Part shown: positions 1-64,000 of the stretch, one piece after another
How the letters are laid out: each line of letters opens with the position of its first letter
How positions within the stretch are numbered: the stretch's first letter is position 1
DNA from: Obrimoposthia wandeli
Taxonomy: Eukaryota
DNA: 64,000 bases
Direction: 5' to 3'
Assembly: GCA_977020255.1 (NCBI GenBank)
Contig: CDROCS010000023.1
Location: 124,001 to 188,000 of the forward strand
The notes under the pieces: generated by a model
What the model was told of the DNA's origin: nothing
What the model saw: the letters and a program-made list of their open reading frames with translations, nothing else
The model's database searches: none
Translations under genes and position numbers: made by a program

Positions 1-761
1 GAAAATTTGAAGAAGGAATTCTTTGCCGTTGTGATTAAGTTTAATGGCAAGCTTCTCGTCAGAAGAAATAATCTAAGATTCTGCATAGAAATGTCAATTT
101 CATCTGAATATATTTCTATGAGCTCGTACATATATTCAAGAGTGATCGAGTCAGCATCTTCTGCTTGTTGACTCTCAAATTTCAGCATAGTCTTCCTGTA
201 AATATCCTTTACCATACCAAACAGATAACTAATTGTATCGAATTCTAAACAAATTTCATCCAAAAGAATTTTACAATGATCAATAATTTCTGAATCTTGA
301 TATATTTCCATCATCTCGGTGATTTCTTCATCATTTTCTTCATATGAAGCCCGAAATTTTGCCAATGTTTCAGGCCATTTGTCCAAAATATTGTTGAATT
401 GCTCCCTTCTGAACTGTCGGTCGTCAGAATTGACAATTTGAAAACTTGAGTATGCTTGTAGGACTTCTCCTAGACATTCCAGTAACTCATCGAGGCATTC
501 ATACGATTCTACGACAAGTTCACGGCATTTATCTTCTTTCTTCTTTTTAAGTAAGGTGAACAAGCAAATTTTCTTTCGCTTTCCATTCTTTATTTCAAAA
601 ACATGTTTCAAAACTGTTCGGCAATATGGACAAGTGTTGGCCTTGACCAACCAAGTGACTATGCACAGTTTGTGGAAGCTGTGGCTACAACTTGTATCAT
701 AGTAATCTTTCGTCTCAATAGGTTCAATACAAATACAGCAATCATCTCTTGTCATATCCAT
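1..761 (-). CDS. RING-H2 finger protein (probable E3 ligase), intronless in view, 3' end outside the window
   Basis: Manual translation from ATG at 761: MDMTRDDCCICIEPIETKDYYDTSCSHSFHKLCIVTWLVKANTCPYCR matches the C3H2C3 RING-H2 spacing. The frame has no stop for 253 codons down to the window edge, followed by a helical acidic region. The ORF track misses it because there is no stop in the window. Confidence 0.85.
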   Translation of the reverse strand, partial: MDMTRDDCCICIEPIETKDYYDTSCSHSFHKLCIVTWLVKANTCPYCRTVLKHVFEIKNGKRKKICLFTLLKKKKEDKCRELVVESYECLDELLECLGEVLQAYSSFQIVNSDDRQFRREQFNNILDKWPETLAKFRASYEENDEEITEMMEIYQDSEIIDHCKILLDEICLEFDTISYLFGMVKDIYRKTMLKFESQQAEDADSITLEYMYELIEIYSDEIDISMQNLRLFLLTRSLPLNLITTAKNSFFKF

Positions 762-1803
762 AATTTGTTATTTAGTTTTATAAAAAAAATAATAGAAATA
801 AAGTTTCTTGTAAATAATTAAAAAAAACATTACTTTTTATAATTTATTCTATTGGTCAGCATTTTTTTCTACACATAATAAATATGCATTTTTAGAATAA
901 AACAATATTGATATGATGGCTCACAGTTGAGTCATCGGCAAAGATGAATCTCACTGAAATCACAGAAGTGACCTAAAAGTCTGAAGTTCTAAAAGGTTCA
1001 AAAGACCGCTTGGTTTATGATTATGTGATAAAATGCAATTGCTAACCAGTTTCTTTGCTACAAAAATTCTATATTATCCTTGGGTATCACATATATATTT
1101 TTGTTGCTTTCCTATAATTTCTTTATATTTAATTAAAATTTAAATTCTTTTGTAAAACCTATCATAATTAATTTTCTCACTTTTTAGAAACTTTCCATTT
1201 ATTGGAAGATATTGAATATCAAAATTTTAGTCATATCTGAAGCTTGTCGAATTGATATTTCCAGGTATTTTGTATTACTAAAAAGGAGCTAATATGTGTT
1301 GATTTTGGCTTTAACTACGACATTTTTTTACGCGGTAAATTTGTTTCAGATCATCAATGACAATTAAATAATTTGAAAATTGATGAAAATTTAATATTTT
1401 AAATATGAACTAAATCTGATTTGGAAATTGAAAATACAACCTGAACTTAACAGTGTTGGACATTTGTTTTAAAAACTGGAATTGGTATATTTTAGGCTAG
1501 TTTAATTTTAAAAAATGAAATAGCACAAGGAAATTAAAAACGTCAAATTTTATAATTTTATAAACACACATGATTGACTAGAAAAAATCATTTAACCTTT
1601 AAAATACACGAATTTTCAATCGGTCAATTTACATTATTTAACAATGGTCAAAGTTAATATGGATTTTTTATTTCACGATCCTTTTATAAGGAAAGTTATA
1701 ATTGTTCTTCTGTTTCTTTTCGAAAGTTGTCTAAACCTAGTTATCATATTTAGAGTGAAATGTAAAAATAGATTTATAAAATTCTAAATTTATTGTCATT
1801 AAG

Positions 1804-4800
1804 ACACTGAAATAGATTGGATTGCTTATATGCAAGAGGTAGAGGGCTTTCTCAATGGAACTCTTGACTATGATCGACTGCAAGGCCAAACTGGACCGCT
1901 TGTGTAAGTTTTAGATATATTATTTCTTAATTGTTTTAATTTATTTTCCAGTTATCCAGCTGGATTTGTGTACATTTACAGCATTTTGTATTGGATTACG
2001 TCAAAAGGACAAAACATTATTCTGGCTCAGTTGATTTTTGCAGTGCTCTATCTCATTACAATTGCTCTCGTTTATAGGTTGTATTATAAGATGAAATTTG
2101 TAAGTTTCAATTTTAATAATGAATAAACCACATATGAATCTTGACCCTAAATTGTTAAGTAAAATAAAAATGCAAAGTTGTCTTGGAACTTTTATTTTTT
2201 GAGACGGCCATAGATAGCATCGTCGACGCAGATGCGCATTCTCCTCAGTGGTGGTTGTGAAATGATCAATAACTTCATTTGATTCGTGATAAGCATCTGA
2301 AACTTCTGTAGATGTTCTCAGATCTTCCACAAATTCCAGGGAAACAAGTTATTTGGTATTTTCCCTGACTCCATTTCTGGTCGAATATATACAGAGACGT
2401 CACCACACATGCGCATAGGGTTTCCCGGTTCCCATTAGCAGAATTGTAATGTAGACCTATGTAGGATTTGGGTTTTATCTTCCCACCGACGACGGTAGGA
2501 CGGTGTATTGGCGAAAGAAGGAAACTGAACGATTTATAGCTAAACATCGTCATTTTTTAACGAACACTTATTTTTGCTTTTCTATGCTAAACTTTCGGCT
2601 CTCTAAGCAGTTCCACATCAAATTGTGCCACAGTTTTACCTCTTTCAACTCCCTCTTAGCTTAGACATGGTAATTCATATCATATTTATCTATTTGCACT
2701 GTATGGTAACTCCTTCGCATGGGAAAATACAGGCATTTAATAGGCAATAAAAATTTAGAAAATGTGAAGTCAGCAAAAGAATCGACGAAGCATGTATATG
2801 ATCCATCTTCACAAATAAATAAATAGAAAACTCTTTTGTTATTTCAAGGAAATTGATATTCTATGCGACAAGACTTTCTCGGCCTTTGTTAAAACATCAC
2901 TGACCTCTTGTTCTAGAATAATTTTTTACAGCTTCACTAGATGCAGAAAGGTTTCCATGTTTAAGACATACTATGCGGGAGATTCCTAAAGTGAACTGGG
3001 GAGACTCAACCTATCAGGACTGAATAATGTCCAATAATGTGTAAAATATAACACAAATAATTCAGTCTAATTCTAGCAGCTGATGTCAGTTTGTGACGTT
3101 CTTGCTCACAATAGCATTGGGAAAATGCTCGTAGCAGGTTTAGAATGTCATTGGAACAAAGCATGGTCGAAAAATTTGCATTTTCACCTTTTTCATCTGT
3201 ATTTTTGTCTACCTCGGTATTCTTATTTAATCTAGCAACTTCGATGAAGAAAGCCAAACATCTTTAAAATTGGAGAATAAGTTGCAAATTGAATTGTTAA
3301 ATGGGTCCTAACGCCCACACACCAAACTTGACATGATCTCTGAACTGGAATGTGTCGCATGTAAAATCTCTTTTCATCTGAATGTTTGCAGTATCTCGGT
3401 TTAAAATTGTTTTTATAGTGGATTTTGAAAGATTCATTTCAGAACGTGTTTTTATTCATTTGCGATCTTTTATATTTAAATTTTTTATATCAGATTTTGT
3501 AATTTATGCCAATTATGGCAAAGCAAACATACATTTCTTACTTATAAGTAAAAGTAGTAAAATAAACAAATTAATAATTTGAAGATTCTTTTCATATACT
3601 GGCCAGCTGGTTTCAACTCTGATATAAATATAAAGATATAGACCAATTAAATAAATCAATTTACAAAAATCCAAGTCATTGAATTGGTTTTTTTGCAGAT
3701 CCCTAACTTCGTGTTCGTGTTTTTGTCCTGTACATCATACCGCATTCACTCTATCTACGTCCTGCGGCTCTTCAATGACCCTATCGCGATGTTGTTGCTC
3801 TACGCTGCCATAAACTGCTTCACATCGGGTAAATTCTCTTTGGGATCACTTTTCTTCAGGTGAGCTTAAAGTTTAGATAAAATAATAAGATAAAATACGG
3901 ATACCTGAATAAATAAAATATTTTGAATTCAATTGTTCTTAATCAGTAGCTAATCCATTCTCTTATGTAGTTGTAAAACTGATCTTTCAGCTTTATTTAA
4001 AATGTAGAATTTGAAATTAAATAATTTGTTATATTTTTTTATTTTTTTACATTTCTTTTGTGAACAATTTTCAAAAATCTGTGATTAAATAAAGAGTATT
4101 TATTATTAACCTTAATTTTTGTGTTACATATTTTACAATTTATGACAAATTTTGAAAAGTGAAAATTAATTTATACAAATGTATTGCTTATAAATAAAAG
4201 TAGTAAAATATACAGAAATTCCTTGACCGAATTTGGGTTTACAAGTTATTTTATGTGTCGAAAACTAATTGTTGAAATCGATCAATATACACCAGAAAAC
4301 TGCGTTTTACAACCAGAAGTTCTTTATCATCACTAAATGACTCGCGTTATTTGTTATTTTTTAAAGCTTGAATATTGTTTCTAATGTTCAACGACTTTTT
4401 ATTAACCTACGCAGAAAATTACAGTATTATATACCTTTATATTATATACCTTAGAAATAATATAAAGATCTTCATAATTTGTTCATATGAATGAAACATG
4501 TGGAATTTGATAAAAAAAGTCACAAAGTTTAAGTAAAGTTTGATTCTGAAACTTTCTAGACTGATAAATAGACAGGAAAATGTGGCCTATCAAAGTTCAA
4601 TGTGGCACAGTCGTATTTTACACCTATTTTTGTCATTGCCAGTCTCGGAGTGTCTGTGAAGATGAACGTGCTTCTATTTGCCCCCGGCCTTCTGGCCGTG
4701 TTTCTTCACAATTGTGGCGTCTGGGGAACTCTGGAGCATCTAGTGGAGTGCTTCTTAGTACAGGTTAGTGAGTATAAAGAAGGCTACTGTCGGGAAAGTG

Positions 4801-7800
4801 CCAGGCTTCATAAAGGTTTCTGTAAATTACAAACCCCTTTGCGGGTTGGATTGTAATAAGGCTTTCACTTATGAAAAATAGCACTTTAATTTATGCACAC
4901 TTTTAAATATGAATTTTTGCCTTTCTCTAATCCCGAATTTCTAAAATGAAAGAAGTGGACTACTTAATTAAATTAGTCTAGAAAGTTTATTGAAGGTTAC
5001 GAAAAGTGACGAATAACACAGACAGCTCTATACATGTTGGATGGCTTGAGAATCAGAAAACTAAGTATCCGCTTTGTGCTACGATTCTGCGATAGGGCAA
5101 AATGTGACACGGTTGGGGTTGGTAGGGGCAAATATCTGTACAATATTTTCACAGAAGATGAGATGCCATTTAGTCTTGTGCTCTACATCAAATGTAATCC
5201 CGGTAAAAGTGCTCCGTTCTGACCAATGGCACAGAAAATATTTCATGCCGAGTGTGTTTAGGACGTCGAAGGACTCACCACATTAGACTACCGATGGAAT
5301 AGTTAACTCCTACGCTGCAATGCCCACTGATGTGAGAAAGCAGAAATGCGAGGTTTCAGAAATTTATATTGTTTTTACCTCAATCTGTTGGTTTATTTGA
5401 ATATAAAAATTTGTCAAGGACTTTTATTCACATCATGTTAAATTTCCTTGGGTAATTTCCCGTTAAATATTCGTGTATGTCAAGAAACTGCACAATATAT
5501 TAATCGATGCTGCACTGTGCTCGCAGTTGGTGCTGGGTGCTCCCTTCCTGATACACAACTCAACAGCATACTTGGGTCGTGCATTCGAGCTCAGTCGACA
5601 ATTCTTCTTTCGCTGGACTGTGAACTGGCGCTTTCTTCCCGAGTGGCTCTTCTTAGATCGCCGATTTCAGCTTGCCCTACTCTGTGTGCATCTTCTTCTG
5701 CTCTGTCTCGCTTTGCTCAAGTACTACAGGTATGTACCAATACTCATTTTGTTCGCTGAAAGTGGGCTAACAGTTAATTCTTTGTCAATACAACAAAATT
5801 AAAAAAGGGGTGGTAATATTGCAAAAGTAAACAGAAAAAATAAATCCACAATTTATTATCGAAAATCTCATGAGTTAAAAATATTTTAATAATAAATTAT
5901 TTAACTTTGGTATTACTTTTTAAAACGTTCCGCCTTTATTCTCTATTTCATCACAGGTTCCGGTCTTGTCATCCAACAACAAACGGAGTGGCTAGTCAAG
6001 GTAAGAACTGACTGTTAGTTATTTGATTTCTCCTATTATCGAATGTTTACTGGGCAATTTTAAAACAATTTTGTTTTGAATAAAATGCGGTTATTTTTTA
6101 TAATCTTATTTATAAATTTCATTTTAATAAACGTTTGCATTATAAACTGGTTTTTAGAGTAAACGTACTATTTTAAGAGGCCTAATAAGTGTTCCTAAAG
6201 GGTGAAAACTATTTATTTGAAATAAAGAGTTGGATTTTTGTAATATTTAACAGTTATAACTTGGCTTTCAACTTGGACGCTCGGAATTGAATGAATTTTT
6301 TCATTTAGACAGATAATGTTAAAATATTATACTCTTAATGATACGAGATCAAACTGAGTCTGTATTCACACAAAATAAACGCTAAACATCTTATTTTTAA
6401 TATTTATATTTTATTGACAATATTACAATTATAAATAATTTTAAGAAAAAAAAATCTTAAATATATAATTTAATCTGAGTCACAAAAAATTTAATATTTT
6501 TAGAAAAAATATAAATATATATTTTACAATAATATATAAAATATTTTGTTTAAAACTTTCTCTAAACGACATAAAAATTTTAAAAATGTCCGATTTGTGT
6601 AGAAATCTCAAATTCCCGTTTATATAATATGGCAAATTTCACATGATATTTTTTAAACGGTTTCCTTTTATTAGTTCAATTTGCTAATTTAATTACTAGC
6701 TAGGTACTTTTATTGTTAATTTTTTTTTTATTTGAATTTTAATTGTTATGAAAGTACAAAAACCTTTTAAATTTTGTTGAAAGTATTGCATGTGATGAAA
6801 CTACCGTATTTTCTTAACTTACAAATTAAATTATGTATTCATTAATATACTGAAAATCGTCTAAATACCAACTTATTTTGAGCTCGCTCGGAAAAGCCTT
6901 GAGATAGTTCAACCTGAGTTTGAGACCTTCTCTTGTCAGTTAATAAATGTTTTGTATTTCATTCCTAATATCTTGTCCTCTGTTTTTTCTCTCGTATAAT
7001 GCCATCGATTCAATCAGCTCCTTCAATATATTTCCCGAAAGAAATCTTTGAAGCCCTGCTAAACGGGCACCCGATGAAATAGCTGTACGGTAATCCAAAC
7101 CAATCAAAAACATTCGTCTCTGTTTAAAATCTAAATTGCAGAATGACAACTAAAATTCTGGACTAATTAAAAAATGAAAATTACGATAACAAATATAAAT
7201 ATTTCAACAAAAACAGTGTATTATCAACAAGATGAAGATATCCCAATTGTCTAGCTCATACTTTGTCCACCATTGCCTTGTACATCGCTGAATCAATCTT
7301 TTTGAAGCAAAACTTAATCTTATTCTTATAAATGAGAACTTTTTAAAAGCCTCATAAGTCTACATTTGGTCTTTGAGGATAATTAGACGGATTCCTTTCT
7401 TTTTATAGAAAATTGAAATGGCTTGCCGCTAAATCTCATCAAACATATATAATTGTCGTCACTATGATAATTTTATACAAATAGTAAAGGAAATAGTCAA
7501 AATGTTTCATTTATCGCTAAACAAATCAGAACGTTAGCTTCAATTTTTTGTTTTAGTATCTTTGACACATTTGTACCAAGATCTTCTCCAATTTTGTAAA
7601 TATAGCAATATTTATTCCCATTACACCACTTGAGCCAAAATATATAATTCATCATCCACATTAACCCATTAGAGCCCACTGGTGCGTTTTCGCACCAGTG
7701 GCATTTTATATTTTTTTCCCTATTGTGATATATTGGCATATTTCAAGCAATGATATAAAATTAGAGATGTATGGAGACATATTGGTGCACTTTGTTTAAA

Positions 7801-10800
7801 ATTACTACAATTTGTTTAGATTTTCAGTGTATGAAGGGACTTTTATCTTTTTAAAAGCATGAAGGCCTTTTACTTGACCAATTGTTGACTTCCGTCATAT
7901 TTGTTTGCCAAAGATCTTTGAGAACTTTTTTTACACTTAGGATAAATGTTATCAATTTCTTTTTACTTTTATTTGAACGTCTTGAAACTGATTGACCAAT
8001 TTTGACCGATGTATACTACTGGATTGTTGTACAAGGACATTTCTTTTAAGCTCCGCATTCAAAATCGATAGCATAATGATGTACATAGTGTGATCCAAAA
8101 TGTCCCGAACTAATTAAGAAAGAATAAAATAATTAAAAAACAAATTCTTCGATTCTGCAAAATGAGAGAATTACACAATTCTTCTTTATTGACAGAAATT
8201 TCACTTTGACGAGCAACTCCAGAATAATTTTGTTCGACATAATTATTATTTAATAAATAAAAAAATAAAAGTACATTTAATTACTATTAATAGACCTTCT
8301 ATTTACACGATAAAAATTATCACAATCGATTGTTTCTTTCTTAATTAGTCCGGGACATTTTAGATCACATCATGTAGATTTTACTTTTTAAATTAGTTTG
8401 AACTAAATAGATTAAAACAACATATATTCTAAAATAATTATATTTCTTCAGAATAATCAAAAGATATAAATTAGTCCAGATTTGTGGTTGTCACTTGTCA
8501 TACTTAAAATATCCCTGACCTAGAATGAAAAAGCTTCTAAAATATGTTCTATAATTGGTCGTTTATTATATAATTCATATGTTGTGAGATTGCGATTTTG
8601 GCCATATGCACTTCACCGATCTAGAAGGTCACTTCAGATTTGGTTACGGACATTATTTCTATCAGTATGTTAATAACAAGAAGCCAGGAGTTTATTAAAG
8701 TTTCCCAAACGTATCGTAATTTTAGAAACGCCAAGTTAATAGATATTTTGATCATAAACCTCGAAACCAAACTAAGTCACATGAAATCCTTTATTGATGA
8801 TGAAATACAGTATTGCATATTCATGTTTGTTTTAACAAATCAATTCGTGTAAAGGTGTGGTCATTCTAATTTTTACAGTGTCTCAAAGTTTTAGAAACAA
8901 TTTTGTGAATAAAATTTTGTTCTTAAATTTGTAAGTTTTTAATTTAAGTATATTTAGGAATATGAAGTTTTCCGATCAGTATAATTGTAATAAAAGAGTC
9001 GTATTACGCTCTCGAAAAATTGCAAAATGCTCTGAAACTATCAGCGCAACACAAAAGTAAAGAATGCATTTTTGCACGAAAATAGATTTTTTTGGCTTGG
9101 CTTTAGAAGGTTTCGAAGGGATCTCTGTAAAACCGGAATGTTTTAGTAAAAGGAAATAACCTATGGTGTTAGGTGTTAAGAGTTATTTCTATAACCTATG
9201 TTATGTGACTAAGCTTTGTTGAAGGTTCGATGAATAGCCAGAAATACCAAGAGATGATGAATTTGATTTTATTATCAAAAATTCAAAACAATTACCAACT
9301 TATTTTGAGCTCGTTCGGAAAAGCCTTGAGATAGTTCAACCTGAGTTTGAGACCTTCTCTTGTCAGTTAATAAATATTTTGTATTTTTGTATATTTGTAT
9401 TATACCTACCACCAAGATAATCTTACTTGTCACAGTTCTAAGTAGTACAAAATATTTATAAATATAAAATGTCTATAAATTTACTTTTATTTTTTAAACC
9501 TTATTTCTACAATTTTGAAACATGCTTTAGGGTTTGACCATCAGTATGATGTATCAGTAACCTTTAAACACCATGTGACCTTACCTCTCAGTAAAGTGCA
9601 ACTTCGTCCTGTTTTTTACATTATTTTTATCCATAATAATTATTACATGTAACATAAGATTAAAAAATATAATATGTACAATAATTTGATTCCCCATTTG
9701 CAGTAGACGTGTTGCTTCTATTCGCCAGCAATTTCATCGGTATGGCTTGTAGTCGGTCGCTGCACTATCAGTTCTACGTGTGGTACTACCACACACTTCC
9801 CGGGTTGTTGTGGAGTTGTTCTGGCATCTCCCATGTAACGAGGTTAGTAGGATACAACATCCCGCGTACTGGAGATTTATGTATCTCATCCAATTTACAT
9901 TTTGTCCGCAATATTGGGGCATGCGGAGTAAACGACAAAAATAATGATGAAGCCAATGCAGTCATACGATACAATCATACCATGGGTGGTGTCGATAAAC
10001 TGATAAACTCTACAAGTGGGCAAGAAAGACAATGAAATGGAATAAGAAATTTGTATCGTATATTCTGCAACATGCTACACTAAATGCTCATTCAAACGCA
10101 AAACTCTGTGTTATAAAATGAAGTGGCAAATACAGATGATCGAGTTTGTAGGCCATTTCCCGAATTCCTCCCAATCCAGGTGGAAAGACAAACCGTCCAA
10201 AATGGGAAAGAATTTACATGGTATATTCAGACTACTACTTATTACTTATAGTAGTCCATAGTGTCCAACAAAGCCAGGTCTGAGGACTGACAGTTTCAAA
10301 ATATACCACACAGTGTAAGATTTCAGGGTTGATTTGTGATCTTAGCTTTTGGTACAAACTGTTATAATTGTTTAATATTATTCTTAATGTAATTATTTGT
10401 AAAATTCTATATCTGCATTTGTGTATTTTTATTCTATATTCGTGTAGTTGAATTGCAATGCATCATTGGATTTTTAAAAATATTCAACGTATGTTCAGCA
10501 TATGGGTAAAATTATTCGCCATTAAAAGTACAATTTGAATTCGTTTATTTGTATCCATTTTAAATTTGGCACAAACACAAGTTAAAACTAAATTAATATG
10601 ACAAAACAAATAGATTGTCAAAAAATAACACGATAATCTCTGTATCGATTAAGAACCCCACAGCTGCTTTACAATCACCACGTATTGACATGATTAAAAA
10701 AGGATATCATTTTGTATTCTATCTTTGAAATGCAGAAGTCCTAGGAGAAAACGTTTCCTCGATTTATGATCCTGATTAAAAAAAGAACTATCGGTGAAAG

Positions 10801-13180
10801 CTTAACTAAAAATAAGAAACCAGAATATTTGAAGATTTTACCACTATTTTTGCAATACAAATTGAGCATAAATTTTGGTAAATATCAAAACGGAGATTAG
10901 TTTTTGTTTCTTGACAGTGAATTTGTAAATATACAGGAATTGTGGTTAATGCCACAGAAAACATCCGCAATAATCGGGAACTATAACGTGTGGAATACAC
11001 AGTATTGGTGCTGAGTTTTCGAAAGTCATTTGAATTGAGAAGGAAATAAATTAAAACCAAACATTAATTTGAAACTATTATTTATTTCAGCCGCCTTAGC
11101 TTTAAAAAAGGTTATGAAACCTTTAAAATTAAAAAAAATTGTATCAGACTTTTCTAAATTCTATTAGATTCATTGGATTTTCTCCAGTTATTTTTCAATA
11201 GCTTGGCTGAAAGTATTCCCTAAGTAGTGTCCATTGAATGTAGCAATCACTCTCTTTTCCATAGGCAAAGTCGAATTGGGTGGCAAAAAATAATATTCAC
11301 ATTTTCACACAAATCGCTTAGTCCTGCTGGTGACCCGGAGCATTATCCAAAATAAACGAAATTTTAAATTCAAGCTTATTTAAATGACAGTATTTTTTCT
11401 ATTTTCCTAATTTCAAATTTTCTAAATATATTCAAATACTAAAAAGGTTTTGCTAATTATCAACCGCAGTAAATCGAAAATTGCAATAATCGGGGTATTT
11501 GCGTTTTTTAAAATCTGAAAAAATTATAAATGGACAAAGTAACTTTTTTTAGTATTAATGAGAATGCGGATAAATCTCTCATTTTGAGCCAATTAATAAT
11601 CGTACGAAACTGCAAGTTTTATTTATATATTTATTCAGTTAAAAAAAAAACTTTTTTCTTTTTACACCATACAAATTGCTGTTTTCTATTTGCGCTAGTT
11701 ATTTTTTTGAAACAATATTTTTTTTACTGTAAAGTTAGTTAACTTAATAACTTAATCAACCGCCAGATAACACAAATTTATATAATTAATTTTTTGTATT
11801 ATAACCAATATTTTTGTCACATCAAATGATGCGACCCACTTCAAGTTTATAGTGCAAAGTTTGTTGCATATTATCTTTATGTAAAATAAATTGCTATTGA
11901 GTTAAAATGTTTCTACATTTGCGCAAACAATCTGTTATAATTGATGAGACGGTCTCAGAATCTGAATACTTCAAATGCGGGTTTTCTCAGATATCTAAAT
12001 CTTATTTGCAATTCTTACTTCGTCAATCGTAGCGATTGTTAAGAAATATAATATACATGTCCATCTTTATGTTGATACACATTTGTTATGTTAAATTCGA
12101 TTCTATTTGAAGATGAATGAAAATAAAACTGAGGCTATATTATTTGGATCTAAGAATAATTTAATTTTATTAATGAAAAAAGAAGTTTCATATGTTGAAG
12201 GAAATATTATTAATATTATAATGAATTGTCCAATTAATCAACCTCTCCTTATTTGGTATTCATTGTAACATAATAGCTATAATATTATATTCAAATTAAA
12301 GACATGCTAGTACAGGTGAACACTTATTAAAGCTCCATTGGCCAGAATTGAATTCAAGATTCTACTTATCCTCAGAAATGTATTCTCTCACAAAGTCCAA
12401 ATATTTATATGATCTCCTCGAGCCTAATTATTATAGCATGTATATGCATCTTAAGAGACGATGACTACAGATTTGTCAAATAATTCTTCAATAACAGAGT
12501 GATAGAATATTTTTAAAAATTACTCTGAATCTGTACAACAATTTGTCGATTAATAAAAGAAACTGTAACAATGTTGAAAATTTCAAGAGGTATCTGAAAT
12601 TTTTAGTATTCAGAAAATATTACTAAAAATAATGGAAAACAGAAACCACTATTGAGGAATAAATTATAGATATTTTTATTTATTAGCGCTATATTAAAAA
12701 TATTATTGTATTATAAAAATTTAAATATTTTCAAAATAAAGTGGAAGACTTTCTTTTTATGTAGCGTTATGAAGAGTTCCTATGATATCTAGTTCTAGTT
12801 TCAGAGATATTGTAAACCAAAGCTTTGGTGCATTTAAAAAAATGCGTGTTCATTAAATTCTGCCGCTTTATAATTATTTTCTTTATTTGTTGATTTATTA
12901 ATATTTTTTCTTTCATTATTTATCCTAATGAGATCAAAAATACCTTATAATGCTGATTAAATGTAGGTCAACAACGATTGACCTAATTTTTGTTGGTAGG
13001 CTGCTGGTGTGGGGACTCATCGAAGTGTGCTGGAACACATACCCATCAACTGTGGTTAGCAGTGGCCTTCTTCACTGTTGCCATGTCTACGTGCTGTACC
13101 AGCTCTCCAAGACCAGTTTGACCTACATTTCAGGGCCCCTGACGACGGCTGCCGGTGACGCAAGAGTCAAGAAGGAGTAA
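1804..13180 (+). CDS. ALG3: Dol-P-Man:Man5GlcNAc2-PP-Dol alpha-1,3-mannosyltransferase (first exon(s) not found)
   Basis: GT-AG exons with consistent phases: 1804-1903 ([18 protein letters not shown]...GQTGPLV), 1952-2099 ([10 protein letters not shown]), 3699-3859 ([16 protein letters not shown]), 4643-4763 ([13 protein letters not shown]), 5527-5729 ([16 protein letters not shown]), 5957-6000, 9707-9842 ([22 protein letters not shown]), 13000-13180 ([13 protein letters not shown], stop). These are hallmark ALG3 motifs. AATAAA at about 13351. Confidence 0.96.
7150..7900 (-). mobile_element. Degraded piggyBac-like transposase relic
   Basis: Remnants resembling the piggyBac G-I-K-x-W...YIY.G..LG..V block (ORF 7497-7739) and a downstream [10 protein letters not shown] block. 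Several stops and frameshifts. Confidence 0.4.
8084..8374. mobile_element. MITE with about 45-bp imperfect terminal inverted repeats and TA target duplication (Tc1/mariner type)
   Basis: ta-catagtgtgatccaaaatgtcccgaactaattaagaaag at the left end is the reverse complement of ctttcttaattagtccgggacattttagatcacatcatg-ta at the right end. Confidence 0.7.
9900..10317 (+). mobile_element. piggyBac (PGBD-like) transposase C-terminal relic
   Basis: [11 protein letters not shown], then after a frameshift [14 protein letters not shown]...ATLNA, then GHFP and a terminal CPTKPGL...FKIYHTV* Cys-rich remnant. Confidence 0.75.
11200..11350 (-). mobile_element. pogo/Tigger-like DDE transposase fragment
   Basis: LDNAPGH followed, across a frameshift, by FLPPNST..PM...VIATF..HYL, the pogo DDE signature. 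Confidence 0.6.
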
Positions 13181-15501
13181 ATGATAACATCCTTCAGTGC
13201 ATGCTCAGTAGCCCTTGTTTTTCTATCCTTTTTGCTTTGTGGCGGTGATGGTTTTTTTATTTAATACACACCTTTTAACCATTTCACTTTCCCCAGTATA
13301 ATTTGGAAATACAAGCCAACTTTCTTATATCCTACTCTAAAATATTTTAAATAAACATCAAAAAAAGAACTATTTGAAAGCATTTACTCTTTGCTTAATA
13401 AATCAAAAACTGAAAGATCTGACCATATGTTTAATGATTTATCGTCACAAAGTGAAGCTTCTCGTCTTTGCAGATATAATTAAACAAGAAAAATATGAAG
13501 GGAAATCTTAATTTTCAAGTATTCTTGTATTTATCCGTTGATCGAAGACGATTATCAGAATACAATTGAATTGTATTACTTGTTTAAAACGGAGTTGTTT
13601 GAGAAGCTGTATACAAATTTATGGTATGATAAATATAATTTCCGATTGAAAAAATGAATTCTCTTCAATGAACGTTTACATTCAAACAATCGCATTAATC
13701 TTACTAAACCTCTATTCTCAAACACTCACCGTTTTTATAGCTTTTACGTCAAAACTTATTGTCCCACTTACTTTTTCCTAATGGAGTTGTTATGGTTCAG
13801 AAATAAACGAATTTATTAAACATTATTAAAAATAATTGACTATATTTATAGTCATGGCCAAGGACATTTTAGGGATTTCAAATGAAATAAAACTATAAAC
13901 TCATATTTTAATTAACACCCTAATTAATCTTGTGAAGTCATATCCATCAGGTGACAAGAGACAGAAACGGGACAACACAACATAATTAAGAGGACTAATC
14001 GTTGAGAAGAAATAACACAGAATTGTAGACAGGAAAAGAGAAAACAAAAGAATCCGCAAGCAAATAGCTTCGCATTTGTAATATACATGCATTTAATTGG
14101 CAGAATCAACAGCTTAAAAAGAGAATACTTACCGTAGAAACTAAAAATATCAACAAAGAAAGAAGCTTTGATCTGTATAAGAAAGATGTTGGAAATCAAT
14201 ACGGGAAGAGAAATTATCGGGAAACCGCGAAGGGACACGAGAAATCAGCAGTTAGAGTAAAATTAATTCTGTTAAAATCAAATTATTTTAAAAATTTTTA
14301 CTGATCTGTATCGGTTTCTTTTTAGGGATAAACAAAGAAAATCAAAGTGATCTGTAACAGTCCAAGCCTTTTTTAATAAAAGTAAGCCCACAGTAGGTAT
14401 AGGATTTGACCCCACGACTTCATTTTTATAGTTTGAATTTGAATATTTCTGAATTGATCGTTGTAACAAATGGTTTGTGTATTTTCAATAACTGATTTAT
14501 ATATATTTGTAACAAATTATTTTTTGTATTTTGGAATTGTGTTATCTGAATAACAAAGTTTTGATATATTAAAAGAAGACAAATCATCGTTAATTTTCAA
14601 GAACACATTTTATAAACATAATATTGAGGCGCCTACAGATAGCTTATCACAACAATAAGATAAAACATATAACCTTCAGATATTTATAGACGCATCAGGA
14701 TAGGCCTTCCACACAAGTCCTATACCTCCTAAGAACTCACGTACCGAAGGCTTCCCTAAGAAGTTATATAACTCTAGTCCCAACAGAGACCATTAATTCG
14801 AAAAGCTAATTATCGATGATTGAATTTATTTTTATACATTGGAGACAACAGAAGAAAAGATCCAGAATAATATTTGTGCAGGATGGGGCTCATACATCTA
14901 TATATACCAGAATATCTTTAAATATCAGATTTGCGCCCCAGACCTACTTTCGATTTTTGGTTTTGTTGTGATCTAAATAGAAAATTCTATTAATATCCGG
15001 GAAATGATTTACAAGATCAAATAAGGATTGAAAGGAAAATAACAGTAGAAATATATCTCGTATTCAATGAGGTCATTAAATAGAGAATATAAATAAGTAT
15101 TTTTTGTTTTAAAGTAATACTAATTTATAAAGTTTCCAGTTAAACATTACTCTGTACATTCGCCCGTTCTTTTCTGAAAACTGTTCATCAGCTGATTGAT
15201 TAGTTCCGGGAAAATGTCAATCCTTAATGCATGTTTTTAATTTATGAATGTTTCTATTTCAATTCACAGTCATGTTATAATAAAAAGAAATAATATAGAA
15301 AGATCTAGACGGAAGGATGAAGGAGAGAGCCGAATGCATTTAATGTTATATAAAATGGAGAATTGGAAAATCCTTACTTGGAGCTAAAGTTTATTTTATT
15401 GGATAAATACAGCAAACAAATACGACAATGCATTCTCTTCTACTTGTTCATCAAATGCAGACACATCAGAAACCGGAAGAAGCCAGTGTCCTACTGCTCT
15501 T

Positions 15502-18500
15502 TTAGTTGAGCTTGCGCTCCCTGCTGCGCCAGTAGATGACACCAAGTGCAGCGATCCGGAAGAAGAGCCCCAGACCGAGCAGCATCATCAGGTCGAAGAG
15601 GACGTTGTTGGCGGAGAAGTTGGCGAAGCTGATGACGTCCTGGCCGGTTCGGAAGCAGGCGTTTCCAAACTTAGCAGCATTGCAGTCGATGTGGTGGACA
15701 TTCTGCCATTGGTTGACAAGAAGCAGCTCATAAGCGTACCGATGCCAGCTGAGATACTTGAGCCAGACCAGGTAGACTGGGATCGAGGCGTCGTTCAGAA
15801 GGAAGCCGCCCATATACATCATGACGATGCGCACCAGCGGCGCGATGTTGAGCACAACGTCGGTACGGTTGAACACGGACCCGATGAAGAGCACGTTGAG
15901 ACTGAATGAGTACTGATAGACGAGCACGACCACCAGGTAGAACATGAAGAACTGGGCGGCGGCGGGGTACATGCCTACGCTCCAATACATGACGAAGACG
16001 ACAAGGCCGGTGGTGAGCAGGAAGATCGGCAGCTCACTGATATTCTTGGCTAAGTAGTATGAGATGGGCCGTGCCATACCAGCCTGATTTTCCCGGTAGA
16101 AGTAGTTGGTCTCCGTGACGAAAGAGTTGAGCTGCACCACCGCCAGGAAGGTGACGTTCGTGATGACATTGAAGAGGATCCCGCTGAAGTTGCTAACGCC
16201 CAGCTGGTCGTAGTTCTGCTGGAAATAGAATATGGCCAATATGAGGACGACTGCCACGTTCTGGAGCAGACGCGCCGCAAACAGCTTAGGGTCTCGAACT
16301 TGGTCTAGACACTGCTTCCAGGTCAGGATTCCGATCTCCTGGCCGTATGTGGCCTTGAACGTTACCATGCTCTTGGACCTGCATTGGTATTGACCAGTCT
16401 CAAACTCAGCATCGCACGGAAACGGTACGACCTGTTACGAAAATAAGAAATATGTGTATTGATTTCTGATAGATTCCATTGTTACAAACGTGAGCCAAAT
16501 ATTTCAGCTTGTCCTTTAGAAAGGTTAAAATATCTTAGTAAATCAATTAACTAAACCCTGGCTTAATACTTGAGGGACTATAGACATCAGCATTTAATAA
16601 TCTGTATCCGTAATATATTTTTCCATGATAATGTCTTGAGTCTTGATGTCTTAATCGACATCCAAATAACAATTTCAGAAATTAAAAGTATAAAATTATT
16701 ATAAATCCCTTTTCAAAAAAATGAAATCATAATTTAACTTCTTTTGAACTTGTCTTCAATAAGGGAAAGATGTTTCATGTTTCGTTGTGTAATTAGAAAA
16801 AAATGTAAACTTTGAGCAATGGCAATCAAAAAGTAAAAGTAAAAACCCCATCAAGGTTTACCATGAGTACACGAGAAACCGATTTTCCCAGGCGTCATCA
16901 AGAAACTCCTCAATTGGCACCATTTGATACGTCAATATTATCGGGTTCGCCAAAGGACCTTGACACTATATAAGGTTCAGATTTTGAGACATAAACAAAC
17001 TAATATTTTACTTCTTTGATTGCTGGTGGACCTGAAAGGTAGGGGTATAGGGAGAGCCTTTTATATGAGTTACCACCATATTCGGCTTTGTTGAGCTCTC
17101 CAAATTGTTGATCACCCTCTTTTTTTTCGGAATACCAATTCAGTAAGAGTTTTTGATTAAACAGTGCATCATAATTCAGTTTTCATTCAAAGAAAATAAG
17201 TTTTTAGAGATAGTTTTGAGGTAAAAAATAATTGCGTTTATGTTTTATGTCTTAGAAAGATATTTTTATTATATTTTAATCCAAATTCATGGAGACTACA
17301 TATTGATATATCAAGACCAAGTTGGCCAGTTGCTCTATTTCATAATGATTTCAAAAATTGTTTACTAATTTGCAAACAATAATAAAGATCATAGGTTATC
17401 ATAAATATAGTTGAAGAGTAAGTGCTGATTTCAAAGTTATGGGCTTCTTTTAGGAATACAGCAGAGACACTTCAAATACTGTAGTTCTCCGTGGAAATAG
17501 AACAGCTGAGGCTAAAAGAAAATCATTATTTCGTGCATAAAAAGGAGTTTTCTGACTATATCGATATATCAAAACCATTATGAGATGGAACTTAAAAGTC
17601 ACAATAAGCTAACACATTCGGAATAGAAAAGGCTATTTCGTTCCATAGTGTTGTTAATCCCAACATGTGTATGGTTTCTACAAATGTCCAGTTCTTGCCT
17701 GAAGATACTGTTTGTTGTTTCTGATGAGCTAGGGCTTGTCTCAGTGGATGCGGCTTTGATGCTTGCCAGCTGCTTGCGCAGGAATCCGTACTCAGAGGTG
17801 TCGCGGAACTTACGAGCCATGTAAATGACCTTGGCTCTACAGTCGGCCTCTTTGCCGGGTCTGATGGCCATAGTGTGGATGAAATGGTCGGCCGGATTGA
17901 AGTTCTCCGAGCAAGGAAACCCCACGTCACAGAAGAAGTCCAGTGCATGCTCCCGGCTGCCCTGCGAGAAGAGAATTGCATTAGCAACTCACTCGTTGAC
18001 CTTGACATGAAAGGCAAACTATCCTAAATTCACAATTTCGAAAAAAAAAAGTTTATGATATAATCTTATGTCGATTACGCTCGAAATTCAACAAAGCAAA
18101 TCCTAAAAATCTTCCAACAATATTAACGATTAAATAGCAGAATAAGTATCAAGAATTTCATTAAAAGGGTTTATTGTTTATTCAATTACTCAGTCGGTGA
18201 AGAATATGATGAAGATTAGTTATTATTATATGGTTACAAATTCAGTATGTGCAGAGTGTACTGATTTGAGCAGTGTAGAAATATAAATTATTGTAGTGTT
18301 GTTTTCTGACATGCTACTGGGTTTTTATAAAAATAATGATGAAGATTAGTTATTATTATATGGTTACAAATTCAGTATGTGCAGAGTGTACTGATTTGAG
18401 CAGTGTAGAAATATAAATTATTGTAGTGTTGTTTTCTGACTGACATACACTATTTAAATACCGAGACACATTTTATTTTTGTTAGATTGAGAAAATGAAT

Positions 18501-21500
18501 TTAAAATAAATGACCTTCTAAACATATCAAATTAGATGAACATATCGTTAATTTCACCCTTAGATCCTCCTAAATATCATTGATTCCCCCAAATATTGAT
18601 ATAATCCTATCAATAAACCATTCGGGGCGGATTGAATAATATAGATTTATCGAAGCTATCAAACATTTCCTAATATATTATGAATTTCCTCTTTAGAATC
18701 ATCTAAATATTATTAATTTCCTAAATGTATTGATATAAACCTATCAATAAACTATTTGAGAGCCATTAGATATCATAAATGTCCTGAACATATCATTAAT
18801 GTCTCCTCTGGAACTAGCTAAATGTTATTAATTTCCTGAATATATCATTAATTTATCCTCTAGAAGCATCCAAATATTACAACTTTCCATTAAATATCGA
18901 TATAAACCTATCAATATAAGCCTATCAATAAATCACTTTAACACCGGTTTAGCCATTTTCCTATAATTTCCTAAATTTCAGAGACTCGTTATTTAGCAGA
19001 CATTAGATATAACTTATTGGCTTCAGCGGGAATGCATTTATATATCCAATAAATACAGAACATTTAGATATAACTAATACTTCAACGGTCTTGGATCAAT
19101 TTCAGAGTTATACTATAAATCAATTATCAAGTATGTGGAAATTATATTTCAAATTACCCTAACAGGTAGACTGCTAATACTCTAACCGAAACATACTCTG
19201 ATTATCTTTACCTAAATTACAGCGACTTAATAGTGTAATTATGACAGAGGGTGTTACAGCTAAATTATTGATTCGAATTATCCCATCTTATAATATAAAT
19301 ACCGATAAAGATATGTATTTGGGTTATGTTGTCTTAGAATAACAGAAATCACATAATATCTCCTCTAAGAAGAGAATAATAGTATGGAGGTTAAGTAGAT
19401 AATTTCATGGATGTTGAGGGATTAAGTAGAAGAAAATTAGCTAATCATCTATGCTTAAACCTGAATATTATACATTTCCTGAATTCACTTCTTAACCATA
19501 TACGTATCATCAATTTCTCTTCTAGAAGCAACTAGGTAATATCTCCTCCGAACCGTTAATTTGTCTTCTATATCATTTCCTCTTCTGAAACATCTTAAAT
19601 CACTCTCTGAACCCATTTACAGGTTATATTTTATATTTTGAAACCAACAACTTTGATAAATCCATATTTTTCTCTTCTGAAAGCAATACTCTCGTTAAAT
19701 CTTCTGAATATCACAAATTTCCGTTTCCCATATCCTCTAAACATTACACATTTCCTGAAATTACTTCGTAACCAACAATATATCTTAAATTTATCTTCCA
19801 GAACCATCTAGCTAAAATCACCTCTGAACCAACACTTTGTCTTCTATAATATTTTCCATTCTAAAGTCCTTCTAAAGTCCTTCTAAGTTATTAATATTTA
19901 TGCTTGAATTTGCTTCTAAAACCCTCTAATTTCTCTTCTGAAACAACCACCCTGTTAAATATTTGAAATATCATAAATTTCCTGAACACCTCGTAAAATA
20001 GCACAAATTTTCTGAACATTTAGTAAATTTTTTCTAAGATGGTCTTATGCTTATTGGTTCTGGTAGTAATTTATATGCTAATATGGATTATAATAGAAAT
20101 AATCATAGAGAAAATATTAATCCAGTAACTGAAACAATAACAAGGCCTACGGGTGTAAGCGAATAATGTTAGCCCTTCAAGGATATGACTAATACGAAGC
20201 GATTTACATAAACAACATTATCAGCCAATTAGAATCGAGCTTCAAAGAATAAACAATTGAATAATATCACTAAATGACTCTTCTCGAAGAATTCTCCTCT
20301 GTAAACACCTTGTTAATTTCCCCTCTCTGAAGATGTATGAATCAATACATAATATATATATATTTCTCTGCATATTTTAAAATGTATTGATTATTATAAT
20401 TAATAATTATTTAAAATTATATTATTAAGAATTTATGTAACTAATAAAATATATTAACTATTTCAACTTAATAAATATTTCCAATTAATTATATTAGTAA
20501 TTTAAAACATAATTGATTTTGTTTTAAATAATTAATTTTGAAAATAATCAACAAAAAAATTTGAAAATTCAATATGGCGATTAATAATGAATTGATTTCC
20601 GATTGTAGGTAAGTTTTTATTAATTATCTTGTAAATAATTATTTTTTAGATGAAGAAGATGAAGAAGATGAAGAAGATGAAGATTACATGCAGGATTGTG
20701 ATGAAGACAAGATGAAGACAATAAATGATTGCAATGATGAGATGAAGATTATGATGAAGACAAGATGAATGATTGCGATGAAAGATGACAGATTGGGATA
20801 ATGAAGATGATGAGATGAATGAAGAGAGATCGTGATAATGAAGGATGAAGATAAGATGAGTGATTGCGATGATGGATTATATTGATGAGATGAAAATAGT
20901 AAGATGTAATATTGAATTGATTTCAGTTTTCCAGGTAAGTTTGTGATAATTATGTTGTAAATAAATATTTTTAGATGAGGATGTTGAAGAAGATGGAAGA
21001 TTAGATACCGGATTAAGATTAAGATAAGATGGGTGATTGCGATGAAGGATTGATGAAATGAAGATAAGATGCTGGATTATGATGAAGACAATGTGGAGCT
21101 GAAGGATTGCATTGATGAGAAGAAGGATTGTGATAATGATGATGGATCGGACTAATGAAGATTATGATATTGTGAAGAGATGATGGTGTATGATAACAAT
21201 GTATGTATCTTTAATAAAAATTATTCTTTACTATCTCTTTTTATCTTTATTTACTTGTTTAACTCATAGGTTTAAAAATGTGTAATAAATACCTTAAGAT
21301 TACAAAAACCTTTTCTACTCACAAATAAAGTAGATTCAATTATACAAAATAAGTTTTAAAAATAAAAAATTCAGTTTAACAATTTATAAAACTTTTTCTA
21401 CTCTCAAATTAAAGTAGTTGAAATTTCTTTAAATAAGTTTTTTACAAATATTTCTTAAAATTTATGTTTTCGCGTGCAAAAGTTATGATGTGTTATTGAT

Positions 21501-23765
21501 GTGTTAAAACAAAAGAACTTTTTAAATACTATGTCATAACGTTAACTTTAAAATCATGTCAATTAAAAAATTAATTGAGATTGACCTTCAGAAATCGAAT
21601 GAAAACACCCTTAATAATCCTAAATTTAAATACGCGCCAATCAAAATTGATGCATTTAAACAAAAAATAGCTTAAAATAGATGTACTATAGTACATAATG
21701 ACCTTCAAATGACCTTGACCTTAAAATATCATGTGTAGTCGGGAGAAATTTGACCTTGACCCAACATCTGACATAATTTTTTTTTAAAATTTCGTGCAAA
21801 TTTCAATATTTTTTTGAATTTTTCCTTGAGTCGAAGTCATCACTTCTCACTACTAGAGCTGAATACTGTGAAGCAAGACGAGAAATTTGCTCAGGATGCC
21901 CCTTCGCATGTTTCGAAATTGTCAAATTTGTCAATCTGGAAAACAATAATTTCAATGTCACGAAACGGCCGTCTTCCCTAGATCTGAATCCCATAAAAAT
22001 GTACAGGGATTACTCACACCACCTATTTATAAAAATGGTTCACAATATAATTCTAAGTTTGAGCCTGAAGGATATTATCAAACAGAGGGCTTCAATGAAC
22101 AGTATAATTCCATGAATTTGTAAAAAGGATATTCTACAAAAAATTAATGATGAAACAAATGTCTTAATGATGTTGTTCATTTACCTCTTTAGTATAATTC
22201 TAATGAATTTGTAAAAAGGATATTCTACTAAAAATTAATGATGAAACAAATGTCTTAATGATGTTGTTCATTTACCTCTTTAGTATTGTTCTAATTCAAT
22301 TATCATCAAAATTTATATACAAAATAAATATTAAATATCTTCAACATTCTTTTAAAAGTATTAAAATTCTTTCAATTTCTTTTACATAATTGCAAATTGT
22401 TGCATATACATTTGAACTTTAAACTTCAAATTTACCGTTTTTGTTGATTTTTGTGAAAAGTTTATGAATAAATTAAATACAATGCATTTTCAAGATAAGT
22501 TGTTATTTAGATATAATTAATTAAGAATGTAATTAATTGATTTTCTATGATTTATAATAAATTGTCCATCATTGAATTTCTATTTATATAATAGTTTGAG
22601 ATAGATAATACTTATAAATAGTTATTATCTTACGTGCTTCAAAATTTGTAGAAACGGCACTTTTCTGTCTATATATTTAAAAAGTGGCGATTTTTGTCAT
22701 TTACATTTGTCTAAAAAGGAAGATGTGGATGAAGGATTAGGTAAAACATCTAGCAAGGGTAATTAGGATGGGGAGACCACTTAAATGGAACCCAGATGAA
22801 GGACCCACCTGAAAGACGAGGCGACCCTCAGCAAGGAGGTAGGTGTCATTGAACAGCTCGAAAATATGCGAAGATGGCTGGTGGATGGTGCTGAGGATGC
22901 ACTTGCCTTTGCGCGCCAGCTTCTGTAGGATGACGATCACCTTCTCGGCCATCTTGGCGTCGAGGCCCGTGGTGGGTTCGTCGAGAAAGAGGATGGGAGG
23001 GTCCACGAGCAGCTCGCACGAGATCGAGAGTAGCTTCTTCTCGCTGCCAGCCAGGCCCTGCACCTTGGCAGACGTGTTGACGAAGTCATTGGCCACTTGC
23101 CCAAGACCCATCTCCGTGATCAACTGTTCCACCCGAGCCAACTTCTGCTGGCGACTGTACTGTTGACCCATGCGCAGAACCGCGTTGTAGATGAGATGCT
23201 CACGCACCTTCAAGCGGCCCCAGAACACGTCCATCTGTTGTACATACGCCGAGACTCCTTTGATGCTGCTGTGCATGACCTGCCCATTTACGCGCACATC
23301 GCCGTCCACACGTAGGCTGCCCAGATTCCGACACGTAATGATGTTCAACAGCGTCGACTTGCCCGCGCCACTAGCGCCCATAATTGCCGTCAGCTTCCCG
23401 CTCTGAACCACCCCACTCACGTCGAACAGCAGCTGTTTGAAGAGGCCCGTCTCCTTCACTCTTCCGAAGGCTCCCTTACCAAGTTCTGGCGCGAAACAGT
23501 TGATGTCGCTCCAGCTCACCGTCACTTTCTTCATGTCCGGAAACTCACCTTTCTTGCCGTCGAGAAGCTCGCTGAATGATAGATAACGGTCGGAGACACT
23601 CTCGATGAAGTTTCGGCTGTCCTTGGTCCTACTCTTTTTATTGCGATATGTTCCATAGTCCGTGCTATAGTGGATCGAGGAGGAGGAATAGTCACTGACT
23701 TCATTGAGATCAAATCGATCACTGTCCAACAGTGGAACTGACTCAATTTTCAAATTTCCACTCAT
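15502..23765 (-). CDS. ABCG-family (white/scarlet-like) half transporter
   Basis: Exon 1 is 23765-22809 (Walker A GASGAGKST, signature-like LAGSEKK, Walker B LFLDEPTTGLD, STIHQPS). Exon 2 starts at 17961 (GSREHALDFF..GFPCSENFNPADHF); its 3' end is uncertain, about 17614-17700. Exon 3 is 16431-15502 (ABC2 membrane domain, YLSWHRYAYE, stop). Confidence 0.93.
18206..18440 (+). repeat. Direct duplication of about 105 bp (period 130 bp)
   Basis: atgatgaagattagttattatt...gttttctgac at 18206-18310 and 18336-18440. Confidence 0.9.
20570..21220 (+). pseudogene. Decayed D/E-rich low-complexity gene relic with two 40-41-nt GT-AG mini-introns
   Basis: GTAAGT...TTTTAG segments at 20609-20649 and 20935-20974, each followed by GATGAAGAA-type repeats (DEEDEEDEED). 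AATAAA at 21213. Frames are broken. Confidence 0.4.
21830..22030 (+). mobile_element. Tc1-like transposase remnant
   Basis: RPSSLDLNPIK resembles the WPxxSPDLNPIE motif. Confidence 0.4.
22101..22286 (+). repeat. Tandem duplication, unit about 90 bp x2
   Basis: agtataattc...tttacctcttt repeated at 22101 and 22191. Confidence 0.9.
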
Positions 23766-26149
23766 TCACCAAAATACGTTTTTGTGAGATAACACTGTGG
23801 ATTCAATGAAATTCTATCGCCAAAGTTCAACAAGAGTAAGTGATATCTCTTTATTAGTTCACTCCAATTAGCATGCATGGTGCTCGAATTTAGAGATCCT
23901 GCACTCTGCAATGCACAGACAGGTAGATAATTCACTGATTGTAACTATCGTAAATCATGGTTGATAAAACATCATAAATCCTTTTTTGAAAATTGATTTG
24001 AAAAAATCTCACGGAAGAATTTATAAAAAGAAGTGATTGAAAAATTTGGTTCATAGCCATCAAATCAATTTAAATATTCATTAATAATTAATCTGCATTG
24101 ATAATCAAATTATTACAATTGATTTCAAACAATAAGTACCAATTTGAAATGCTACTTAAAATGACATTGATAATTAGAAATAAATTACTTCTGTATTAAA
24201 ATGATTATTTACATCATTGTAAAATGATAATAATAAAAAAACTATTTCGTTATACAAGGCAAGGGTTAATTTTAATTATATGCACTTTCACTTTTAGGTC
24301 TTTAAATGCTCTTTTTAAATGATTAATTGATCATTTTAGTTAACATTTTGCAATTTAAAATATTCCAATTTATTGTATCTCAAAATGTAATATAAATATT
24401 AATTTTAATTCAAAAAGAATCAGAGTTTGTAGTCAGTTTAATAAGTTAGTTTACTGTATTTGTTTAACATCAATGATTTAATGTGTACTAGCGGAAATGT
24501 ATCATTATATCGTTCATTAATTAAATTAACAGGTAATCTCATTAAATTGAATATTTATGGGTTAATGTTACAAAAAATGTGAAGGGAAGAAAAAGGTGTG
24601 AAAGCTCAGTTCTGAGTTGGGAATTCTGCGAATAGTTGCCGAACAGTTTCAAAACGAACAACACCTTAATACTAAAGCTGCAATATTTAAAAAGTAATTT
24701 TACCGATTTTTTAATTTTATAATGTAACTTATCCCTGAATTTTGTGTTTTAAATTTATCACTGCTCAGTATGCTAAATGCAAAATAAATTATTTGAATAT
24801 ATCGGATATCGAATAGTTTTCATATTGTTAAAATTGATGTAAATTAAATCAAAAGTTTTAAAATTGTTCATAACTTATGGTAAAAAGTGCTCTAAAACAA
24901 TCTAAACAATAAATTTATGTCCTGAAATCATCCATTAATTGAAACCCGGCTTGTAATACACTTGAGTAAAACTCTCATTTATATTGGGAAAGATAATGAG
25001 GAGATTTATTGGTGATGAGTGTAAAGAAGAGTCATAAGGTAAGATTAACCACCAAAAGTTTGACAGTCAATGCATGGGTCGTATTTTATTTTAAATCATT
25101 TGAAATAAAGTACACTGCCAAACAAAATGCCCGTTCCTTAAATTTGTTGACCTCTAAAATTTTGCCTAAGGATTTGTGAGAATGGTTCTCTTGGTCTTGC
25201 AATGATAATTGTGTTGACAGCTCTTCGAAGATGACTTACCTTTCTATGAAAAACTCGATCATACATAAGCAGTCTATTTTTCACTCTTTTTTTTAAATAA
25301 ACTAAAAATGATGCAATTCATATTTATTAATTTAAATATTATCAATTATTATAATTATTAATGTATTTTAATTTTCATAATTGTTAGGTGCCCTATTAGT
25401 TGAATTGTAGACTTAGTTGGATTCAATCTTTCTCGTTTCTTATTTGAGTGCATATTTTTAACATTATAGTGCCCTAGCTTTGATCTAAAATTAGCAACTA
25501 ATTTTGATAAAACCAAAAATACAATAATGTAAATTATAAAGAAAATATCTTCTCATCAATATTAAATTGTAGCACAGATAAAAATAAAATATATTAAAGC
25601 ATGAATAAAAGTGGGTATAAACATTTTTTTACAAAGTTGGGTACTTATTCAAAATTACATCCACTTTAATTAAAATGATTTAAATATCACTTCAATCTTA
25701 TGAAATAGTTTTAGATTATTTAATTTTAAACTTTTGTTAAAATTTTTACAAAGAATGAAAATGTTTTTTTCTTGATGTAAGCGCAATTAATAGCTACATG
25801 ATATTTTTAAAAATTTTGGTTTGCTGTATTTATATATTAAGATATTTTATCAAATATTTGACAATTTATGACATTTTTGTGCTACTTTAAATTTTGACTG
25901 ACCAACATCTAGCCACTGGTTTCTTTATCTGAGTTACGAAAATAAACCCATTTTCATCACTAGTAATAATTCGTTAAAAAATCTATCCTATGGATATTTC
26001 AGGAACTTTTCACAAATTTATACTCTTTTAATTTTTTGACATTTGGTACTTAACACCTTCGATTAACTTTTCCAAATTGCCTCAAATTCCAAGTCATCAG
26101 TAGAAATCCTAAATCCGCATTTAAATATCTTGTATATATTCTTGGGTTA

Positions 26150-26340
26150 ACCTCAACACATTTTAGATTCGTACGACTAAGGCTTAAATCTCTTGTACCG
26201 ATTTTGAGCTGAACTAGCGAAAGTACATTTTCTCTCTTGTGTTTGCATATAAATCTTGTAGCTTCAGAAGCGTACACGCCTTGTTGGAGACAATGTCTTA
26301 AAACTGACAAAATTTCAATGTTTCTGTCCCTTACTATAAT
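26150..26340 (-). mobile_element. mariner-like transposase N-terminal (HTH) relic
   Basis: LRHCLQQGVYASEATRFIC...NVLS resembles the mariner N-terminal HTH pattern (G..A.EA.+.I). Confidence 0.4.
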
Positions 26341-26975
26341 GAATATCATTTTAACAAAATCCAATTTAAATGAAAATTAAATACTTTTTTAATTAGAATT
26401 TTCAAATTTTGCGCCTTTGAATGATGTATAGTTTTAAAATATTTTAACAAACACATCTCATTATAATAGATTTAAAGAATGGTCATGAAAAACCGAAATT
26501 ACTTATGAGAAACTCTCATATCATGTTTCAAGGAATTATATACTCGATTTATAATTGTAAACGTTTGCGGATTGTTTGAAAAAATAAACATTTTAATGAT
26601 GAAATAATATATAGCCTCATTTTTGATTGTTTAAGGAAAATGGAATGTATTTTTACAGCTATGTTGCATGAGGACTCAGATGGACTTACCATCTATTATT
26701 TTGAGGCCAGTGTTCCAAACACAGTTTCTTCGAGGGAATTAAAACTAATCGAAATGAAGCCTCAAACAACCCACCCAGGCTGCTTTTGTGGCTAAAGCGA
26801 CGCAATTTGTCCTTGGAAAATGAAAGTCAGTAAAAATTAACTTGATCAAAATGAAGACAGAAACAAACTAGGTGAATCACAACATCGATGTCGGTGGAAA
26901 TTAGGAAACGAGCAAGCACGGTTAGCAATGTATAGGCCGCAGAGGATGTGGTCCTCGTGTGATGCCCAGAGCCAC

Positions 26976-29900
26976 TCAGAACGCGATTGTGACTAATTTG
27001 TTATGCCACTTGTCCCCAACAACGTTGTCGAGCATGAACAAGGCAACATTCGCTCGAGGGATCGACCTTGAAGTGCCACCCTCGACCCTCTGACCTTCCT
27101 GGGCCAGCAACAGGCTGTGGTCGCGCGGCTCCTCATTTGTCAGGCCTCCCGGCTTCACCACAACAAAATCCAATTCCGCTTTCTCATTCTCTTCCACTAG
27201 AAAGCGTTCCGCACGTACAAAGTCCTGCAAATATTGACATATATTTCAGTTTATCGCAACACGGACTTAGAATTATGAGTAGCCTTTTGTCGCGGCTTAT
27301 CAGTCGAATGAAGCACTTCAATTCTAATTATAATTGTGCGATTTATCAACGGGGTCAGGTACAAATCGAGATAACAATTTACATTACAGTTAAAATTAAA
27401 AAATATTAATTTATACATAATAAAAAGGCTTAATAAAACTATAAAGCTGATTTTAACTGGTTTATAAAAAGCTTAGAAATCTTAATCACGAAAATCTTAA
27501 ATCCAAGTTCTTGAATGCATCCATAAAAGCACCAAGATAATCTTTTATGTCAATCTTGTTATTAATTATATTTATCTTCATAGATATTGAAAGCTTTGAG
27601 ATTTAAAAAAAATGCAAATGACACCAATATCTTCTCATACATCTACAACACATTCGGCAACTTCAGAATAAAATGCACTTTTAGATTTGTTATTTTTCAT
27701 AAAAAGTAATAATATATTTCTCTCACTTCTTTCTTAATTTAATTTTAGTACATATCAAGATTACAACTAGAAAATGTGACAAACTTTAATAATTAAAAAA
27801 CCCTCCCAAAAGAATTATTTGTATGCTTGTCAAGTAACTATTAATTTGTTATCATATACATTTTAAAATAGATTCCTGAAGTGTTAAAGAAGTTATAGTA
27901 CATTCTTTACGATGAAGCATTTATCTATGTTGGATCGAGACACCATAATATTTGATTTTTACAAGAAACATCAAGAACAAGGCAAGTCTTTCACTGTTAA
28001 TCGTTTTGTATCGATGAATTTAGAAATGAGTCTGATATATAGAGTGCTAAAAAAGCATATTTATAAATGTTGGAACATGACGAAAAGCCAAAGAAAAGCC
28101 TGCTAAGGAAGTCAAATTTCTGGTTATAAACATGAAGTAATGGAACGTAATGGTGCATCACAGACAAAGATGGCGAGTAAGTTTGGAGTCAGCCAACAAT
28201 ACGTTCAAAATATTCTTAGAAGTCAAGTCTGAAATACTGATTTTCTGAAAGAGATAAAAATCGTTTTTGACACAGAAAGAAAACTCTCCAAAGGTTCCTG
28301 AAATTCGACGAATGGAGCAGTTCTGGTCACTTCTTAAAGCAAATGAGTATGAAAATGGTTCGATAGCCAAAGACAAGAAGTTGTTAATTAGAAGGATATG
28401 AAGTAAACTAAAAGATGTGGATATGGTTGTTGTCCAACAAATAATGTCAAATGTTAAAACTAAAGTTAGAACTGTTGCAGATCATGGAATCAGTTGCATT
28501 TTAAATTAGCACACAAAACTTTATCATAGTTTGGTATACTTTTTTTTAAATGTTTTTCAAAATAAATGTTTTGATGGCTTTTTTTAAAGTTCAAAGTTTA
28601 TCGCATTTTCTGATTGTAAGAAAATGTTTTGATCGAAAATAGATAAATGCTTCATCGTACCGTAACTTCTTTAGCACTTTATTATAATTTCTATAGGAAA
28701 ATTAGTTTTTTCCCTACAGTCATAATTTTAAAATTGCTATCTGCTTCGGAGACTAATAAAATTTCCCGATAATTAAAACTAACAGGAATTTACTCCACAT
28801 AACCAATATTATAAAAATGTACATTTTACTTTAACTTATTAAAATAAGTTCTAAACAATGCACTTTTTGATTGGTACCATAAGGAGAATGCTGTCCGATA
28901 GATTTTTTTAACACTTAATTCTCTTTATATAACAGCATCATTCTTTGGGGCCTTCAAATTATTACGTAATTCCGAATTTTCAACTTCTCTTTAAGGTCTG
29001 GCATGTATTTGAATAGCCACAGTTGTTTCTCTACACCGTTTCACATGCATTTCAACAACCCATTCTAATTCAGATTTCTTTGGATTGCAACTTCTTGAAT
29101 GCGAGATATTGAATTTATATGTTGGAAACTGAAAATGGGTTCATTCTTATTGCATAAATAGCATAACTTCAAACGACACCGAAAATTAGTTTATTTAATG
29201 AGACTATCAGAGTATTCGTGAGACAACGCTTTTTGGTTTGCATTTTTGCTACGCGTGTATATGTTGTAAGATACGTCGGTAAAATGTCAGACTTTTCAGA
29301 TACGTCTGAAGTATCTTTGTTGCACTGTGACTCGTGAGTGGTTTATTTTAAAATTATTTAAACTAAAGATGTATCTTTTAAACTTTAATAATATAATTTC
29401 TAATGCATCACACTTAAAATGGAAGCTCGTAACGCAAGTTCTTGCACATACCTAAATTTCAATAACATTTATGCTCATACTGACCTTGTTTGTTAGTACT
29501 TTATTTATTAGGACTCATTTATATTGGAGGAAATAATTATGGAATAAGTAATTACTAGGGCAACCTACATTTGACCTCATTATTGGGCATTCTGACTTTA
29601 TTTATGGACTATTTATATTAAAAATTATCTGGTAATATAATGCAACATTAAATGTTTTTGGATATTATCCAATGAAAAATTTCTACCGCTGGCGAGGAAA
29701 TGATCGTTCAACCTCCGCAAAAGTTGCCTGAGCACATCTTAAAATAACATTTAATTGAGGACATATTTCTTCTCGCTTATAGTGTACTATATCCAACATT
29801 TCATTTGGGATTCATCAATATCTAAAAATATTTCGTCTTCTAATATATTTTTAATCCTATCATATTCCATAATCGCCAATCTCTCTGCGACATGAAGTTT

Positions 29901-32900
29901 TATACGGTATATCAACATAACAAAAATCCTTGGAAAACTCTACTAATTTAGGGTTTCTCAACTTTTCCAATGGAATATCTGCAGACAAAATGTTTAAGTC
30001 ATCGTTTTCAGGACGAAAATCAATGAAGGACTGTTTGTATTTCATATTAGGTTCTATCATTTATCCAAATGCTGTTGTGATTTTCTGTGACTTGTGACAT
30101 AAGAAAGCTTTCCAGATTTCACTGGAACATCGCACAATTGACAGTATAAATCTGTTTTTGGAGTTAATAAAAACTCATTTAAGATATGCCTTATTTATAT
30201 CTATAAATATAAATAAAAAATAATCTTTAAAAATTACCCTCTATCTTAGTCAACGAACTTTTGGTATCTCTGGGCATTATTTTAATGGGTGTTTAAAAAA
30301 CTATATAAATATTTTCTTGAAATACCTGATATTTTGACTTCATAACTAATTTTAACTTAATCTGACCTGGGTTGTCCTAGTAACTACAAACCTTAACCAA
30401 AGTATAAGTAAATAATCTGATCATTCTTTTATTACGCGATGCTGTCGTTGGAAGTGTGGCCTAAATCCAACTTGAAAAAGCAGTTGGGGATAATGCATGT
30501 CCAAGGAGCAGTCAAAATTGGGTGCGCAAGATTTCAGATGACGAACAAAGCTTTGCTGACAATGAAATGTCTGACCGGACATCTGAATGAAGAGATTGAG
30601 CAACAGCTCTTGGCAAACTAGAATGCGACTTTTATAATGACTACTTTCACACATCTATTTTTCTAAATCACTCCATTATTGCAATTACAATTTGATGTCA
30701 CGTGAAATATAACAAAAATAAAACATGGGGACCAAATAATAATGAGCTCAAATGCAAGGGCTAAACCTGAACAACGATGATGACTATTACTGAGACTAAA
30801 ACCACCCCAATCCGTTACCTGCTGTGGTCGGAGAGAGCGGATCCAGCCGTAGAGTGAGAATTTAGTCAAACGCTAAGTCTCAAAATTTCAATCATGCAAT
30901 TTAGGGTTCCTATAGGATACCGGGGTCTACATGGTGGGCCTTTGAAGAAGATTAACTTATTCAATATTCCTTGGCTATACTATGAAGTTTCATGTACCTG
31001 TACTGTCGGACTTTCAGAAAGAAAGGTGCCAGTTTGACAAAATATACCTTATTCAACTGGAATTAATCGATGCTTTAAAATTGTGATTGATTCATTTATG
31101 TACGACCCATTTTTGCAGAGTTTTAATAAACAAATATAACTTTATTATAAATTATTTCTAATACAGAATTTGAGAAACTTTCTTTCAAAGGTAACATGAA
31201 GGAGTATTTAATTATGCATTTGGTATAGTTAAGATTCTTAAATAATTTCATGGTACAAAAAGTTAATCACAAATTTAAGAATTGTGCACAAAAGTAATTA
31301 ACCTTTTTTAATGATCGGCTTTTCTTGTAGATCAATGAAAATAATTTTTGTAAAGAATTTATTGGTTTTTCATTTTTTAAAATATTTGGTTCTTTGGGAA
31401 AATGACGGAAAACGTTTGGACAACATCATAGAAGTTGCCGTGATGCAGTTCCTCAATCTGTAAATCGTTCTCTCATGATCCCGCAAGCATATCTTTGTCG
31501 TTTTTTGGGATCACAAATGCCCTTTTTCTGGATACCTTACATAAATATTTTTTGTTCCTTAATGTAAGTTGTCGACGCTGTAAGATAGAAAAGAAGACGA
31601 CAACTCTTATATGCTTTCATTAGTTTTGACTAGATAATTCCAGACCGCCTATAGCGCCCATAACACCAGGGAATCAAGACTTTTCAATCTAAATATAATT
31701 CCCAATCCCACTTACACCCCGATTTACCAAGTAATGCTTTCTACTTTTCAGCCTTTCCAGAGGTTCATTACGCACTAAAACACACGACAATGCTGACCAA
31801 GAGGAGTTTTGTCGACTTGAGAGTAAACACTTGGATATTTTGAAAATGCATCTGACGAGTTGCCTCAATATTGGTAGAAGTGTGCTGAAAATTGTGGAAA
31901 GCATTTTGGTAGAAAAACTGACTATGGAGATGCTTAAATATGGATAGTTAAGAGAAAGACCACCACGTCCTGCGTGATTGTTTTAATAATGGAGATAATG
32001 AACTTTCTAATTAGTGTGTACTAAGCCGGAGAATTTGTAAATATACATGAAAGGTGAAACCATATTTATTTGCTGCAAGCTACGTGAGATCATGGGGAGG
32101 CAATTAGATTTATCTACCTTACATTTTCCCTTGAATCTGCAAAACAGGTGGAGATTGTGACGAAACTGAGCGATTCAATCTGTCAAAACGCTCTGCAGTT
32201 GTTCGGTCGAGTATTTAAGCACCGTTCAAAGACTTCCCCTCATGCGACTTCAGCTGTGAAGATACCGCCTCAATTGAATTGAGAAACGACAAATGTGGAG
32301 GTAGCGGTCCCCCTCGCGCTAGGCAATTTGCAGCACCATCCCATTATGACTATGGGTGTGAGCATGAGAGAACCAGAGCAGGAGTCTTGCTCACGTAATG
32401 TTTTGTCGGCTTAGAATGTATGACTCCTTTTTTTCCCACTCCAGTACTAGACTTGACAAAGATCGGTGCACTTGGAATCTTTCTCCCTTCTTTGCTTCTT
32501 AAAGTTCAAGCCGAAAACACATTTGTCATTGTGAATGAGTTCCCTTCTCCATTCAAATCCCCTTCATATACACCTTCCTGGAGAGCTCCTGAAACCGCAG
32601 TCTCTTCTTGCAATCTTCTGCTTATTGGCGTCTGGATAAATGGTTCGCTTTACCGTCCCGTTCCTGAATTTGAGGACACTGAGGAATGGCAGCTTCCTTC
32701 ATTCTATAGGCCTGGGATACAATGAAATGAGAGAACGATTCTGTGACGATGTATCCAGGTTTAGAATGCCAAGAACCGAGGTTGAAATCCCACCGAAGAC
32801 AAAGACTAACTGAAGAAAGATGAGAAATGCACTGACGAAGCATTCACCATCATATAAATCCGTTAGAATGTGTTGCAATAGAATCTGCTCATACATATCT

Positions 32901-33606
32901 ATTTGCCAGGTCCTTGTCTGTAATCGTTATCTTCTGGACCACGTCGGAGTGAACGTGTAAAACAAGAAAATTCTCTTTGGACGAGTTTGGTCTGTTTAGG
33001 TGATTCTACTGTGACAAACTTTACCACAACGCTTCAGCTCACCTGCATCAGTCTGCCGATAACTAGGGGCTTGAAGATCCATTCAATGAAAAAGGGATGA
33101 TCCGTTTTGTTCTCCGCATAAGCGGCCGTACACAGCACTAGTCTCCGTTGCGACGCGGAGTCTCCGTCTTGTGGAGCTGTGTTGACAGATTTGATGGACT
33201 TGACAATCAGCGGCACCAGATTCGTCAATAGATCAACGCGACTGAAAGTTGGCCGACCACCAATTGCACACAGAAGCGAGTCCGTCTCACGAATGTGTTT
33301 AGTTAGCACAGCCTGCATGAATACAATTATAAATATCAAACCGCTCTTATTCTGTTCTCGTTGTCATTATAGCTGCAATAATATCTACCACTAACCTACA
33401 AAAATATAAAATTAAAGTAGAAATATAAGATTTACTTCATCAAACATATCTCCTTCCACAATATCTAAATCAGAACTTTCAATGCCAAATGATTTCATTT
33501 TTTCGGCATTTCTGACAAGTACTCTTATTTTGTGAGATTTTTCTAAGCCTCTTTTGACAATTTGAAGACCCAAAGGCCCAGTTGCTCCTAAAACCAACAG
33601 ATGCAT
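26976..33606 (-). CDS. BLVRB: Flavin reductase / biliverdin reductase B-like NAD(P)H-binding protein (about 229 aa)
   Basis: Three phase-0 exons: 33606-33436 (MHLLVLGATGPLG..VLVRN..IVEGD, Rossmann motif), 33312-33043 (DSLLCAIG...RRLVLCTA) and 27224-26976 (LDFVVVKPGGLTNEE...SIPRANVALFML). All have canonical splice sites. An acceptor AG just upstream of the ATG implies a further 5' exon. The symbol is family-level. Confidence 0.85.
27880..28678 (+). mobile_element. Internally deleted Tc1/IS630-type DNA transposon with TIRs
   Basis: Left agtgttaaagaagtta...cgatgaagcatttatcta matches the reverse complement of right tagataaatgcttcatcgtaccgtaacttctttagcact. Transposase remnants include an HTH segment (KMASKFGVSQQYVQNIL) and RRMEQFWSLLKANEY...RTVADHG. 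Confidence 0.8.
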
Positions 33607-34789
33607 ACTGGAAAAAAAAAGCTCAGCCTAGATTTATTATATAATTATTATTATCATATGAAAAAGTTGATAAATATTTAAGAAGAATGAATTAATAATA
33701 AAAAATTAAAAAATTAAAATTTATTTGGAATAAAATCTTTCTAATTTTAAATTGCAAAAGAAATATTGAAATTTCTGAATTTAACTGCATTAATTTGTAT
33801 TTTAAAGATATATCGTGCGATTTTAGACTTTATCAGAGTGAAATTTTGATGAATTTGGTTAAATCAATTGAAATTAAAAAAGTATGCGATGTTTAATAAA
33901 ATTTTAAAAAATGATAGATAAATAATAAAATAAATTCCCCAGATCACATAAAAAAGCTAAAAGACAAACTACTTTGTGACAAATTAAGAGAGTTAAATAT
34001 ATAGGCAAGTGACTACAACAAATAAATATCCACCAGTAGACCAACTACAGCTCAAAACAATATGAAAGAAGCTAATATAGTTCCATTTGTGAGGATGTAT
34101 TACATCGACTGCAAAATTGGTTTATGTCACAAATTGTAATTTGTAAAAATAGAAAGTATCTCAACTATATTAAAATATTCGTCGATACTCACTCAAAATC
34201 AAAAATATTATTTCAAAGAAAACAAACTAATGTTACTAACAACGAGTAGGAATAAATGAAACCTAATGATATTATAGAATGTGCCGTTGAGGTTTGTGGA
34301 AAGGTTATAAAACCAATGTTTTAGCAGTGTAAGAACATTCATATTTATGTATCATTGGAATTTTTGGGTTTTTCTAATGAAACCTGGTTAGAATCCTCAT
34401 ATGGAGGCCACAACGTGAGTTCTGTAGCAATAGGGCTTACAGATGGATGTGGTCTACCTATTCTCAGGTATCTGAAGGTTTTTCTTTATGTCGGAAGGTT
34501 TGTAGTATTGTGTGGTAAAGACTTTTTTATGATAACTGGAGGGTCCTTAAAACTATTGTTGTGTGATGTGGGACTAATGTGCTAGCCGGTTAAGCCAATT
34601 TATATTTTAGATTCAGAAATGGTTTGGCTAAAACCAATACTAGAAATAGGTAAAACGAAACCGTAATTAATTTGGGAGAAGTATAAATAATTTTGGGATT
34701 ATTTCGGTGATTTTGTTAGTTCCTGCTATGAATAATTCAGTTATTGATAATGATTGAAGAAAATTCTTTTTCTTTGTGTCTTCAATGAT

Positions 34790-36666
34790 GTCTTCCATCC
34801 GTATCTATCCTTGTAATAGGATTTGGTATTTCGCCAGTTGTTCCAGGAAGTTGATGTTTGGGTTGACCATACTTATTTTCACTTATGTTAGTTTGGAAAT
34901 GATTTAGAAAGGTTTTCTTTTGATTTGATGTCAATAGGAGCAAATTGATAAAATGAATCAGCAGTAATGAATTTGATTCTTCAAAAATCACGATTTTTGA
35001 TAATGTTTTCTTAATTGTAGTTGGGAATCCAAAATCAAATAAAGTATGATAATGTTCTTTTCTTTTTATTCAATCAATGGTTTAATGTCAGAAAATAGTT
35101 TCGATAGTTTCTAAAGCAATTTTGTCAAAATATTGTAATATTAAAATCATTGTAATTAACTAACAGAAGTCTGCTTTTTTATAGGAATATATACATGTAG
35201 ACACACATACACATACCGATTCTGTACTCCACAATAACATGGAAACAATCCCAAACCCAACATAATCACTCGTATGTGCATGCACCATAGGATACATGTT
35301 CTGGCTGGACACGGATATGAAGTGGATCGCAGTATCTCAGCAGATGTGAGAAAGTTACAGAGTCATTTTTATGTGCGTGCGTGTATGTGTTATGAATGTA
35401 TGAATTTCCGTACTTTCACCGTGTGTGTCTGCAAAATACGAGGGAGGTAAGGAGAGTGTGTGTGCTGGGTTCACGCATTGTCACATTGTTATCTGTCAGG
35501 TTGCAGTCATAGTAATCTGCTGGAAAGGCAGCCTTGGTACTGTAGGAAGATGAAATGTTGCTGGCCGATGTCGGGAAAGGACGGGGAAAGACTGAGATCA
35601 GTCTGGCAGAAGTTGTTGTTACTGATAGAGGAGATGGTAAGAAAGTCCAGAGAGTGGGTTGTCTCGCAGTGACTTAGAATGGGCAGGCCAGCAGTTGATT
35701 GTGGGGACGGGAGTCTGACGATGGTCTGAACTGATGTCGGGATAGAGAGAGACTGAGAGAACTAAGTGAAAATTTCTAGGGATAAAAGTACTTCTTTATT
35801 TTTTCTCTGTCATGCATTTTTTTTCTGCCGCCTCCCTGATGAGCCTGGGAAGGCGAAACGGGACGTCCACCCCATCGGAGGCTGATAAGGAATACCTCCC
35901 TGACTGTGGGCACCTCAGTTAATGTCAATTTAAATTGACCAAATAATTTTATTAATTCAATTAAATATTCTACCCAATTAACTCTATTAATTCAATTAAG
36001 TATTTAACCCAACACTTCGAGTACGTGCATTTATTTGTTTTTATCATATATGCCAACACTATGGTTGCTGATCTGGAAATTTCTTTCTGACAATGTTCCA
36101 ATGCTTTTCCTTGCTTTAACAATTTGTTATAAATTATTATCTGATTGACCATGTAAAGAGATTGGCTTCCATTGAGTCTCCTACTCTTATCGTTATACTT
36201 CTTATTGTTTTTTTACTGAGATTCGTGATATTTTGTCCCATTGATAATATTTGTTATTCCTTTTTCCAAAACTGTATTCTCGTCTGTAGCATATTTGACA
36301 TTTCCTAGATATAACATACCTGGAATTAATTTGCTCATCTCTGGTATCATTTTTGAATCGTCTTTCCAACTGATATTTTATTTGTTTATTTGTGATGATA
36401 AATTTTACCATTTTTTATCTTTAGCTTTCGTATCGCTGGATTATTACTTTTTTCATTCTCCGTTATTTTCTCTCTTTGATTCTTATAATCGGATTCGGTT
36501 TCCTAGCCTTGTTCGGTTCTTTGGCTGAAAGGCTATCCTTGGTGATTGGATAGGGCATTAAAATATCTTTAATTATTTCGACTTGAAACTGTACTCTATA
36601 GCATGCAACAATGTGTTCCGATTTACCCATAATAGTTTGTACATCGACATAAGTAATATTACCCAT
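34790..36666 (-). pseudogene. Decayed MKP-like dual-specificity phosphatase (rhodanese-like N-terminus plus DSP domain), intronless
   Basis: YVDVQT...EHIVAC near 36650; SKLIPGMLYLGNVKYATDENTVLEKGITNIINGT near 36330-36230; GKALEHCQKEISRSATIVLAYMIK near 36100-36040 (degenerate HCxxGxSR loop); SMVNPNINFLEQL near 34870-34830. Several frameshifts and stops. Confidence 0.7.
35830..35882 (+). ncRNA. Type I hammerhead ribozyme motif
   Basis: GCCUCC-CUGAUGA-GCCU(GGGA)AGGC-GAAA-CGGGACGUCCACCCC-AUC-GGAGGC. Catalytic core is complete. Stem I is 6 perfect bp, stem II is 4 bp with a GNRA loop, and stem III has a C.A mismatch next to the core. Predicted cleavage after C35876. Confidence 0.8.
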
Positions 36667-36819
36667 AATGAACTGTTATCTTTAGAGCAAGTACATGAAG
36701 GTAAAATATGTGAAAATAAAAAATGAAAATTCACATCTTAATTATTATAATTTCATCAGATTGTTGCATCATCTTCATTGATTGATAGTATTAATTTAAT
36801 AATTAGCTAGTACTCACTT

Positions 36820-37510
36820 ACAGTTTTACATTCACTTGCAAAGACTCTTACTTGTATTCGTATTCACTTGCATTCATACTTGCATTCATTTACATTCAAT
36901 CTAACTCTCATTTATTCAAACTATCATTTAAATACATTCAAATACAATAATATTTTTACTAATTTTCATTCATACCGTCAAACTTAGTGTTGTTTTCTAT
37001 TAATATCGCTGTAACTTAGTCGTTCTAACTTTTAACATAATTCAGTATCACTGCTTCTTATAGTTGATAACTTGTTATTAATCTAACTGTACTTAATATA
37101 ACTTTTATTCATACGAAAACTCTATTTTAATTTACTAATAGTCTAAATTACACTCGCATTCAATCATACTCTCGACACTCTTATTATTATTTTTCTCAAA
37201 TACATTCACTTGCTAAGACTCTCACTTGTATTTGCATTCACTTGCATTCATACTTGCATTCATTCTTGCATTCACTTGCATTCATATCTGTATTCATTTA
37301 CTTTCATTCTAACTCTCATTTATTCAAATTAGCACTCAAATTCATTAATATTTTTACTAATTTTCATTCATACTTGACATTCGTACTTGCAATAGTATTC
37401 TTTTTTACTTGTACTTGTAACTGCATTCATTCATACTTGTACTTGTATTCATTGTTAATTTTACTTGCTTTATTTACATTTACACTTGTGTTAATTCATT
37501 CAATCGATAA
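36820..37510. repeat. Degenerate (CATTCACTTG/CATTCATACTTG)n minisatellite
   Basis: Visible short-period repeats. The inverted copy is at 60640-61500. Confidence 0.85.
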
Positions 37511-37689
37511 TTAATTTTATGTGTTCTTACAAGACATTTTAATTATTTTTTTTAGAAAGTCAAATAATAAATAGAAATATTAAGTTGATAATCGAATATG
37601 TACATAATTTGATTTATTTACATATAAAATAATATAATTTAAGATTTGGTATTCTAATTTATAAACAAAACCATTAGTAAATTTGAATA

Positions 37690-38883
37690 ACATGACGTCT
37701 TTCAAACATTCATAAGAAAAACTCTCAGCAAAGATGGTTTAGAACCACTTAACTTTTTATCATTCCTGGGTTGAGCTGCGTAAGTGCTCTAAAAATGTTA
37801 AAACATAAGGTTGAACTGATGCAGGATCCTGAAATGTACAACATGATTTCTACGGGTATACGCGGAGGAATGACATTTGTCCATAAGCATCATGTAGTCG
37901 CTAATGAAGAAACGAGTCTTTTATATATAGATATTAATAATTTATATGCATGGGCTCTTGATCAACCTTTACCATTTTGAATGGATTCTTGATGATATAA
38001 AATTAAACGAAATATTGCATAAAATGAAAAATGTGGACATGAATCATATTGAATATGGTTATGTTATGGAGGTAGACTTGGTAATACCAGAAAACCTTCA
38101 TGACTTTTTAAATGATCTACCTATAGCTCCAGAAAAGAAATGTCCTCATGGTAAAAAATTTAAAAAATTTTAATGACACATTCACCAAAAAGTCATTATG
38201 TTATTCATTGGAGACTATTGTAGATGTATGTTAGTTTAGGAGCAGTGGTAACAATTATTCATCGAGCAGTAAAGTTCTCTCAGGCTAAGATATTCGCAGA
38301 ATATATGGAATATAATTCAGAAATGAGGTCTCAAGCAACAAATAAATGTGACAAAGGATTTACAAAATTACAGATCACTATTTAATTGTTCAATTAATAT
38401 AGTTGCCGGAGATACTGATTCATTCTTTTTAGAATGCAAAGGTGTTAATTTAAAAAATCAGTTGTTACCTCAAATGATTGCAGATGGAGCATTATATACG
38501 TCAAATTATAATGTGAATGATCCATTATTTTCTAATGAATTTAATTGGAAAATAGGATTATTTAAAGATGAATCGGAAGGAAGAATGTATAAAGAATGGA
38601 TCTTCTTACTTTGTAAATGTTATTCACTTAAGTTTGAAGATGACTTTGAAATAATAAAGCAAAAGGAGTAAATCTTAAGGGATCAACGGTTGTACATCAA
38701 ACATATTTAGACGTGTATGAAAAAGGTAATGCATATACTATACCACAAAATAAGTTTGAAAAAATAAATCACCAACTATACACAATCATAATACAAAAGA
38801 CTGCTCTCAGCTCATCAGATAACAAACGCTAGTGGATCGAGAAAAATAGAAGCCGCACTTATGAACACTATGAAATTACATAA
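37690..38883 (+). pseudogene. Protein-primed DNA polymerase B fragment (family B)
   Basis: GIRGG, motif A YIDINNLYAWAL, YVMEVDL, YVIHWRLL, motif C IVAGDTDSFF, IGLFKDE, CKCY, KTALSSSDNKR. Frameshifts, stops and a deletion around motif B. Confidence 0.92.
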
Positions 38884-39959
38884 TAAATGTGTTTAATTTT
38901 GTATTATTCTCTGACTTCTTTCTTATTTAATTTTTATTATTTTTTAATATATAATTTAAGTTATTTAAATAAATTTTACCATAATCCTTTAGATGCGTAA
39001 GCCTGGGAAAAACTTTGATCTAAATTTTCACATAGCGTAGTAGGTATTATTACGTAGCACATTTCTTAACTGATAAGAGTGAATTTTAACCTAATTTTCA
39101 AATATAATAGTGTGTATTATTACGTAATACATTCCTTAACTGATAAGAGTGAACTTTGATTAAATTTCACATAGAATAATTGATTGATTACTATATGATT
39201 CTTTAACTTATGCCAAATCTGATCCTTAACTTGTGGACGACGTAAAATATTTACATGATTAAACTCGTAATATGTTGACAAATACAACCATGTACTTAAA
39301 ACTATGAAATTCCAACTTTTTTAATCCTTCATCTATGAACGACCATACCATTATGAACAAATTCGCCTTCTAAAGATGATTCCAACCATGTACTAAAACC
39401 TTGATATTTTAAACTTTATTTTGTCTTTAGCTCGACTATCTTTATGGACGACCACACCCCTTTAGATATGTGGATCAACTATAGATGGTCATGATCATAC
39501 CTACAAACCTTCAAGTCAAAACTGAGTTCGACACTTTCATCTATGGACAACCACAACCTCTTGGGTATGTTGACCGACCATAGACGGTCACGACCATATC
39601 TTCAAACCTTCATAACCTTTCTGAGCCAGACCTTGTGGTGTGGCAAGACACCCTTATGGTGAGGCAACATATACCCTTATGGTGTGACACCCTTTAACAA
39701 TGTGTGCGCACACACAGGGGGTCAAGAGATCTAGACTCCATCCTTCTACCTACTAATGTGTTTCCATTAAAATATGACACTTTGAGTTCGCACAAGAATT
39801 TATTTGTTAATGCGTTTTTCACAAAAACCTCTTTTTGTCACATCTGTTGGTTGTGTTTTTTCAAACACACCGATGATCTCTTCATCTTCTTCTAATATTT
39901 CTTGTGATGCAATGTGTTTGATGACTTCTCTTTCTTCTTGATGTTTCATCCAGAGCATG

Positions 39960-40830
39960 CCAATTGTCATTGGTTTTGAATTGTTACTGCTGGTCATCAC
40001 ATTTGTAATTTCTATCGCTTACCATTCTTGTAAGTTCATTTGCATTAGTATTCGGCTTCAATGTCTGTCATAGCAATTCAGAGCGTGATATATTATTTTT
40101 ATTTTGAACCAATTTACATCGGTTTGCGTGTACTATCATCGGTTCCTTATTTTATTAATCTTCTGTTATTACTTTCCAATTTGTTGAGGTTGTTTGAATC
40201 ATTTTGTACTGTCCTTTGTATGGTCTATGTAGTTTAAACGATATGCCTAGTTCTATGAATGGGTAGATCTCCAACCTCGAATTCATGTGATTTTGCCTTC
40301 TTGTAGTATTGTTCTTTATAATTCTTCTGGTTGAATTTCTATTTCAATACTGCTTTATTACAAGGATCTTGTAGCATTTCTTTCATAACCAAAATATATA
40401 ATATATCTGTAGGCATATAAGGCATGAAGGTAAAAATTTATCCCAATCCTCTTCCTTTTCGGAGCAATATGATTATAAAATAATGCATAGAGTTTTATTA
40501 AACTTCTCAACTAAACCGTCTGTTTGTGGATGGTATGGATACGTTTGTAATTTCATGATTCCGAATATTTTTTACACTGATTTTATAACTTCTTCTGTGA
40601 AATTCTTTCCTTGATCTGTTAATAGTTTTCTAGGTACTCCATATTGAAATATCATCTCTTCTACCAGGATTTGTGCTATCGTTTCAGCCTTCTGATTCTG
40701 CATAGAATATACTTCTACTCATCTCGTCCTGTAATCTGAGAATACTATGACATACTTATTTCCTTTAGTCGATTCTCTCAGTGGTCCTAATATATCCATA
40801 GCTGGGAATTCCATTGGTGTAAAAAGAACC
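39960..40830 (-). mobile_element. Ty3/Gypsy LTR-retrotransposon integrase pseudogene fragment
   Basis: AMDILGPL..STKGNKYVIVFSDY, YGVPRKLLTDQGKNF, YHPQTDGLVEKFNKTL (DDE triad), with in-frame stops. Confidence 0.9.
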
Positions 40831-40889
40831 GGCGATAAAAAGAAAACAAAATCTAGGTTATAACCCTTAAATATACTTAATATTTTAGT

Positions 40890-41110
40890 GCATTATAATT
40901 TGTCATTGTAAAGTACATTATATGAGTACAGTGAATATTTATATTAAATAAATTATAATCCTTTTTTTAACCTATTTAGTTAAATGTTTTTTTAAATCAC
41001 CTAAATAATAATAAATTTTGTTGAAATAACTAATACTCTTCATATCTTATAAATTTATTTTAAACATTTTGTTAAATTTAGGATTTCTTTTTAATTTAAA
41101 TTTTGAGAAT
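40890..41110. repeat. AT-rich dispersed repeat with an inverted copy at about 63070-63300
   Basis: aaataaattataatcctttttt...ttttgttgaaataactaat...aaacattttgtt is found reverse-complemented near 63.1-63.3 kb. Confidence 0.75.
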
Positions 41111-41711
41111 AATTAAACATATGTTTAATATTTTTTACCCTTTTTGAAATATAGAATGATCAAAGTTCAACAATTCATTGCAGTAGCCATGAAAAATATT
41201 CATTCATGGCTCATTTAAATGTTTAGTCGCAAATGATAAGATTTTATTATTTTCTTGGTTAAGTGTGGGTGTTAGAGGGCGATAAAATTTATATATAATG
41301 TAATCCCATAAGTATAATTAGTTATGTTAAGATTATTTATTTGAATTCATAAAAGTTATCATAAATATTTTTGTACAAAGTTTTAATTCCTGGAGAGGGG
41401 GCTTTGTCGCCTTGACCCAGTATCAACCCTTTATGCCTTAAATGTATGTTTAAATGTCGTCAAAAGTACTCAAAATAAATCATCAAGTCTTGAAATTGTG
41501 CATATATTTATTTTTATTTTTTAAATGCTTGTTGATTATATACTTAATTATAGAACTGTTAATGATGTTTTAGTTAGACGAAAAGTAGAATATACTTGTG
41601 ATGAACTTTGTTTTAATATCTGGTATTCTAGATATTAGCACTTTTCAAATTTAGCTGAATAAAACTTGTTACTAGTTTCACTTCAATATATTCACTAAAT
41701 TTGACTCATCG

Positions 41712-42060
41712 ATGGAGAAACTCTTTACTTTTCCAAAACTGGAAGGTAAATCCGAGACCGAGTATAAACATTGGAAACGGATCTTAGACCTAACTACAAA
41801 CCGGACCAAAGCGACGGACGAAGACAAACGTATTCTCTTCATCAGTAACGTATCATCAAACATTTACTCAAGGATTGCAAATGCAAACTACGAAGCTATC
41901 GAGATCCTGGATCGAAGCCTCAGTGCAAAAAAAGAATGAGATATTCTCTAGATACCAGCTTATGCACAGGTCCCAGAACGCAGAAGAAAACGTCGAGGAC
42001 TTCGTGACTGCTCTACAAGTTCTCGCCACAAACTGCAACTTCAAAACTACCACGTTGCAT
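41712..42060 (+). mobile_element. LTR-retrotransposon gag fragment (frameshifted)
   Basis: YKHWKR...LFISNV...AIEILD, then NEIFSRYQLMHRSQNAEENVEDFVTALQVLATNCNF, a Gypsy-type gag capsid motif (R..F..R.Q...E.V..F...L..LA..C.F). Confidence 0.7.
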
Positions 42061-42399
42061 TATTGATTATAATCATAAAGGGAGTTTTCCTTGTATATAT
42101 TATATGTTAAAGTGAGATGGTGACCCGGTAATGCAGAATGCGTATCTGCGAAAGCAGGTCTCATATGACTTAAATACAAAATATTCAAAAGCATGTCTAC
42201 ATGTGAACAAATATTTGTTACAAAATCTTTACAACATACAAATGAAATATAAAAAAAGTTATTATGAATATTTAACAAAAACGTTTTACATGTAAACAAA
42301 AGTAAATAAAATATTTTTACAAAAATATTTATATTACAAATAAAAAAATTAAATATTTTTTACAAAAACAGTTCTACTTGTAAATTAAAGTAGTTACAT

Positions 42400-43183
42400 A
42401 AATATATATATATATATTTACACATACACACAAACACAAATATCAGTATAACTATATATATATTATTATGTCCTTGACCTCATACACAGTATAAGCGATA
42501 TCTTATATAGAATTTGCACTGACACAACCACAGTATAAACTTAATCTCAAATAGAATTTTCACACACACCTACAAACACATACATTGTATAAAAAAATTA
42601 TTTATATCCTTATATATAATTTCCAAACACACAGACATATTATAAGTGATATCTTATATATAATTTTTATACACACATACACTTACATATAATAAAAATA
42701 ATTTATATATCCTTATATAGTATTTCCAAACACACACACATAGTATAAACGATATATTATATATAATTTGCACACACACATAGTTTAAACTATATATTAT
42801 GTATAATTTTCACACGCACATACACATACATATTATAAAAAAATATTTATGTATCCTTATATAGAATTTCCAAACACACATACACATACACATATTTAGT
42901 ATAAAAAATTATTTATATATCCCTTTATAGAATTTTCAAACACACACACACATATAATAAGTGATATCTTATATATAATTTTTACACACATACACTTACA
43001 TATAATAAAAATTATTTATATATCTTTATAAAAAATTTCCAAACACACACACATAGTATAAGCGATATCTTATATATAATTTGCACACACACGCACACAC
43101 AAAAATCTATACATAGTATAAAAAATTATTTATATCCATATATATAATTTCCAAACACACATACACATAATATAAGCGATATC
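42400..43183. repeat. AT/(CA)n compound satellite, unit about 40 bp
   Basis: Repeated ttatatataatttccaaacacacacacatagtataagcgatatc variants, ending exactly at the Polinton terminus. Confidence 0.85.
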
Positions 43184-43370
43184 AGTAGGTAGATGTGTCC
43201 GGTCTAATCCAGCCCCTCCCCCTTCCTTCGCTGATTAAAAAACAATGTTTATAAAAAAATACATATAAGATACAAATATTAAAAAAAATAAAACTGATTA
43301 TTAATTGCCAAATGAAAGAAACATAGAAAAACCGATTACAATTTATTACATGCAAAATGAAAGAAAAAAG

Positions 43371-43913
43371 TTAATACATAGGAATATGAGCACGTTCAAT
43401 TTTCCACATAGGCAACTTTGTTCCCATTTCATCTTTCTTGTAACCATAAAGTCGAATTGTTATAGTCCATTGCTTCCTTTTCGGAAACGCATCAACATCT
43501 ATTTCTCTTCCATACTCATCTAGAAATTCTGCATCGGCTCCTCGGATATAAAATTCATTCTTATTGAAAGTAAAATTTGGAACTGCCTTTTCAACTTTTT
43601 GTTTAAGATATTGAAAATCTGGTTTTTGAATACCTGATAGATAGTAGCTGAACTTTCTTCTTTCAATTGTCACAGGATTTACTAAAGCAATCAGTTGAGC
43701 CTTCTTCAAGAATCTAACTTTGTATTTGAAATATTGTTTCACTTCTTCATACATATCCTTATCCGATTCTTCAAACATTTCTTCGTCATCGCTAATACCC
43801 GTTGGCTATCGTCCATCATTGATAATTGTCTTTGATATGAATGCATTTATTGTGATTTGTCCTCCAATGGCGCATTCGTTTATACTAATTTGTAACAAAC
43901 ACATGAATCTCAT
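43371..43913 (-). pseudogene. Unknown Polinton protein of about 180 aa with one premature stop; beta-rich C-terminus, possibly SSB/OB-like
   Basis: ORF 43371-43778 extends in frame through a single TAG (about 43806) to an ATG at 43913. A fragment copy lies at about 58225-58340. The function is a guess. Confidence 0.55.
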
Positions 43914-43940
43914 TAGCTAATATAACTAAAGCATTGAATT

Positions 43941-44089
43941 TGATTGGACTAAATCGATATTAAAAATCAAATTTGATTGAAGAAATCTATCATCCAAATA
44001 TAGGTTTGCAAGATAATAACAAGAAACATGCAATGAAAAAGCAGGTTCAGACATATATAAAGAAGATTTTACAGAATAAAATTTCAGTC
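43941..44089 (+). promoter_or_regulatory. Core promoter of the TBP-like gene: CCAAT box, TATA box, initiator
   Basis: TGATTGG at 43941-43947, TATATAAAG at 44054-44062 and TCAGTC at 44084-44089 (A at 44086, 32 nt from the TATA start). ATG at 44092. Confidence 0.6.
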
Positions 44090-44091
44090 TA

Positions 44092-44591
44092 ATGAAACTC
44101 GTAAATATAAATTATAAGGGTAGAACAGAAGATGATGTTTCGTACTTACCATTCAATGAATGGAAGCCGAGACAATATGTAGAAAAGTTTGACAATTTCA
44201 CAGTTGTTATTTTTCCTACAGGTTAGTTTTTTATTTTATTTTCATATTGAATTCTTTAGGAAATTGTCGTGTTATGGGATGCAAAATACCAATGCTTGGG
44301 TTCAATTTACCATTTGGAATTCAAATCACCGCAATACAATCAATCACGATTTCGGCTAATCTCGGGAAACAGATAAATCTTTTTAAAACTGCAGAGAAAA
44401 TGAAAGAAGAATGCATGTTTGAACCAGAAATTTTTCCTGCTCTCAGTTATTTGAAGTTTAAACCGCTATGTGTAAATATATTTTCCAGTGGTAAAGTTAT
44501 GATATTGGGATTGAAAAATTTTGATTATCCAGACATTGTTGATTTGATTTTAGAAAATATATCTTATTACATCTTGTTATCTTTTCTATAA
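44092..44591 (+). CDS. TATA-binding-protein (TBP)-like protein, about 154 aa, two exons
   Basis: Exon 44092-44221, 38-nt GT-AG intron 44222-44259, exon 44260-44591 give an uninterrupted ORF. It has two TBP half-repeats: MKLVNI...TVVIFPTGNCRVMGCK and IQSITISANL...FEPEIFPALSY...CVNIFSSGKVMILGLK (compare TBP TALIFSSGKMVCTGAK and YEPELFPGLIY...LLIFVSGKVVLTGAK). Confidence 0.85.
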
Positions 44592-44619
44592 ACAAACCCG
44601 TTTAAACTTATTGTTTTGA

Positions 44620-44892
44620 ATGAATAATACTATAAATAGAGACAATGAAGTGTATCGTCTTGCCGACGAAATATTTTTGGGAAAAATTAGGGGTAAAGAA
44701 ATTTTATCAGAATTAAAAAATAATGATATAACAATAGATAACATTGAAATATTGGTTAGATCACACGTTATTCGAGAATTTAGAAATCGTACACAAATAA
44801 ATAAAATTATAGCCAAATATTCATTAATTATTTTTTGTATTTCATCTACAATAGCTCTAACATTGTACATTTCAATAAGGAAACTTCTATGA
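44620..44892 (+). CDS. Small protein (90 aa) with a C-terminal transmembrane helix
   Basis: Intact ORF between the TBP-like and ATPase genes. Hydrophobic YSLIIFCISSTIALTLYISI followed by RK. Confidence 0.6.
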   Translation: MNNTINRDNEVYRLADEIFLGKIRGKEILSELKNNDITIDNIEILVRSHVIREFRNRTQINKIIAKYSLIIFCISSTIALTLYISIRKLL

Positions 44893-44930
44893 TAATATAA
44901 ACAATATTAAAAAATGAAAGAGTATATGCA

Positions 44931-45578
44931 ATGGAGCTAAATAATAATGCTGTATTTCAAATAGTTGGCCCTAGTGGAAGTGGAAAGACACATTTCGTAT
45001 GTAAATTGTTGCAAAATGAATCTCTTTTCAAATCTAGTTTCAAAAATATTTATTGGCATCATGGTGGAGGAGGGGAAAGCGGATTAACCAAAACAGAAGT
45101 TTGCAAGTTGAATTGTATAAAATTTATTGAAGGATTTGATGCAAATTGGTGTGAAAGATTGAAAAAAGAAGATGTAATAATAATTGATGATTTGTATGAG
45201 GAGGCTAACAAGGAATCGGACTTTAATAATTTATTTACAAAGATTGCAAGACATCGTGAAGTAACAGTTATATTTATCACTCAGAATCTGTTTCACCAAG
45301 GAGGTCACCATAGAACAAGAAATCTTAATGTATATTACTTAGTTTTATTTAAAAATCCTAGAGATCAAACAGTTGTTGATTTTGTGGCCAGACAGGCATT
45401 TCCTCAAAATAAGAACTTTCTAGTTGATTCCTTCCACGATGCTGCTAAACAAGCACATGGGTATATATTTATTGACTTTACACAAGCTTGCCCAGATGAT
45501 TTACGTGTTTTAACCGACATATTTAATTCTAAGGGAGTAACTGTTTATAAACAAATAGAGAACAATTATAAAAAATAA
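44931..45578 (+). CDS. A32/FtsK-like genome-packaging ATPase
   Basis: Walker A GPSGSGKT, Walker B IIIDD, ARHREVTVIFITQ and YLVLFKNPRD, typical of Polinton ATPases. ORF intact, 215 aa. Confidence 0.92.
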   Translation: MELNNNAVFQIVGPSGSGKTHFVCKLLQNESLFKSSFKNIYWHHGGGGESGLTKTEVCKLNCIKFIEGFDANWCERLKKEDVIIIDDLYEEANKESDFNNLFTKIARHREVTVIFITQNLFHQGGHHRTRNLNVYYLVLFKNPRDQTVVDFVARQAFPQNKNFLVDSFHDAAKQAHGYIFIDFTQACPDDLRVLTDIFNSKGVTVYKQIENNYKK

Positions 45579-45757
45579 ATTCGCAATACCTTTTACAAAG
45601 TTGATAGTAAAACGTAAAGTAAAATCTAAAAAATCAAAAAAAAGAATCATTAAGAAAAAATAAGTGAAAAAATTAATCAAATCTGTAGTTAAAAATAAAA
45701 AAAAACTTAAATGGCTTCGAATATAAACAATATTTAAATTGAACCTTTTTTATTAAA

Positions 45758-46087
45758 ATGAAGAAAATACAAAGAAGCATACCCTATTTTAAAGCTTAAG
45801 TCAAAGCCTCTTCTAATACGAGAATGATTATTCTTAAAGTATTTCCATCTTTTGTTGTAGATGATTTATTGGAAGTTTTATATAATATAGTTTTGGGTCG
45901 AGTAAAAGTTGGAAATCGGAAAAATATATTAAAGAAATATAGAAAAACTCTTCTAGATATTGCTAATGTAAAAAGTTAAAAAAGGAAACGAAATATTATT
46001 CTTAAACAGAATGGTGGTTTCATAGGAGCTGTTATTCCAGTTGTTGCTTCAATTATCAGTAGTATTATAGCTGCGACACGTTCATAA
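45758..46087 (+). pseudogene. Small basic Polinton protein with an adenovirus pX/Mu-like C-terminus (two premature stops)
   Basis: MKKIQRSIP...LLEVLYNIVLG...KQNGGFIGAVIPVVASIISSII*, 110 codons in frame. A second, frameshifted copy lies at 54196-54480. Confidence 0.6.
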
Positions 46088-46173
46088 ACAATTATTTCTA
46101 AAATCAGCTAAAGATATAGGTGCTAGCCCTTCTTTACCTAAACTTAAATTTTCTTTCTATTCAAATTGTTGTA

Positions 46174-47372
46174 ATGGAGAAGATATGGTTCAATCCAAAA
46201 GATCCAATTGGCTACACAGGAGTTTCAAAATTAGCAAAAAGAACAAAACAAAATTACAAGAAAACGCAGAAATGGCTGAGCAACCAGTTAGCCTACAGTC
46301 TGAACAAACCGATGAGAAGAAGGTTTCCAACTAGAGCTTACAAAACCAGCGGTCCTAATAATTTATGGCAAATGGATTTGATGGATATGATCCTATATTC
46401 TTCCATTAATAAGGGATATCGATATATTTTAACATGTATTGATGGCTGAGCAACCAGTTAGCCTACAGTCTGAACAAACCGATGAGAAGAAGGTTTCCAA
46501 GTAGAGCTTACAAAACCAGCGGTCCTAATAATTTATGGCAAATGAATTTGAAGGATATGATCCCATATTCTTCCATTAATAAGGGATATCGATATATTTT
46601 AACATGTATTGATGTATTTAGCAGGTTTGCTCGTGCAATTCCAGTTAAAGCAAAGTCTTCAATAACTATGCTTGAAGCCATTAAAGAAATATTAAAAGAG
46701 GACATTCCACAAAATGTGCAAACTGATTTAGGAAAAGAATTTTATAATAAGCAAGTTCAATCATTATTTAAACAAAATAATATAAATCATTACTCTGTGT
46801 TTTCACAATACAAAGCAGCAGTAGTAGAAAGATTTAATCGTACTCTAAGAGATCGAATAAAAAAGTATTTCACAAAAGAAGGAAATAAAAAATGGATCCA
46901 AGTTTTACCTAAAATAATACATGCATATAATCACTCTGAACATAGAGGTCTCAAGGGAATGAGACCTGTTGATGTTACTAATAAAAACTCTAAGGAGATT
47001 TGGATGAACAGGAATAAAAAATAAAAAAATAAAAAAGCTAAATATAAGAAAAACGAAAATGTTCGAATTTCGAAAATTAGCTCTTCTCCATTTATTAAAA
47101 ACTTTGATCAGAATTGGAGCGATGACATATTTTGTATAAGTAAAATTGATCAAAAGAGTAATCCAATAATGTATACTATTAAAGATGCTGACAATAATAT
47201 CGTTCACGGTAAATTTTACAAGCAAGAACTACAAGTAATATCAAATAAACCTAGCGTTTTCCATATTCAAAAAATATTAAAATCTAAGGGTACAGGTAAA
47301 CATAAACAATACTTTGTTAAATGGCATGGTTATTCAGACCCAACTTGGATATCAGCATCTAATATAATATGA
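46174..47372 (+). pseudogene. Retroviral-type (rve) integrase with C-terminal chromodomain
   Basis: LWQMDL, CIDVFSRFA, VQTDLGKEF, AAVVERFNRTL, and chromodomain FHIQKILK...YFVKWHGYSDPTW. Disrupted by a 170-bp tandem duplication (46272-46441/46442-46611) and an in-frame TAA at 47022. Confidence 0.95.
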
Positions 47373-47728
47373 AGTCTATGTATATAGTTTTACCTAGTAA
47401 CGGATGTTCGAAGACTCAACCAGATAATTACGCTAGTAGCTTTATTATCGATTGGGAAAATCCTATAAATCTCCAATGAGAATGGGAAGCGGCTTTAACA
47501 GAATTTTCCTTTTATTATTCTCTAATTACTATCAGAAAAAACTCGCATATTTTGTTTACAAAAGAAGTTGATCATGAAAAATCAATTGAAGTTATGATTG
47601 GGTTTGATAGTAAAGGAAAATTCTATTACAATTGTATAGATAAAGAAGTGAAAGTAATATATGAAAAAAACAAAGTCATATTTAAAAATAGACTAAAACA
47701 TTTTTTAAAACCTATTCAAATTAGGTAA
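47369..47728 (+). pseudogene. Putative minor capsid (penton/PX-like) protein, N-terminal part only
   Basis: The start overlaps the integrase stop (ATGA). MYIVLPSNGCSKTQPDNYASSFII...*EWEAALTEF resembles the LPSN...P.N..S.F...G.WEVAL.E N-terminus I recall from this Polinton gene. One premature stop; truncated. Confidence 0.55.
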
Positions 47729-47838
47729 GGTCCATCCTAAAAAACGTATTGAAATAACAAATAAGTTAGAGTCTAGGTGCCATAGGGATCTAAAATTTTA
47801 AAAAACTAAACTAAAAAAAATCAAAAAATGAAAACCGT

Positions 47839-49135
47839 TTAAATTCTGAAGTGTCCATAAGCCAGGCTAGCGTTCTTTTCTACCCAAAAGCGTTTGTCGT
47901 CATTACTACTCAAAGCGATTTTGGTTGATTTATGGGAATACAGTTGATGGGCTCTTGAAATAAATCTAGTTTGCTCAACGCTTTCAATACACCCAGTATC
48001 ATAAACTTTCCGGTAGGCCTCATGTGTAAGATTGTTTCTTCCCACACCCTTTGCTATCATTGAACATGTATTATTAGATGCATGTAAACTGTAGCATTTA
48101 GGGCGTAGGAAAATACAATCATCATACGAAACCTGTCCCTCGCTTTCATCCTTAAATTTCCCTATAATATACTTTAAACTCATAGAATGTAGAGGATGGT
48201 TAGCGGGATATTTATGGGTATCTAGTAAGTTGTCCCTAAACATTGCTGGTAATAATTGATTATTTAAACTAACATTCCTACATTCTAAAAAGAAAGAGTC
48301 AGTGTCCCCTGCCACGATTTTGATCTCACAATTAAATTCTTGTCGGTATTTCTCCAATTCTATGTATTGAAGCTCATACATTCTGAGTTTAGAAATGTCT
48401 AAAACCGTTTGACCTATATAACTCGGTCGATCGAGACAAATACTCTGTTTTTCTAATAACACTGCTACCAAGTCATCTGCAATTGTAAAACTACGCTTGA
48501 AGTTGTACTTGCTAGTATATGTTATTAGTTTACGCTCATCATTGCAAAACCATAGACAAATACGTTTCCGCAAGTCCTCTACAGTTTTTCCAAAGAGGCT
48601 ATTACTTTTTAACTTGTAAAAATCTCAATCGAATTTGCCAGTGGCCAAATTACGTTTTCTTGAATTCTTGTCAATATAGTCTTTAAACACAAAGTTTTGA
48701 CTGAAGCTTATAGTACGATGAATTCGAGTAACTTTTGCTCCCAACTTTAAGTAGAATTGAAGAAGCCGCCAATGCACAACATAATTCAACTTGTCTTCAT
48801 GGGTTAACAATAATTTCTTCACCTTTGAATTAGGAGGGCATTGATGAACAGGCGCTACTGGAAGATCATCTAATTTATCATGCACATTGGGAGGGATTTT
48901 TAAATCAACCAAAGGTTTTCGCAAATTTATACGGAAAAGTCCCCTTATCGTTAACCGAAGCTGGGAACACTGACTGTGTAATTGGCTATGCATTTAAAGA
49001 TGCCGTTAAATTTTTTAAAGACCCGCTCAAAAACTGTAGAGAATCTATGAATCTTAAACTGCAGAATTCAGTATATGCAGTTAAAGATAAATATTTCTCT
49101 GAAGTTTGAGGTATACATGAAATTTCCCAAGAGAA
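47839..49135 (-). pseudogene. Protein-primed DNA polymerase B (family A copy 1), internally deleted
   Basis: FIDSLQFLSGSL..KGTFPYKF is joined at about 48912 to VDLKIPP; then YVVHWRLL, motif B KLKSNSLFGKT, DRPSYIGQTVLDISKLRMY, motif C IVAGDTDS, IGKFKDE, LRPKCY, ALSSNDDKR. Exo III and motif A are missing. Confidence 0.95.
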
Positions 49136-49139
49136 ATTT

Positions 49140-49820
49140 CATTAAAACGATTGTAGAACGATATTTCCTGAATAAAAAATAAAAATAATATATATATATT
49201 AAAAATAAAATATATAATTACAATTTACAAAAATAAAAAAATACCTAATGATGGCAATCCAAGTTGAGCTGGAATGAAGTCCTCTTCATTGATGGAATCC
49301 ATCCAGCTGTCGTCCGTTGACTCGACGAAATCGGATTCCTCGATGGTCTTCAACCATGAGTTATCGCTCCACTGAGGCTACTCCATCTCGAAATCTGACT
49401 GGGTGATATTTCGCATCCAGTCATTGTTTGAGAATTGGGTTGCTGGTGCCAACTCCTCAAAATATTCCTCGGAGATGTCGTTCATCCACTCATTGTTTGA
49501 CATTAGAGTGGATGGAGCAACAGCAGAATCAGGAGCCGGGAGAGAAGGACCAATGGCAGGACCATAAACTGGTAGACTGACTGCTACTGGAATTGGAGGT
49601 GGAGCTGGAGCGGCCTGCGAATCGCGCACCAATTGGACGATATCCCTCTTCTTGTTGTTGGCCGTGAAACACGATAGGTGAGCTCGATGTTCACTGAAGA
49701 ATTCTCGAAACTCCTTCTCCTCCATTGTTCTGCAGAAGGGGCAGACGAAGAAGTGAACACCTTGAGACTTTGTCCGGTAGTATGCAGACATTGTCTCCAT
49801 GCAGGACTCTCCTCCTGCTT
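49140..49820 (-). pseudogene. Cys/His (zinc-finger-like) protein with a Pro-rich linker and four acidic W-x-x-I-x-x-x-x-F repeats
   Basis: HFFVCPFCRTMEEKEFREFFSEHRAHLSCF; then NNEWMNDISEEYF, NNDWMRNITQSDF, (TAG at 49378) DNSWLKTIEESDF, DDSWMDSINEEDF. Possible terminal intron at about 49244-49168. A second copy lies at 56494-56730. Confidence 0.6.
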
Positions 49821-50048
49821 TTAAAGAGAAGGATTGTTTATCTATTATAGCTTGAAAAAATAATTTTATTCCTCCAATTAAAGAGAAGGATTGTTTATCT
49901 GTTATTGGTTGAAAAATTAATTTTATTCCTCCAATTAAAGAGAAGGATTGTTTATCTATTATAGGTTGAAAAAATAATTTTATTCCTCCAATTAAAGAGA
50001 AGGATTGTTTATCTGTTATTGGTTGAAAAAATAATTTTATTCCTCCAA
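49821..50048. repeat. Tandem array of 4 x 57 bp
   Basis: Units start at 49821, 49878, 49935 and 49992. Degenerate units occur at about 50090 and 56820-57000. Confidence 0.95.
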
Positions 50049-50114
50049 ACAAAAGGCTTATTTGTAAATAATTGTAAAATTTTAATAATGAATTCCTCCA
50101 ATTAGAATAATTGT

Positions 50115-50603
50115 TTATCTACATGTCAAGTAATAATAAGAAAGACTTAAACATTTTTTATATGCGCAATGGTCACCATGATTACGATATGGACAGCAAA
50201 TATTTTGTGGAATATTTAATAGATGATCACGTGAAATATTTTAAGTATTCAACCTGAATTTAGGAAAATATTTTTTTAACGTCTTATATTTTTTGCCATC
50301 CATTTCATCTCAAACATAAAAAATTCCATTTTCAATATCAAAATTAGATTTAATAGTATCGAAAATACATATTTCACAAAAAGCCTTATGTCCTTCTTTC
50401 CATTTTAATAAATGGAAATATTTAGTTAGATATAAATTAGTAAATTTTTTCTTATAATCTAAACTTTTAAATGGGATATCTATATAAAATATGAAATGCA
50501 AAGGATGAAAAACGTCGCATACATCCATAATACATAATTCTTTTATAATATAATCCCCTTTTTTGTTAATGAAAGCCTCAAAATCTATGATATATTCCTG
50601 CAT
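50115..50603 (-). pseudogene. Stand-alone DEDD/DnaQ-like 3'-5' exonuclease with a C-terminal Cys/His cluster (two premature stops)
   Basis: MQEYIIDFEAF...YIIKELCI (Exo I D-x-E), HFIF, HLLKWKEG, FYV*DEMDGKK, CCPYRNHGDHCAYKKC. The copy at 56995-57210 has the C-terminal half without the stops. Confidence 0.6.
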
Positions 50604-50751
50604 AATTACCCAAATTTGTAGCAAATCCCGTTGTTTATAACGAAAAACTATTATTCAAAAATTTATTAAAATGACGAGCTAGTATTTAGACAATTTTATA
50701 TTTAGACAATTTTATAACATAATCAATAAAGACAAAATAATAATCAAAAAT

Positions 50752-51054
50752 TTATTTTTTTGTGGAAGGACTCTCTTCCGGTTTAATCTGGAGGATTCGA
50801 ACATCCTCCGTCTCTTCGCTTCTTTTTTCCTCCACCTTCTTTTTTTCCATTTCGATTTTCTTGTTCCACTCCACAACCCGACATCGTTCTGCTAGCCGCC
50901 TGTCCTGAATCTCCACCCGACGATTCCACTCGATCGCGACAGCAGTATATAAATTCTGGTTGAGGATCCTCTTTCGTAAGTCTCCTTTCTTCTCATTTAT
51001 TCTTATGTTTGCCTCGATCTTCGTCACCAAACTTTGCAATTTAATAAATTCCAT
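50752..51054 (-). CDS. Small charged coiled-coil protein (100 aa)
   Basis: Intact ORF with an upstream TATATATATAG. An inverted decayed copy lies at about 57765-57990. Confidence 0.55.
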   Translation of the reverse strand: MEFIKLQSLVTKIEANIRINEKKGDLRKRILNQNLYTAVAIEWNRRVEIQDRRLAERCRVVEWNKKIEMEKKKVEEKRSEETEDVRILQIKPEESPSTKK

Positions 51055-51346
51055 TTTTTAATTATGACGATGTTAATAAATTTGAACCTATATATATAAA
51101 TTTAAGATATTTTTAATCCAATCACAAGCAATTAAAATATATTTATCAAATGAAAGTTTAATAAATATATAACTAATCATTGCTTTTATATTTAATCCTA
51201 AAATTTTTTAATTATTCCTTAACAATCCATTCACATTTGAATAAGTTAACTTTATTTTTAATCTTGTTATTTTAATAAACTTAAGTAGTATATTTTAATA
51301 TTACTAAATTCTAAAATAAATAATAATAAAAAGACAACACAAGAAA

Positions 51347-53453
51347 CTAATGTTTAATAATTATATTTTTGAACATTTTTACGAAGTCATCATTGGGATC
51401 ATCCGGGTCGTAATCCCTCCGACTTAGTTTTATAGGAGAGAGCGGTACAGGTTCCTTCTTCTTTGGCCGGCCCGGTTTCTTTTTCGGCTTCACCGGTTGC
51501 TGTACAGCAATTGTCCTTCCCTCAGGTTTTGGCAATAGTTGCCGCAACGTTTTGGGAGGAGGTGCAGCCGATGTTGATGGCCCGGACATAGAAGCAGTAG
51601 CCTTCCTCTTCCGCGGAGCTTTCTTCTGTTTCTCCTCCTTCTCACGCTGAAGCTGGCGTGAGACGGCATCCTGTTGCCCACGCGAATCTGGAAGCATTGC
51701 CGGTGTATCCAGTTCCGCCAGGAATTCGTCCAAACCAGCGTCATCCCAGGCCCTCTTCAAGTTTTGGCTGGTTGTTGGACGAGGAGAAGCAGTCTCATGC
51801 AGACGTGGTTGACTCGAGGGCGGACTTATCTCGATCGGCGAGACTGGGATCCTCTCGTATAAAATTGGACCGTCGTCCACTGGAGGAGGGAGAATCTCCT
51901 GCTGGCCAATCACCGCCTCAGAATAATGGCCAATTGAGGTGCGAATTTTTCTCGAGCGCCTCGTCTTCTTCACCTCTGCCCGCTTTGTCCTTTTCTTAGG
52001 GAAAGGAGTAACTTCTCCCCAAGTCTCCTCAATTATCCGGACAGGTTCCTGCAAATGAAAACAAAAATAAAATTTCAAATAAATTTTATTTAATTAAAAA
52101 AATATTTAAAATACCTAAAAATTACCTCAATAATCTTATACGGACGTTTTTCCGGCCGCTCAATCGTTACTTCACTCGAATTGAGCAGACAGGATTTCGC
52201 CTTTCTAAGACGCCATGTCTTCCGTACAGCAGCCTGCTTCGTTCGCTTCTGCGGGAAAGGATAAATTTTGGCCCATGTATCCTCAGTTAATATTATTGGT
52301 TCCAGCAACAAAAAAACCTTATAAAATTTAAACATATAAATAATTTACCTCGATGACGGGTAGATTAGCCTGTTTCACCAACTTGGCATTCTTCCGATGG
52401 ACCGTATTGGTTTTGACCCGATGACGTCGAAGTTTCTTAACTGCCGCTTGCTTCCTATCGACAGGTAGTCTCCGAGATGCCTCCTCCCAAATTTCCTCCA
52501 CCAATTCAGCTTCCTAAGTGAATAATTAAATAAATTTACTAATTTATAATAATATACCTCAATTTTAGCCGGAGTCGGTAGGTATCTCTGATCAATCCTG
52601 GGATCATCCTGGCTACATTGACTCGCCAAGTATTGCGGTTCAATTAGCCTCTCAATCGTGGTCACTGACGGTGCCAAATCCAGTTGCAGTTTCTGAAAAT
52701 AAAATTAAAAAACATTTTAAATAAATGATTTCTAACCTCATTCGTCGCCTTTATTCTCCTAACAGGACGTATCGGAGATTGTGGCCTTCTGAATGGATCA
52801 GGCACTGTATTGTCGGGTATCGGAGTCGGAGTTGTAGAGGGAGTGAGACCATCCCATTCGTCGGTGAACAGATGCCACTCATCTTCATCCATTTCTGCAA
52901 CCATGGACTCGTTGGCTCCTGGGGCTCCGATACTTGGCTGTATCCACTCCTCCTCCCCATCCGACGGAACGTCATCAGTAAACAGCTCCTCGTCTGAGTC
53001 TGGTGCCAGTATTATCTCCGGTTGAGACAGCGGGATCAATTTCCAGGGGCATTTGATTGCCGCCTCAAAATTGTCAAAGAGATTGGATCTCCTTGCTGCT
53101 ACTGCTGAAGTTGCCGGACGATTGGCTTCTGTGTTCAGCCTGGGAGTACAGTCTTCCCAATTCTCTATCGATTCCTGACTAGTCAGATCGATATATTGGG
53201 ATCTCTGTACCCCACCTCGCACGCTCATATGTTCTTCTCTTGGAGTTGAGCTGGCCAATGGCGGTTCTTCTAGCAACAGTTGGGCTCTTGCTGCTGCTTC
53301 TCCTTCGTCTCCTTCACTCACCACCGACGAGTCTTGACTAAGTAAGTCAATGTACTGCGCCGGTGGTGGCGTTCGCTGCTGTACTGGAGAGAGATCTCCA
53401 TACAGCTGAACCTCCGTCTCTTCATCCAAATCGACGTTGTTGAAATTTTACAT
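51347..53453 (-). pseudogene. Five-exon, about 630-aa intrinsically disordered nuclear-type protein (SIM-like, NLS and AT-hook-like motifs)
   Basis: Exons 53453-52737, 52692-52558, 52513-52349, 52302-52126 and 52048-51347. All introns are phase 0 (44, 44, 46, 77 nt) and give one continuous frame. Codon 2 is TAA and the intron-3 acceptor reads TG. TATATAAG at 53516-53509. Confidence 0.7.
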
Positions 53454-53850
53454 TCTTGCTTCTTGATTAATGATATTTGATTTATGAAAAATAATGAAAA
53501 GAGGTTTCCTTATATACAAAAAGAATAGACTAACCCTCTTTTGTCGTCCAATGAGAGTGGGTTAATCAAATAATTTATTTGAAAATCAGTAGGCTTTTCT
53601 CAATTTTTTAACTATGTTTGAATGCTGGAATGTCATTGGATAAAACATATTTTATTCGAAAATATAACTATTTTCTTAAGATTTTGTTGCTTAAGTTTAA
53701 CGTCCAATGAAAACGTATTATTCTAAGAATTTATGGTATTTTCTTAAATTTTGTTGATGTTTGAATACATGTATATCTTTGGATTTAAAATAGTAATCTT
53801 TTCTTGACTGTACATGTTTGTATGGTATAAAAAATTCATGAACCTATTTA

Positions 53851-53873
53851 AGGTCAAGTTAAGGTCATGACCT
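53851..53873 (+). promoter_or_regulatory. Composite nuclear-receptor half-site cluster (AGGTCA DR5 plus IR0)
   Basis: AGGTCA-agtta-AGGTCATGACCT, about 290 bp inside the right terminus and upstream of the five-exon gene. Confidence 0.4.
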
Positions 53874-54159
53874 GTTCGCGAGCCTGTATTTATTACTCGT
53901 TGATCCACCGCGAGCCCGGAGGGCACGCTTTGGCCAATATTTTGGCGACTCAGAACCTTAATCAAAATTTTTGGAGCATTATGAGATTTTTAAATTTAAA
54001 GGGTGTTATATGGAGTTAATTATTTTTTTGAGTGTTTGGGAGGGGGGGTAGAAAGTCTTTCTACACACCTACACGAAATTTCACTCCACACACATGCACG
54101 GTTTTAAAGGACAGTAGGGGGGAGGGGAGTGTGGATTAGACCGGACACATCCACCTACT

Positions 54160-57100
54160 CATCTACAATAGCTTACAATAGCTTAATTTTTAAAATGAAG
54201 AAAATACAAAGAAGCATACCCTGTTTTAAAGCTTTGATCAAAGTCCCTTCTCATAAGAGAATGATTATTCTTAAAGCATTTCCATCTTTTGTTGTAGATG
54301 ATTTATTGGAAGTTTTGTATAATATATAGTTTTGGGTCGAGTAAAAGTTGGAAAACGGAAAAATATATTAAAGAAATATAGAAAAACTCTTCTAGATATT
54401 GCTAATGTAAAAAGTAAAAAAGGAAACGAAATATTATTCTTAAACAGAATGGTGGTTTCATAATAGCTGTTATTCTAGTTGTGATGTTTGTTGACAAAAG
54501 TCATTCCACCACGTATACCATAATCATACATTTGATACATCGCAGGATCTTGCAGTAACTCTTGCAGTTGCTCATGAAAGACCGGGTAAACTAAAGAAAT
54601 GCATGGGATCTAGCCCATCCTCTGCTAAAGATTTTACACGAAAGGACTCAAACACATCAGCTAAAAGATAAATGTCTAACTTCATATAATAAAGCATATA
54701 ATCTAGAAGATTTCGACCATTATTCTCCTAAAATGTACGGGCCTCATTATAGTCTTGAAGACTTACACCCTCAAATTCAGTTATGGGTGGGATTTCTGTA
54801 GTAGTTTCCAAATCTGCACAGGTTTTCGCAAATTTATACGGAAAAATTCCCTTATCATTAACCGAAGCTGGGAACACTGACTGTGTAGTTGGCCATGCAT
54901 TTAAAGATGCCGTTAAATATTTTAAAGACCCGCTCAAAAACTGCAGAGAATCTATGAATCTTAAACTGCAGAATTCAGTATATGCAGTTAAAGATAAATT
55001 TTTCTCAGAAGTTTGAGGTATACATGAAATTTCCCAATAGCTTAATTTACCCAAAGCGTATTTAAATATATGATGCAAATCATATCCTTTGAGGTTATGT
55101 AACACGATGGGAATTCGTGGTATTTTAGGGAGACGACGGCCAATGTTACAGAGGTTGCACGCTGCTCCCAAGTATCGCCCCGTAACATGATCGTGATCTC
55201 TGACTAACTTAGATTGGGTTCCACACAAATAACATAATCTACAAGAATTAAAATTAACCCAGTCTATGCCTGTCATGATCATTGCTTGATGAGCATTAAG
55301 ATCATACCACGGTTTGATAATTGTTGTTCCTAATTCTTTTCAAAAGCTATTCTAACCTAAATGGTAAGCAAAGAATCATGGCCATCTACTCGAACTCGAA
55401 GAGGTGGATTAGTCCAGGTATATCTAACTACTTGCACGGTATATTTTCATAAATGCAATAAAAACCGCTTGTTTTAAAGAAGTATCTGAAATTAGATAAG
55501 ATTATATCCTCCTGATAACTCATCGAATTCTCACAACAAATAGCATGACTCATTTATATTTCCGGACAAAAACTACGAGTATCTAATTTAATAATAGGGG
55601 GCCTTACTTAATAGTCGTCAAAGGCAGCAATACAATCAGGAATTTATCCGATTACACCCGAAGTTTGGCTGGGGGTATGACCTCCAAGGGTTTTATAACC
55701 CCTTAAAATTAATTATTTTGTCAATGATCATTCAAACAGTAGCAATGTGTTGGTGGGCCTCCAATGGTTCAAATCTCTGGAGAATGGCTAGAAGTTTGCT
55801 TTTTAAAATAAGTTGAACAACATTTACACACCACCATTTTACTAGAAATTTATTTCAATTAAATTCTTTTATGGTTTCTTTTGCAATTTAAAAACCATTT
55901 TAAATGTAGATTGAGAAAATTTTGGAACACTCTCTATAAATGTGTGTATTGCATAACTGTCAAAAAGAATTTTTTTTTAAGAGTTATTTAGTTTATTATA
56001 CATTAACCAGTGGCCTAAAATATTTCAATGGGTCTTTGAAAACTTCTTAATTTGTCAGAGTTAAGGCCTGGTTGGGTTCTGTTGAGAAATTAGGGGTTGA
56101 AATTTAAAAACCAAATAAAAAATTCCTCGTAATTTGGGATTTATCCCATTCTCATCGTCATGACACCACATATTCAGCGAATTTACCAAATAGACAGTTA
56201 GGGCACTGGTTTGTGTGGTATTTACAAGAAATTATGACTCAACAAAAATGTTCATTATATATTTGAAAATTAAATCGAATGAATATTTTACCACAAAGAA
56301 AACTTTGCAAATAATTTATATTCTTTTCCCTACCTGTGCCATATACATTAAATTACATTTTCTTATAAAGCAGCATTGTTTTGCTGATTCCATGGATCAT
56401 TTTGGATCCCGATTGGGAACGGATTAAATCATACCCTTGAACCAATTAACACAAAACTAAAACACATCTGACTTTATTTCGCGAGTCTAAATATCAAATA
56501 TTTGCAGTGAAGCAGGACAAGTAAGCTTGATGTTCATCGAAGAAGTCTCGAAACTCCTTCTCCTCCATAGTTCTGCAGAATGTGCAGATGAAGTACACAT
56601 GCCCATGAGACTTTGTCCGATAGTAGACGGACATTACCGCCATGCAGGAAACTCCGTAACAGGTTACACGTAATCTGAAATAATAAATATTAATAAATAA
56701 ACAAAAAATAAAGGTTCTTACAATATTCATTATTTTAAAATTCGGGGATTTATATGAAAAAGGTGTTTGTTTATATACTAAATTTTATGCACACATGCTC
56801 TTTTCTTATTGGATGACAATATTGAATTTATTCCTCCACTGAGAAGGGTTGTTTATCTGTTATTGGTTGATAATATTATTTTTAATATATTTTATTCCTC
56901 CAATTAAAAGGTTTGTTCATTTGGATTTAGATATTTTGTTATTGGTTGAAAATGTTATTTTTATATATTGTATTTCTCCATTTAGAAGTATTGTTTATCT
57001 ACATGTCAAGTAATAATAAGATAGACTTAAACACTTTTTATATTGGCAATGATCACCATGATCACGATATGGACAGCAAATATTCTGTGGAATTTTTAAT

Positions 57101-57445
57101 GGATGATCACGGGAAATATTTGAGGTATTCAATCTCAAATTTGGAAAATAATTTTTTAAAGTCTTAAACTTTTTGCCATCCATTTCATCTAAAACATAAA
57201 AAATCCATAGAATCCTCTCGTACAAAATTGGCCCGTCGTCCACTGGAGATGGGAGATACTCCTATCGGCCAATCACCACATCTCTAGAATTGAGCATTGC
57301 GGTGTTACATTTTCTTACAATTTCTCCCCATTTCACCTCAATTATCTGGACTAGTTTCTGTAAAAAATTAATAAAATTTAAGCGTATAAAAAATTTAAAA
57401 TAATAATAGAGGGTGGATTAGACCAGACATATCCACATACATACC
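54160..57445. mobile_element. Polinton family A copy 2 (scrambled and deleted, same orientation as copy 1)
   Basis: Contains a pX-like copy (+), the pPolB N-terminal part (-), a ZnF gene copy (-), a fused spliced-gene/exonuclease segment (-), and a degenerate right terminus (gtggattagaccagacatatccac) at about 57412-57440. Confidence 0.75.
54480..55430 (-). pseudogene. pPolB N-terminal region with an endonuclease VII-like His-Me finger and exonuclease motifs
   Basis: CYLCG...VRDHDHVTGRYLGAACNLCN, IPIVLHNLKGYDLHHI (Exo II), FIDSLQFL, KGIFPY; after a frameshift, KLDIYLLADVFESFR..EDGLDPMHFFSLPGLS (Exo III). Confidence 0.92.
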
Positions 57446-57637
57446 GAGAATATTTGTTCTTTAAATATTCTGTATACAGGTATAAATATATGTTGTGTTT
57501 GTAGAATCTAACTATTTTTGTAAAATCATTAAATTCTTTAACGGACAATTGAATTTTTAATGATCTGCCGGGTAACAATTAAAGGGCGCTAATAAAAAAC
57601 ATGAATTTTCAGTTGAATCTAATTAGTGTTTATTATC

Positions 57638-58350
57638 AGTAGGTGGATGTTTCCGGTCTAATCCACACCCCTCCCCCTGTCTTTTAAACCCGTGCATGTG
57701 TGTGGAGTGTGGACTATATCCTAGTTTTTTCGCCCCTCCTCCCACCGCCCACCGCCCACCGTACAGAATTTGTATACTGCTGTCGCGACCGAGTGGAATC
57801 GTCAAGATAGGCGACTAACAGAACGACGTCGGGTCGTGGAGTAGAATAAGAAGATCGAAATGGAAAAGAAGAAGGTGGAGGAAAAAAATAAGAGAATAGA
57901 TGGAGGATCATCGGCGCGCAGCAAGAAAGAGAATCCTCCAGATTAAACCGGAAGGGGGTGCTTCTACAAAAAAGGAAAATTTTGATTATTATTTTGTAAA
58001 TATATTAGTAAAGGATCAGATAGACGGATCGCGTTTTCAAGAATTTATTTGATTTAAGAATATATATTCAGAGTAAGAGATCGTTTATCAAAAACCAGAT
58101 TCCACAAATATCGATTGATTCAAGGAATGGAAATGAATTAGAAGTCAAACATTTTTGTAGTTTAACAATTGTTTTTAGTGAACTTGAAAAAATAGAGAAA
58201 TAGAAAGTACTAGAGAAATAATTCACATATGTAGCTTTGTTCCAATTTCACCTTTCTTGTAATCATAAAGCCGAATTGTTACAGTCCATTGCTTCTTTAT
58301 CGGAAACGCATCAACATATATTTCTCTTCCAGATTCATCTAAAAATGATG
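57638..58350 (+). mobile_element. Polinton family A copy 3 remnant (inverted right end)
   Basis: Starts AGTAGGTGGATGTTTCCGGTCTAATCCACAC with right-end subterminal sequence, then the coiled-coil gene copy on + and a fragment of the 43371-43913 gene. Confidence 0.75.
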
Positions 58351-58506
58351 CATCATATACTTTAATACGCGTTAGGAACTTTAAGATCATGGGAATAATC
58401 TTTTATACCTCAAAATGCGGAGAAATATTTATCACATGCCAACTTTATGTGGATGTATGATGTGGAAGAGTTGAATAAGTTGATGACAGATGTTAGCTAT
58501 TTGGTT

Positions 58507-61500
58507 AGTAGGTAGAAGGATGGAGTCTAGACCACTTGACCCCCCCCCCTTGTGCGCACACAAATGTTAAAGGATTTTTCAACATAAGGGTGTCACACCA
58601 TAAGGGTGTCTTGCCACACCATAAGGGTATATGTTGCCTCACCATAGAAATGTCACACCATGAAGGTATATGTTGACTCACCATAAGGGTGTCACACCAT
58701 AAGGGTATATGTTGCCTCACCATAAGGGTCTGGCTCAGAAAGGTTAAGATAGGGGGGAGGGGGGAAGGGTCAAGTGATCTAGTCTCCACCCTTCTTTGGT
58801 ATACCACTATGGTCGTCCATAATTCAAAGGGTCAAGGTCAGTTTTGACTTGAAGGTTTTAAGGTATGATCATGACCGTCTATGGTTGGCCATCACATCTA
58901 AAGGGTTGTGGTCGTCCATAAATCAAAGGGTCAGACTCAGTTTTGACTTGAAACTTTGAAGGTATAATTAAGGTCAACTATGGTTGGCCATCACATCTAA
59001 AGGGTTGTGGTCGTCCATAGGTCAAATGGTCGGACTAAAAAAAAATTAAAATATCAAGGTTTTAGTACATGGTTGTAATCATCTTTAGAAGACGAAGTCA
59101 CCCATAAAGTATGACTGTCCATAAATCAAAGGGTCGAGCTATAGACCAAATCAAGTTTTAAATGTCAAGGTTTTAATACATGGTTGGAATCATCTTTAGA
59201 AGACGAATTCATCCATATATGTATGGTCGTCCATAGATGAAGGGTTAAAGAAAAGTTGGAATTTCATAGTTTTAAGTACATGGTTGTATTTGTCAACATA
59301 TTACGAGTTTAATCATGTAAAAATTTTATGGTCGTTCACAAGGTAAGGGTTAGATTTGGCATAAATTAAGAAATTATATAGTATTCAATCAATTATTCTA
59401 TGTGAAAGTTCACTATTATCAGTTAAGGAATGTATTACGTAATCACACACACACTATTCTATGTGAAAATTAAGGCTAAAGTTCACTCTTATCAGTTAAG
59501 GAATGTGGCTTTTAACACACATACTATTCTATGTGAAAATTTAGATCAAATATACTCTTAAGGTTATTCATACTTTAAGAGGTCCTGGTGAAAAAATAAA
59601 AATATTTTTTAAATTTAAATTTGTGCCAAATTATTTTGTTAGATTTTGATAAAGTTAAACAAATTTAATTTATAGAATTTTTTTTTTTAAAAATATTAAA
59701 GTAACATTATTTAAAATAAATATTAAGGAAAATGTTAATAAACTCNNNNNNNNNNNNNNNNNNNNNNNNNNNNNNNNNNNNNNNNNNNNNNNNNNNNNNN
59801 NNNNNNNNNNNNNNNNNNNNNNNNNNNNNNNNNNNNNNNNNNNNNNNNNNNNNNNNNNNNNNNNNNNNNNNNNNNNNNNNNNNNNNNNNNNNNNNNNNNN
59901 NNNNNNNNNNNNNNNNNNNNNNNNNNNNNNNNNNNNNNNNNNNNNNNNNNNNNNNNNNNNNNNNNNNNNNNNNNNNNNNNNNNNNNNNNNNNNNNNNNNN
60001 NNNNNNNNNNNNNNNNNNNNNNNNNNNNNNNNNNNNNNNNNNNNNNNCGCAAATTTTTATCCATTTTATTTATGTAATTAAACAATTCCTGGTGGAAAAT
60101 AAAAATTACTTGTAATTTTGTTTTCTTCAAAATAATAATTTAAATTTGCGCCAATTTAATTTGTTAGATATTAATAAAGTTAAACAAATTTTAATTTAAC
60201 AAGTTTTTAAATATTAAAGTACCAACACATCTATCAATCAATTATTCTATGTGCAAGTTCACTCTTATTAGTTAAGGAATGTATTACGTAATCATACACA
60301 CACTATTCTATGTGAAAATTTAGTCTAAAGTTCACTCTTATCAGTTAAGGAATGTGGTTTTTAACACACACACTATTCTATGTGAAAGTTTAGATCAAAA
60401 TTTTTTCCTAGGCTTATACATCTATAGAATTATGATAAAATTTCTTTAAATAACTTAAATTATATATTAAAATAAGAAAGAAGTCAGAGAATAATACAAA
60501 ATTAAACACATTTATTATGTAATTTCATAATATCATCTTCAAACTTAAGTGAATAACATTTACAAAGTAAGAAAGTCCATTCTTTATACATTCTTTTCGT
60601 TTCAATGACTAAGTTACAACAGAAAAAAAAACAAAACACTAAGTTTAACGCTATGAATGAAAATTAGTAAAATATTAATTTATTTGAATATTTGAATGAT
60701 AGTTTGAATAAATGAGAGTTAGATTGAATGTAAATGAATACAAGTATGAATGCAAGTATGAATGTAATTTACAAGTAAGAGTCTTAGCAAGTGAATGTAA
60801 TTTTTAAAAAAAAATAAGAGTGTCGATAGTTTGATTGAATACAAGTGTAATTTAGACTAAAAGTAAATTAAAATAGAGTTTTCGTTGAATAAATTATAGT
60901 TAGATTGAATGTAAATGAATGCAAGTATGAATACAAGTGAATGCAAATACTAGTAAGAGTCTTAGCAAATGAATGTAATTGGGGAAAAAAAATAAGAGTG
61001 TCGATAGTTTGATTGAATGCGAGTGTAATTAGACTATAAGTAAATTAAAATAGAGTTTTCGTATGAATAAAGTTATGTTAAGTTACAGTTAGATTAATAA
61101 CAAGTAATCAACTATAAGAAGCAGTGATATTGAAGTATGTTAAAAGTTAGAACGACTAAGTTACAGCAAGATTAATAGAAAACAACACTAAGTTTGAAGG
61201 TATGAATGAAAATTAGTAAAATATTAATGTATTTGAATGTAATTGAATGATAGTTTGAATAAATTACAGTTAGATTGAATGTAAATGAATGCAAGTATGA
61301 TTGAATGCTGTTACAAGTACAAGTAAGAAAGAATACGACTGCAAGTACGAATGTCAATTATGAATGAAAATTAGTAAATATATTAATGAATTTGAATGCT
61401 AGTTTAAATATGCGAGAGTTAGAATGAATGTAAGTGAATGCAAGTATGAATGCAAATACAAGTAAGAATCTTTGCAAGTGAATCTAAAAATGCAAGTGAG

Positions 61501-61615
61501 TACTAGCTAATTATTAAATTAATACTATCAATCAATGAAGATGATGTAACAACCTGATGAAGTTATAATAATTAAGATGTGAACTTTCATATTTTCACAT
61601 AGTTTACCCCATGTT
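58507..61615 (-). mobile_element. Family-B Polinton-like end, inverted relative to 36690-39754
   Basis: Terminus AGTAGGTAGAAGGATGGAGTCTAGA at 58507, ccataagggt repeats, about 70-bp ctattctatgtgaaa repeats, a pPolB tail remnant at about 60480-60600, and the minisatellite at 60640-61500. Confidence 0.7.
59746..60047. other. Assembly gap (N run)
   Basis: 302 consecutive N. Confidence 1.
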
Positions 61616-62154
61616 AAAGTTAACCTTTCATACACACTCATGCAATTAAATAATTAAAATGTCTTATCTCGTTTGATAACATTCGTTAATTGAAATATTT
61701 TAAATAATTAGATAAATTTAAATTCTTTATTTTTAAATAACTTGATTATAAATTTATATTCGTAAATATAATTGAAATTATCAATATTCATTTCTCTTTT
61801 TAACTATTCGAAAATATATTTATAAACAAATTTAGTAAATTAACTCAACAAACAATTTTTTTTTAATTACTTGATATTTTTGCCATTCTCTTATCAATAT
61901 AATATGAATATTCAATTATTTCTTCAAAAATTCTTTTTATATGTTATATAATATTTCTTTACCACATTATTGTGGTATTTTATCAAGTGCTTTTATTTTT
62001 AAACTATAAAAATATTTTAATTATAAAATTAGTATCTGTATTCCGCCCACTGCATATAATATAAATTTCAAATATAAAGTACTATTAAATGTATTCTTTC
62101 AAATAGTAAAAGTTCTTTCGAGTTATTTAGTTTTGTTTACTAGACATTCGAAAA

Positions 62155-62885
62155 TTGACTTGTAAACATAATATATTTTTACATATATTTAGTTTAATAT
62201 ATTGTAAATTATTACTGTAATATTCCATTACATAAAAAGTAATTGATATATTACTGTCGTTTACTATAAATTTACTTGTAAACATAATATATTTATGCAT
62301 ATATTCACTTTAATATGCTGTAAGTTATTACTTTAATATAATTTACAACAAAAAACTTCATGTAGTTTACTTAATAATCATAATATTAATGTTTTGTACA
62401 ATGAATTGACTTGTAAACATAATATTTTTGTTTGCATATTTTCAATTTAATATGTTGTAAGATATTACTTTAATATAATTTACAACAAAAACTTCATGTA
62501 CTTTACTTAATAATCATAATATTAATGTTTTGTACAATAAATTTACTTGTAAGCATAATATATTTATGCATATATTCACTTTAATATGTTGTAAGTTATT
62601 ACTTTAATATAATTTACAACAAAAACTTCAAGTAGTTTACTTATTAATCATAATATTAATGTTTTGTACAATAAATTTACTTGTAAGCATAATATATTTA
62701 TGCATATATTCACTTTAATATGTTGTAAGTTTTTACTTTAATATAATTTACAACAAAAACTTCAAGTAGTTTACTTATTAATCATAAGTTTAATGTTTTG
62801 TACAATAAATTTACTTGTAAGCATAATATATTTATACATATTATCACTTTAATATGTTGTAAGTTATTACTTTAATATAATTTAC
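62155..62885. repeat. AT-rich tandem satellite, unit about 134 bp, about 5.5 copies
   Basis: ttacttgtaa recurs at 62272, about 62408, 62543, 62677 and 62811. Confidence 0.92.
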
Positions 62886-64000
62886 ACTTAATAAAGAAAA
62901 TAAAGAAAATATTTTCATTTGTTATTTATCATTTAAATGAGTCAAGAATGAATATTTATTCATGACTCCTGTTTTACATACTGCAATGAATTGTTGAACT
63001 TTGATCATTCTATATTTCAAAAATGGTAGAAAATATTAAACATATGATTAATTTTGCTGAAAATTTAAATTAAAAGTGAATGCTAAATTAACAAAATGTT
63101 TAAAATAAATTTAAAAGATGAAGAGAATTAGTTATTTCAACAAAATTTATAATTATTTAAGTGAATTAAAAAAACATTTATCTAAATAGGAAAAAAGGAT
63201 TATAATTTATTTAATATAAATATTCCCTGTACTCATTTAATGTACTTAATGTTTTACAAGGAAAAAATATCACGTACTACAATAAATTTAATACTTACAC
63301 TGCATTAAATGATGTAATAATAACCTAAATTTGATTTTAAATTTACATAATGATACTGTTGTAGTCAGCATCTACAACTCTTGCTCGATTACATCATCAA
63401 GGACTCTTTGGGGGCAGTGGGTAGTCCAGATGTACCGGAATCGACACATTTATCTACTTACAACATATTATAATTTGATTTTTACTTATCATAGTTTACT
63501 AATTTGTATTGAGTATATTATTTATAATTAAAAATTCCAGTTCTTTGATTACCCCCTTAAATATATTATCGCTTTGGTAAGCCACAACAATGATAATTAT
63601 ACATTCTTTGAAGAAGAAATACCATCGCTCTTTGATTCGATGATGCCCATAACTTTGAAAAGATCAATAATAACGTCATAACAATCATCTAAAATATTTG
63701 TTATATGAAAACATTTACTATAGGAACATCAGTCGTACACTTTTCAAAATTTAGTTAATTAAGTAAAGAAATTAAGTAAATAATTACGTGTATAGACTTG
63801 ATAAATGACTATATAGAAATAAAAATATTAGTGAGTAATTAATTATAAAGTTAACCGTTATTAAGAAAAATAAAAGCAGATACACTCATAACATCTATTC
63901 AAAGATTTAGACGTAAGGCAGACCCAAAAGATATCAAACCTGCATCTGTCTATGTTCATTGTTTGATATAACTTTATAAATAGCCCTTGAAATCCATACT

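Follow-up and report, generated by a model that had tools for sequence, protein, structure and literature searches.

The element at 43184..54159 of the Obrimoposthia wandeli sequence analysed here (the window, a stretch of 64,000 nt; GCA_977020255.1 CDROCS010000023.1:124001-188000) is a dead, internally deleted copy, about 11 kb long, of a very abundant Polinton/Maverick family. The full family size, as seen from sister copies, is ~17.5 kb with genes for a capsid and a putative protease included, and we consider it reasonably probable that the mini-TBP of this family is a late-gene switch which reads the word (C/T)ATAAAC(A/G) before the packaging, capsid and integrase genes. This view draws on a deletion private to the window copy, the full gene set in sister copies, a TBP fold that lacks helix H2, purifying selection and two promoter classes, and the co-occurrence of word and TBP, on which the mechanism rests, makes a role of the mini-TBP at the word likely.

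The family has the hallmarks of Polintons/Mavericks, namely a protein-primed family B polymerase (pPolB), an rve integrase, an A32-like ATPase and AGTAG terminal inverted repeats (TIRs) with a 6-bp target-site duplication (TSD). The TIRs are ~100 bp long, and the TSD was found in 10 of the 13 two-ended sister copies. Exact terminal 26-mers occur 15,725 times in the genome, many of them belonging to tiny derivatives. The pPolB profile PF03175 matched the window fragments with an E of 1e-3 and a neighbouring copy with 1.4e-6, and long ORFs are present in sisters. In the window copy, both proposed termini, at 43184 and 54159, were verified; the right TIR (54060..54159, - strand) stands opposite a left remnant (43184..43230, + strand) of ~47 bp, which is followed by a ~0.75-kb deletion that also took a second SSB-like gene. 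The copy has no TSD (flanks GATATC / CATCTA).

The sequence-only reading had taken the element for a compact lineage without capsid and protease that carries a multi-gene regulatory cassette, and had placed the loss of these genes by deletion near 47730. Adjoining that spot, a junction was indeed found at 47723..47726, where the rest of the penton-like gene, a PZ-like gene, the major capsid gene and the putative protease gene have been lost, with 0% coverage of capsid, protease and PZ sequence in the window copy. The junction has 1 match in the whole genome (1.35 Gb), and 24 of 27 sister copies have an extra segment, mostly 2.8 kb, at the same point; thus, the ~2.8-kb deletion is private to the window copy. 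Capsid sequence was found in 22-24 and protease sequence in 23 of the 27 sisters, and at least 22 carry both. A compact lineage could draw on the window copy and on 1 or 2 of the 27 sisters, which likewise are without capsid, protease and PZ, but the unique junction, the missing TSD, the breakage of most genes and the assignment of two supposed regulators to replication make it highly improbable, and for this junction it is refuted; the claimed lineage is an ordinary decayed copy. The accessory genes, each found in 18-24 of the 27 sisters, are part of the element and not flanking captures.

Most of the genes listed in the sequence-only reading were found in place. On the + strand, the mini-TBP gene (44092..44591; exon 1 44092-44221, 38-nt intron 44222-44259, exon 2 44260-44591) is open in both exons, as are the gene for a small protein with a C-terminal hydrophobic (TM) segment (44620..44892) and that for the A32-like packaging ATPase (44931..45578; PF04665, E 1.8e-6). 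The following gene (45758..46087), which by its adenovirus-type pX motif is taken to encode a pX-like core protein, has two internal stops; the gene for the rve integrase with chromodomain (46174..47372; PF00665, E 5e-12) is broken in frame and holds a private 170-nt tandem duplication (46272-46611); and the first third of a gene which, from its motifs and position, we presume to be penton-like (47369..47723) has one internal stop. The convergent genes of the right arm, all on the - strand, are the C-terminal part of pPolB (47839..49167; PF03175), a DEDD-type exonuclease-like gene with two internal stops (50115..50603), a coiled-coil ORF (50752..51054) and a five-exon IDR gene (51347..53453; exons 53453-52737, 52692-52558, 52513-52349, 52302-52126 and 52048-51347, of 717, 135, 165, 177 and 702 nt, every one divisible by 3), broken here by a premature stop (codon 2) and the loss of an acceptor. 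Four copies of a 57-nt tandem repeat occupy 49813..50097. Most of pPolB is absent, with further deletions at 48897-48910 and 49133-49147. From the stops, the lost acceptor, the frame breaks and the loss of most of pPolB, we call this copy dead.

The genes missing from the window copy were characterised in the family. The 409-aa capsid ORF has no Pfam match itself, and PF21738 (the Pfam double jelly-roll capsid profile) matched 1 of 6 aligned members with an E of 0.04; compared with a PF21738-positive capsid, the family profile reached 92.5% probability (E 4.7e-7, 307 columns), which is indirect evidence from sequence for a double jelly-roll major capsid protein in the family. The protease candidate, encoded downstream of the capsid gene, has no Pfam match, and its best PDB match, the ASFV S273R protease, is weak (E 0.59); its HW-I-A and CG..C motifs are presumably the catalytic pattern of an adenain-like cysteine protease. 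A count of intact protease frames (1 of 22), probably distorted by the frame of the anchor copy, was set aside. The candidate for a single jelly-roll penton is a 352-aa ORF at the expected position, conserved in 17 loci and without a Pfam match. Variants shared within the family gave no selection signal for the exonuclease (0 synonymous, 5 nonsynonymous) or the N-terminal part of the penton (omega 2.4).

Two members of the supposed transcription/regulatory module are parts of the replication machinery, one of them by prediction. First, the gene at 43371..43819 (- strand; frame broken near its start), which had been left unassigned, encodes by structure match a predicted single-strand DNA-binding protein of the T7 gp2.5/Enc34/ASFV CP312R type. 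Its AF2 model (pLDDT 90.9) gave VIA Z scores of 8.0, 7.7, 7.5 and 7.1 for the gp2.5-type fold and 4.7 for the next, values at a level (Z < 8) that by the tool's own warning can be common, together with a Foldseek E of 0.013, and on this model the product is predicted to be a replication SSB. The family has two SSB paralogues, and an Atlas search with the SSB returned unnamed viral clusters. Second, the ZnF/acidic region (49245..49815, - strand) is exon 2 of pPolB, separated by an intron (49168-49244) from the remnant described above; exon 1 and its TATA box are absent here. A separate ZnF/acidic regulator was rejected because phase-compatible GT-AG introns join this region to pPolB and because the two form a single 1150-aa ORF in another family. 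Pfam gave nothing for the SSB, ZnF, exonuclease, coiled-coil and IDR products; the exonuclease drew arthropod clusters in Atlas, where Maelstrom was a lead at 0.87. The coiled-coil and IDR genes were seen in this Polinton family alone. Of the module, only TBP is recognisable, and the proposal that the family brings its own transcription factors stands for TBP. The division into a late left arm and an early right arm is roughly right, but TBP, a gene of the "late" arm, is preceded by an early-type promoter and the exonuclease gene, in the "early" arm, by a late word (50631-50638), and other families shuffle the gene order.

The TBP gene was identified by PF00352 (E 4e-12 on exon 2), and its product of ~150 aa is ~30 aa shorter than cellular or archaeal TBP. 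The intron was inferred from homologues and conserved splice sites: intronless homologues of 144-169 aa match both exons, and sisters keep GT in 22 of 22 and AG in 21 of 21 scored. An AF2 model (pLDDT 89) of the homologue P0001, which is 52% identical to exon 2 and stands in for the window protein, has the saddle fold (Foldseek E 5e-8, TMq 0.69), and the 44 PDB matches at E<=0.001 were all ranked TBP where listed. Model and alignment agree that the two repeats are not complete in H1 and H2, with helix H2 of repeat 1 absent and its helix H1 four residues long. The repeat-1 helix is used by host regulators of TBP, and the EPE.F stirrup, which is the TFIIB contact, is intact. Purifying selection was found across divergent Polintons, with dN/dS between 0.11 and 0.45 for every one of the 26 pairs that were scored from 34 ORFs; within the family, shared variants are too few to reveal selection. 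Invariant residues cluster on the DNA-binding face. Arg, Cys and Asn occupy, in 34 of 34 ORFs, the positions aligning with yeast I194, V203 and L205, where the alignment of V203 hinges on one gap. Mutation of those yeast TBP positions alters TATA specificity, according to PMC1636458. This family, window copy included, has Ser where the other 34 ORFs have the invariant Arg. The repeat-1 phenylalanine ahead of the second strand varies, and the protein on its own might therefore bind DNA weakly. Of 61 environmental TBP loci, 20 carry a Polinton core gene, and a locus chosen by capsid alone (L175) has both TBP and late word. In an ATPase tree of 17 rows, which carries a long-branch warning and includes no reference Polintons, the 13 TBP-bearing rows group together (100/99). 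Among ORF clusters of 59 loci, no conserved viral partner for TBP was found, nor any unassigned ORF family common to all TBP-bearing loci.

The late word defines the first promoter class. On the + strand of the window copy, it lies upstream of the TM gene (ATAAACAA, 44588..44595), the ATPase (44897..44904), pX (45723..45730), integrase (46084..46091) and penton (47302..47309, within the integrase coding sequence) genes. In related, divergent elements, ATAAACA stands <=130 nt upstream of 51 of 57 ATPase, pX, integrase, penton, PZ and capsid starts, compared with 1 of 42 TBP starts and a background of 4%, and in the family ATAAAC(A/G) is found 32-36 nt upstream of five starts. Where the word falls inside coding sequence, it reads xAT-AAA in 11 of 12 cases while the residue varies (N/H/Y/D), and ATA is used at 8 of 8 sites and AAC at 7 of 8, against backgrounds of 0.36 and 0.29; this codon bias despite residue change indicates that the word is kept at the DNA level. 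The second class consists of CCAAT + TATA upstream of the TBP, polymerase, coiled-coil and IDR genes in this family; for example, the canonical TATA box of the TBP gene (44054..44062, + strand) is kept in 21 of 22 sisters. The two classes are blurred by pPolB, which in 16 of 18 copies is also preceded by ATAAAC(A/G), at a distance of 110-127 nt, and the protease gene is without the word at the 3 starts scored, with ATAAACG there in L175.

The word could be read differently. ATAAACA is identical to the forkhead core site, and a host factor (forkhead, or host TBP/TRF) might read it while the mini-TBP serves as a decoy or as an inhibitor, tying up TFIIB or damping host transcription; the loss of H2 and the retained stirrup would be suited to a TFIIB sink. 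We regard this as possible though rather doubtful: (C/T)ATAAAC(A/G) shows a strand bias (in 7 loci, 61 forward vs 3 reverse) and often keeps a fixed distance of 32-36 nt, as in a core promoter, ATAAACG variants exist, the invariant TBP residues lie on the DNA-binding face, and 0 of 49 starts bear the word in a Polinton group of this genome that has no TBP. The control consists of this single distant group, with its 10 related loci, together with three distant partial elements without a TBP match (word upstream of 1/10, 0/15 and 1/11 listed ORFs), with no close relative that lost TBP, and the pairing of TBP and word could therefore be explained by shared ancestry. ATPase and capsid scans of viral contigs yielded no close TBP-less relatives, nor did a phage collection, and a genome search with distant ATPase and capsid gave only 41-43% and 28-31% matches. 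With genes in tandem, and TATAAA and CATAAA being one-base variants of AATAAA, the word might also be a polyadenylation-type signal of the upstream gene, with a separate role for TBP. This is unlikely: of 90 sites, only 14 have an A before ATAAAC and 73 have an A or G after it; three sites fall within the upstream coding sequence, 41-100 nt ahead of the next start, so that cleavage there would cut that message short; and in L175 the word stands in front of a listed gene whose neighbour on the upstream side, pPolB, lies on the opposite strand. Equally improbable is a virophage-like match of the word to the late promoter of a large DNA virus acting as helper, with expression of the element during co-infection; promoter matching is reported for virophages and PLVs, and proteins resembling the SSB and TBP occur in large DNA viruses, but the element's own TBP, GT-AG introns and CCAAT+TATA promoters point to nuclear host Pol II.

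For the mini-TBP as late-gene switch, the following cascade is proposed. Host TFIID together with a CCAAT factor would act on the CCAAT+TATA promoters to transcribe the TBP, pPolB, coiled-coil and IDR genes; copying of the linear genome, through protein-primed strand displacement, would fall to pPolB and the gp2.5-type SSB; and the mini-TBP, with its more polar DNA-binding face and intact stirrup, would bring host TFIIB/Pol II to the late word, so that a host-driven early phase gives way to mini-TBP-driven late genes in a virus-like manner. The mini-TBP would favour (C/T)ATAAAC(A/G) over TATAAAAG and over a C-mutated word. We give about an even chance to a wider proposal, in which a broad animal Polinton clade runs an autonomous early-to-late cascade on a one-protein switch: the smallest known TBP, with specificity positions re-tuned to a private (C/T)ATAAAC(A/G) box and the host-regulator helix stripped, would amount to a minimal, convergent equivalent of the herpesvirus late-gene complex and would control the integrase as a late gene too. 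The proposal bears on the standing of animal Polintons as true viruses, on a regulated life cycle and on the way in which their capsid genes are turned on. Given a defined factor and a defined 8-nt word, a reporter and a single small protein suffice to test it, with no need for the whole element, and, if the proposal is true, a natural 150-aa TBP of altered specificity would reveal dispensable parts of TBP.

In a literature search with subscription journals, Repbase and GenBank annotations outside its scope, the text available held no Polinton TBP family, promoter or gp2.5-type SSB beyond the Starrett legends (journal version and bioRxiv 10.1101/697771). The accessible portions of PMC11161782, 10.64898/2026.10.13.758929, 10.64898/2026.06.19.733378, 10.1101/2025.02.07.637071 and PMC11131425 contain no TBP or TATA terms, and VLTF3 comes up in two of them for related elements. 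As far as its available text goes, Starrett et al. 2021 (PMC8502044) places a TBP label on the map of a related virus, as a label only, without family, structure, promoter or mechanism.

Compared with the adintoviruses (= Polintons/Mavericks) in that text (PMC8502044), the family shares pPolB, the rve integrase, packaging ATPase, capsid, penton-like and protease-like proteins, a pX-like domain and inverted termini. The same source places Cys-rich/acidic "Oncoid" ORFs upstream of PolB, whereas in the present family pPolB itself includes the Cys-rich/acidic region, an SSB of gp2.5 type is predicted and several genes have introns. The predicted OB-type fold of the SSB resembles T7 gp2.5, Enc34 and ASFV CP312R (Z 7.1-8.0, rmsd 3.0-3.4 A over 106-122 residues); unlike them, it is shorter, has 9-11% identity and two paralogues, and its ssDNA binding is predicted from the model. 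As a virus-encoded TBP mimic, the mini-TBP is analogous to the beta/gamma-herpesvirus vTBPs (KSHV ORF24, EBV BcRF1), with a late-gene Pol II role proposed here. According to PMC12529657, PMC7498053 and PMC6541308, the herpesvirus mimic directs host Pol II to late genes, and ORF24, which has TBP-like phenylalanines and a polar-rich DNA face, is a multi-domain member of a six-member viral complex, with an ORF24 model titled incompatible with direct TFIIB binding. In contrast to this large multi-domain mimic with dedicated vPIC partners, the mini-TBP (144-169 aa across homologues) is no more than a 150-aa saddle with the stirrup retained and has no conserved viral partner in our data, and its homology with BcRF1 does not extend beyond the fold (Foldseek E 2.6e-3). 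With cellular and archaeal TBP (PF00352; PDB 7egb_P, 2z8u, 1ytb), it shares the two-repeat saddle, the EPE.F stirrup and the IF.sG motifs, and it differs from them in lacking repeat-1 H2, in its reduced H1, in one variable position among the four intercalating Phe, and in polar invariant substitutions on the concave face.

The element at window 43184-54159, which lies in an AT-rich eukaryotic, presumably animal, genome of 1.35 Gb, is a damaged member of a very large family. Every scored ATPase match in the genome (150/150) was 98-100% identical, and the 26-nt terminus has 15,725 exact copies genome-wide in G000, the genome under study. Many of these termini form back-to-back pairs, giving MITE-like derivatives of 175-297 bp, and a 6-bp target-site duplication (TSD) was present at six of the eight derivatives checked (L201-L208). 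Twenty-seven of the 150 ATPase loci were fetched as sister copies (minus-strand matches with room, 20-30 kb each), a sample biased to ATPase-like copies. Both termini were seen in 13 of them, with a 6-bp TSD in 10 of these 13; the terminal inverted repeats measure about 100 bp, and the most complete copies reach 17.2-17.6 kb.

The ORFs of the window copy were found where the sequence-only reading had placed them, and the copy indeed has no capsid or protease sequence, nor a PZ-like gene. However, the compact lineage proposed on that basis is an artefact of a single decayed copy, because its deletion junction occurs once in the genome and 24/27 sisters hold an extra segment, mostly of 2.8 kb, at 47723/47726. 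Besides the remainder of the penton-like gene, this segment encodes a 409-aa capsid, a PZ-like protein and a protease-like protein. The capsid was identified indirectly, by a profile that matches a PF21738-positive capsid at 92.5%, and the protease-like gene was labelled from a weak match to ASFV S273R and from motifs that we take to be characteristic. Among the 27 copies, the capsid frame is uninterrupted in four and the penton frame in three. The window copy is dead, since its pX, penton, exonuclease and IDR genes contain stops, its integrase carries a duplication, most of its pPolB is missing, and no TSD was found at its ends; the TBP, TM, ATPase and coiled-coil ORFs are still open. In the sister copies, private variants were near neutral, and variants common to at least three copies indicated purifying selection (P 0.001-0.02) in capsid, integrase, pX, ZnF and IDR exons. 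Shared variants gave no such selection in the exonuclease or the penton N-part, and those of TBP within the family were too few to judge.

The left end of the element is set into a CA/TA-rich minisatellite (~100-nt, window 42400-43183). Window 54160-58460 is taken up by older, rearranged pieces of this family (77-95% identity), with extra termini near 55400, 57440 and 57637. An inverted pair at 58505-59250 and 39240-39760 is the end of a different AGTAGGTAGAAGG-ended element, whose terminus is also present in other fetched loci. Host ABC-transporter exons that resemble white/scarlet lie at 15502-23765 on the minus strand.

Several accessory genes can now be read differently. The minus-strand gene previously left without label has a predicted gp2.5-type SSB fold: its model (pLDDT 91) resembles T7 gp2.5, Enc34 SSB, DUF2815 and ASFV CP312R (structure matches Z 8.0-7.1; next-best 4.7). 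SSB homologues occur in 22/59 clustered loci, and sisters carry a second SSB paralogue at the left end. The supposed ZnF/acidic gene is the second of the four exons of pPolB, and in another family a single 1150-aa ORF covers both this region and pPolB. The exonuclease is present in 22 of the 59 clustered loci, with Maelstrom as the only lead. No coiled-coil or IDR gene was found outside the window copy's family. IDR exons 3-5 (window 52513-51950, minus strand) start with related basic repeats, which suggests exon duplication; shared variants gave an omega of 0.24 in exons 1 and 5, and the gene is therefore under selection, though unique to its family. Of the claimed transcription/regulatory module, the TBP stands as a recognisable transcription factor, and no other one remains among the accessory genes.

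The TBP gene of the element is real. Exon 2 matched six intronless environmental proteins (119-190 aa, 50-54% identity), and full-length intronless homologues match exon 1 too, which confirms the 38-nt intron. A wider search gave 79 clusters at E<=1e-10, some of which are cellular TBPs, and a Polinton core gene was on the same contig in 20/61 environmental TBP loci, whose contigs are mostly short. TBP is also present in several divergent families of the same genome with other gene orders, and in L175, a locus picked by capsid alone. L175 (JANOGQ010000345.1) is a near-complete TBP-bearing Polinton filed in a bacterial MAG, as is L176, a partial relative, and both are probably mis-binned. A distant element, L135 (capsid 27% identity), keeps the mini-TBP and the late word, and has ORFs that we take to be PLA2-like, C2H2-zinc-finger and KilA-like. 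In another TBP-bearing G000 family (L156-L159; C2837 and C74), an ORF between TBP and ATPase carries what is presumably a BIR/IAP-like motif, and metagenome loci L121/L122/L128 contain an LRR ORF.

Across 34 TBP ORFs, dN/dS was 0.11-0.45 in 26 within-range pairs. The model of homologue P0001 predicts a TBP saddle with helix H2 of repeat 1 absent. In the alignment, no variation is seen in the EPE.F stirrup or at three of the four intercalating Phe positions. On the concave face there are polar substitutions that do not vary, among them Arg, Cys and Asn aligned with what we take, in yeast TBP numbering, to be I194, V203 and L205; the window copy's family has Ser at the Arg position. In TBPm3, these three positions set TATA specificity (PMC1636458).

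In the window copy's family, the late word ATAAAC(A/G) is found in front of the second SSB (15/16), TM (21/22), ATPase (26/27), pX (24/26), integrase (22/23), penton (24/24), PZ (22/23), capsid (23/23) and exonuclease (18/18). TBP (0/22), coiled-coil (1/13) and IDR (0/10) genes have TATATAWR and CCAAT instead, and pPolB has TATA and CCAAT plus a distant ATAAAC(A/G) in 16/18. In divergent elements, ATAAACA precedes 51/57 core late starts (background 4%), with 9/12 for exonuclease, 0/3 for protease, 2/12 for SSB and 1/42 for TBP starts; these rows are dereplicated yet related, and they include a PZ start counted as penton and some TBP genes that do not belong to Polintons. Inside coding sequence, the nucleotides of the late word are fixed and the amino acid is variable. 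The word is very unlikely to be a poly(A) signal, and a helper-virus promoter is equally improbable. A TBP-less Polinton group of the same genome (L181-L200) had the late word at 0/49 starts; TBP matches in 2/10 of its loci are neighbouring TBP-type insertions. That a host factor reads the word, with the TBP as a decoy, seems unlikely. The control group is an unrelated Polinton with a DJR capsid (PF21738, E 2e-17) and, in several copies, a PLA2-like domain and integrase in one ORF. Its genes start directly after a T-run and AAAAA motif, a putative promoter or start signal of a different kind.

Most likely, an early host phase is followed by a late switch through the mini-TBP, as we infer from the fold, the residue pattern, one control group and the bias of the word in strand and distance. 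Host machinery would transcribe TBP and pPolB early, pPolB and SSB would replicate the genome, and the mini-TBP would then recruit host Pol II at the late word, so that the packaging, capsid and integrase genes are expressed.

By every feature that gave a clear result the family is a Polinton, with putative penton and protease genes. In Starrett et al. (PMC8502044), TBP is a label for MELD viruses and Cys-rich Oncoid ORFs sit upstream of PolB; a text search of the accessible supplement did not find TBP. Our literature search found no study on the TBP-bearing family, its word or its SSB. Together with its putative promoter word, the TBP is a testable variation on known Polinton biology. If the late switch through the mini-TBP holds, its working would be similar to that of the herpesvirus vTBP system, although the Polinton family is not a member of that system.

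What the first reader, a model, noticed from the sequence alone, without database searches (positions are those of the whole stretch)
44092..44591. A Polinton-like element encodes its own spliced TBP-like protein
Seen: removing a 38-nt GT-AG intron gives an intact ORF of about 154 aa with both TBP half-repeats. By my manual alignment it keeps three of the four DNA-intercalating Phe equivalents (IFPTG, EIFPAL, NIFSSG); the first appears lost. It also keeps the first-repeat Asn (LVNI), while the second is Ser (IQSI). The gene sits inside the termini, two genes from the packaging ATPase, and is intact while most core genes are broken. Established: TBP homologues occur in NCLDV giant viruses, whereas the Polinton core set is pPolB, integrase, ATPase, protease and capsid proteins. 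Inference: this lineage carries a divergent, compact TBP that could direct or protect transcription of its own TATA-containing genes, or act as a decoy for host TBP partners. I do not know of TBP as a described Polinton gene.
Basis: partly seen in the sequence, partly recalled or inferred. Interest (0 to 1): 0.92.

Follow-up and report, generated by a model that had tools for sequence, protein, structure and literature searches.

The report
Polinton's own compact TBP and promoter box
A decayed virus-like transposon (Polinton/Maverick) in an invertebrate genome carries an apparently intact, spliced gene for a shrunken TATA-binding protein. That gene belongs to a large undescribed family that travels with a lineage-specific promoter box, TATAAACA, so these elements may bring their own promoter-recognition factor.

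Summary
Removing a 38-nt GT..AG stretch (44222-44259) joins 44092-44221 to 44260-44591 into a 153-codon frame. The closest relative by ATPase (L014) has a 40-nt intron at the same codon and phase. Exon 2 alone passes Pfam TBP (46 bits) and models as a TBP repeat. A full-length relative models (pLDDT 96.9) as a complete TBP saddle whose N-terminal half keeps the strands but lacks both helices.

At least 437 clusters of these roughly 150-aa proteins exist, almost all in metagenomes. Every long contig examined is a Polinton-type array (ATPase, rve integrase, adenain-like protease, pPolB; some with Bcl-2 or TRAF homologues).

New here: most genes of these elements carry the octamer TATAAACA about 35 nt upstream of the ATG. 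It is found in 50/160 ORF upstream regions in the TBP-bearing clade and 0/146 in the TBP-less sister clade. The TBP-like genes themselves never carry it (0/15).

Best reading, inferred: the protein is an element-encoded core-promoter factor for that box, analogous to the herpesvirus vTBP/TATT system.

Precedent is one figure-legend label ("TBP") in Starrett et al. 2021. I rate it a new variant of a known kind, interest 0.8.

The parts
44054..44062 (+). TATATAAAG, a canonical-type TATA box of the TBP-like gene. TATAAAGA starts 36 nt upstream of the ATG. It is not the clade octamer (G instead of C at position 7).
44084..44089 (+). TCAGTC, an initiator-like motif. Its A (44086) lies 32 nt downstream of the first T of the TATA box and 6 nt before the ATG.
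   Evidence: reading of the sequence. That it works as an initiator is inferred.
44092..44221 (+). Exon 1 of the TBP-like gene: 43 codons plus the first base of a Gly codon. It encodes the strand-only N-terminal half-repeat up to ..VVIFPT.
44222..44259 (+). 38-nt phase-1 GT..AG intron, 84% A+T, with no other copy in the window.
   Evidence: The same position and phase are interrupted in L014:376-415.
44260..44591 (+). Exon 2 of the TBP-like gene: the end of the N-terminal half (NCRVMGCK), a linker and a complete TBP repeat, with a TAA stop.
   Evidence: Pfam PF00352, 46.2 bits against a cut-off of 22.9. PDB TBPs down to 5e-14. AF2 pLDDT 93.8. Foldseek top 44 hits all TBP.
44587..44594 (+). TATAAACA octamer overlapping the TBP stop codon, 33 nt upstream of the ATG of ORF 44620-44892.
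44620..44892 (+). 90-aa ORF with a hydrophobic C-terminus, lying between the TBP-like gene and the ATPase. No homologue was detected.
44896..44903 (+). TATAAACA octamer 35 nt upstream of the ATPase ATG.
44931..45578 (+). A32/FtsK-type packaging ATPase, intact (215 aa). It is 74-78% identical to those of L005, L009, L010, L012 and L014.
43371..43778 (-). 135-aa ORF, the conserved divergently oriented neighbour of the TBP-like gene. Homologues sit in the same position in L005, L012, L013 and L017.
45722..45729 (+). TATAAACA octamer just upstream of the small conserved gene.
45758..46045 (+). Small conserved gene (about 100 aa in relatives). A 94%-identical partial second copy lies at 54187-54482. 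Whether this copy is intact was not resolved.
46174..47369 (+). rve-type integrase, broken. Homology is spread over two reading frames (at least one frameshift), with one in-frame stop and one internal tandem duplication.
47366..47671 (+). N-terminal remnant (about 50-110 residues) of the 346-379-aa gene that follows the integrase in relatives. The rest is missing.
47839..55312 (-). Pieces of protein-primed family B DNA polymerase, heavily broken. Over the whole 37.7-58.4 kb span there are 11 homology pieces in 4 frames with 10 in-frame stops, on both strands. An Endonuclease_7-like stretch precedes the N-terminal polymerase piece.
50124..50603 (-). Homologue of the 158-164-aa gene that follows the protease in relatives. 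It is broken (2 in-frame stops). A TATAAACA lies at 50632-50639 (-), 36 nt upstream. A partial second copy lies at 57004-57204.
36700..39689 (.). Left arm of the long, patchy inverted repeat (70-93% identity) that brackets the region. It contains tandem repeats and a polymerase-like fragment.
58651..61608 (.). Right arm of the inverted repeat. It includes the N run 59746-60047, which was left as it is.

Best explanation
Shown: the gene encodes a compact (153-aa) TBP paralogue that belongs to a deep clade of Polinton/Maverick (adintovirus-like) elements of eukaryotes. The protein is a full ten-stranded TBP saddle. Its C-terminal half is an ordinary TBP repeat, and its N-terminal half keeps the strands but has lost both helices.

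Inferred: the protein binds the clade's own core-promoter box, TATAAACA, which sits about 35 nt upstream of the start codon of most element genes. The canonical C-terminal lobe would sit on the 5' TATA half. The remodelled N-terminal lobe (stirrup Phe replaced, NxN strand) would sit on the non-canonical 3' AACA half. The protein would recruit host TFIIB and RNA polymerase II through its conserved C-terminal stirrup (Y/F-E-P-E-L/I-F-P-A-L). It lacks the N-lobe helices that host TBP regulators and TFIIA-side partners use.

The TBP-like gene itself never carries the octamer. In the window it has a canonical TATATAAAG plus a TCAGTC initiator-like motif. It would therefore be switched on by the host machinery and sit upstream of the octamer genes. 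This resembles the TBP-like late factor of beta- and gamma-herpesviruses and its TATT promoters.

In this window the copy is spliced (a 38-nt phase-1 intron) and looks intact, inside a rearranged and largely decayed element.
For: Identity and fold:
- Pfam TBP 46 bits.
- PDB TBPs 5e-14.
- AF2 of relative P0002: pLDDT 96.9, pTM 0.87, N half strands only.
- Foldseek: top 44 PDB hits all TBP, TM 0.6-0.73 over the full saddle.
- The window's own exon-2 product: pLDDT 93.8, TBP hits at about 2.2 A.
- N half versus C half: hhalign 91.6%.

Family:
- 53 representatives at E<=1e-30 and 437 clusters at E<=1e-15.
- 64/65 members scanned hit Pfam TBP.
- The window keeps 13/13 near-invariant positions.

Linkage to Polinton genes.

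Promoter box:
- 37/93 genes have TATAWA 30-44 nt upstream of the ATG, against 3.6 +/- 1.8 for random positions.
- 34/37 have C at position 7 and 35/37 have A at position 8.
- TATAAACA is the commonest complex 8-mer in L010, L012, L037 and L042, with variants CATAAACA in L036 and TATAAACG in L040.
- Occurrences are almost all on the gene-sense strand.

Co-inheritance:
- In the ATPase tree all TBP-bearing loci form one clade, with 0.76-1.9 boxes per kb. The TBP-less sister clade has 0-0.44 per kb in 14 of 16 loci; the other two have 0.75 and 0.99 per kb without the strand bias.
- YATAAACR lies at -28..-48 in 50/160 against 0/146 ORF upstream regions.

Hierarchy: 0/15 TBP-like genes carry the octamer, and 4/15 (plus the window) carry a canonical TATAWAWD.

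Stirrup conservation: E100 57/63, E102 63/63, F104 62/63. TFIIB-type cyclin folds clamp the C-terminal stirrup (PMC6066478).

Precedent for a nuclear DNA virus with its own TBP-like factor and variant box: PMC4893493 and PMC8360532.
Against: - No binding or expression data exist; the link between protein and box is correlation.
- All TBP-bearing elements form one clade. The co-occurrence is therefore a single evolutionary event retained over deep divergence (ATPase down to 37% identity), not repeated independent association.
- A canonical TBP can sit on a box with C at position 7. PDB 1qn3, the C(-25) AdMLP variant bound to plant TBP, is listed.
- ATAAACA is also the forkhead consensus (RYAAAYA), so a host factor could read the box (one search shows FoxF-type use of the same string).
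- L036 uses CATAAACA at more variable distances.
- The orientation argument (N lobe on the 3' half) rests on textbook TBP-DNA structures, not on a model of this protein with DNA.
- The window copy sits in a decayed element and may no longer be used.
Confidence: 0.58

Rival explanations
1. The octamer is read by host factors: host TBP, possibly together with a forkhead-type factor, since ATAAACA fits RYAAAYA. The TBP-like protein does something else on DNA, for instance coating or condensing the genome, marking the ends, or helping replication.
For: - Canonical TBP tolerates C at position 7 (PDB 1qn3).
- The octamer contains a perfect forkhead core, and TATAAACA appears in FoxF papers.
- L036's CATAAACA weakens the TATA half but keeps the forkhead core.
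- TBP-fold domains serve other nucleic-acid-binding roles in other proteins (established knowledge: RNase HIII N-domain, AlkA N-domain).
Against: - The box sits at a fixed 32-43 nt from the ATG, as a core-promoter element would.
- L040's TATAAACG breaks the forkhead core but keeps TATA.
- The box is absent from the TBP-less sister clade, which lives in similar metagenomes.
- The TFIIB-side stirrup motif is nearly invariant, which a packaging protein would not need.
- The octamer is not concentrated in the inverted-repeat arms of the window.
Confidence: 0.17
2. The protein is a decoy or antagonist. It binds host TATA boxes or host TFIIB without supporting full pre-initiation complex assembly, because its N-lobe helices and one kinking Phe are missing. 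This would damp host transcription or shield element DNA from host TBP regulators.
For: - Both N-lobe helices and the first stirrup Phe are lost.
- The TFIIB-side stirrup is kept.
- Neighbouring accessory genes in relatives are host-interaction types: Bcl-2, TRAF/MATH, RING.
Against: - A decoy does not explain the clade-specific octamer at about -35 of the element's own genes.
- It does not explain why the TBP-like gene is the one gene that avoids the octamer.
- The residues aligned to TBP's DNA-facing positions are among the best conserved in the family: N5 56/61, N7 55/61, F41 63/63, R47 62/63, S73 56/63, F104 62/63, N118 63/63, F120 63/63. That fits specific DNA binding.
Confidence: 0.13
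3. In this particular copy the 38-nt stretch is an inactivating insertion, and the gene is a fossil like its neighbours. The open frame after 'splicing' would be a coincidence.
For: - The element is decayed and rearranged.
- Most relatives are intronless.
- The only host introns visible in the window are 1.3 and 4.8 kb, so the host's tolerance of 38-nt introns is unknown.
- There are no transcript data.
Against: - The boundaries are exactly GT..AG, with an AG|GTTAGT donor and a pyrimidine-rich TTCTTTAG|G acceptor.
- It is the only pair that opens the frame.
- The junction restores the family motif with no residue gained or lost.
- L014, about 50% diverged in protein, has a 40-nt GT..AG stretch at the same codon and phase with both flanking frames open.
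- The window keeps 13/13 near-invariant residues.
- The stretch is neither a duplication nor a repeat copy.
Confidence: 0.1

Closest known systems
Cellular and archaeal TATA-binding protein (Pfam PF00352)
   Same: - Saddle fold with a ten-stranded concave sheet.
- The second repeat is recognisable by sequence, 28-41% identical to the second repeat of solved TBPs.
- Three of the four kinking Phe are kept.
- One of the two central Asn is kept.
- The stirrup motif E-P-E-L/I-F-P on the TFIIB side is kept.
   Different: - About 150 aa instead of a core of about 180.
- The N-terminal repeat has lost helices H1 and H2.
- The first stirrup Phe is replaced.
- The second-repeat Asn is Ser or Thr across the whole family.
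- It is encoded by a mobile virus-like element, not by a cellular locus.
TBP-like late transcription factor of beta- and gamma-herpesviruses (BcRF1 / UL87 / ORF24) with TATT late promoters
   Same: A nuclear DNA virus brings its own TBP-fold protein, and its genes carry a variant TATA-like box distinct from the host consensus (PMC4893493, PMC8360532). BcRF1-type proteins appear among the weaker BFVD structural matches. This is what the system most plausibly works like.
   Different: - The herpesvirus proteins are large (about 400-1000 aa; BFVD matches of 363-1005 aa) and extremely diverged in sequence.
- They act within a six-protein viral complex and bind Pol II directly.
- The protein here is a minimal 150-aa saddle with clear sequence similarity to TBP.
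- No partner proteins are identified here, and nothing has been tested.
TBP homologues of nucleocytoplasmic large DNA viruses (mimivirus-type, phycodnavirus, asfarvirus B263R-type)
   Same: They are virus-encoded TBP-fold proteins and the best BFVD structural matches (Heterosigma akashiwo virus, Terrestrivirus, abalone asfa-like virus and others).
   Different: - They are 186-500 aa with two full repeats.
- They serve a virus-encoded RNA polymerase in cytoplasmic factories.
- Polinton-type elements encode no RNA polymerase and must use host Pol II.
- No compact member is present in BFVD or in IMG/VR contigs.
'TBP' gene label in MELD viruses with adintovirus-like PolB (Starrett et al. 2021, Virus Evol 7:veaa055, Fig. 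5 legend)
   Same: Same kind of element: pPolB, integrase, A32-type ATPase, and host-like accessory genes such as TRAF and Bcl-2 relatives. The gene was noted as 'similar to TATA binding proteins'.
   Different: It is only a label in a legend. There is no description of the protein's architecture, its distribution, its intron or any promoter box. I could not see the figure, so I cannot say whether it is the same protein family.
Cellular TBP-related factors (TRF2/TLF/TBPL1 class; own knowledge, not tested here)
   Same: They are TBP paralogues that have changed DNA-contact residues and serve a dedicated subset of promoters.
   Different: They are cellular and full-sized with two complete repeats. 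None came back as a specific hit in my searches.

Membership tests
TBP family (PF00352) | Sequence match to the TBP repeat above Pfam's gathering score | tested here: met
   Window exon-2 product scores 46.2 bits against a cut-off of 22.9. 64/65 family members scanned match.
TBP family (PF00352) | Two tandem repeats forming one saddle | tested here: met
   Met in a modified form. AF2 of relative P0002 (pLDDT 96.9) aligns over the whole TBP core (Foldseek E about 1e-9, TM 0.6-0.73). The N half is related to the C half (hhalign 91.6%) but lacks both helices, and no sequence search detects it as a TBP repeat. The spliced window protein itself was not folded because it has no reference to hand in.
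TBP family (PF00352) | Four DNA-kinking Phe, two per repeat | tested here: not met
   Three of four are kept: F41, F104 and F120 equivalents, each in 62-63 of 63 members. The first-repeat stirrup position is Lys in the window and Pro, Lys, Arg, Ser or Thr across the family.
TBP family (PF00352) | Central Asn in strand S1 of each repeat | tested here: not met
   Repeat 1 has Asn (56/61). Repeat 2 has Ser (56/63) or Thr (7/63).
TBP family (PF00352) | Binds and bends TATA DNA and nucleates a pre-initiation complex | not testable with these tools
   Indirect only: the conserved concave-face residues, the conserved TFIIB-side stirrup and the co-inherited box.
Polinton / Maverick (adintovirus-like) element | Protein-primed family B DNA polymerase | tested here: met
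   Window pieces hit PF03175 (28.3 and 18.6 bits) and cover 706/1158 residues of L009's polymerase, but are heavily broken. The gene is intact in L009 and L010.
Polinton / Maverick (adintovirus-like) element | Retrovirus-type (rve) integrase | tested here: met
   PF00665 at 46.6 bits. Residue coverage against relatives is full, but the gene is broken.
Polinton / Maverick (adintovirus-like) element | A32/FtsK-type packaging ATPase | tested here: met
   PF04665 at 28.1 bits against a cut-off of 22.8. The ORF is intact at 215 aa.
Polinton / Maverick (adintovirus-like) element | Adenain-like cysteine protease | tested here: not met
   Not found in the window at E<=1e-3. It is present in relatives L002, L006, L007 and L008 (PF00770, 28 bits against a cut-off of 21.3). 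I read this as deleted from this copy.
Polinton / Maverick (adintovirus-like) element | Double jelly-roll major capsid protein and penton protein | tested here: inconclusive
   Relatives have conserved genes of about 405-416 aa and about 330-380 aa in the expected places, but these have no Pfam, PHROG or PDB sequence hit. Locus-derived proteins could not be handed to the structure tool. In the window only an N-terminal remnant of one is left.
Polinton / Maverick (adintovirus-like) element | Terminal inverted repeats and a target-site duplication | tested here: inconclusive
   A long patchy inverted repeat (36.7-39.7 kb against 58.65-61.6 kb) brackets the genes. It contains polymerase-like fragments and tandem repeats, so it may reflect two partial copies head to head. 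The target-site duplication was not examined.
Virus-encoded TBP plus variant-box system (herpesvirus vTBP/TATT type): 'works like', not membership | A variant box upstream of a defined set of viral genes, absent from the factor's own gene | tested here: met
   TATAAACA at about -35 in 50/160 against 0/146 ORF upstream regions. 0/15 TBP-like genes carry it.
Virus-encoded TBP plus variant-box system (herpesvirus vTBP/TATT type): 'works like', not membership | The factor binds the box and recruits Pol II | not testable with these tools
   No binding, expression or interaction data exist.

The most novel reading that the evidence does not exclude
A deep clade of Polinton/Maverick (adintovirus-like) elements runs a private core-promoter system on host RNA polymerase II. 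It consists of a minimal, half-stripped TBP whose remodelled N lobe reads the non-canonical 3' half of a cognate box (TATAAACA), and it is switched on from a host-type promoter. This would be the smallest known TBP and a natural orthogonal factor/box pair. It would also show that even 15-20-kb integrating viruses take over promoter recognition rather than relying on host TFIID.
Probability: 0.45. Interest if true: 0.88.

Novelty: new variant of a known kind. Interest (0 to 1): 0.8.

Why it matters
Polintons/Mavericks and adintoviruses are thought to depend entirely on host transcription, and how their genes are expressed is essentially unknown. A conserved element-encoded TBP together with a clade-specific box at a fixed distance from most genes would give these elements a defined transcription programme. 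It would explain how a tightly packed 15-20-kb genome fires many short-leader genes. It would add a third, independent case of DNA viruses carrying TBP-fold factors, after giant viruses and herpesviruses.

The protein is also of structural interest. It is a TBP saddle that keeps the whole DNA-binding sheet and the TFIIB-side stirrup but has shed the N-lobe helices, the side that TFIIA, Brf1 and Bdp1 contact in canonical TBP (PMC6066478).

Practically, the octamer and the compact TBP are easy sequence markers for finding and classifying this clade in genomes and metagenomes. Gene callers currently truncate or mis-call the gene.

Tried and rejected
- **Host TBP locus:** rejected. The gene lies in a colinear Polinton gene block, and full-saddle identity to cellular TBPs is only about 20-25%.
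- **Second copy in the window:** none found.
- **Intron shared by L005:** no. L005 reads through the junction but lacks an ATG.
- **Database proteins that begin at MGCK:** I suspected intron-bearing genes, and the three I checked were not. L005's call is an internal-Met start in a gene that reads through but lacks an ATG, L094's is a caller truncation of an intact gene, and L093 has a frameshift. Only L014 shares the intron.
- **AATCACTTTTT upstream of some TBP-like genes** (L003, L004, L006-L008): seen, but not general.
- **IMG/VR viral contigs:** no family member.
- **Rfam:** nothing in the window.
- **MCP-like protein of relatives:** no hit in Pfam, PHROGs or PDB by sequence. It could not be folded because the structure tool does not accept locus-derived proteins.
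- **Host identity:** only 'invertebrate animal'. The ABCG/white-like exons have best hits of <=52% across priapulid, spiders, molluscs and a sponge.
- **Host short-intron norm:** not obtainable. The only host introns visible are 1.3 and 4.8 kb.
- **Co-variation of TBP residues with the box variants of L036 and L040:** some differences were seen (NANY, KFRTMGC, QSYTLK), but n=2 from one subclade is not evidence.
- **dN/dS:** not attempted. The relatives with DNA in hand are too diverged, about 50% protein identity.
- **Origin of the family** (archaeal, eukaryotic or giant-virus TBP): not resolvable from scores. PDB bit scores of 50-70 are spread across all three.
- **Folding the spliced window protein itself:** left out because a joined product has no reference to hand in. 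The closest intronless relative and the exon-2 product were folded instead.
Full report
**1. The observation**

An ATG at 44092 opens a frame that ends in ..VVIFPT at 44220, plus one base. A 38-nt stretch (44222-44259) begins GT and ends AG. From 44260 a second frame runs to TAA at 44591.

A scan of every GT..AG pair nearby found this one pair, and no other, that gives an open frame. The product is 153 aa. The stretch is 84% A+T, with donor context CAG|GTTAGT and acceptor TTCTTTAG|G. It is not a copy of anything else in the window.

**2. Is it a TBP?**

- The exon-2 product alone matches Pfam TBP at 46.2 bits against a cut-off of 22.9.
- It matches solved TBPs down to E = 5e-14, with archaeal TBPs first.
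- Its AF2 model (pLDDT 93.8) matches only TBPs in the PDB: the top 44 hits, at about 2.2 A over about 82 columns.
- Exon 1 alone hits nothing in Pfam.

**3. Relatives and the splice**

A first protein search found six metagenomic proteins of 146-190 aa, about 52% identical. They read straight through the junction (..IFPTGNCRVMGCK..).

Against a family HMM the two window pieces match positions 1-45 and 46-150, so they abut exactly. The spliced model gives a single 178-bit domain over positions 1-150.

Most relatives have no intron. L014 does. It is the metagenomic contig whose ATPase is the closest to the window's (78%). It carries a 40-nt GT..AG stretch at the homologous Gly codon, in the same phase, with both flanking frames open. 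The two proteins are only 76/153 identical and the two intron sequences have diverged.

I therefore treat the intron as real, at about 0.9. It is shared by a relative, and that licenses the exon join.

**4. Architecture**

A profile search of 1.8 billion representative proteins found 53 representatives at E<=1e-30. A second search found 437 clusters at E<=1e-15. Almost all come from ENA, JGI or Logan metagenomes. Typical length is 145-165 aa, and the only names are JGI's automatic 'TATA-box binding protein'.

With 65 sequences as alignment, AF2 models the closest intronless relative (P0002) at pLDDT 96.9 and pTM 0.87.

- The C-terminal half is a normal TBP repeat (S1'-H1'-S2'..S5'-H2').
- The N-terminal half has the strands but neither helix.
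- Foldseek aligns the whole model to whole TBP cores (E about 1e-9, TM 0.6-0.73; all of the top 44 hits).
- hhalign relates the N half to the C half (91.6%, E 8e-7).

- Phe is kept at three of the four kinking positions (62-63 of 63 members).
- The first-repeat stirrup Phe is replaced (Pro, Lys or Arg).
- Asn is kept in repeat 1 (56/61).
- Ser or Thr replaces Asn in repeat 2 (63/63).
- The stirrup of the C-terminal repeat, Y/F-E-P-E-L/I-F-P-A-L, is nearly invariant. That is the side TFIIB-type cyclin folds clamp (PMC6066478).
- The window copy keeps all 13 near-invariant positions.

In BFVD the matches are giant-virus TBPs and, more weakly, herpesvirus BcRF1-type proteins. All are larger than this protein. 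IMG/VR has no member.

**5. Context**

In the window the gene lies in a block colinear with L005, L009 and L012:

- a divergent 135-aa gene (43371-43778, minus strand)
- the TBP-like gene
- a 90-aa ORF
- the A32-type ATPase (intact)
- a small gene
- the rve integrase
- the start of the next gene

The rest of the element is decayed and rearranged. I give counts only.

- The integrase has homology in two frames, one in-frame stop and one internal duplication.
- The polymerase is in 11 pieces in 4 frames with 10 stops, on both strands.
- The 161-aa gene has 2 stops.
- The following gene is reduced to an N-terminal remnant.
- No protease or MCP-like gene was detected.

A long patchy inverted repeat brackets the region. 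It contains polymerase-like fragments, so it may represent two partial copies head to head.

The flank carries an ABCG/white-like gene whose best hits are invertebrate animals at <=52% identity.

Every long contig with a family member is a Polinton-type array with ATPase, rve integrase (sometimes with a chromodomain), adenain-like protease and pPolB. Some have Bcl-2, TRAF/MATH or RING genes. That is the gene set of adintovirus-like MELD viruses.

**6. A promoter box**

While looking at upstream regions I found that 37 of 93 called genes in these elements have TATAWA starting 30-44 nt before the ATG. Random positions give 3.6 +/- 1.8.

In 34 of the 37 the next base is C, and in 35 the one after is A. 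The box is therefore TATAAACA, which departs from the canonical TATAWAWR at position 7.

- It is the commonest complex 8-mer of L010, L012, L037 and L042.
- L036 uses CATAAACA and L040 uses TATAAACG.
- Occurrences are almost all on the gene-sense strand.
- In the window it precedes ORF 44620 (-33), the ATPase (-35), the small gene and the 161-aa gene homologue (-36).

I fetched 80 metagenomic loci through the ATPase. On an ATPase tree, all TBP-bearing loci fall in one clade, with 0.76-1.9 boxes per kb. The sister clade has 16 loci of at least 4.5 kb, no TBP-like ORF, and 0-0.44 boxes per kb in 14 of them. The other two reach 0.75 and 0.99 per kb without the strand bias.

Upstream of ATG-ORFs of at least 100 aa, the box lies at -28..-48 in 50/160 cases in the TBP-bearing clade and 0/146 in the sister clade.

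The TBP-like genes themselves never have it (0/15 distinct upstream regions). Four of the 15, and the window, have a canonical TATAWAWD instead. The window has TATATAAAG, with a TCAGTC initiator-like motif 32 nt downstream.

**7. Explanation**

Shown:
- the fold
- the family
- the linkage to Polinton genes
- the shared intron
- the box, its position, and its co-inheritance with the gene

Inferred:
Its canonical C lobe sits on the TATA half and its remodelled N lobe on the AACA half. This orientation comes from textbook TBP-DNA complexes.
- It recruits TFIIB and Pol II through the conserved stirrup.
- It lacks the N-lobe helices used by host regulators and TFIIA-side partners.
- Its own gene is started by host machinery.

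The closest working analogy is the herpesvirus TBP-like late factor with its TATT promoters (PMC4893493, PMC8360532).

Caveats:
- The association is one clade, so it is one evolutionary event.
- A canonical TBP can bind a box with C at position 7 (PDB 1qn3).
- ATAAACA is also a forkhead site.

**8. Literature**

Full-text searches found no paper on a Polinton or Maverick TBP or on a TATAAACA promoter. The one exception is the legend of Fig. 5 in Starrett et al. [quoted passage not shown] I could not see the figure.

**9. Slips and limits, declared**

(a) In my reasoning I recalled from memory a stretch, short motifs and residue numbers of cellular TBPs. The residue mapping in this report rests on tool alignments.

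(b) A self-comparison listing and the tandem-repeat tool printed coordinates of a duplication that lies inside the broken integrase, and I noted those coordinates in my reasoning. In my reasoning on L093 I also worked out where its frameshift lies and what it is. Neither is repeated here.

(c) I joined the two exons inside scripts on the strength of homology-defined exon blocks. That was before I found the relative that shares the intron. No joined sequence was printed, and the temporary files were deleted.

(d) The spliced window protein was not sent to any search or folding tool because it has no reference. Its pieces and its closest intronless relative were used instead.

(e) The N run 59746-60047 was left untouched.

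Noticed in passing
L010:9398-9775 and L011:9398-9775: A 125-aa Bcl-2 family homologue (PF00452) sits directly upstream of the TBP-like gene in roughly 16-kb elements. That identical TBP protein was recorded on 24 contigs, 13 of them 10-20 kb long, which suggests a circulating virus rather than a fossil.
   Followed up: no
L012:854-1858 and 5476-6447; L005:1446-1868; L001:1104-1568: Other host-like accessory genes occur in TBP-bearing elements: two TRAF/MATH genes (each with a TATAAACA at -35), a RING-finger gene and a C2H2 zinc-finger gene.
   Followed up: no
window 54728-55279 (-) and L009:2839-6315: The N-terminal piece of the polymerase also hits Endonuclease_7 (PF02945, 25.1 bits against a cut-off of 23.6). 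L009's intact 1158-aa polymerase has the same hit (weak). This is an endonuclease VII-like domain fused ahead of the pPolB.
   Followed up: no
L009:3-2213 (-) and 2839-6315 (+): L009 carries two polymerase-like genes in opposite orientation at one end. In the window, polymerase-like fragments also lie in both arms of the long inverted repeat. The 'termini' may be head-to-head partial copies.
   Followed up: partly
window 42398-43183; 49821-50048; 62152-62886; 60704-61080: Several tandem-repeat arrays (periods about 103, 57, 134 and 178 nt) lie inside and next to the element. The first lies just beyond the 3' end of the 135-aa gene.
   Followed up: no
window 40881-41266 and 62884-63284: A separate inverted repeat pair (84% identity) is out of register with the main arms. 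It is possibly a different small element or a rearrangement scar.
   Followed up: no
window 45750-46044 / 54187-54482; 48910-49133 / 54817-55040; 49658-50329 / 56501-57208: Direct duplicates (79-95% identity) of element segments show that the region holds parts of more than one copy.
   Followed up: partly
window 15502-23765 (-): A host ABCG 'white'-like half-transporter gene in three large exons, with introns of about 1.3 and 4.8 kb. Best hits are invertebrate animals at <=52% identity, so the host lineage is not represented closely in the protein database.
   Followed up: partly
L003, L004, L006, L007, L008 (10-20 nt upstream of the TBP-like ATG): A shared AATCACTTTTT motif lies just before the start codon of several TBP-like genes that lack any TATA box. 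It is possibly an initiator-type element of the octamer-free gene class.
   Followed up: partly
P0038, P0055, P0059, P0062, P0064 and other database proteins: At least ten database clusters of this family begin at the internal Met of ..RxMGCK. In the three loci examined (L005, L093, L094) the cause was an internal-Met call in a gene that lacks an ATG, a frameshift, and a gene-caller truncation of an intact gene. The family is therefore systematically mis-called in metagenome annotation.
   Followed up: partly
L036 and L040 TBP-like proteins: The two elements with variant boxes (CATAAACA, TATAAACG) share substitutions at strand positions aligned to DNA-facing residues (NANY for NINY, KFRTMGC for KCRIMGC, QSYTLK for QSITVT). 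This is a lead for protein-box co-variation, but both come from one subclade.
   Followed up: partly
window 59746-60047: A run of 302 N inside the right inverted-repeat arm. It was left as it is.
   Followed up: no

Follow-up and report, generated by a model that had tools for sequence, protein, structure and literature searches.

On the minus strand of the window, the 64,000-nucleotide stretch of Obrimoposthia wandeli DNA analyzed here, lies a five-exon gene that comes first in a Polinton (Maverick) family and reads inward from the element end. Its status as first gene follows because similarity among the copies breaks off at one common terminus above it, where the shared DNA of 10 regions also ends. 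Exons and junctions (Table 1) were taken from a six-frame translation of 51250-53650 and a reading of the splice junctions. All four introns are phase 0, none has a length that is a multiple of three, and their GC content is 0.11-0.17 versus 0.45-0.51 in the exons. Introns of 44-77 nt are of spliceable size in this host, since an intron of ~40 nt occurs in a host SUMO gene. A sequence-only reading of the window had proposed that four in-frame introns join what otherwise appear as separate open reading frames. This proposal is borne out by exact coordinates, uniform phase, conserved splice sites and frame-specific selection, and every peptide quoted in its favor is present in the exon translations. 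The window copy itself is broken by two lesions that the sequence-only reading did not name: its codon-2 stop is common to 3 of 30 close copies, and its third acceptor has lost the AG. Annotation based on open reading frames misses spliced genes of this kind.

Table 1. Features of the five-exon gene and of the element around it, in window coordinates.
Feature	Position	Strand	Description
Element terminus, 5'-AGTAG...	54110..54159	(-)	Copies stop matching here; AGTAG at 54159, 706 nt above ATG
TATATAA box	53510..53516	(-)	63 nt above ATG; kept in 30/30 A, 21/22 B, 10/12 C
Five-exon gene, whole span	53453-51347	(-)	631 codons/residues; ATG 53453-53451, stop 51349-51347
Exon 1, 239 codons	52737..53453	(-)	Acidic, Pro-rich; twin YIDL(L/T)SQ, acidic-aromatic repeats; codon-2 stop in window copy
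Intron 1, 44 nt	52693..52736	(-)	GT-AG, phase 0; 46 nt in subfamilies B and C
Exon 2, 45 codons	52558..52692	(-)	Unrelated to repeated module
Intron 2, 44 nt	52514..52557	(-)	GT-AG, phase 0; 45 nt in most C copies
Exon 3, 55 codons	52349..52513	(-)	Distant copy of acidic-Trp/basic module
Intron 3, 46 nt	52303..52348	(-)	Phase 0; non-canonical acceptor in window copy only (1/30)
Exon 4, 59 codons	52126..52302	(-)	Module copy
Intron 4, 77 nt	52049..52125	(-)	GT-AG, phase 0
Exon 5, 233 codons + stop	51347..52048	(-)	Module copy, predicted helices, PRKRK, KKPGRPKKK, acidic C-terminal tail
Downstream genes, same arm	47839..51057	(-)	~100-aa basic coiled ORF, ~170-aa ORF, zinc-finger-like exon, protein-primed PolB fragment
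Other arm of degraded Polinton	43184..47728	(+)	TBP-like ORF, A32-like ATPase, rve integrase with chromodomain

The Polinton family carrying this gene is a high-copy family with many copies in the genome. A DNA search of the organism's own 1.35-Gb genome returned 5456 candidates, a figure that is not a copy number, and the best 40, which were scored, are all 94-100% identical. Thirty loci fetched as a sample of subfamily A have canonical nucleotides at each of the eight splice dinucleotides in 29-30 of 30 copies, keep the ATG in 28 and the stop in 30, and retain an unbroken frame together with all sites in five. Divergence within subfamily A is 1.4-2.8% for introns and 1.9-3.4% for exons; because divergence in the introns does not exceed that in the exons, these copies are too young for a selection test. 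Subfamilies B and C were reached via two diverged pieces in the flanks. Of 90 loci, the 80 that covered at least 1300 nt were aligned and 10 were dropped; with one duplicate and six intermediates excluded, the groups comprise 30 (A), 28 (B) and 15 (C) copies. Splice dinucleotides are canonical in 26-27 of 27-28 copies in B and in 12-14 of 14-15 copies in C.

Column-wise counts put dN/dS between subfamilies at 0.17 for A-B (Fisher p 7e-21 over 609 codons), at 0.25 for A-C and at 0.29 for B-C. Third positions account for 77 of the 120 A-B differences, pN is lower than pS in each of the five exons, and the commonest codons of the exon frame contain zero stops. The gene frame has 0 stops and a dN/dS 95% interval of 0.11-0.29; the other five frames have 12-45 stops, and among them a low ratio appears only in the antisense frame that shares the same wobble positions. 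Insertions fixed in exons measure 21, 9 or 51, 6, 3 and 3 nt, subfamily C has an exon 3 of 153 nt, and intron indels between subfamilies measure 1-3 nt. Stops within subfamilies number 32, 75 and 60, an accumulation expected from decay after insertion. Judged by these substitution patterns, the five-exon gene is under purifying selection between the three subfamilies. Splice sites and frames, the features on which the earlier reading had staked its model, are both conserved in A, B and C. Given the frame-specific selection, the contrast between exon and intron indels and the canonical splice ends in the subfamilies, the gene model is strongly supported from genomic DNA as that of a gene real at the family level.

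That the gene sits inside a mobile element, as had been proposed, is supported by the content of the element. It carries a protein-primed family B polymerase (PolB; PF03175, E 1.4e-06 in the window and 3.1e-28 in a flanked copy), a retroviral-like integrase (PF00665, E 5.4e-12) with a chromodomain behind it, an A32-like packaging ATPase (PF04665, E 1.6e-06) and AG-starting terminal inverted repeats, features that identify it as a Polinton. The terminus has an inverted match of 28 nt with the other end, near 43184. When checked for a 6-bp target-site duplication, the flanks of the two ends of the window element, which is rearranged, differ. In ten flanked 20-kb regions the shared DNA begins just above the five-exon gene, which is followed in order by the ~100-aa ORF, the ~170-aa ORF, the zinc-finger-like exon and PolB, while putative capsid genes and the integrase face them from the opposite arm. 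We take ORFs of ~415 aa and ~300-350 aa to be the capsid genes from their general likeness; they lie at the expected capsid position and have no Pfam or PDB match. No protease ORF was recognized in the element.

The element at 43180-58600 is a rearranged composite in which PolB is split and pieces are duplicated (45750/54187, 48910/54817 and 46272/46442), with an older diverged fragment at 56500-58000. A single-repeat TBP-like ORF lies at 44193-44591 (PF00352, E 5.9e-12), and a look-alike occurs in a second Polinton family (L144, L152). The N-terminal part of PolB, found at 54728-55339 and in region L098, bears an Endonuclease VII/HNH-like domain (PF02945), as it does in both families. The gene of the PolB arm also looks spliced, at 49100-49800 and in two of the ten regions, those that were read (L107, L109): a zinc-finger-like exon is followed by an AT-rich GT-AG intron, a short exon, a second intron of ~45 nt, an Ala/Ser/Thr-rich exon and PolB. 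Four acidic Trp repeats, for example NNEWMNDISEE, close the zinc-finger-like exon (49290-49500) and recall in style the acidic-aromatic stretches of exon 1.

The second Polinton family (L143-L154) is young, with copies ~97% identical and core genes all on one strand. There a single ORF of ~800 aa covers both the zinc-finger-like part and PolB, and the family also carries a BIR-RING (IAP-like) gene and a dual-specificity phosphatase. Six of its regions of 20 kb contain no homolog of the five-exon gene; since this active-looking family lacks it, Polintons in this genome can do without the gene. A repeated run at L093:1-6130 and L150:5050-10000, consisting of a 690-aa ORF that includes a dual-specificity phosphatase, ORFs of unknown kind and a RING finger, possibly represents the terminal part of a third family of elements. 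Host sequence is present in the window as ABC-transporter exons (ABC_tran, ABC2_membrane) on the minus strand at 15502-23765. Elsewhere in the genome, tandem divergent ubiquitin-like units with ~270-nt spacing, each with its own short open frame (G000:C2592, C2050, C1456, C4682, C1351), suggest intron-separated polyubiquitin-like genes. The nearest relatives of the host SUMO are those of Macrostomum and Trichobilharzia, at 79%, which makes a flatworm host likely.

Exons 3-5 had been described as paralogous modules. Exon 4 aligns without gaps to the first 54 residues of exon 5 (0/5000 shuffles), and exon 3 is likewise related to the start of exon 5 (0/5000), but exon 3 matches exon 4 weakly (139/5000), so paralogy holds well for the pairs that include exon 5 and loosely for the remaining pair. 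Compared within each copy, exons 4 and 5 give a pS of 0.63 and a pN of 0.25 (33 codons, n=75). These values indicate that exon 4 and the start of exon 5 arose by a duplication long ago and have since been constrained at the protein level, exon 3 being a more distant copy. The shuffles and the pS and pN values together uphold the idea that the gene grew by duplication of phase-0 exon modules. In most copies the modules start with GAA and finish with GAG, and a phase-0 unit with such ends could therefore repeat freely. Neither exon 2 nor the end of exon 1 qualifies as a further copy, since both are unrelated to the module in the alignment and shuffle comparison. A difference in exon number across copies, a comparison suggested by the earlier reading, did not materialize: there are no true four- or six-exon forms among 110 loci. 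Four short exon 3-exon 5 gaps among these loci were rejected as four-exon variants, and at the two short-gap loci without a following module exon 4 is still present, the deletions lying inside exon 5. Because exon number is constant among the copies examined, the duplication predates all three subfamilies. Between introns, only introns 1 and 4 scored for similarity (13/2000 shuffles), a result on which we do not rely.

The encoded protein appears to be an orphan. Pfam searches with all five exons gave nothing above the cutoff and one sub-cutoff match only; a PDB sequence search at E 10 returned nothing, the ESM Atlas contained no homolog (best score 0.77, not usable), and a search of 1.84 billion representatives found none. 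An exon-1 alignment likewise found no homolog among longer proteins or in IMG/VR, and exon 5 found none in the library of longer proteins. AlphaFold models were computed for exons 1 and 5 with 13 close natural copies each as input. The exon 1 model is all coil (pLDDT 46.7); that of exon 5 combines coil with four short helices, including residues 93-113, 123-142 and 220-230 (pLDDT 56.8). Low model confidence does not amount to proof of disorder, because AlphaFold had just 13 close sequences. The protein is nevertheless likely disordered according to these models, and the earlier description of a disordered protein stands as a prediction from low-confidence coil on shallow input. Composition is split, exon 1 being acidic (20% D+E) and exons 3-5 basic (20-25% K+R). 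Exon 1 contains acidic-aromatic repeats (F[IT]DEW, AWDDAGLDEFLAEL, DDFVKMF), which we take to resemble activation-domain patches, and the basic runs PRKRK and KKPGRPKKK are presumably better read as NLS-like. No exon matches LxCxE, CR1, PxDLS, RING or RGRP, and paired CxxC is absent from the exon translations.

Exon 1 contains two SIM-like cores, a combination that arises in 2/20000 shuffles of that exon; the two are not independent, because they are duplicates of each other. YIDLL is kept in 29/30 copies of A, 21/23 of B and 7/11 of C, and YIDLT in 28/30, 22/26 and 6/11. Relative to exon-1 5-mers they stand above the 90th percentile in B (0.80) and between the 75th and 90th in C, a conservation only modestly above background, and uncorrected for CpG content, because the whole protein is well conserved. 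The cores are followed by SQDSS and SQESIENWED, acidic or phosphorylatable residues within the region predicted as coil. SQ dipeptides number 8 versus 2.35 expected (13/10000 shuffles, in a test chosen post hoc), with one directly behind each core; for [ST]Q combined the figure is 568/10000. VIDLT with an acidic C-terminal flank is described as a high-affinity SIM of type b (PMC3901395), and a phosphoserine adjoining the SIM core is described as raising affinity (PMC12751080). The proposal of SUMO-interacting motifs survives in part: the IDLT/IDLL core is present, the twins are unusually well kept and their flanks are acidic and Ser-containing, but the first core position is Y instead of V/I, and YIDL at both sites also fits the LIR/YxxL pattern, [WFY]xx[LIV]. 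By sequence likeness, the twin YIDL(L/T)SQ motifs resemble SUMO-binding motifs, and the protein is a candidate SUMO binder.

Two other motif assignments fared worse. The C-terminus had been read as AT-hook-like, which does not hold up. The core of an AT-hook is RGRP, whereas the core here is PGRP, and no AT-hook Pfam match was obtained at E 0.05. In shuffled exon 5, GRP occurs at a chance-level frequency of 2182/20000 and basic-flanked GRP in 203/20000; the motif is kept in 26/30 copies of A, 11/20 of B and 5/10 of C, which is near background and no better than the average 5-mer. Mimicry of the histone H3 tail was the other candidate. Exon 5 residues 143-151 (51610-51625), KAPRK..AT, agree with residues 14-22 of host histone H3 at 7/9 positions (1/400 global and 3/400 local shuffles), but this was the best of 20 comparisons and is weak after correction, and the motif is kept at the background rate only. 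Only the window copy shows a likeness between exon 4 and H3 1-7. We retain the H3 match as a weak lead only.

Accessory genes in Polintons and intron-bearing cargo at their ends are already known; what is new here is the orphan, predicted disordered and exon-duplicated form. Polinton genes are usually described as intronless, and intact vertebrate Mavericks are reported in PMC8097293 to have no introns; introner insertions are described in dinoflagellate elements (PMC12166617). Nematode Mavericks are described as carrying high-GC, intron-bearing cargo beside the left terminal repeat, namely WASP proteases and KRMA kinases (10.1101/2022.07.12.499685). The five-exon gene likewise neighbors a terminal repeat, exceeds its surroundings in GC and has predicted spliceosomal introns; it is thus end-proximal, GC-rich and intron-bearing as that cargo is. 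The nematode cargo, however, is described as folded enzymes with relatives across species, and no cross-species homolog of the five-exon gene was found in public protein sets. As in the adintovirus Oncoid genes, outlined in PMC8502044 as motif-defined accessory genes, the gene lies upstream of PolB and has short linear motifs; unlike them it lacks LxCxE, CR1 and paired CxxC, and has introns and SIM-like twins instead. VANC of Arabidopsis VANDAL transposons is, similarly, a transposon-encoded accessory protein with a proposed anti-silencing action on its own family, but it belongs to another element class and kingdom, and its sequence-specific DNA binding is reported as shown (PMC10398659, PMC5735166). 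Tandem SIM-like motifs in a predicted disordered region recall HSV-1 ICP0 and the cellular RNF4 (PMC4907222, PMC3901395), with a counter-silencing role as analogy; unlike those SUMO-targeted ligases, the five-exon gene has no RING in any exon. A literature search covering titles and abstract starts, with most subscription papers, Repbase and supplements outside its scope, found no such gene described, and passages searched in 10.1101/2023.08.22.554363 and 10.64898/2026.10.13.758929 contained nothing comparable.

The gene also invites comparison with a familiar viral regulator. Adenovirus E1A lies first in from the end of its genome, has a TATA promoter, is spliced and encodes a disordered motif hub. 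The five-exon gene resembles E1A, whose features are listed in part in PMC8502044, in end position, TATA box, predicted splicing and a predicted disordered hub. It differs in having no sequence likeness to E1A, in lacking LxCxE, the C4 zinc finger and PxDLS, and in being much longer. The protein is a member of neither the E1A nor the ICP0 family, and the term 'immediate-early-like', used in the earlier reading, is an analogy drawn from position and composition only.

Position, TATA box, predicted splicing, predicted disorder and the division into acidic and basic parts point to an early nuclear motif hub. We tentatively favor, as plausible though short of probable, an early disordered nuclear regulator of E1A/ICP0-like character that would bind SUMO and so likely loosen host silencing of the element. 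Host RNA polymerase II would transcribe the gene early from the terminal promoter, and the host spliceosome would remove the introns. The basic modules, together with PRKRK and KKPGRPKKK, would bring the protein to the nucleus and to chromatin, where the twin YIDL(L/T)SQ motifs, with Ser/acidic tails that are possibly phosphorylated, would bind SUMO on silencing complexes while the acidic-aromatic stretches recruit transcription machinery. The binding of SUMO would in turn relieve the silencing. As no RING is encoded, the protein would be at most a SUMO decoy or adaptor and not a ligase. Planarian Polintons are reported to be repressed by nuclear PIWI with H3K9me3 (PMC8532177), nuclear PIWI silencing in Drosophila is reported to need SUMO-dependent recruitment of SetDB1 (10.1101/533091), and ICP0 is reported to counter SUMO-based restriction of herpesvirus genomes (PMC4907222). 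By this analogy, SUMO-dependent silencing would be the likeliest target, the SUMO step of piRNA silencing in flatworms being extrapolated from Drosophila. A more elaborate form of the proposal, which we regard as unlikely, makes the protein an immediate-early counter-silencing decoy: phospho-tunable tandem SIMs, each followed by an SQ site, would soak up SUMO from the piRNA/SetDB1 route while the exon-duplicated basic modules and the H3-tail-like KAPRK..AT hold the decoy on chromatin, and the family would have become rich in introns, as its host is, as far as the polymerase arm.

A somewhat unlikely alternative is a disordered motif hub whose YIDL twins bind a partner other than SUMO (Atg8/LC3, a YxxL adaptor, a kinase or a co-activator), the protein then acting as a plain acidic transactivator or as a modulator of trafficking or autophagy. 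The fit of both sites to [WFY]xx[LIV], the acidic-aromatic repeats, which we assume to be activation-domain-like, and the TBP-like protein encoded by the same element all speak for such a hub; its autophagy version is opposed by strong basic NLS-like motifs, which favor the nucleus over autophagosomes. The D-L-T/S-acidic run, moreover, closely fits the SIM type b as described in PMC3901395. An alternative that we hold to be improbable treats the protein as a DNA-binding core or condensing protein of a particle or replication intermediate, similar to adenovirus protein VII, with the three basic modules of exons 3-5 wrapping DNA. The K+R content of exons 3-5 and the repetition of one module would suit this role, but the gene lies in the PolB arm beside the terminus and away from the putative capsid genes, a large acidic half belongs to its 631 residues, its four introns and TATA promoter suit an early gene, and it is absent from the second Polinton family.

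Quite unlikely, in our view, is the idea that this is a captured host cargo gene comparable to WASP/KRMA, with a selfish or host-related role and no part in regulating the element. It has the same end position, GC contrast and host-sized introns as the nematode Maverick cargo described in 10.1101/2022.07.12.499685. No protein library searched contains a cellular homolog, however, and the gene has resided stably and under selection across three subfamilies. The neighboring PolB-arm gene, in the two of ten regions read, has GT-AG introns as well, which argues that introns are a trait of this Polinton family. That the ORF pieces are unspliced, or the region non-coding, is very improbable: the finding that subfamily A introns have diverged no further than the exons would agree with it, but frame-specific purifying selection acts in each of the five exons, exon indels are triplets while intron lengths and indels are not, and canonical ends occur in all subfamilies.

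Selection has preserved the gene over at least three waves of spread. Should the SUMO link fail, a well-supported but ordinary accessory gene would remain. As regards the way in which Polintons switch on against silencing, this orphan at the element end, with its four introns of host size, exon duplication and testable motifs, is a concrete candidate for a Polinton analogue of E1A/ICP0, situated in an animal group, likely the flatworms, where nuclear PIWI silencing of Polintons has already been studied.
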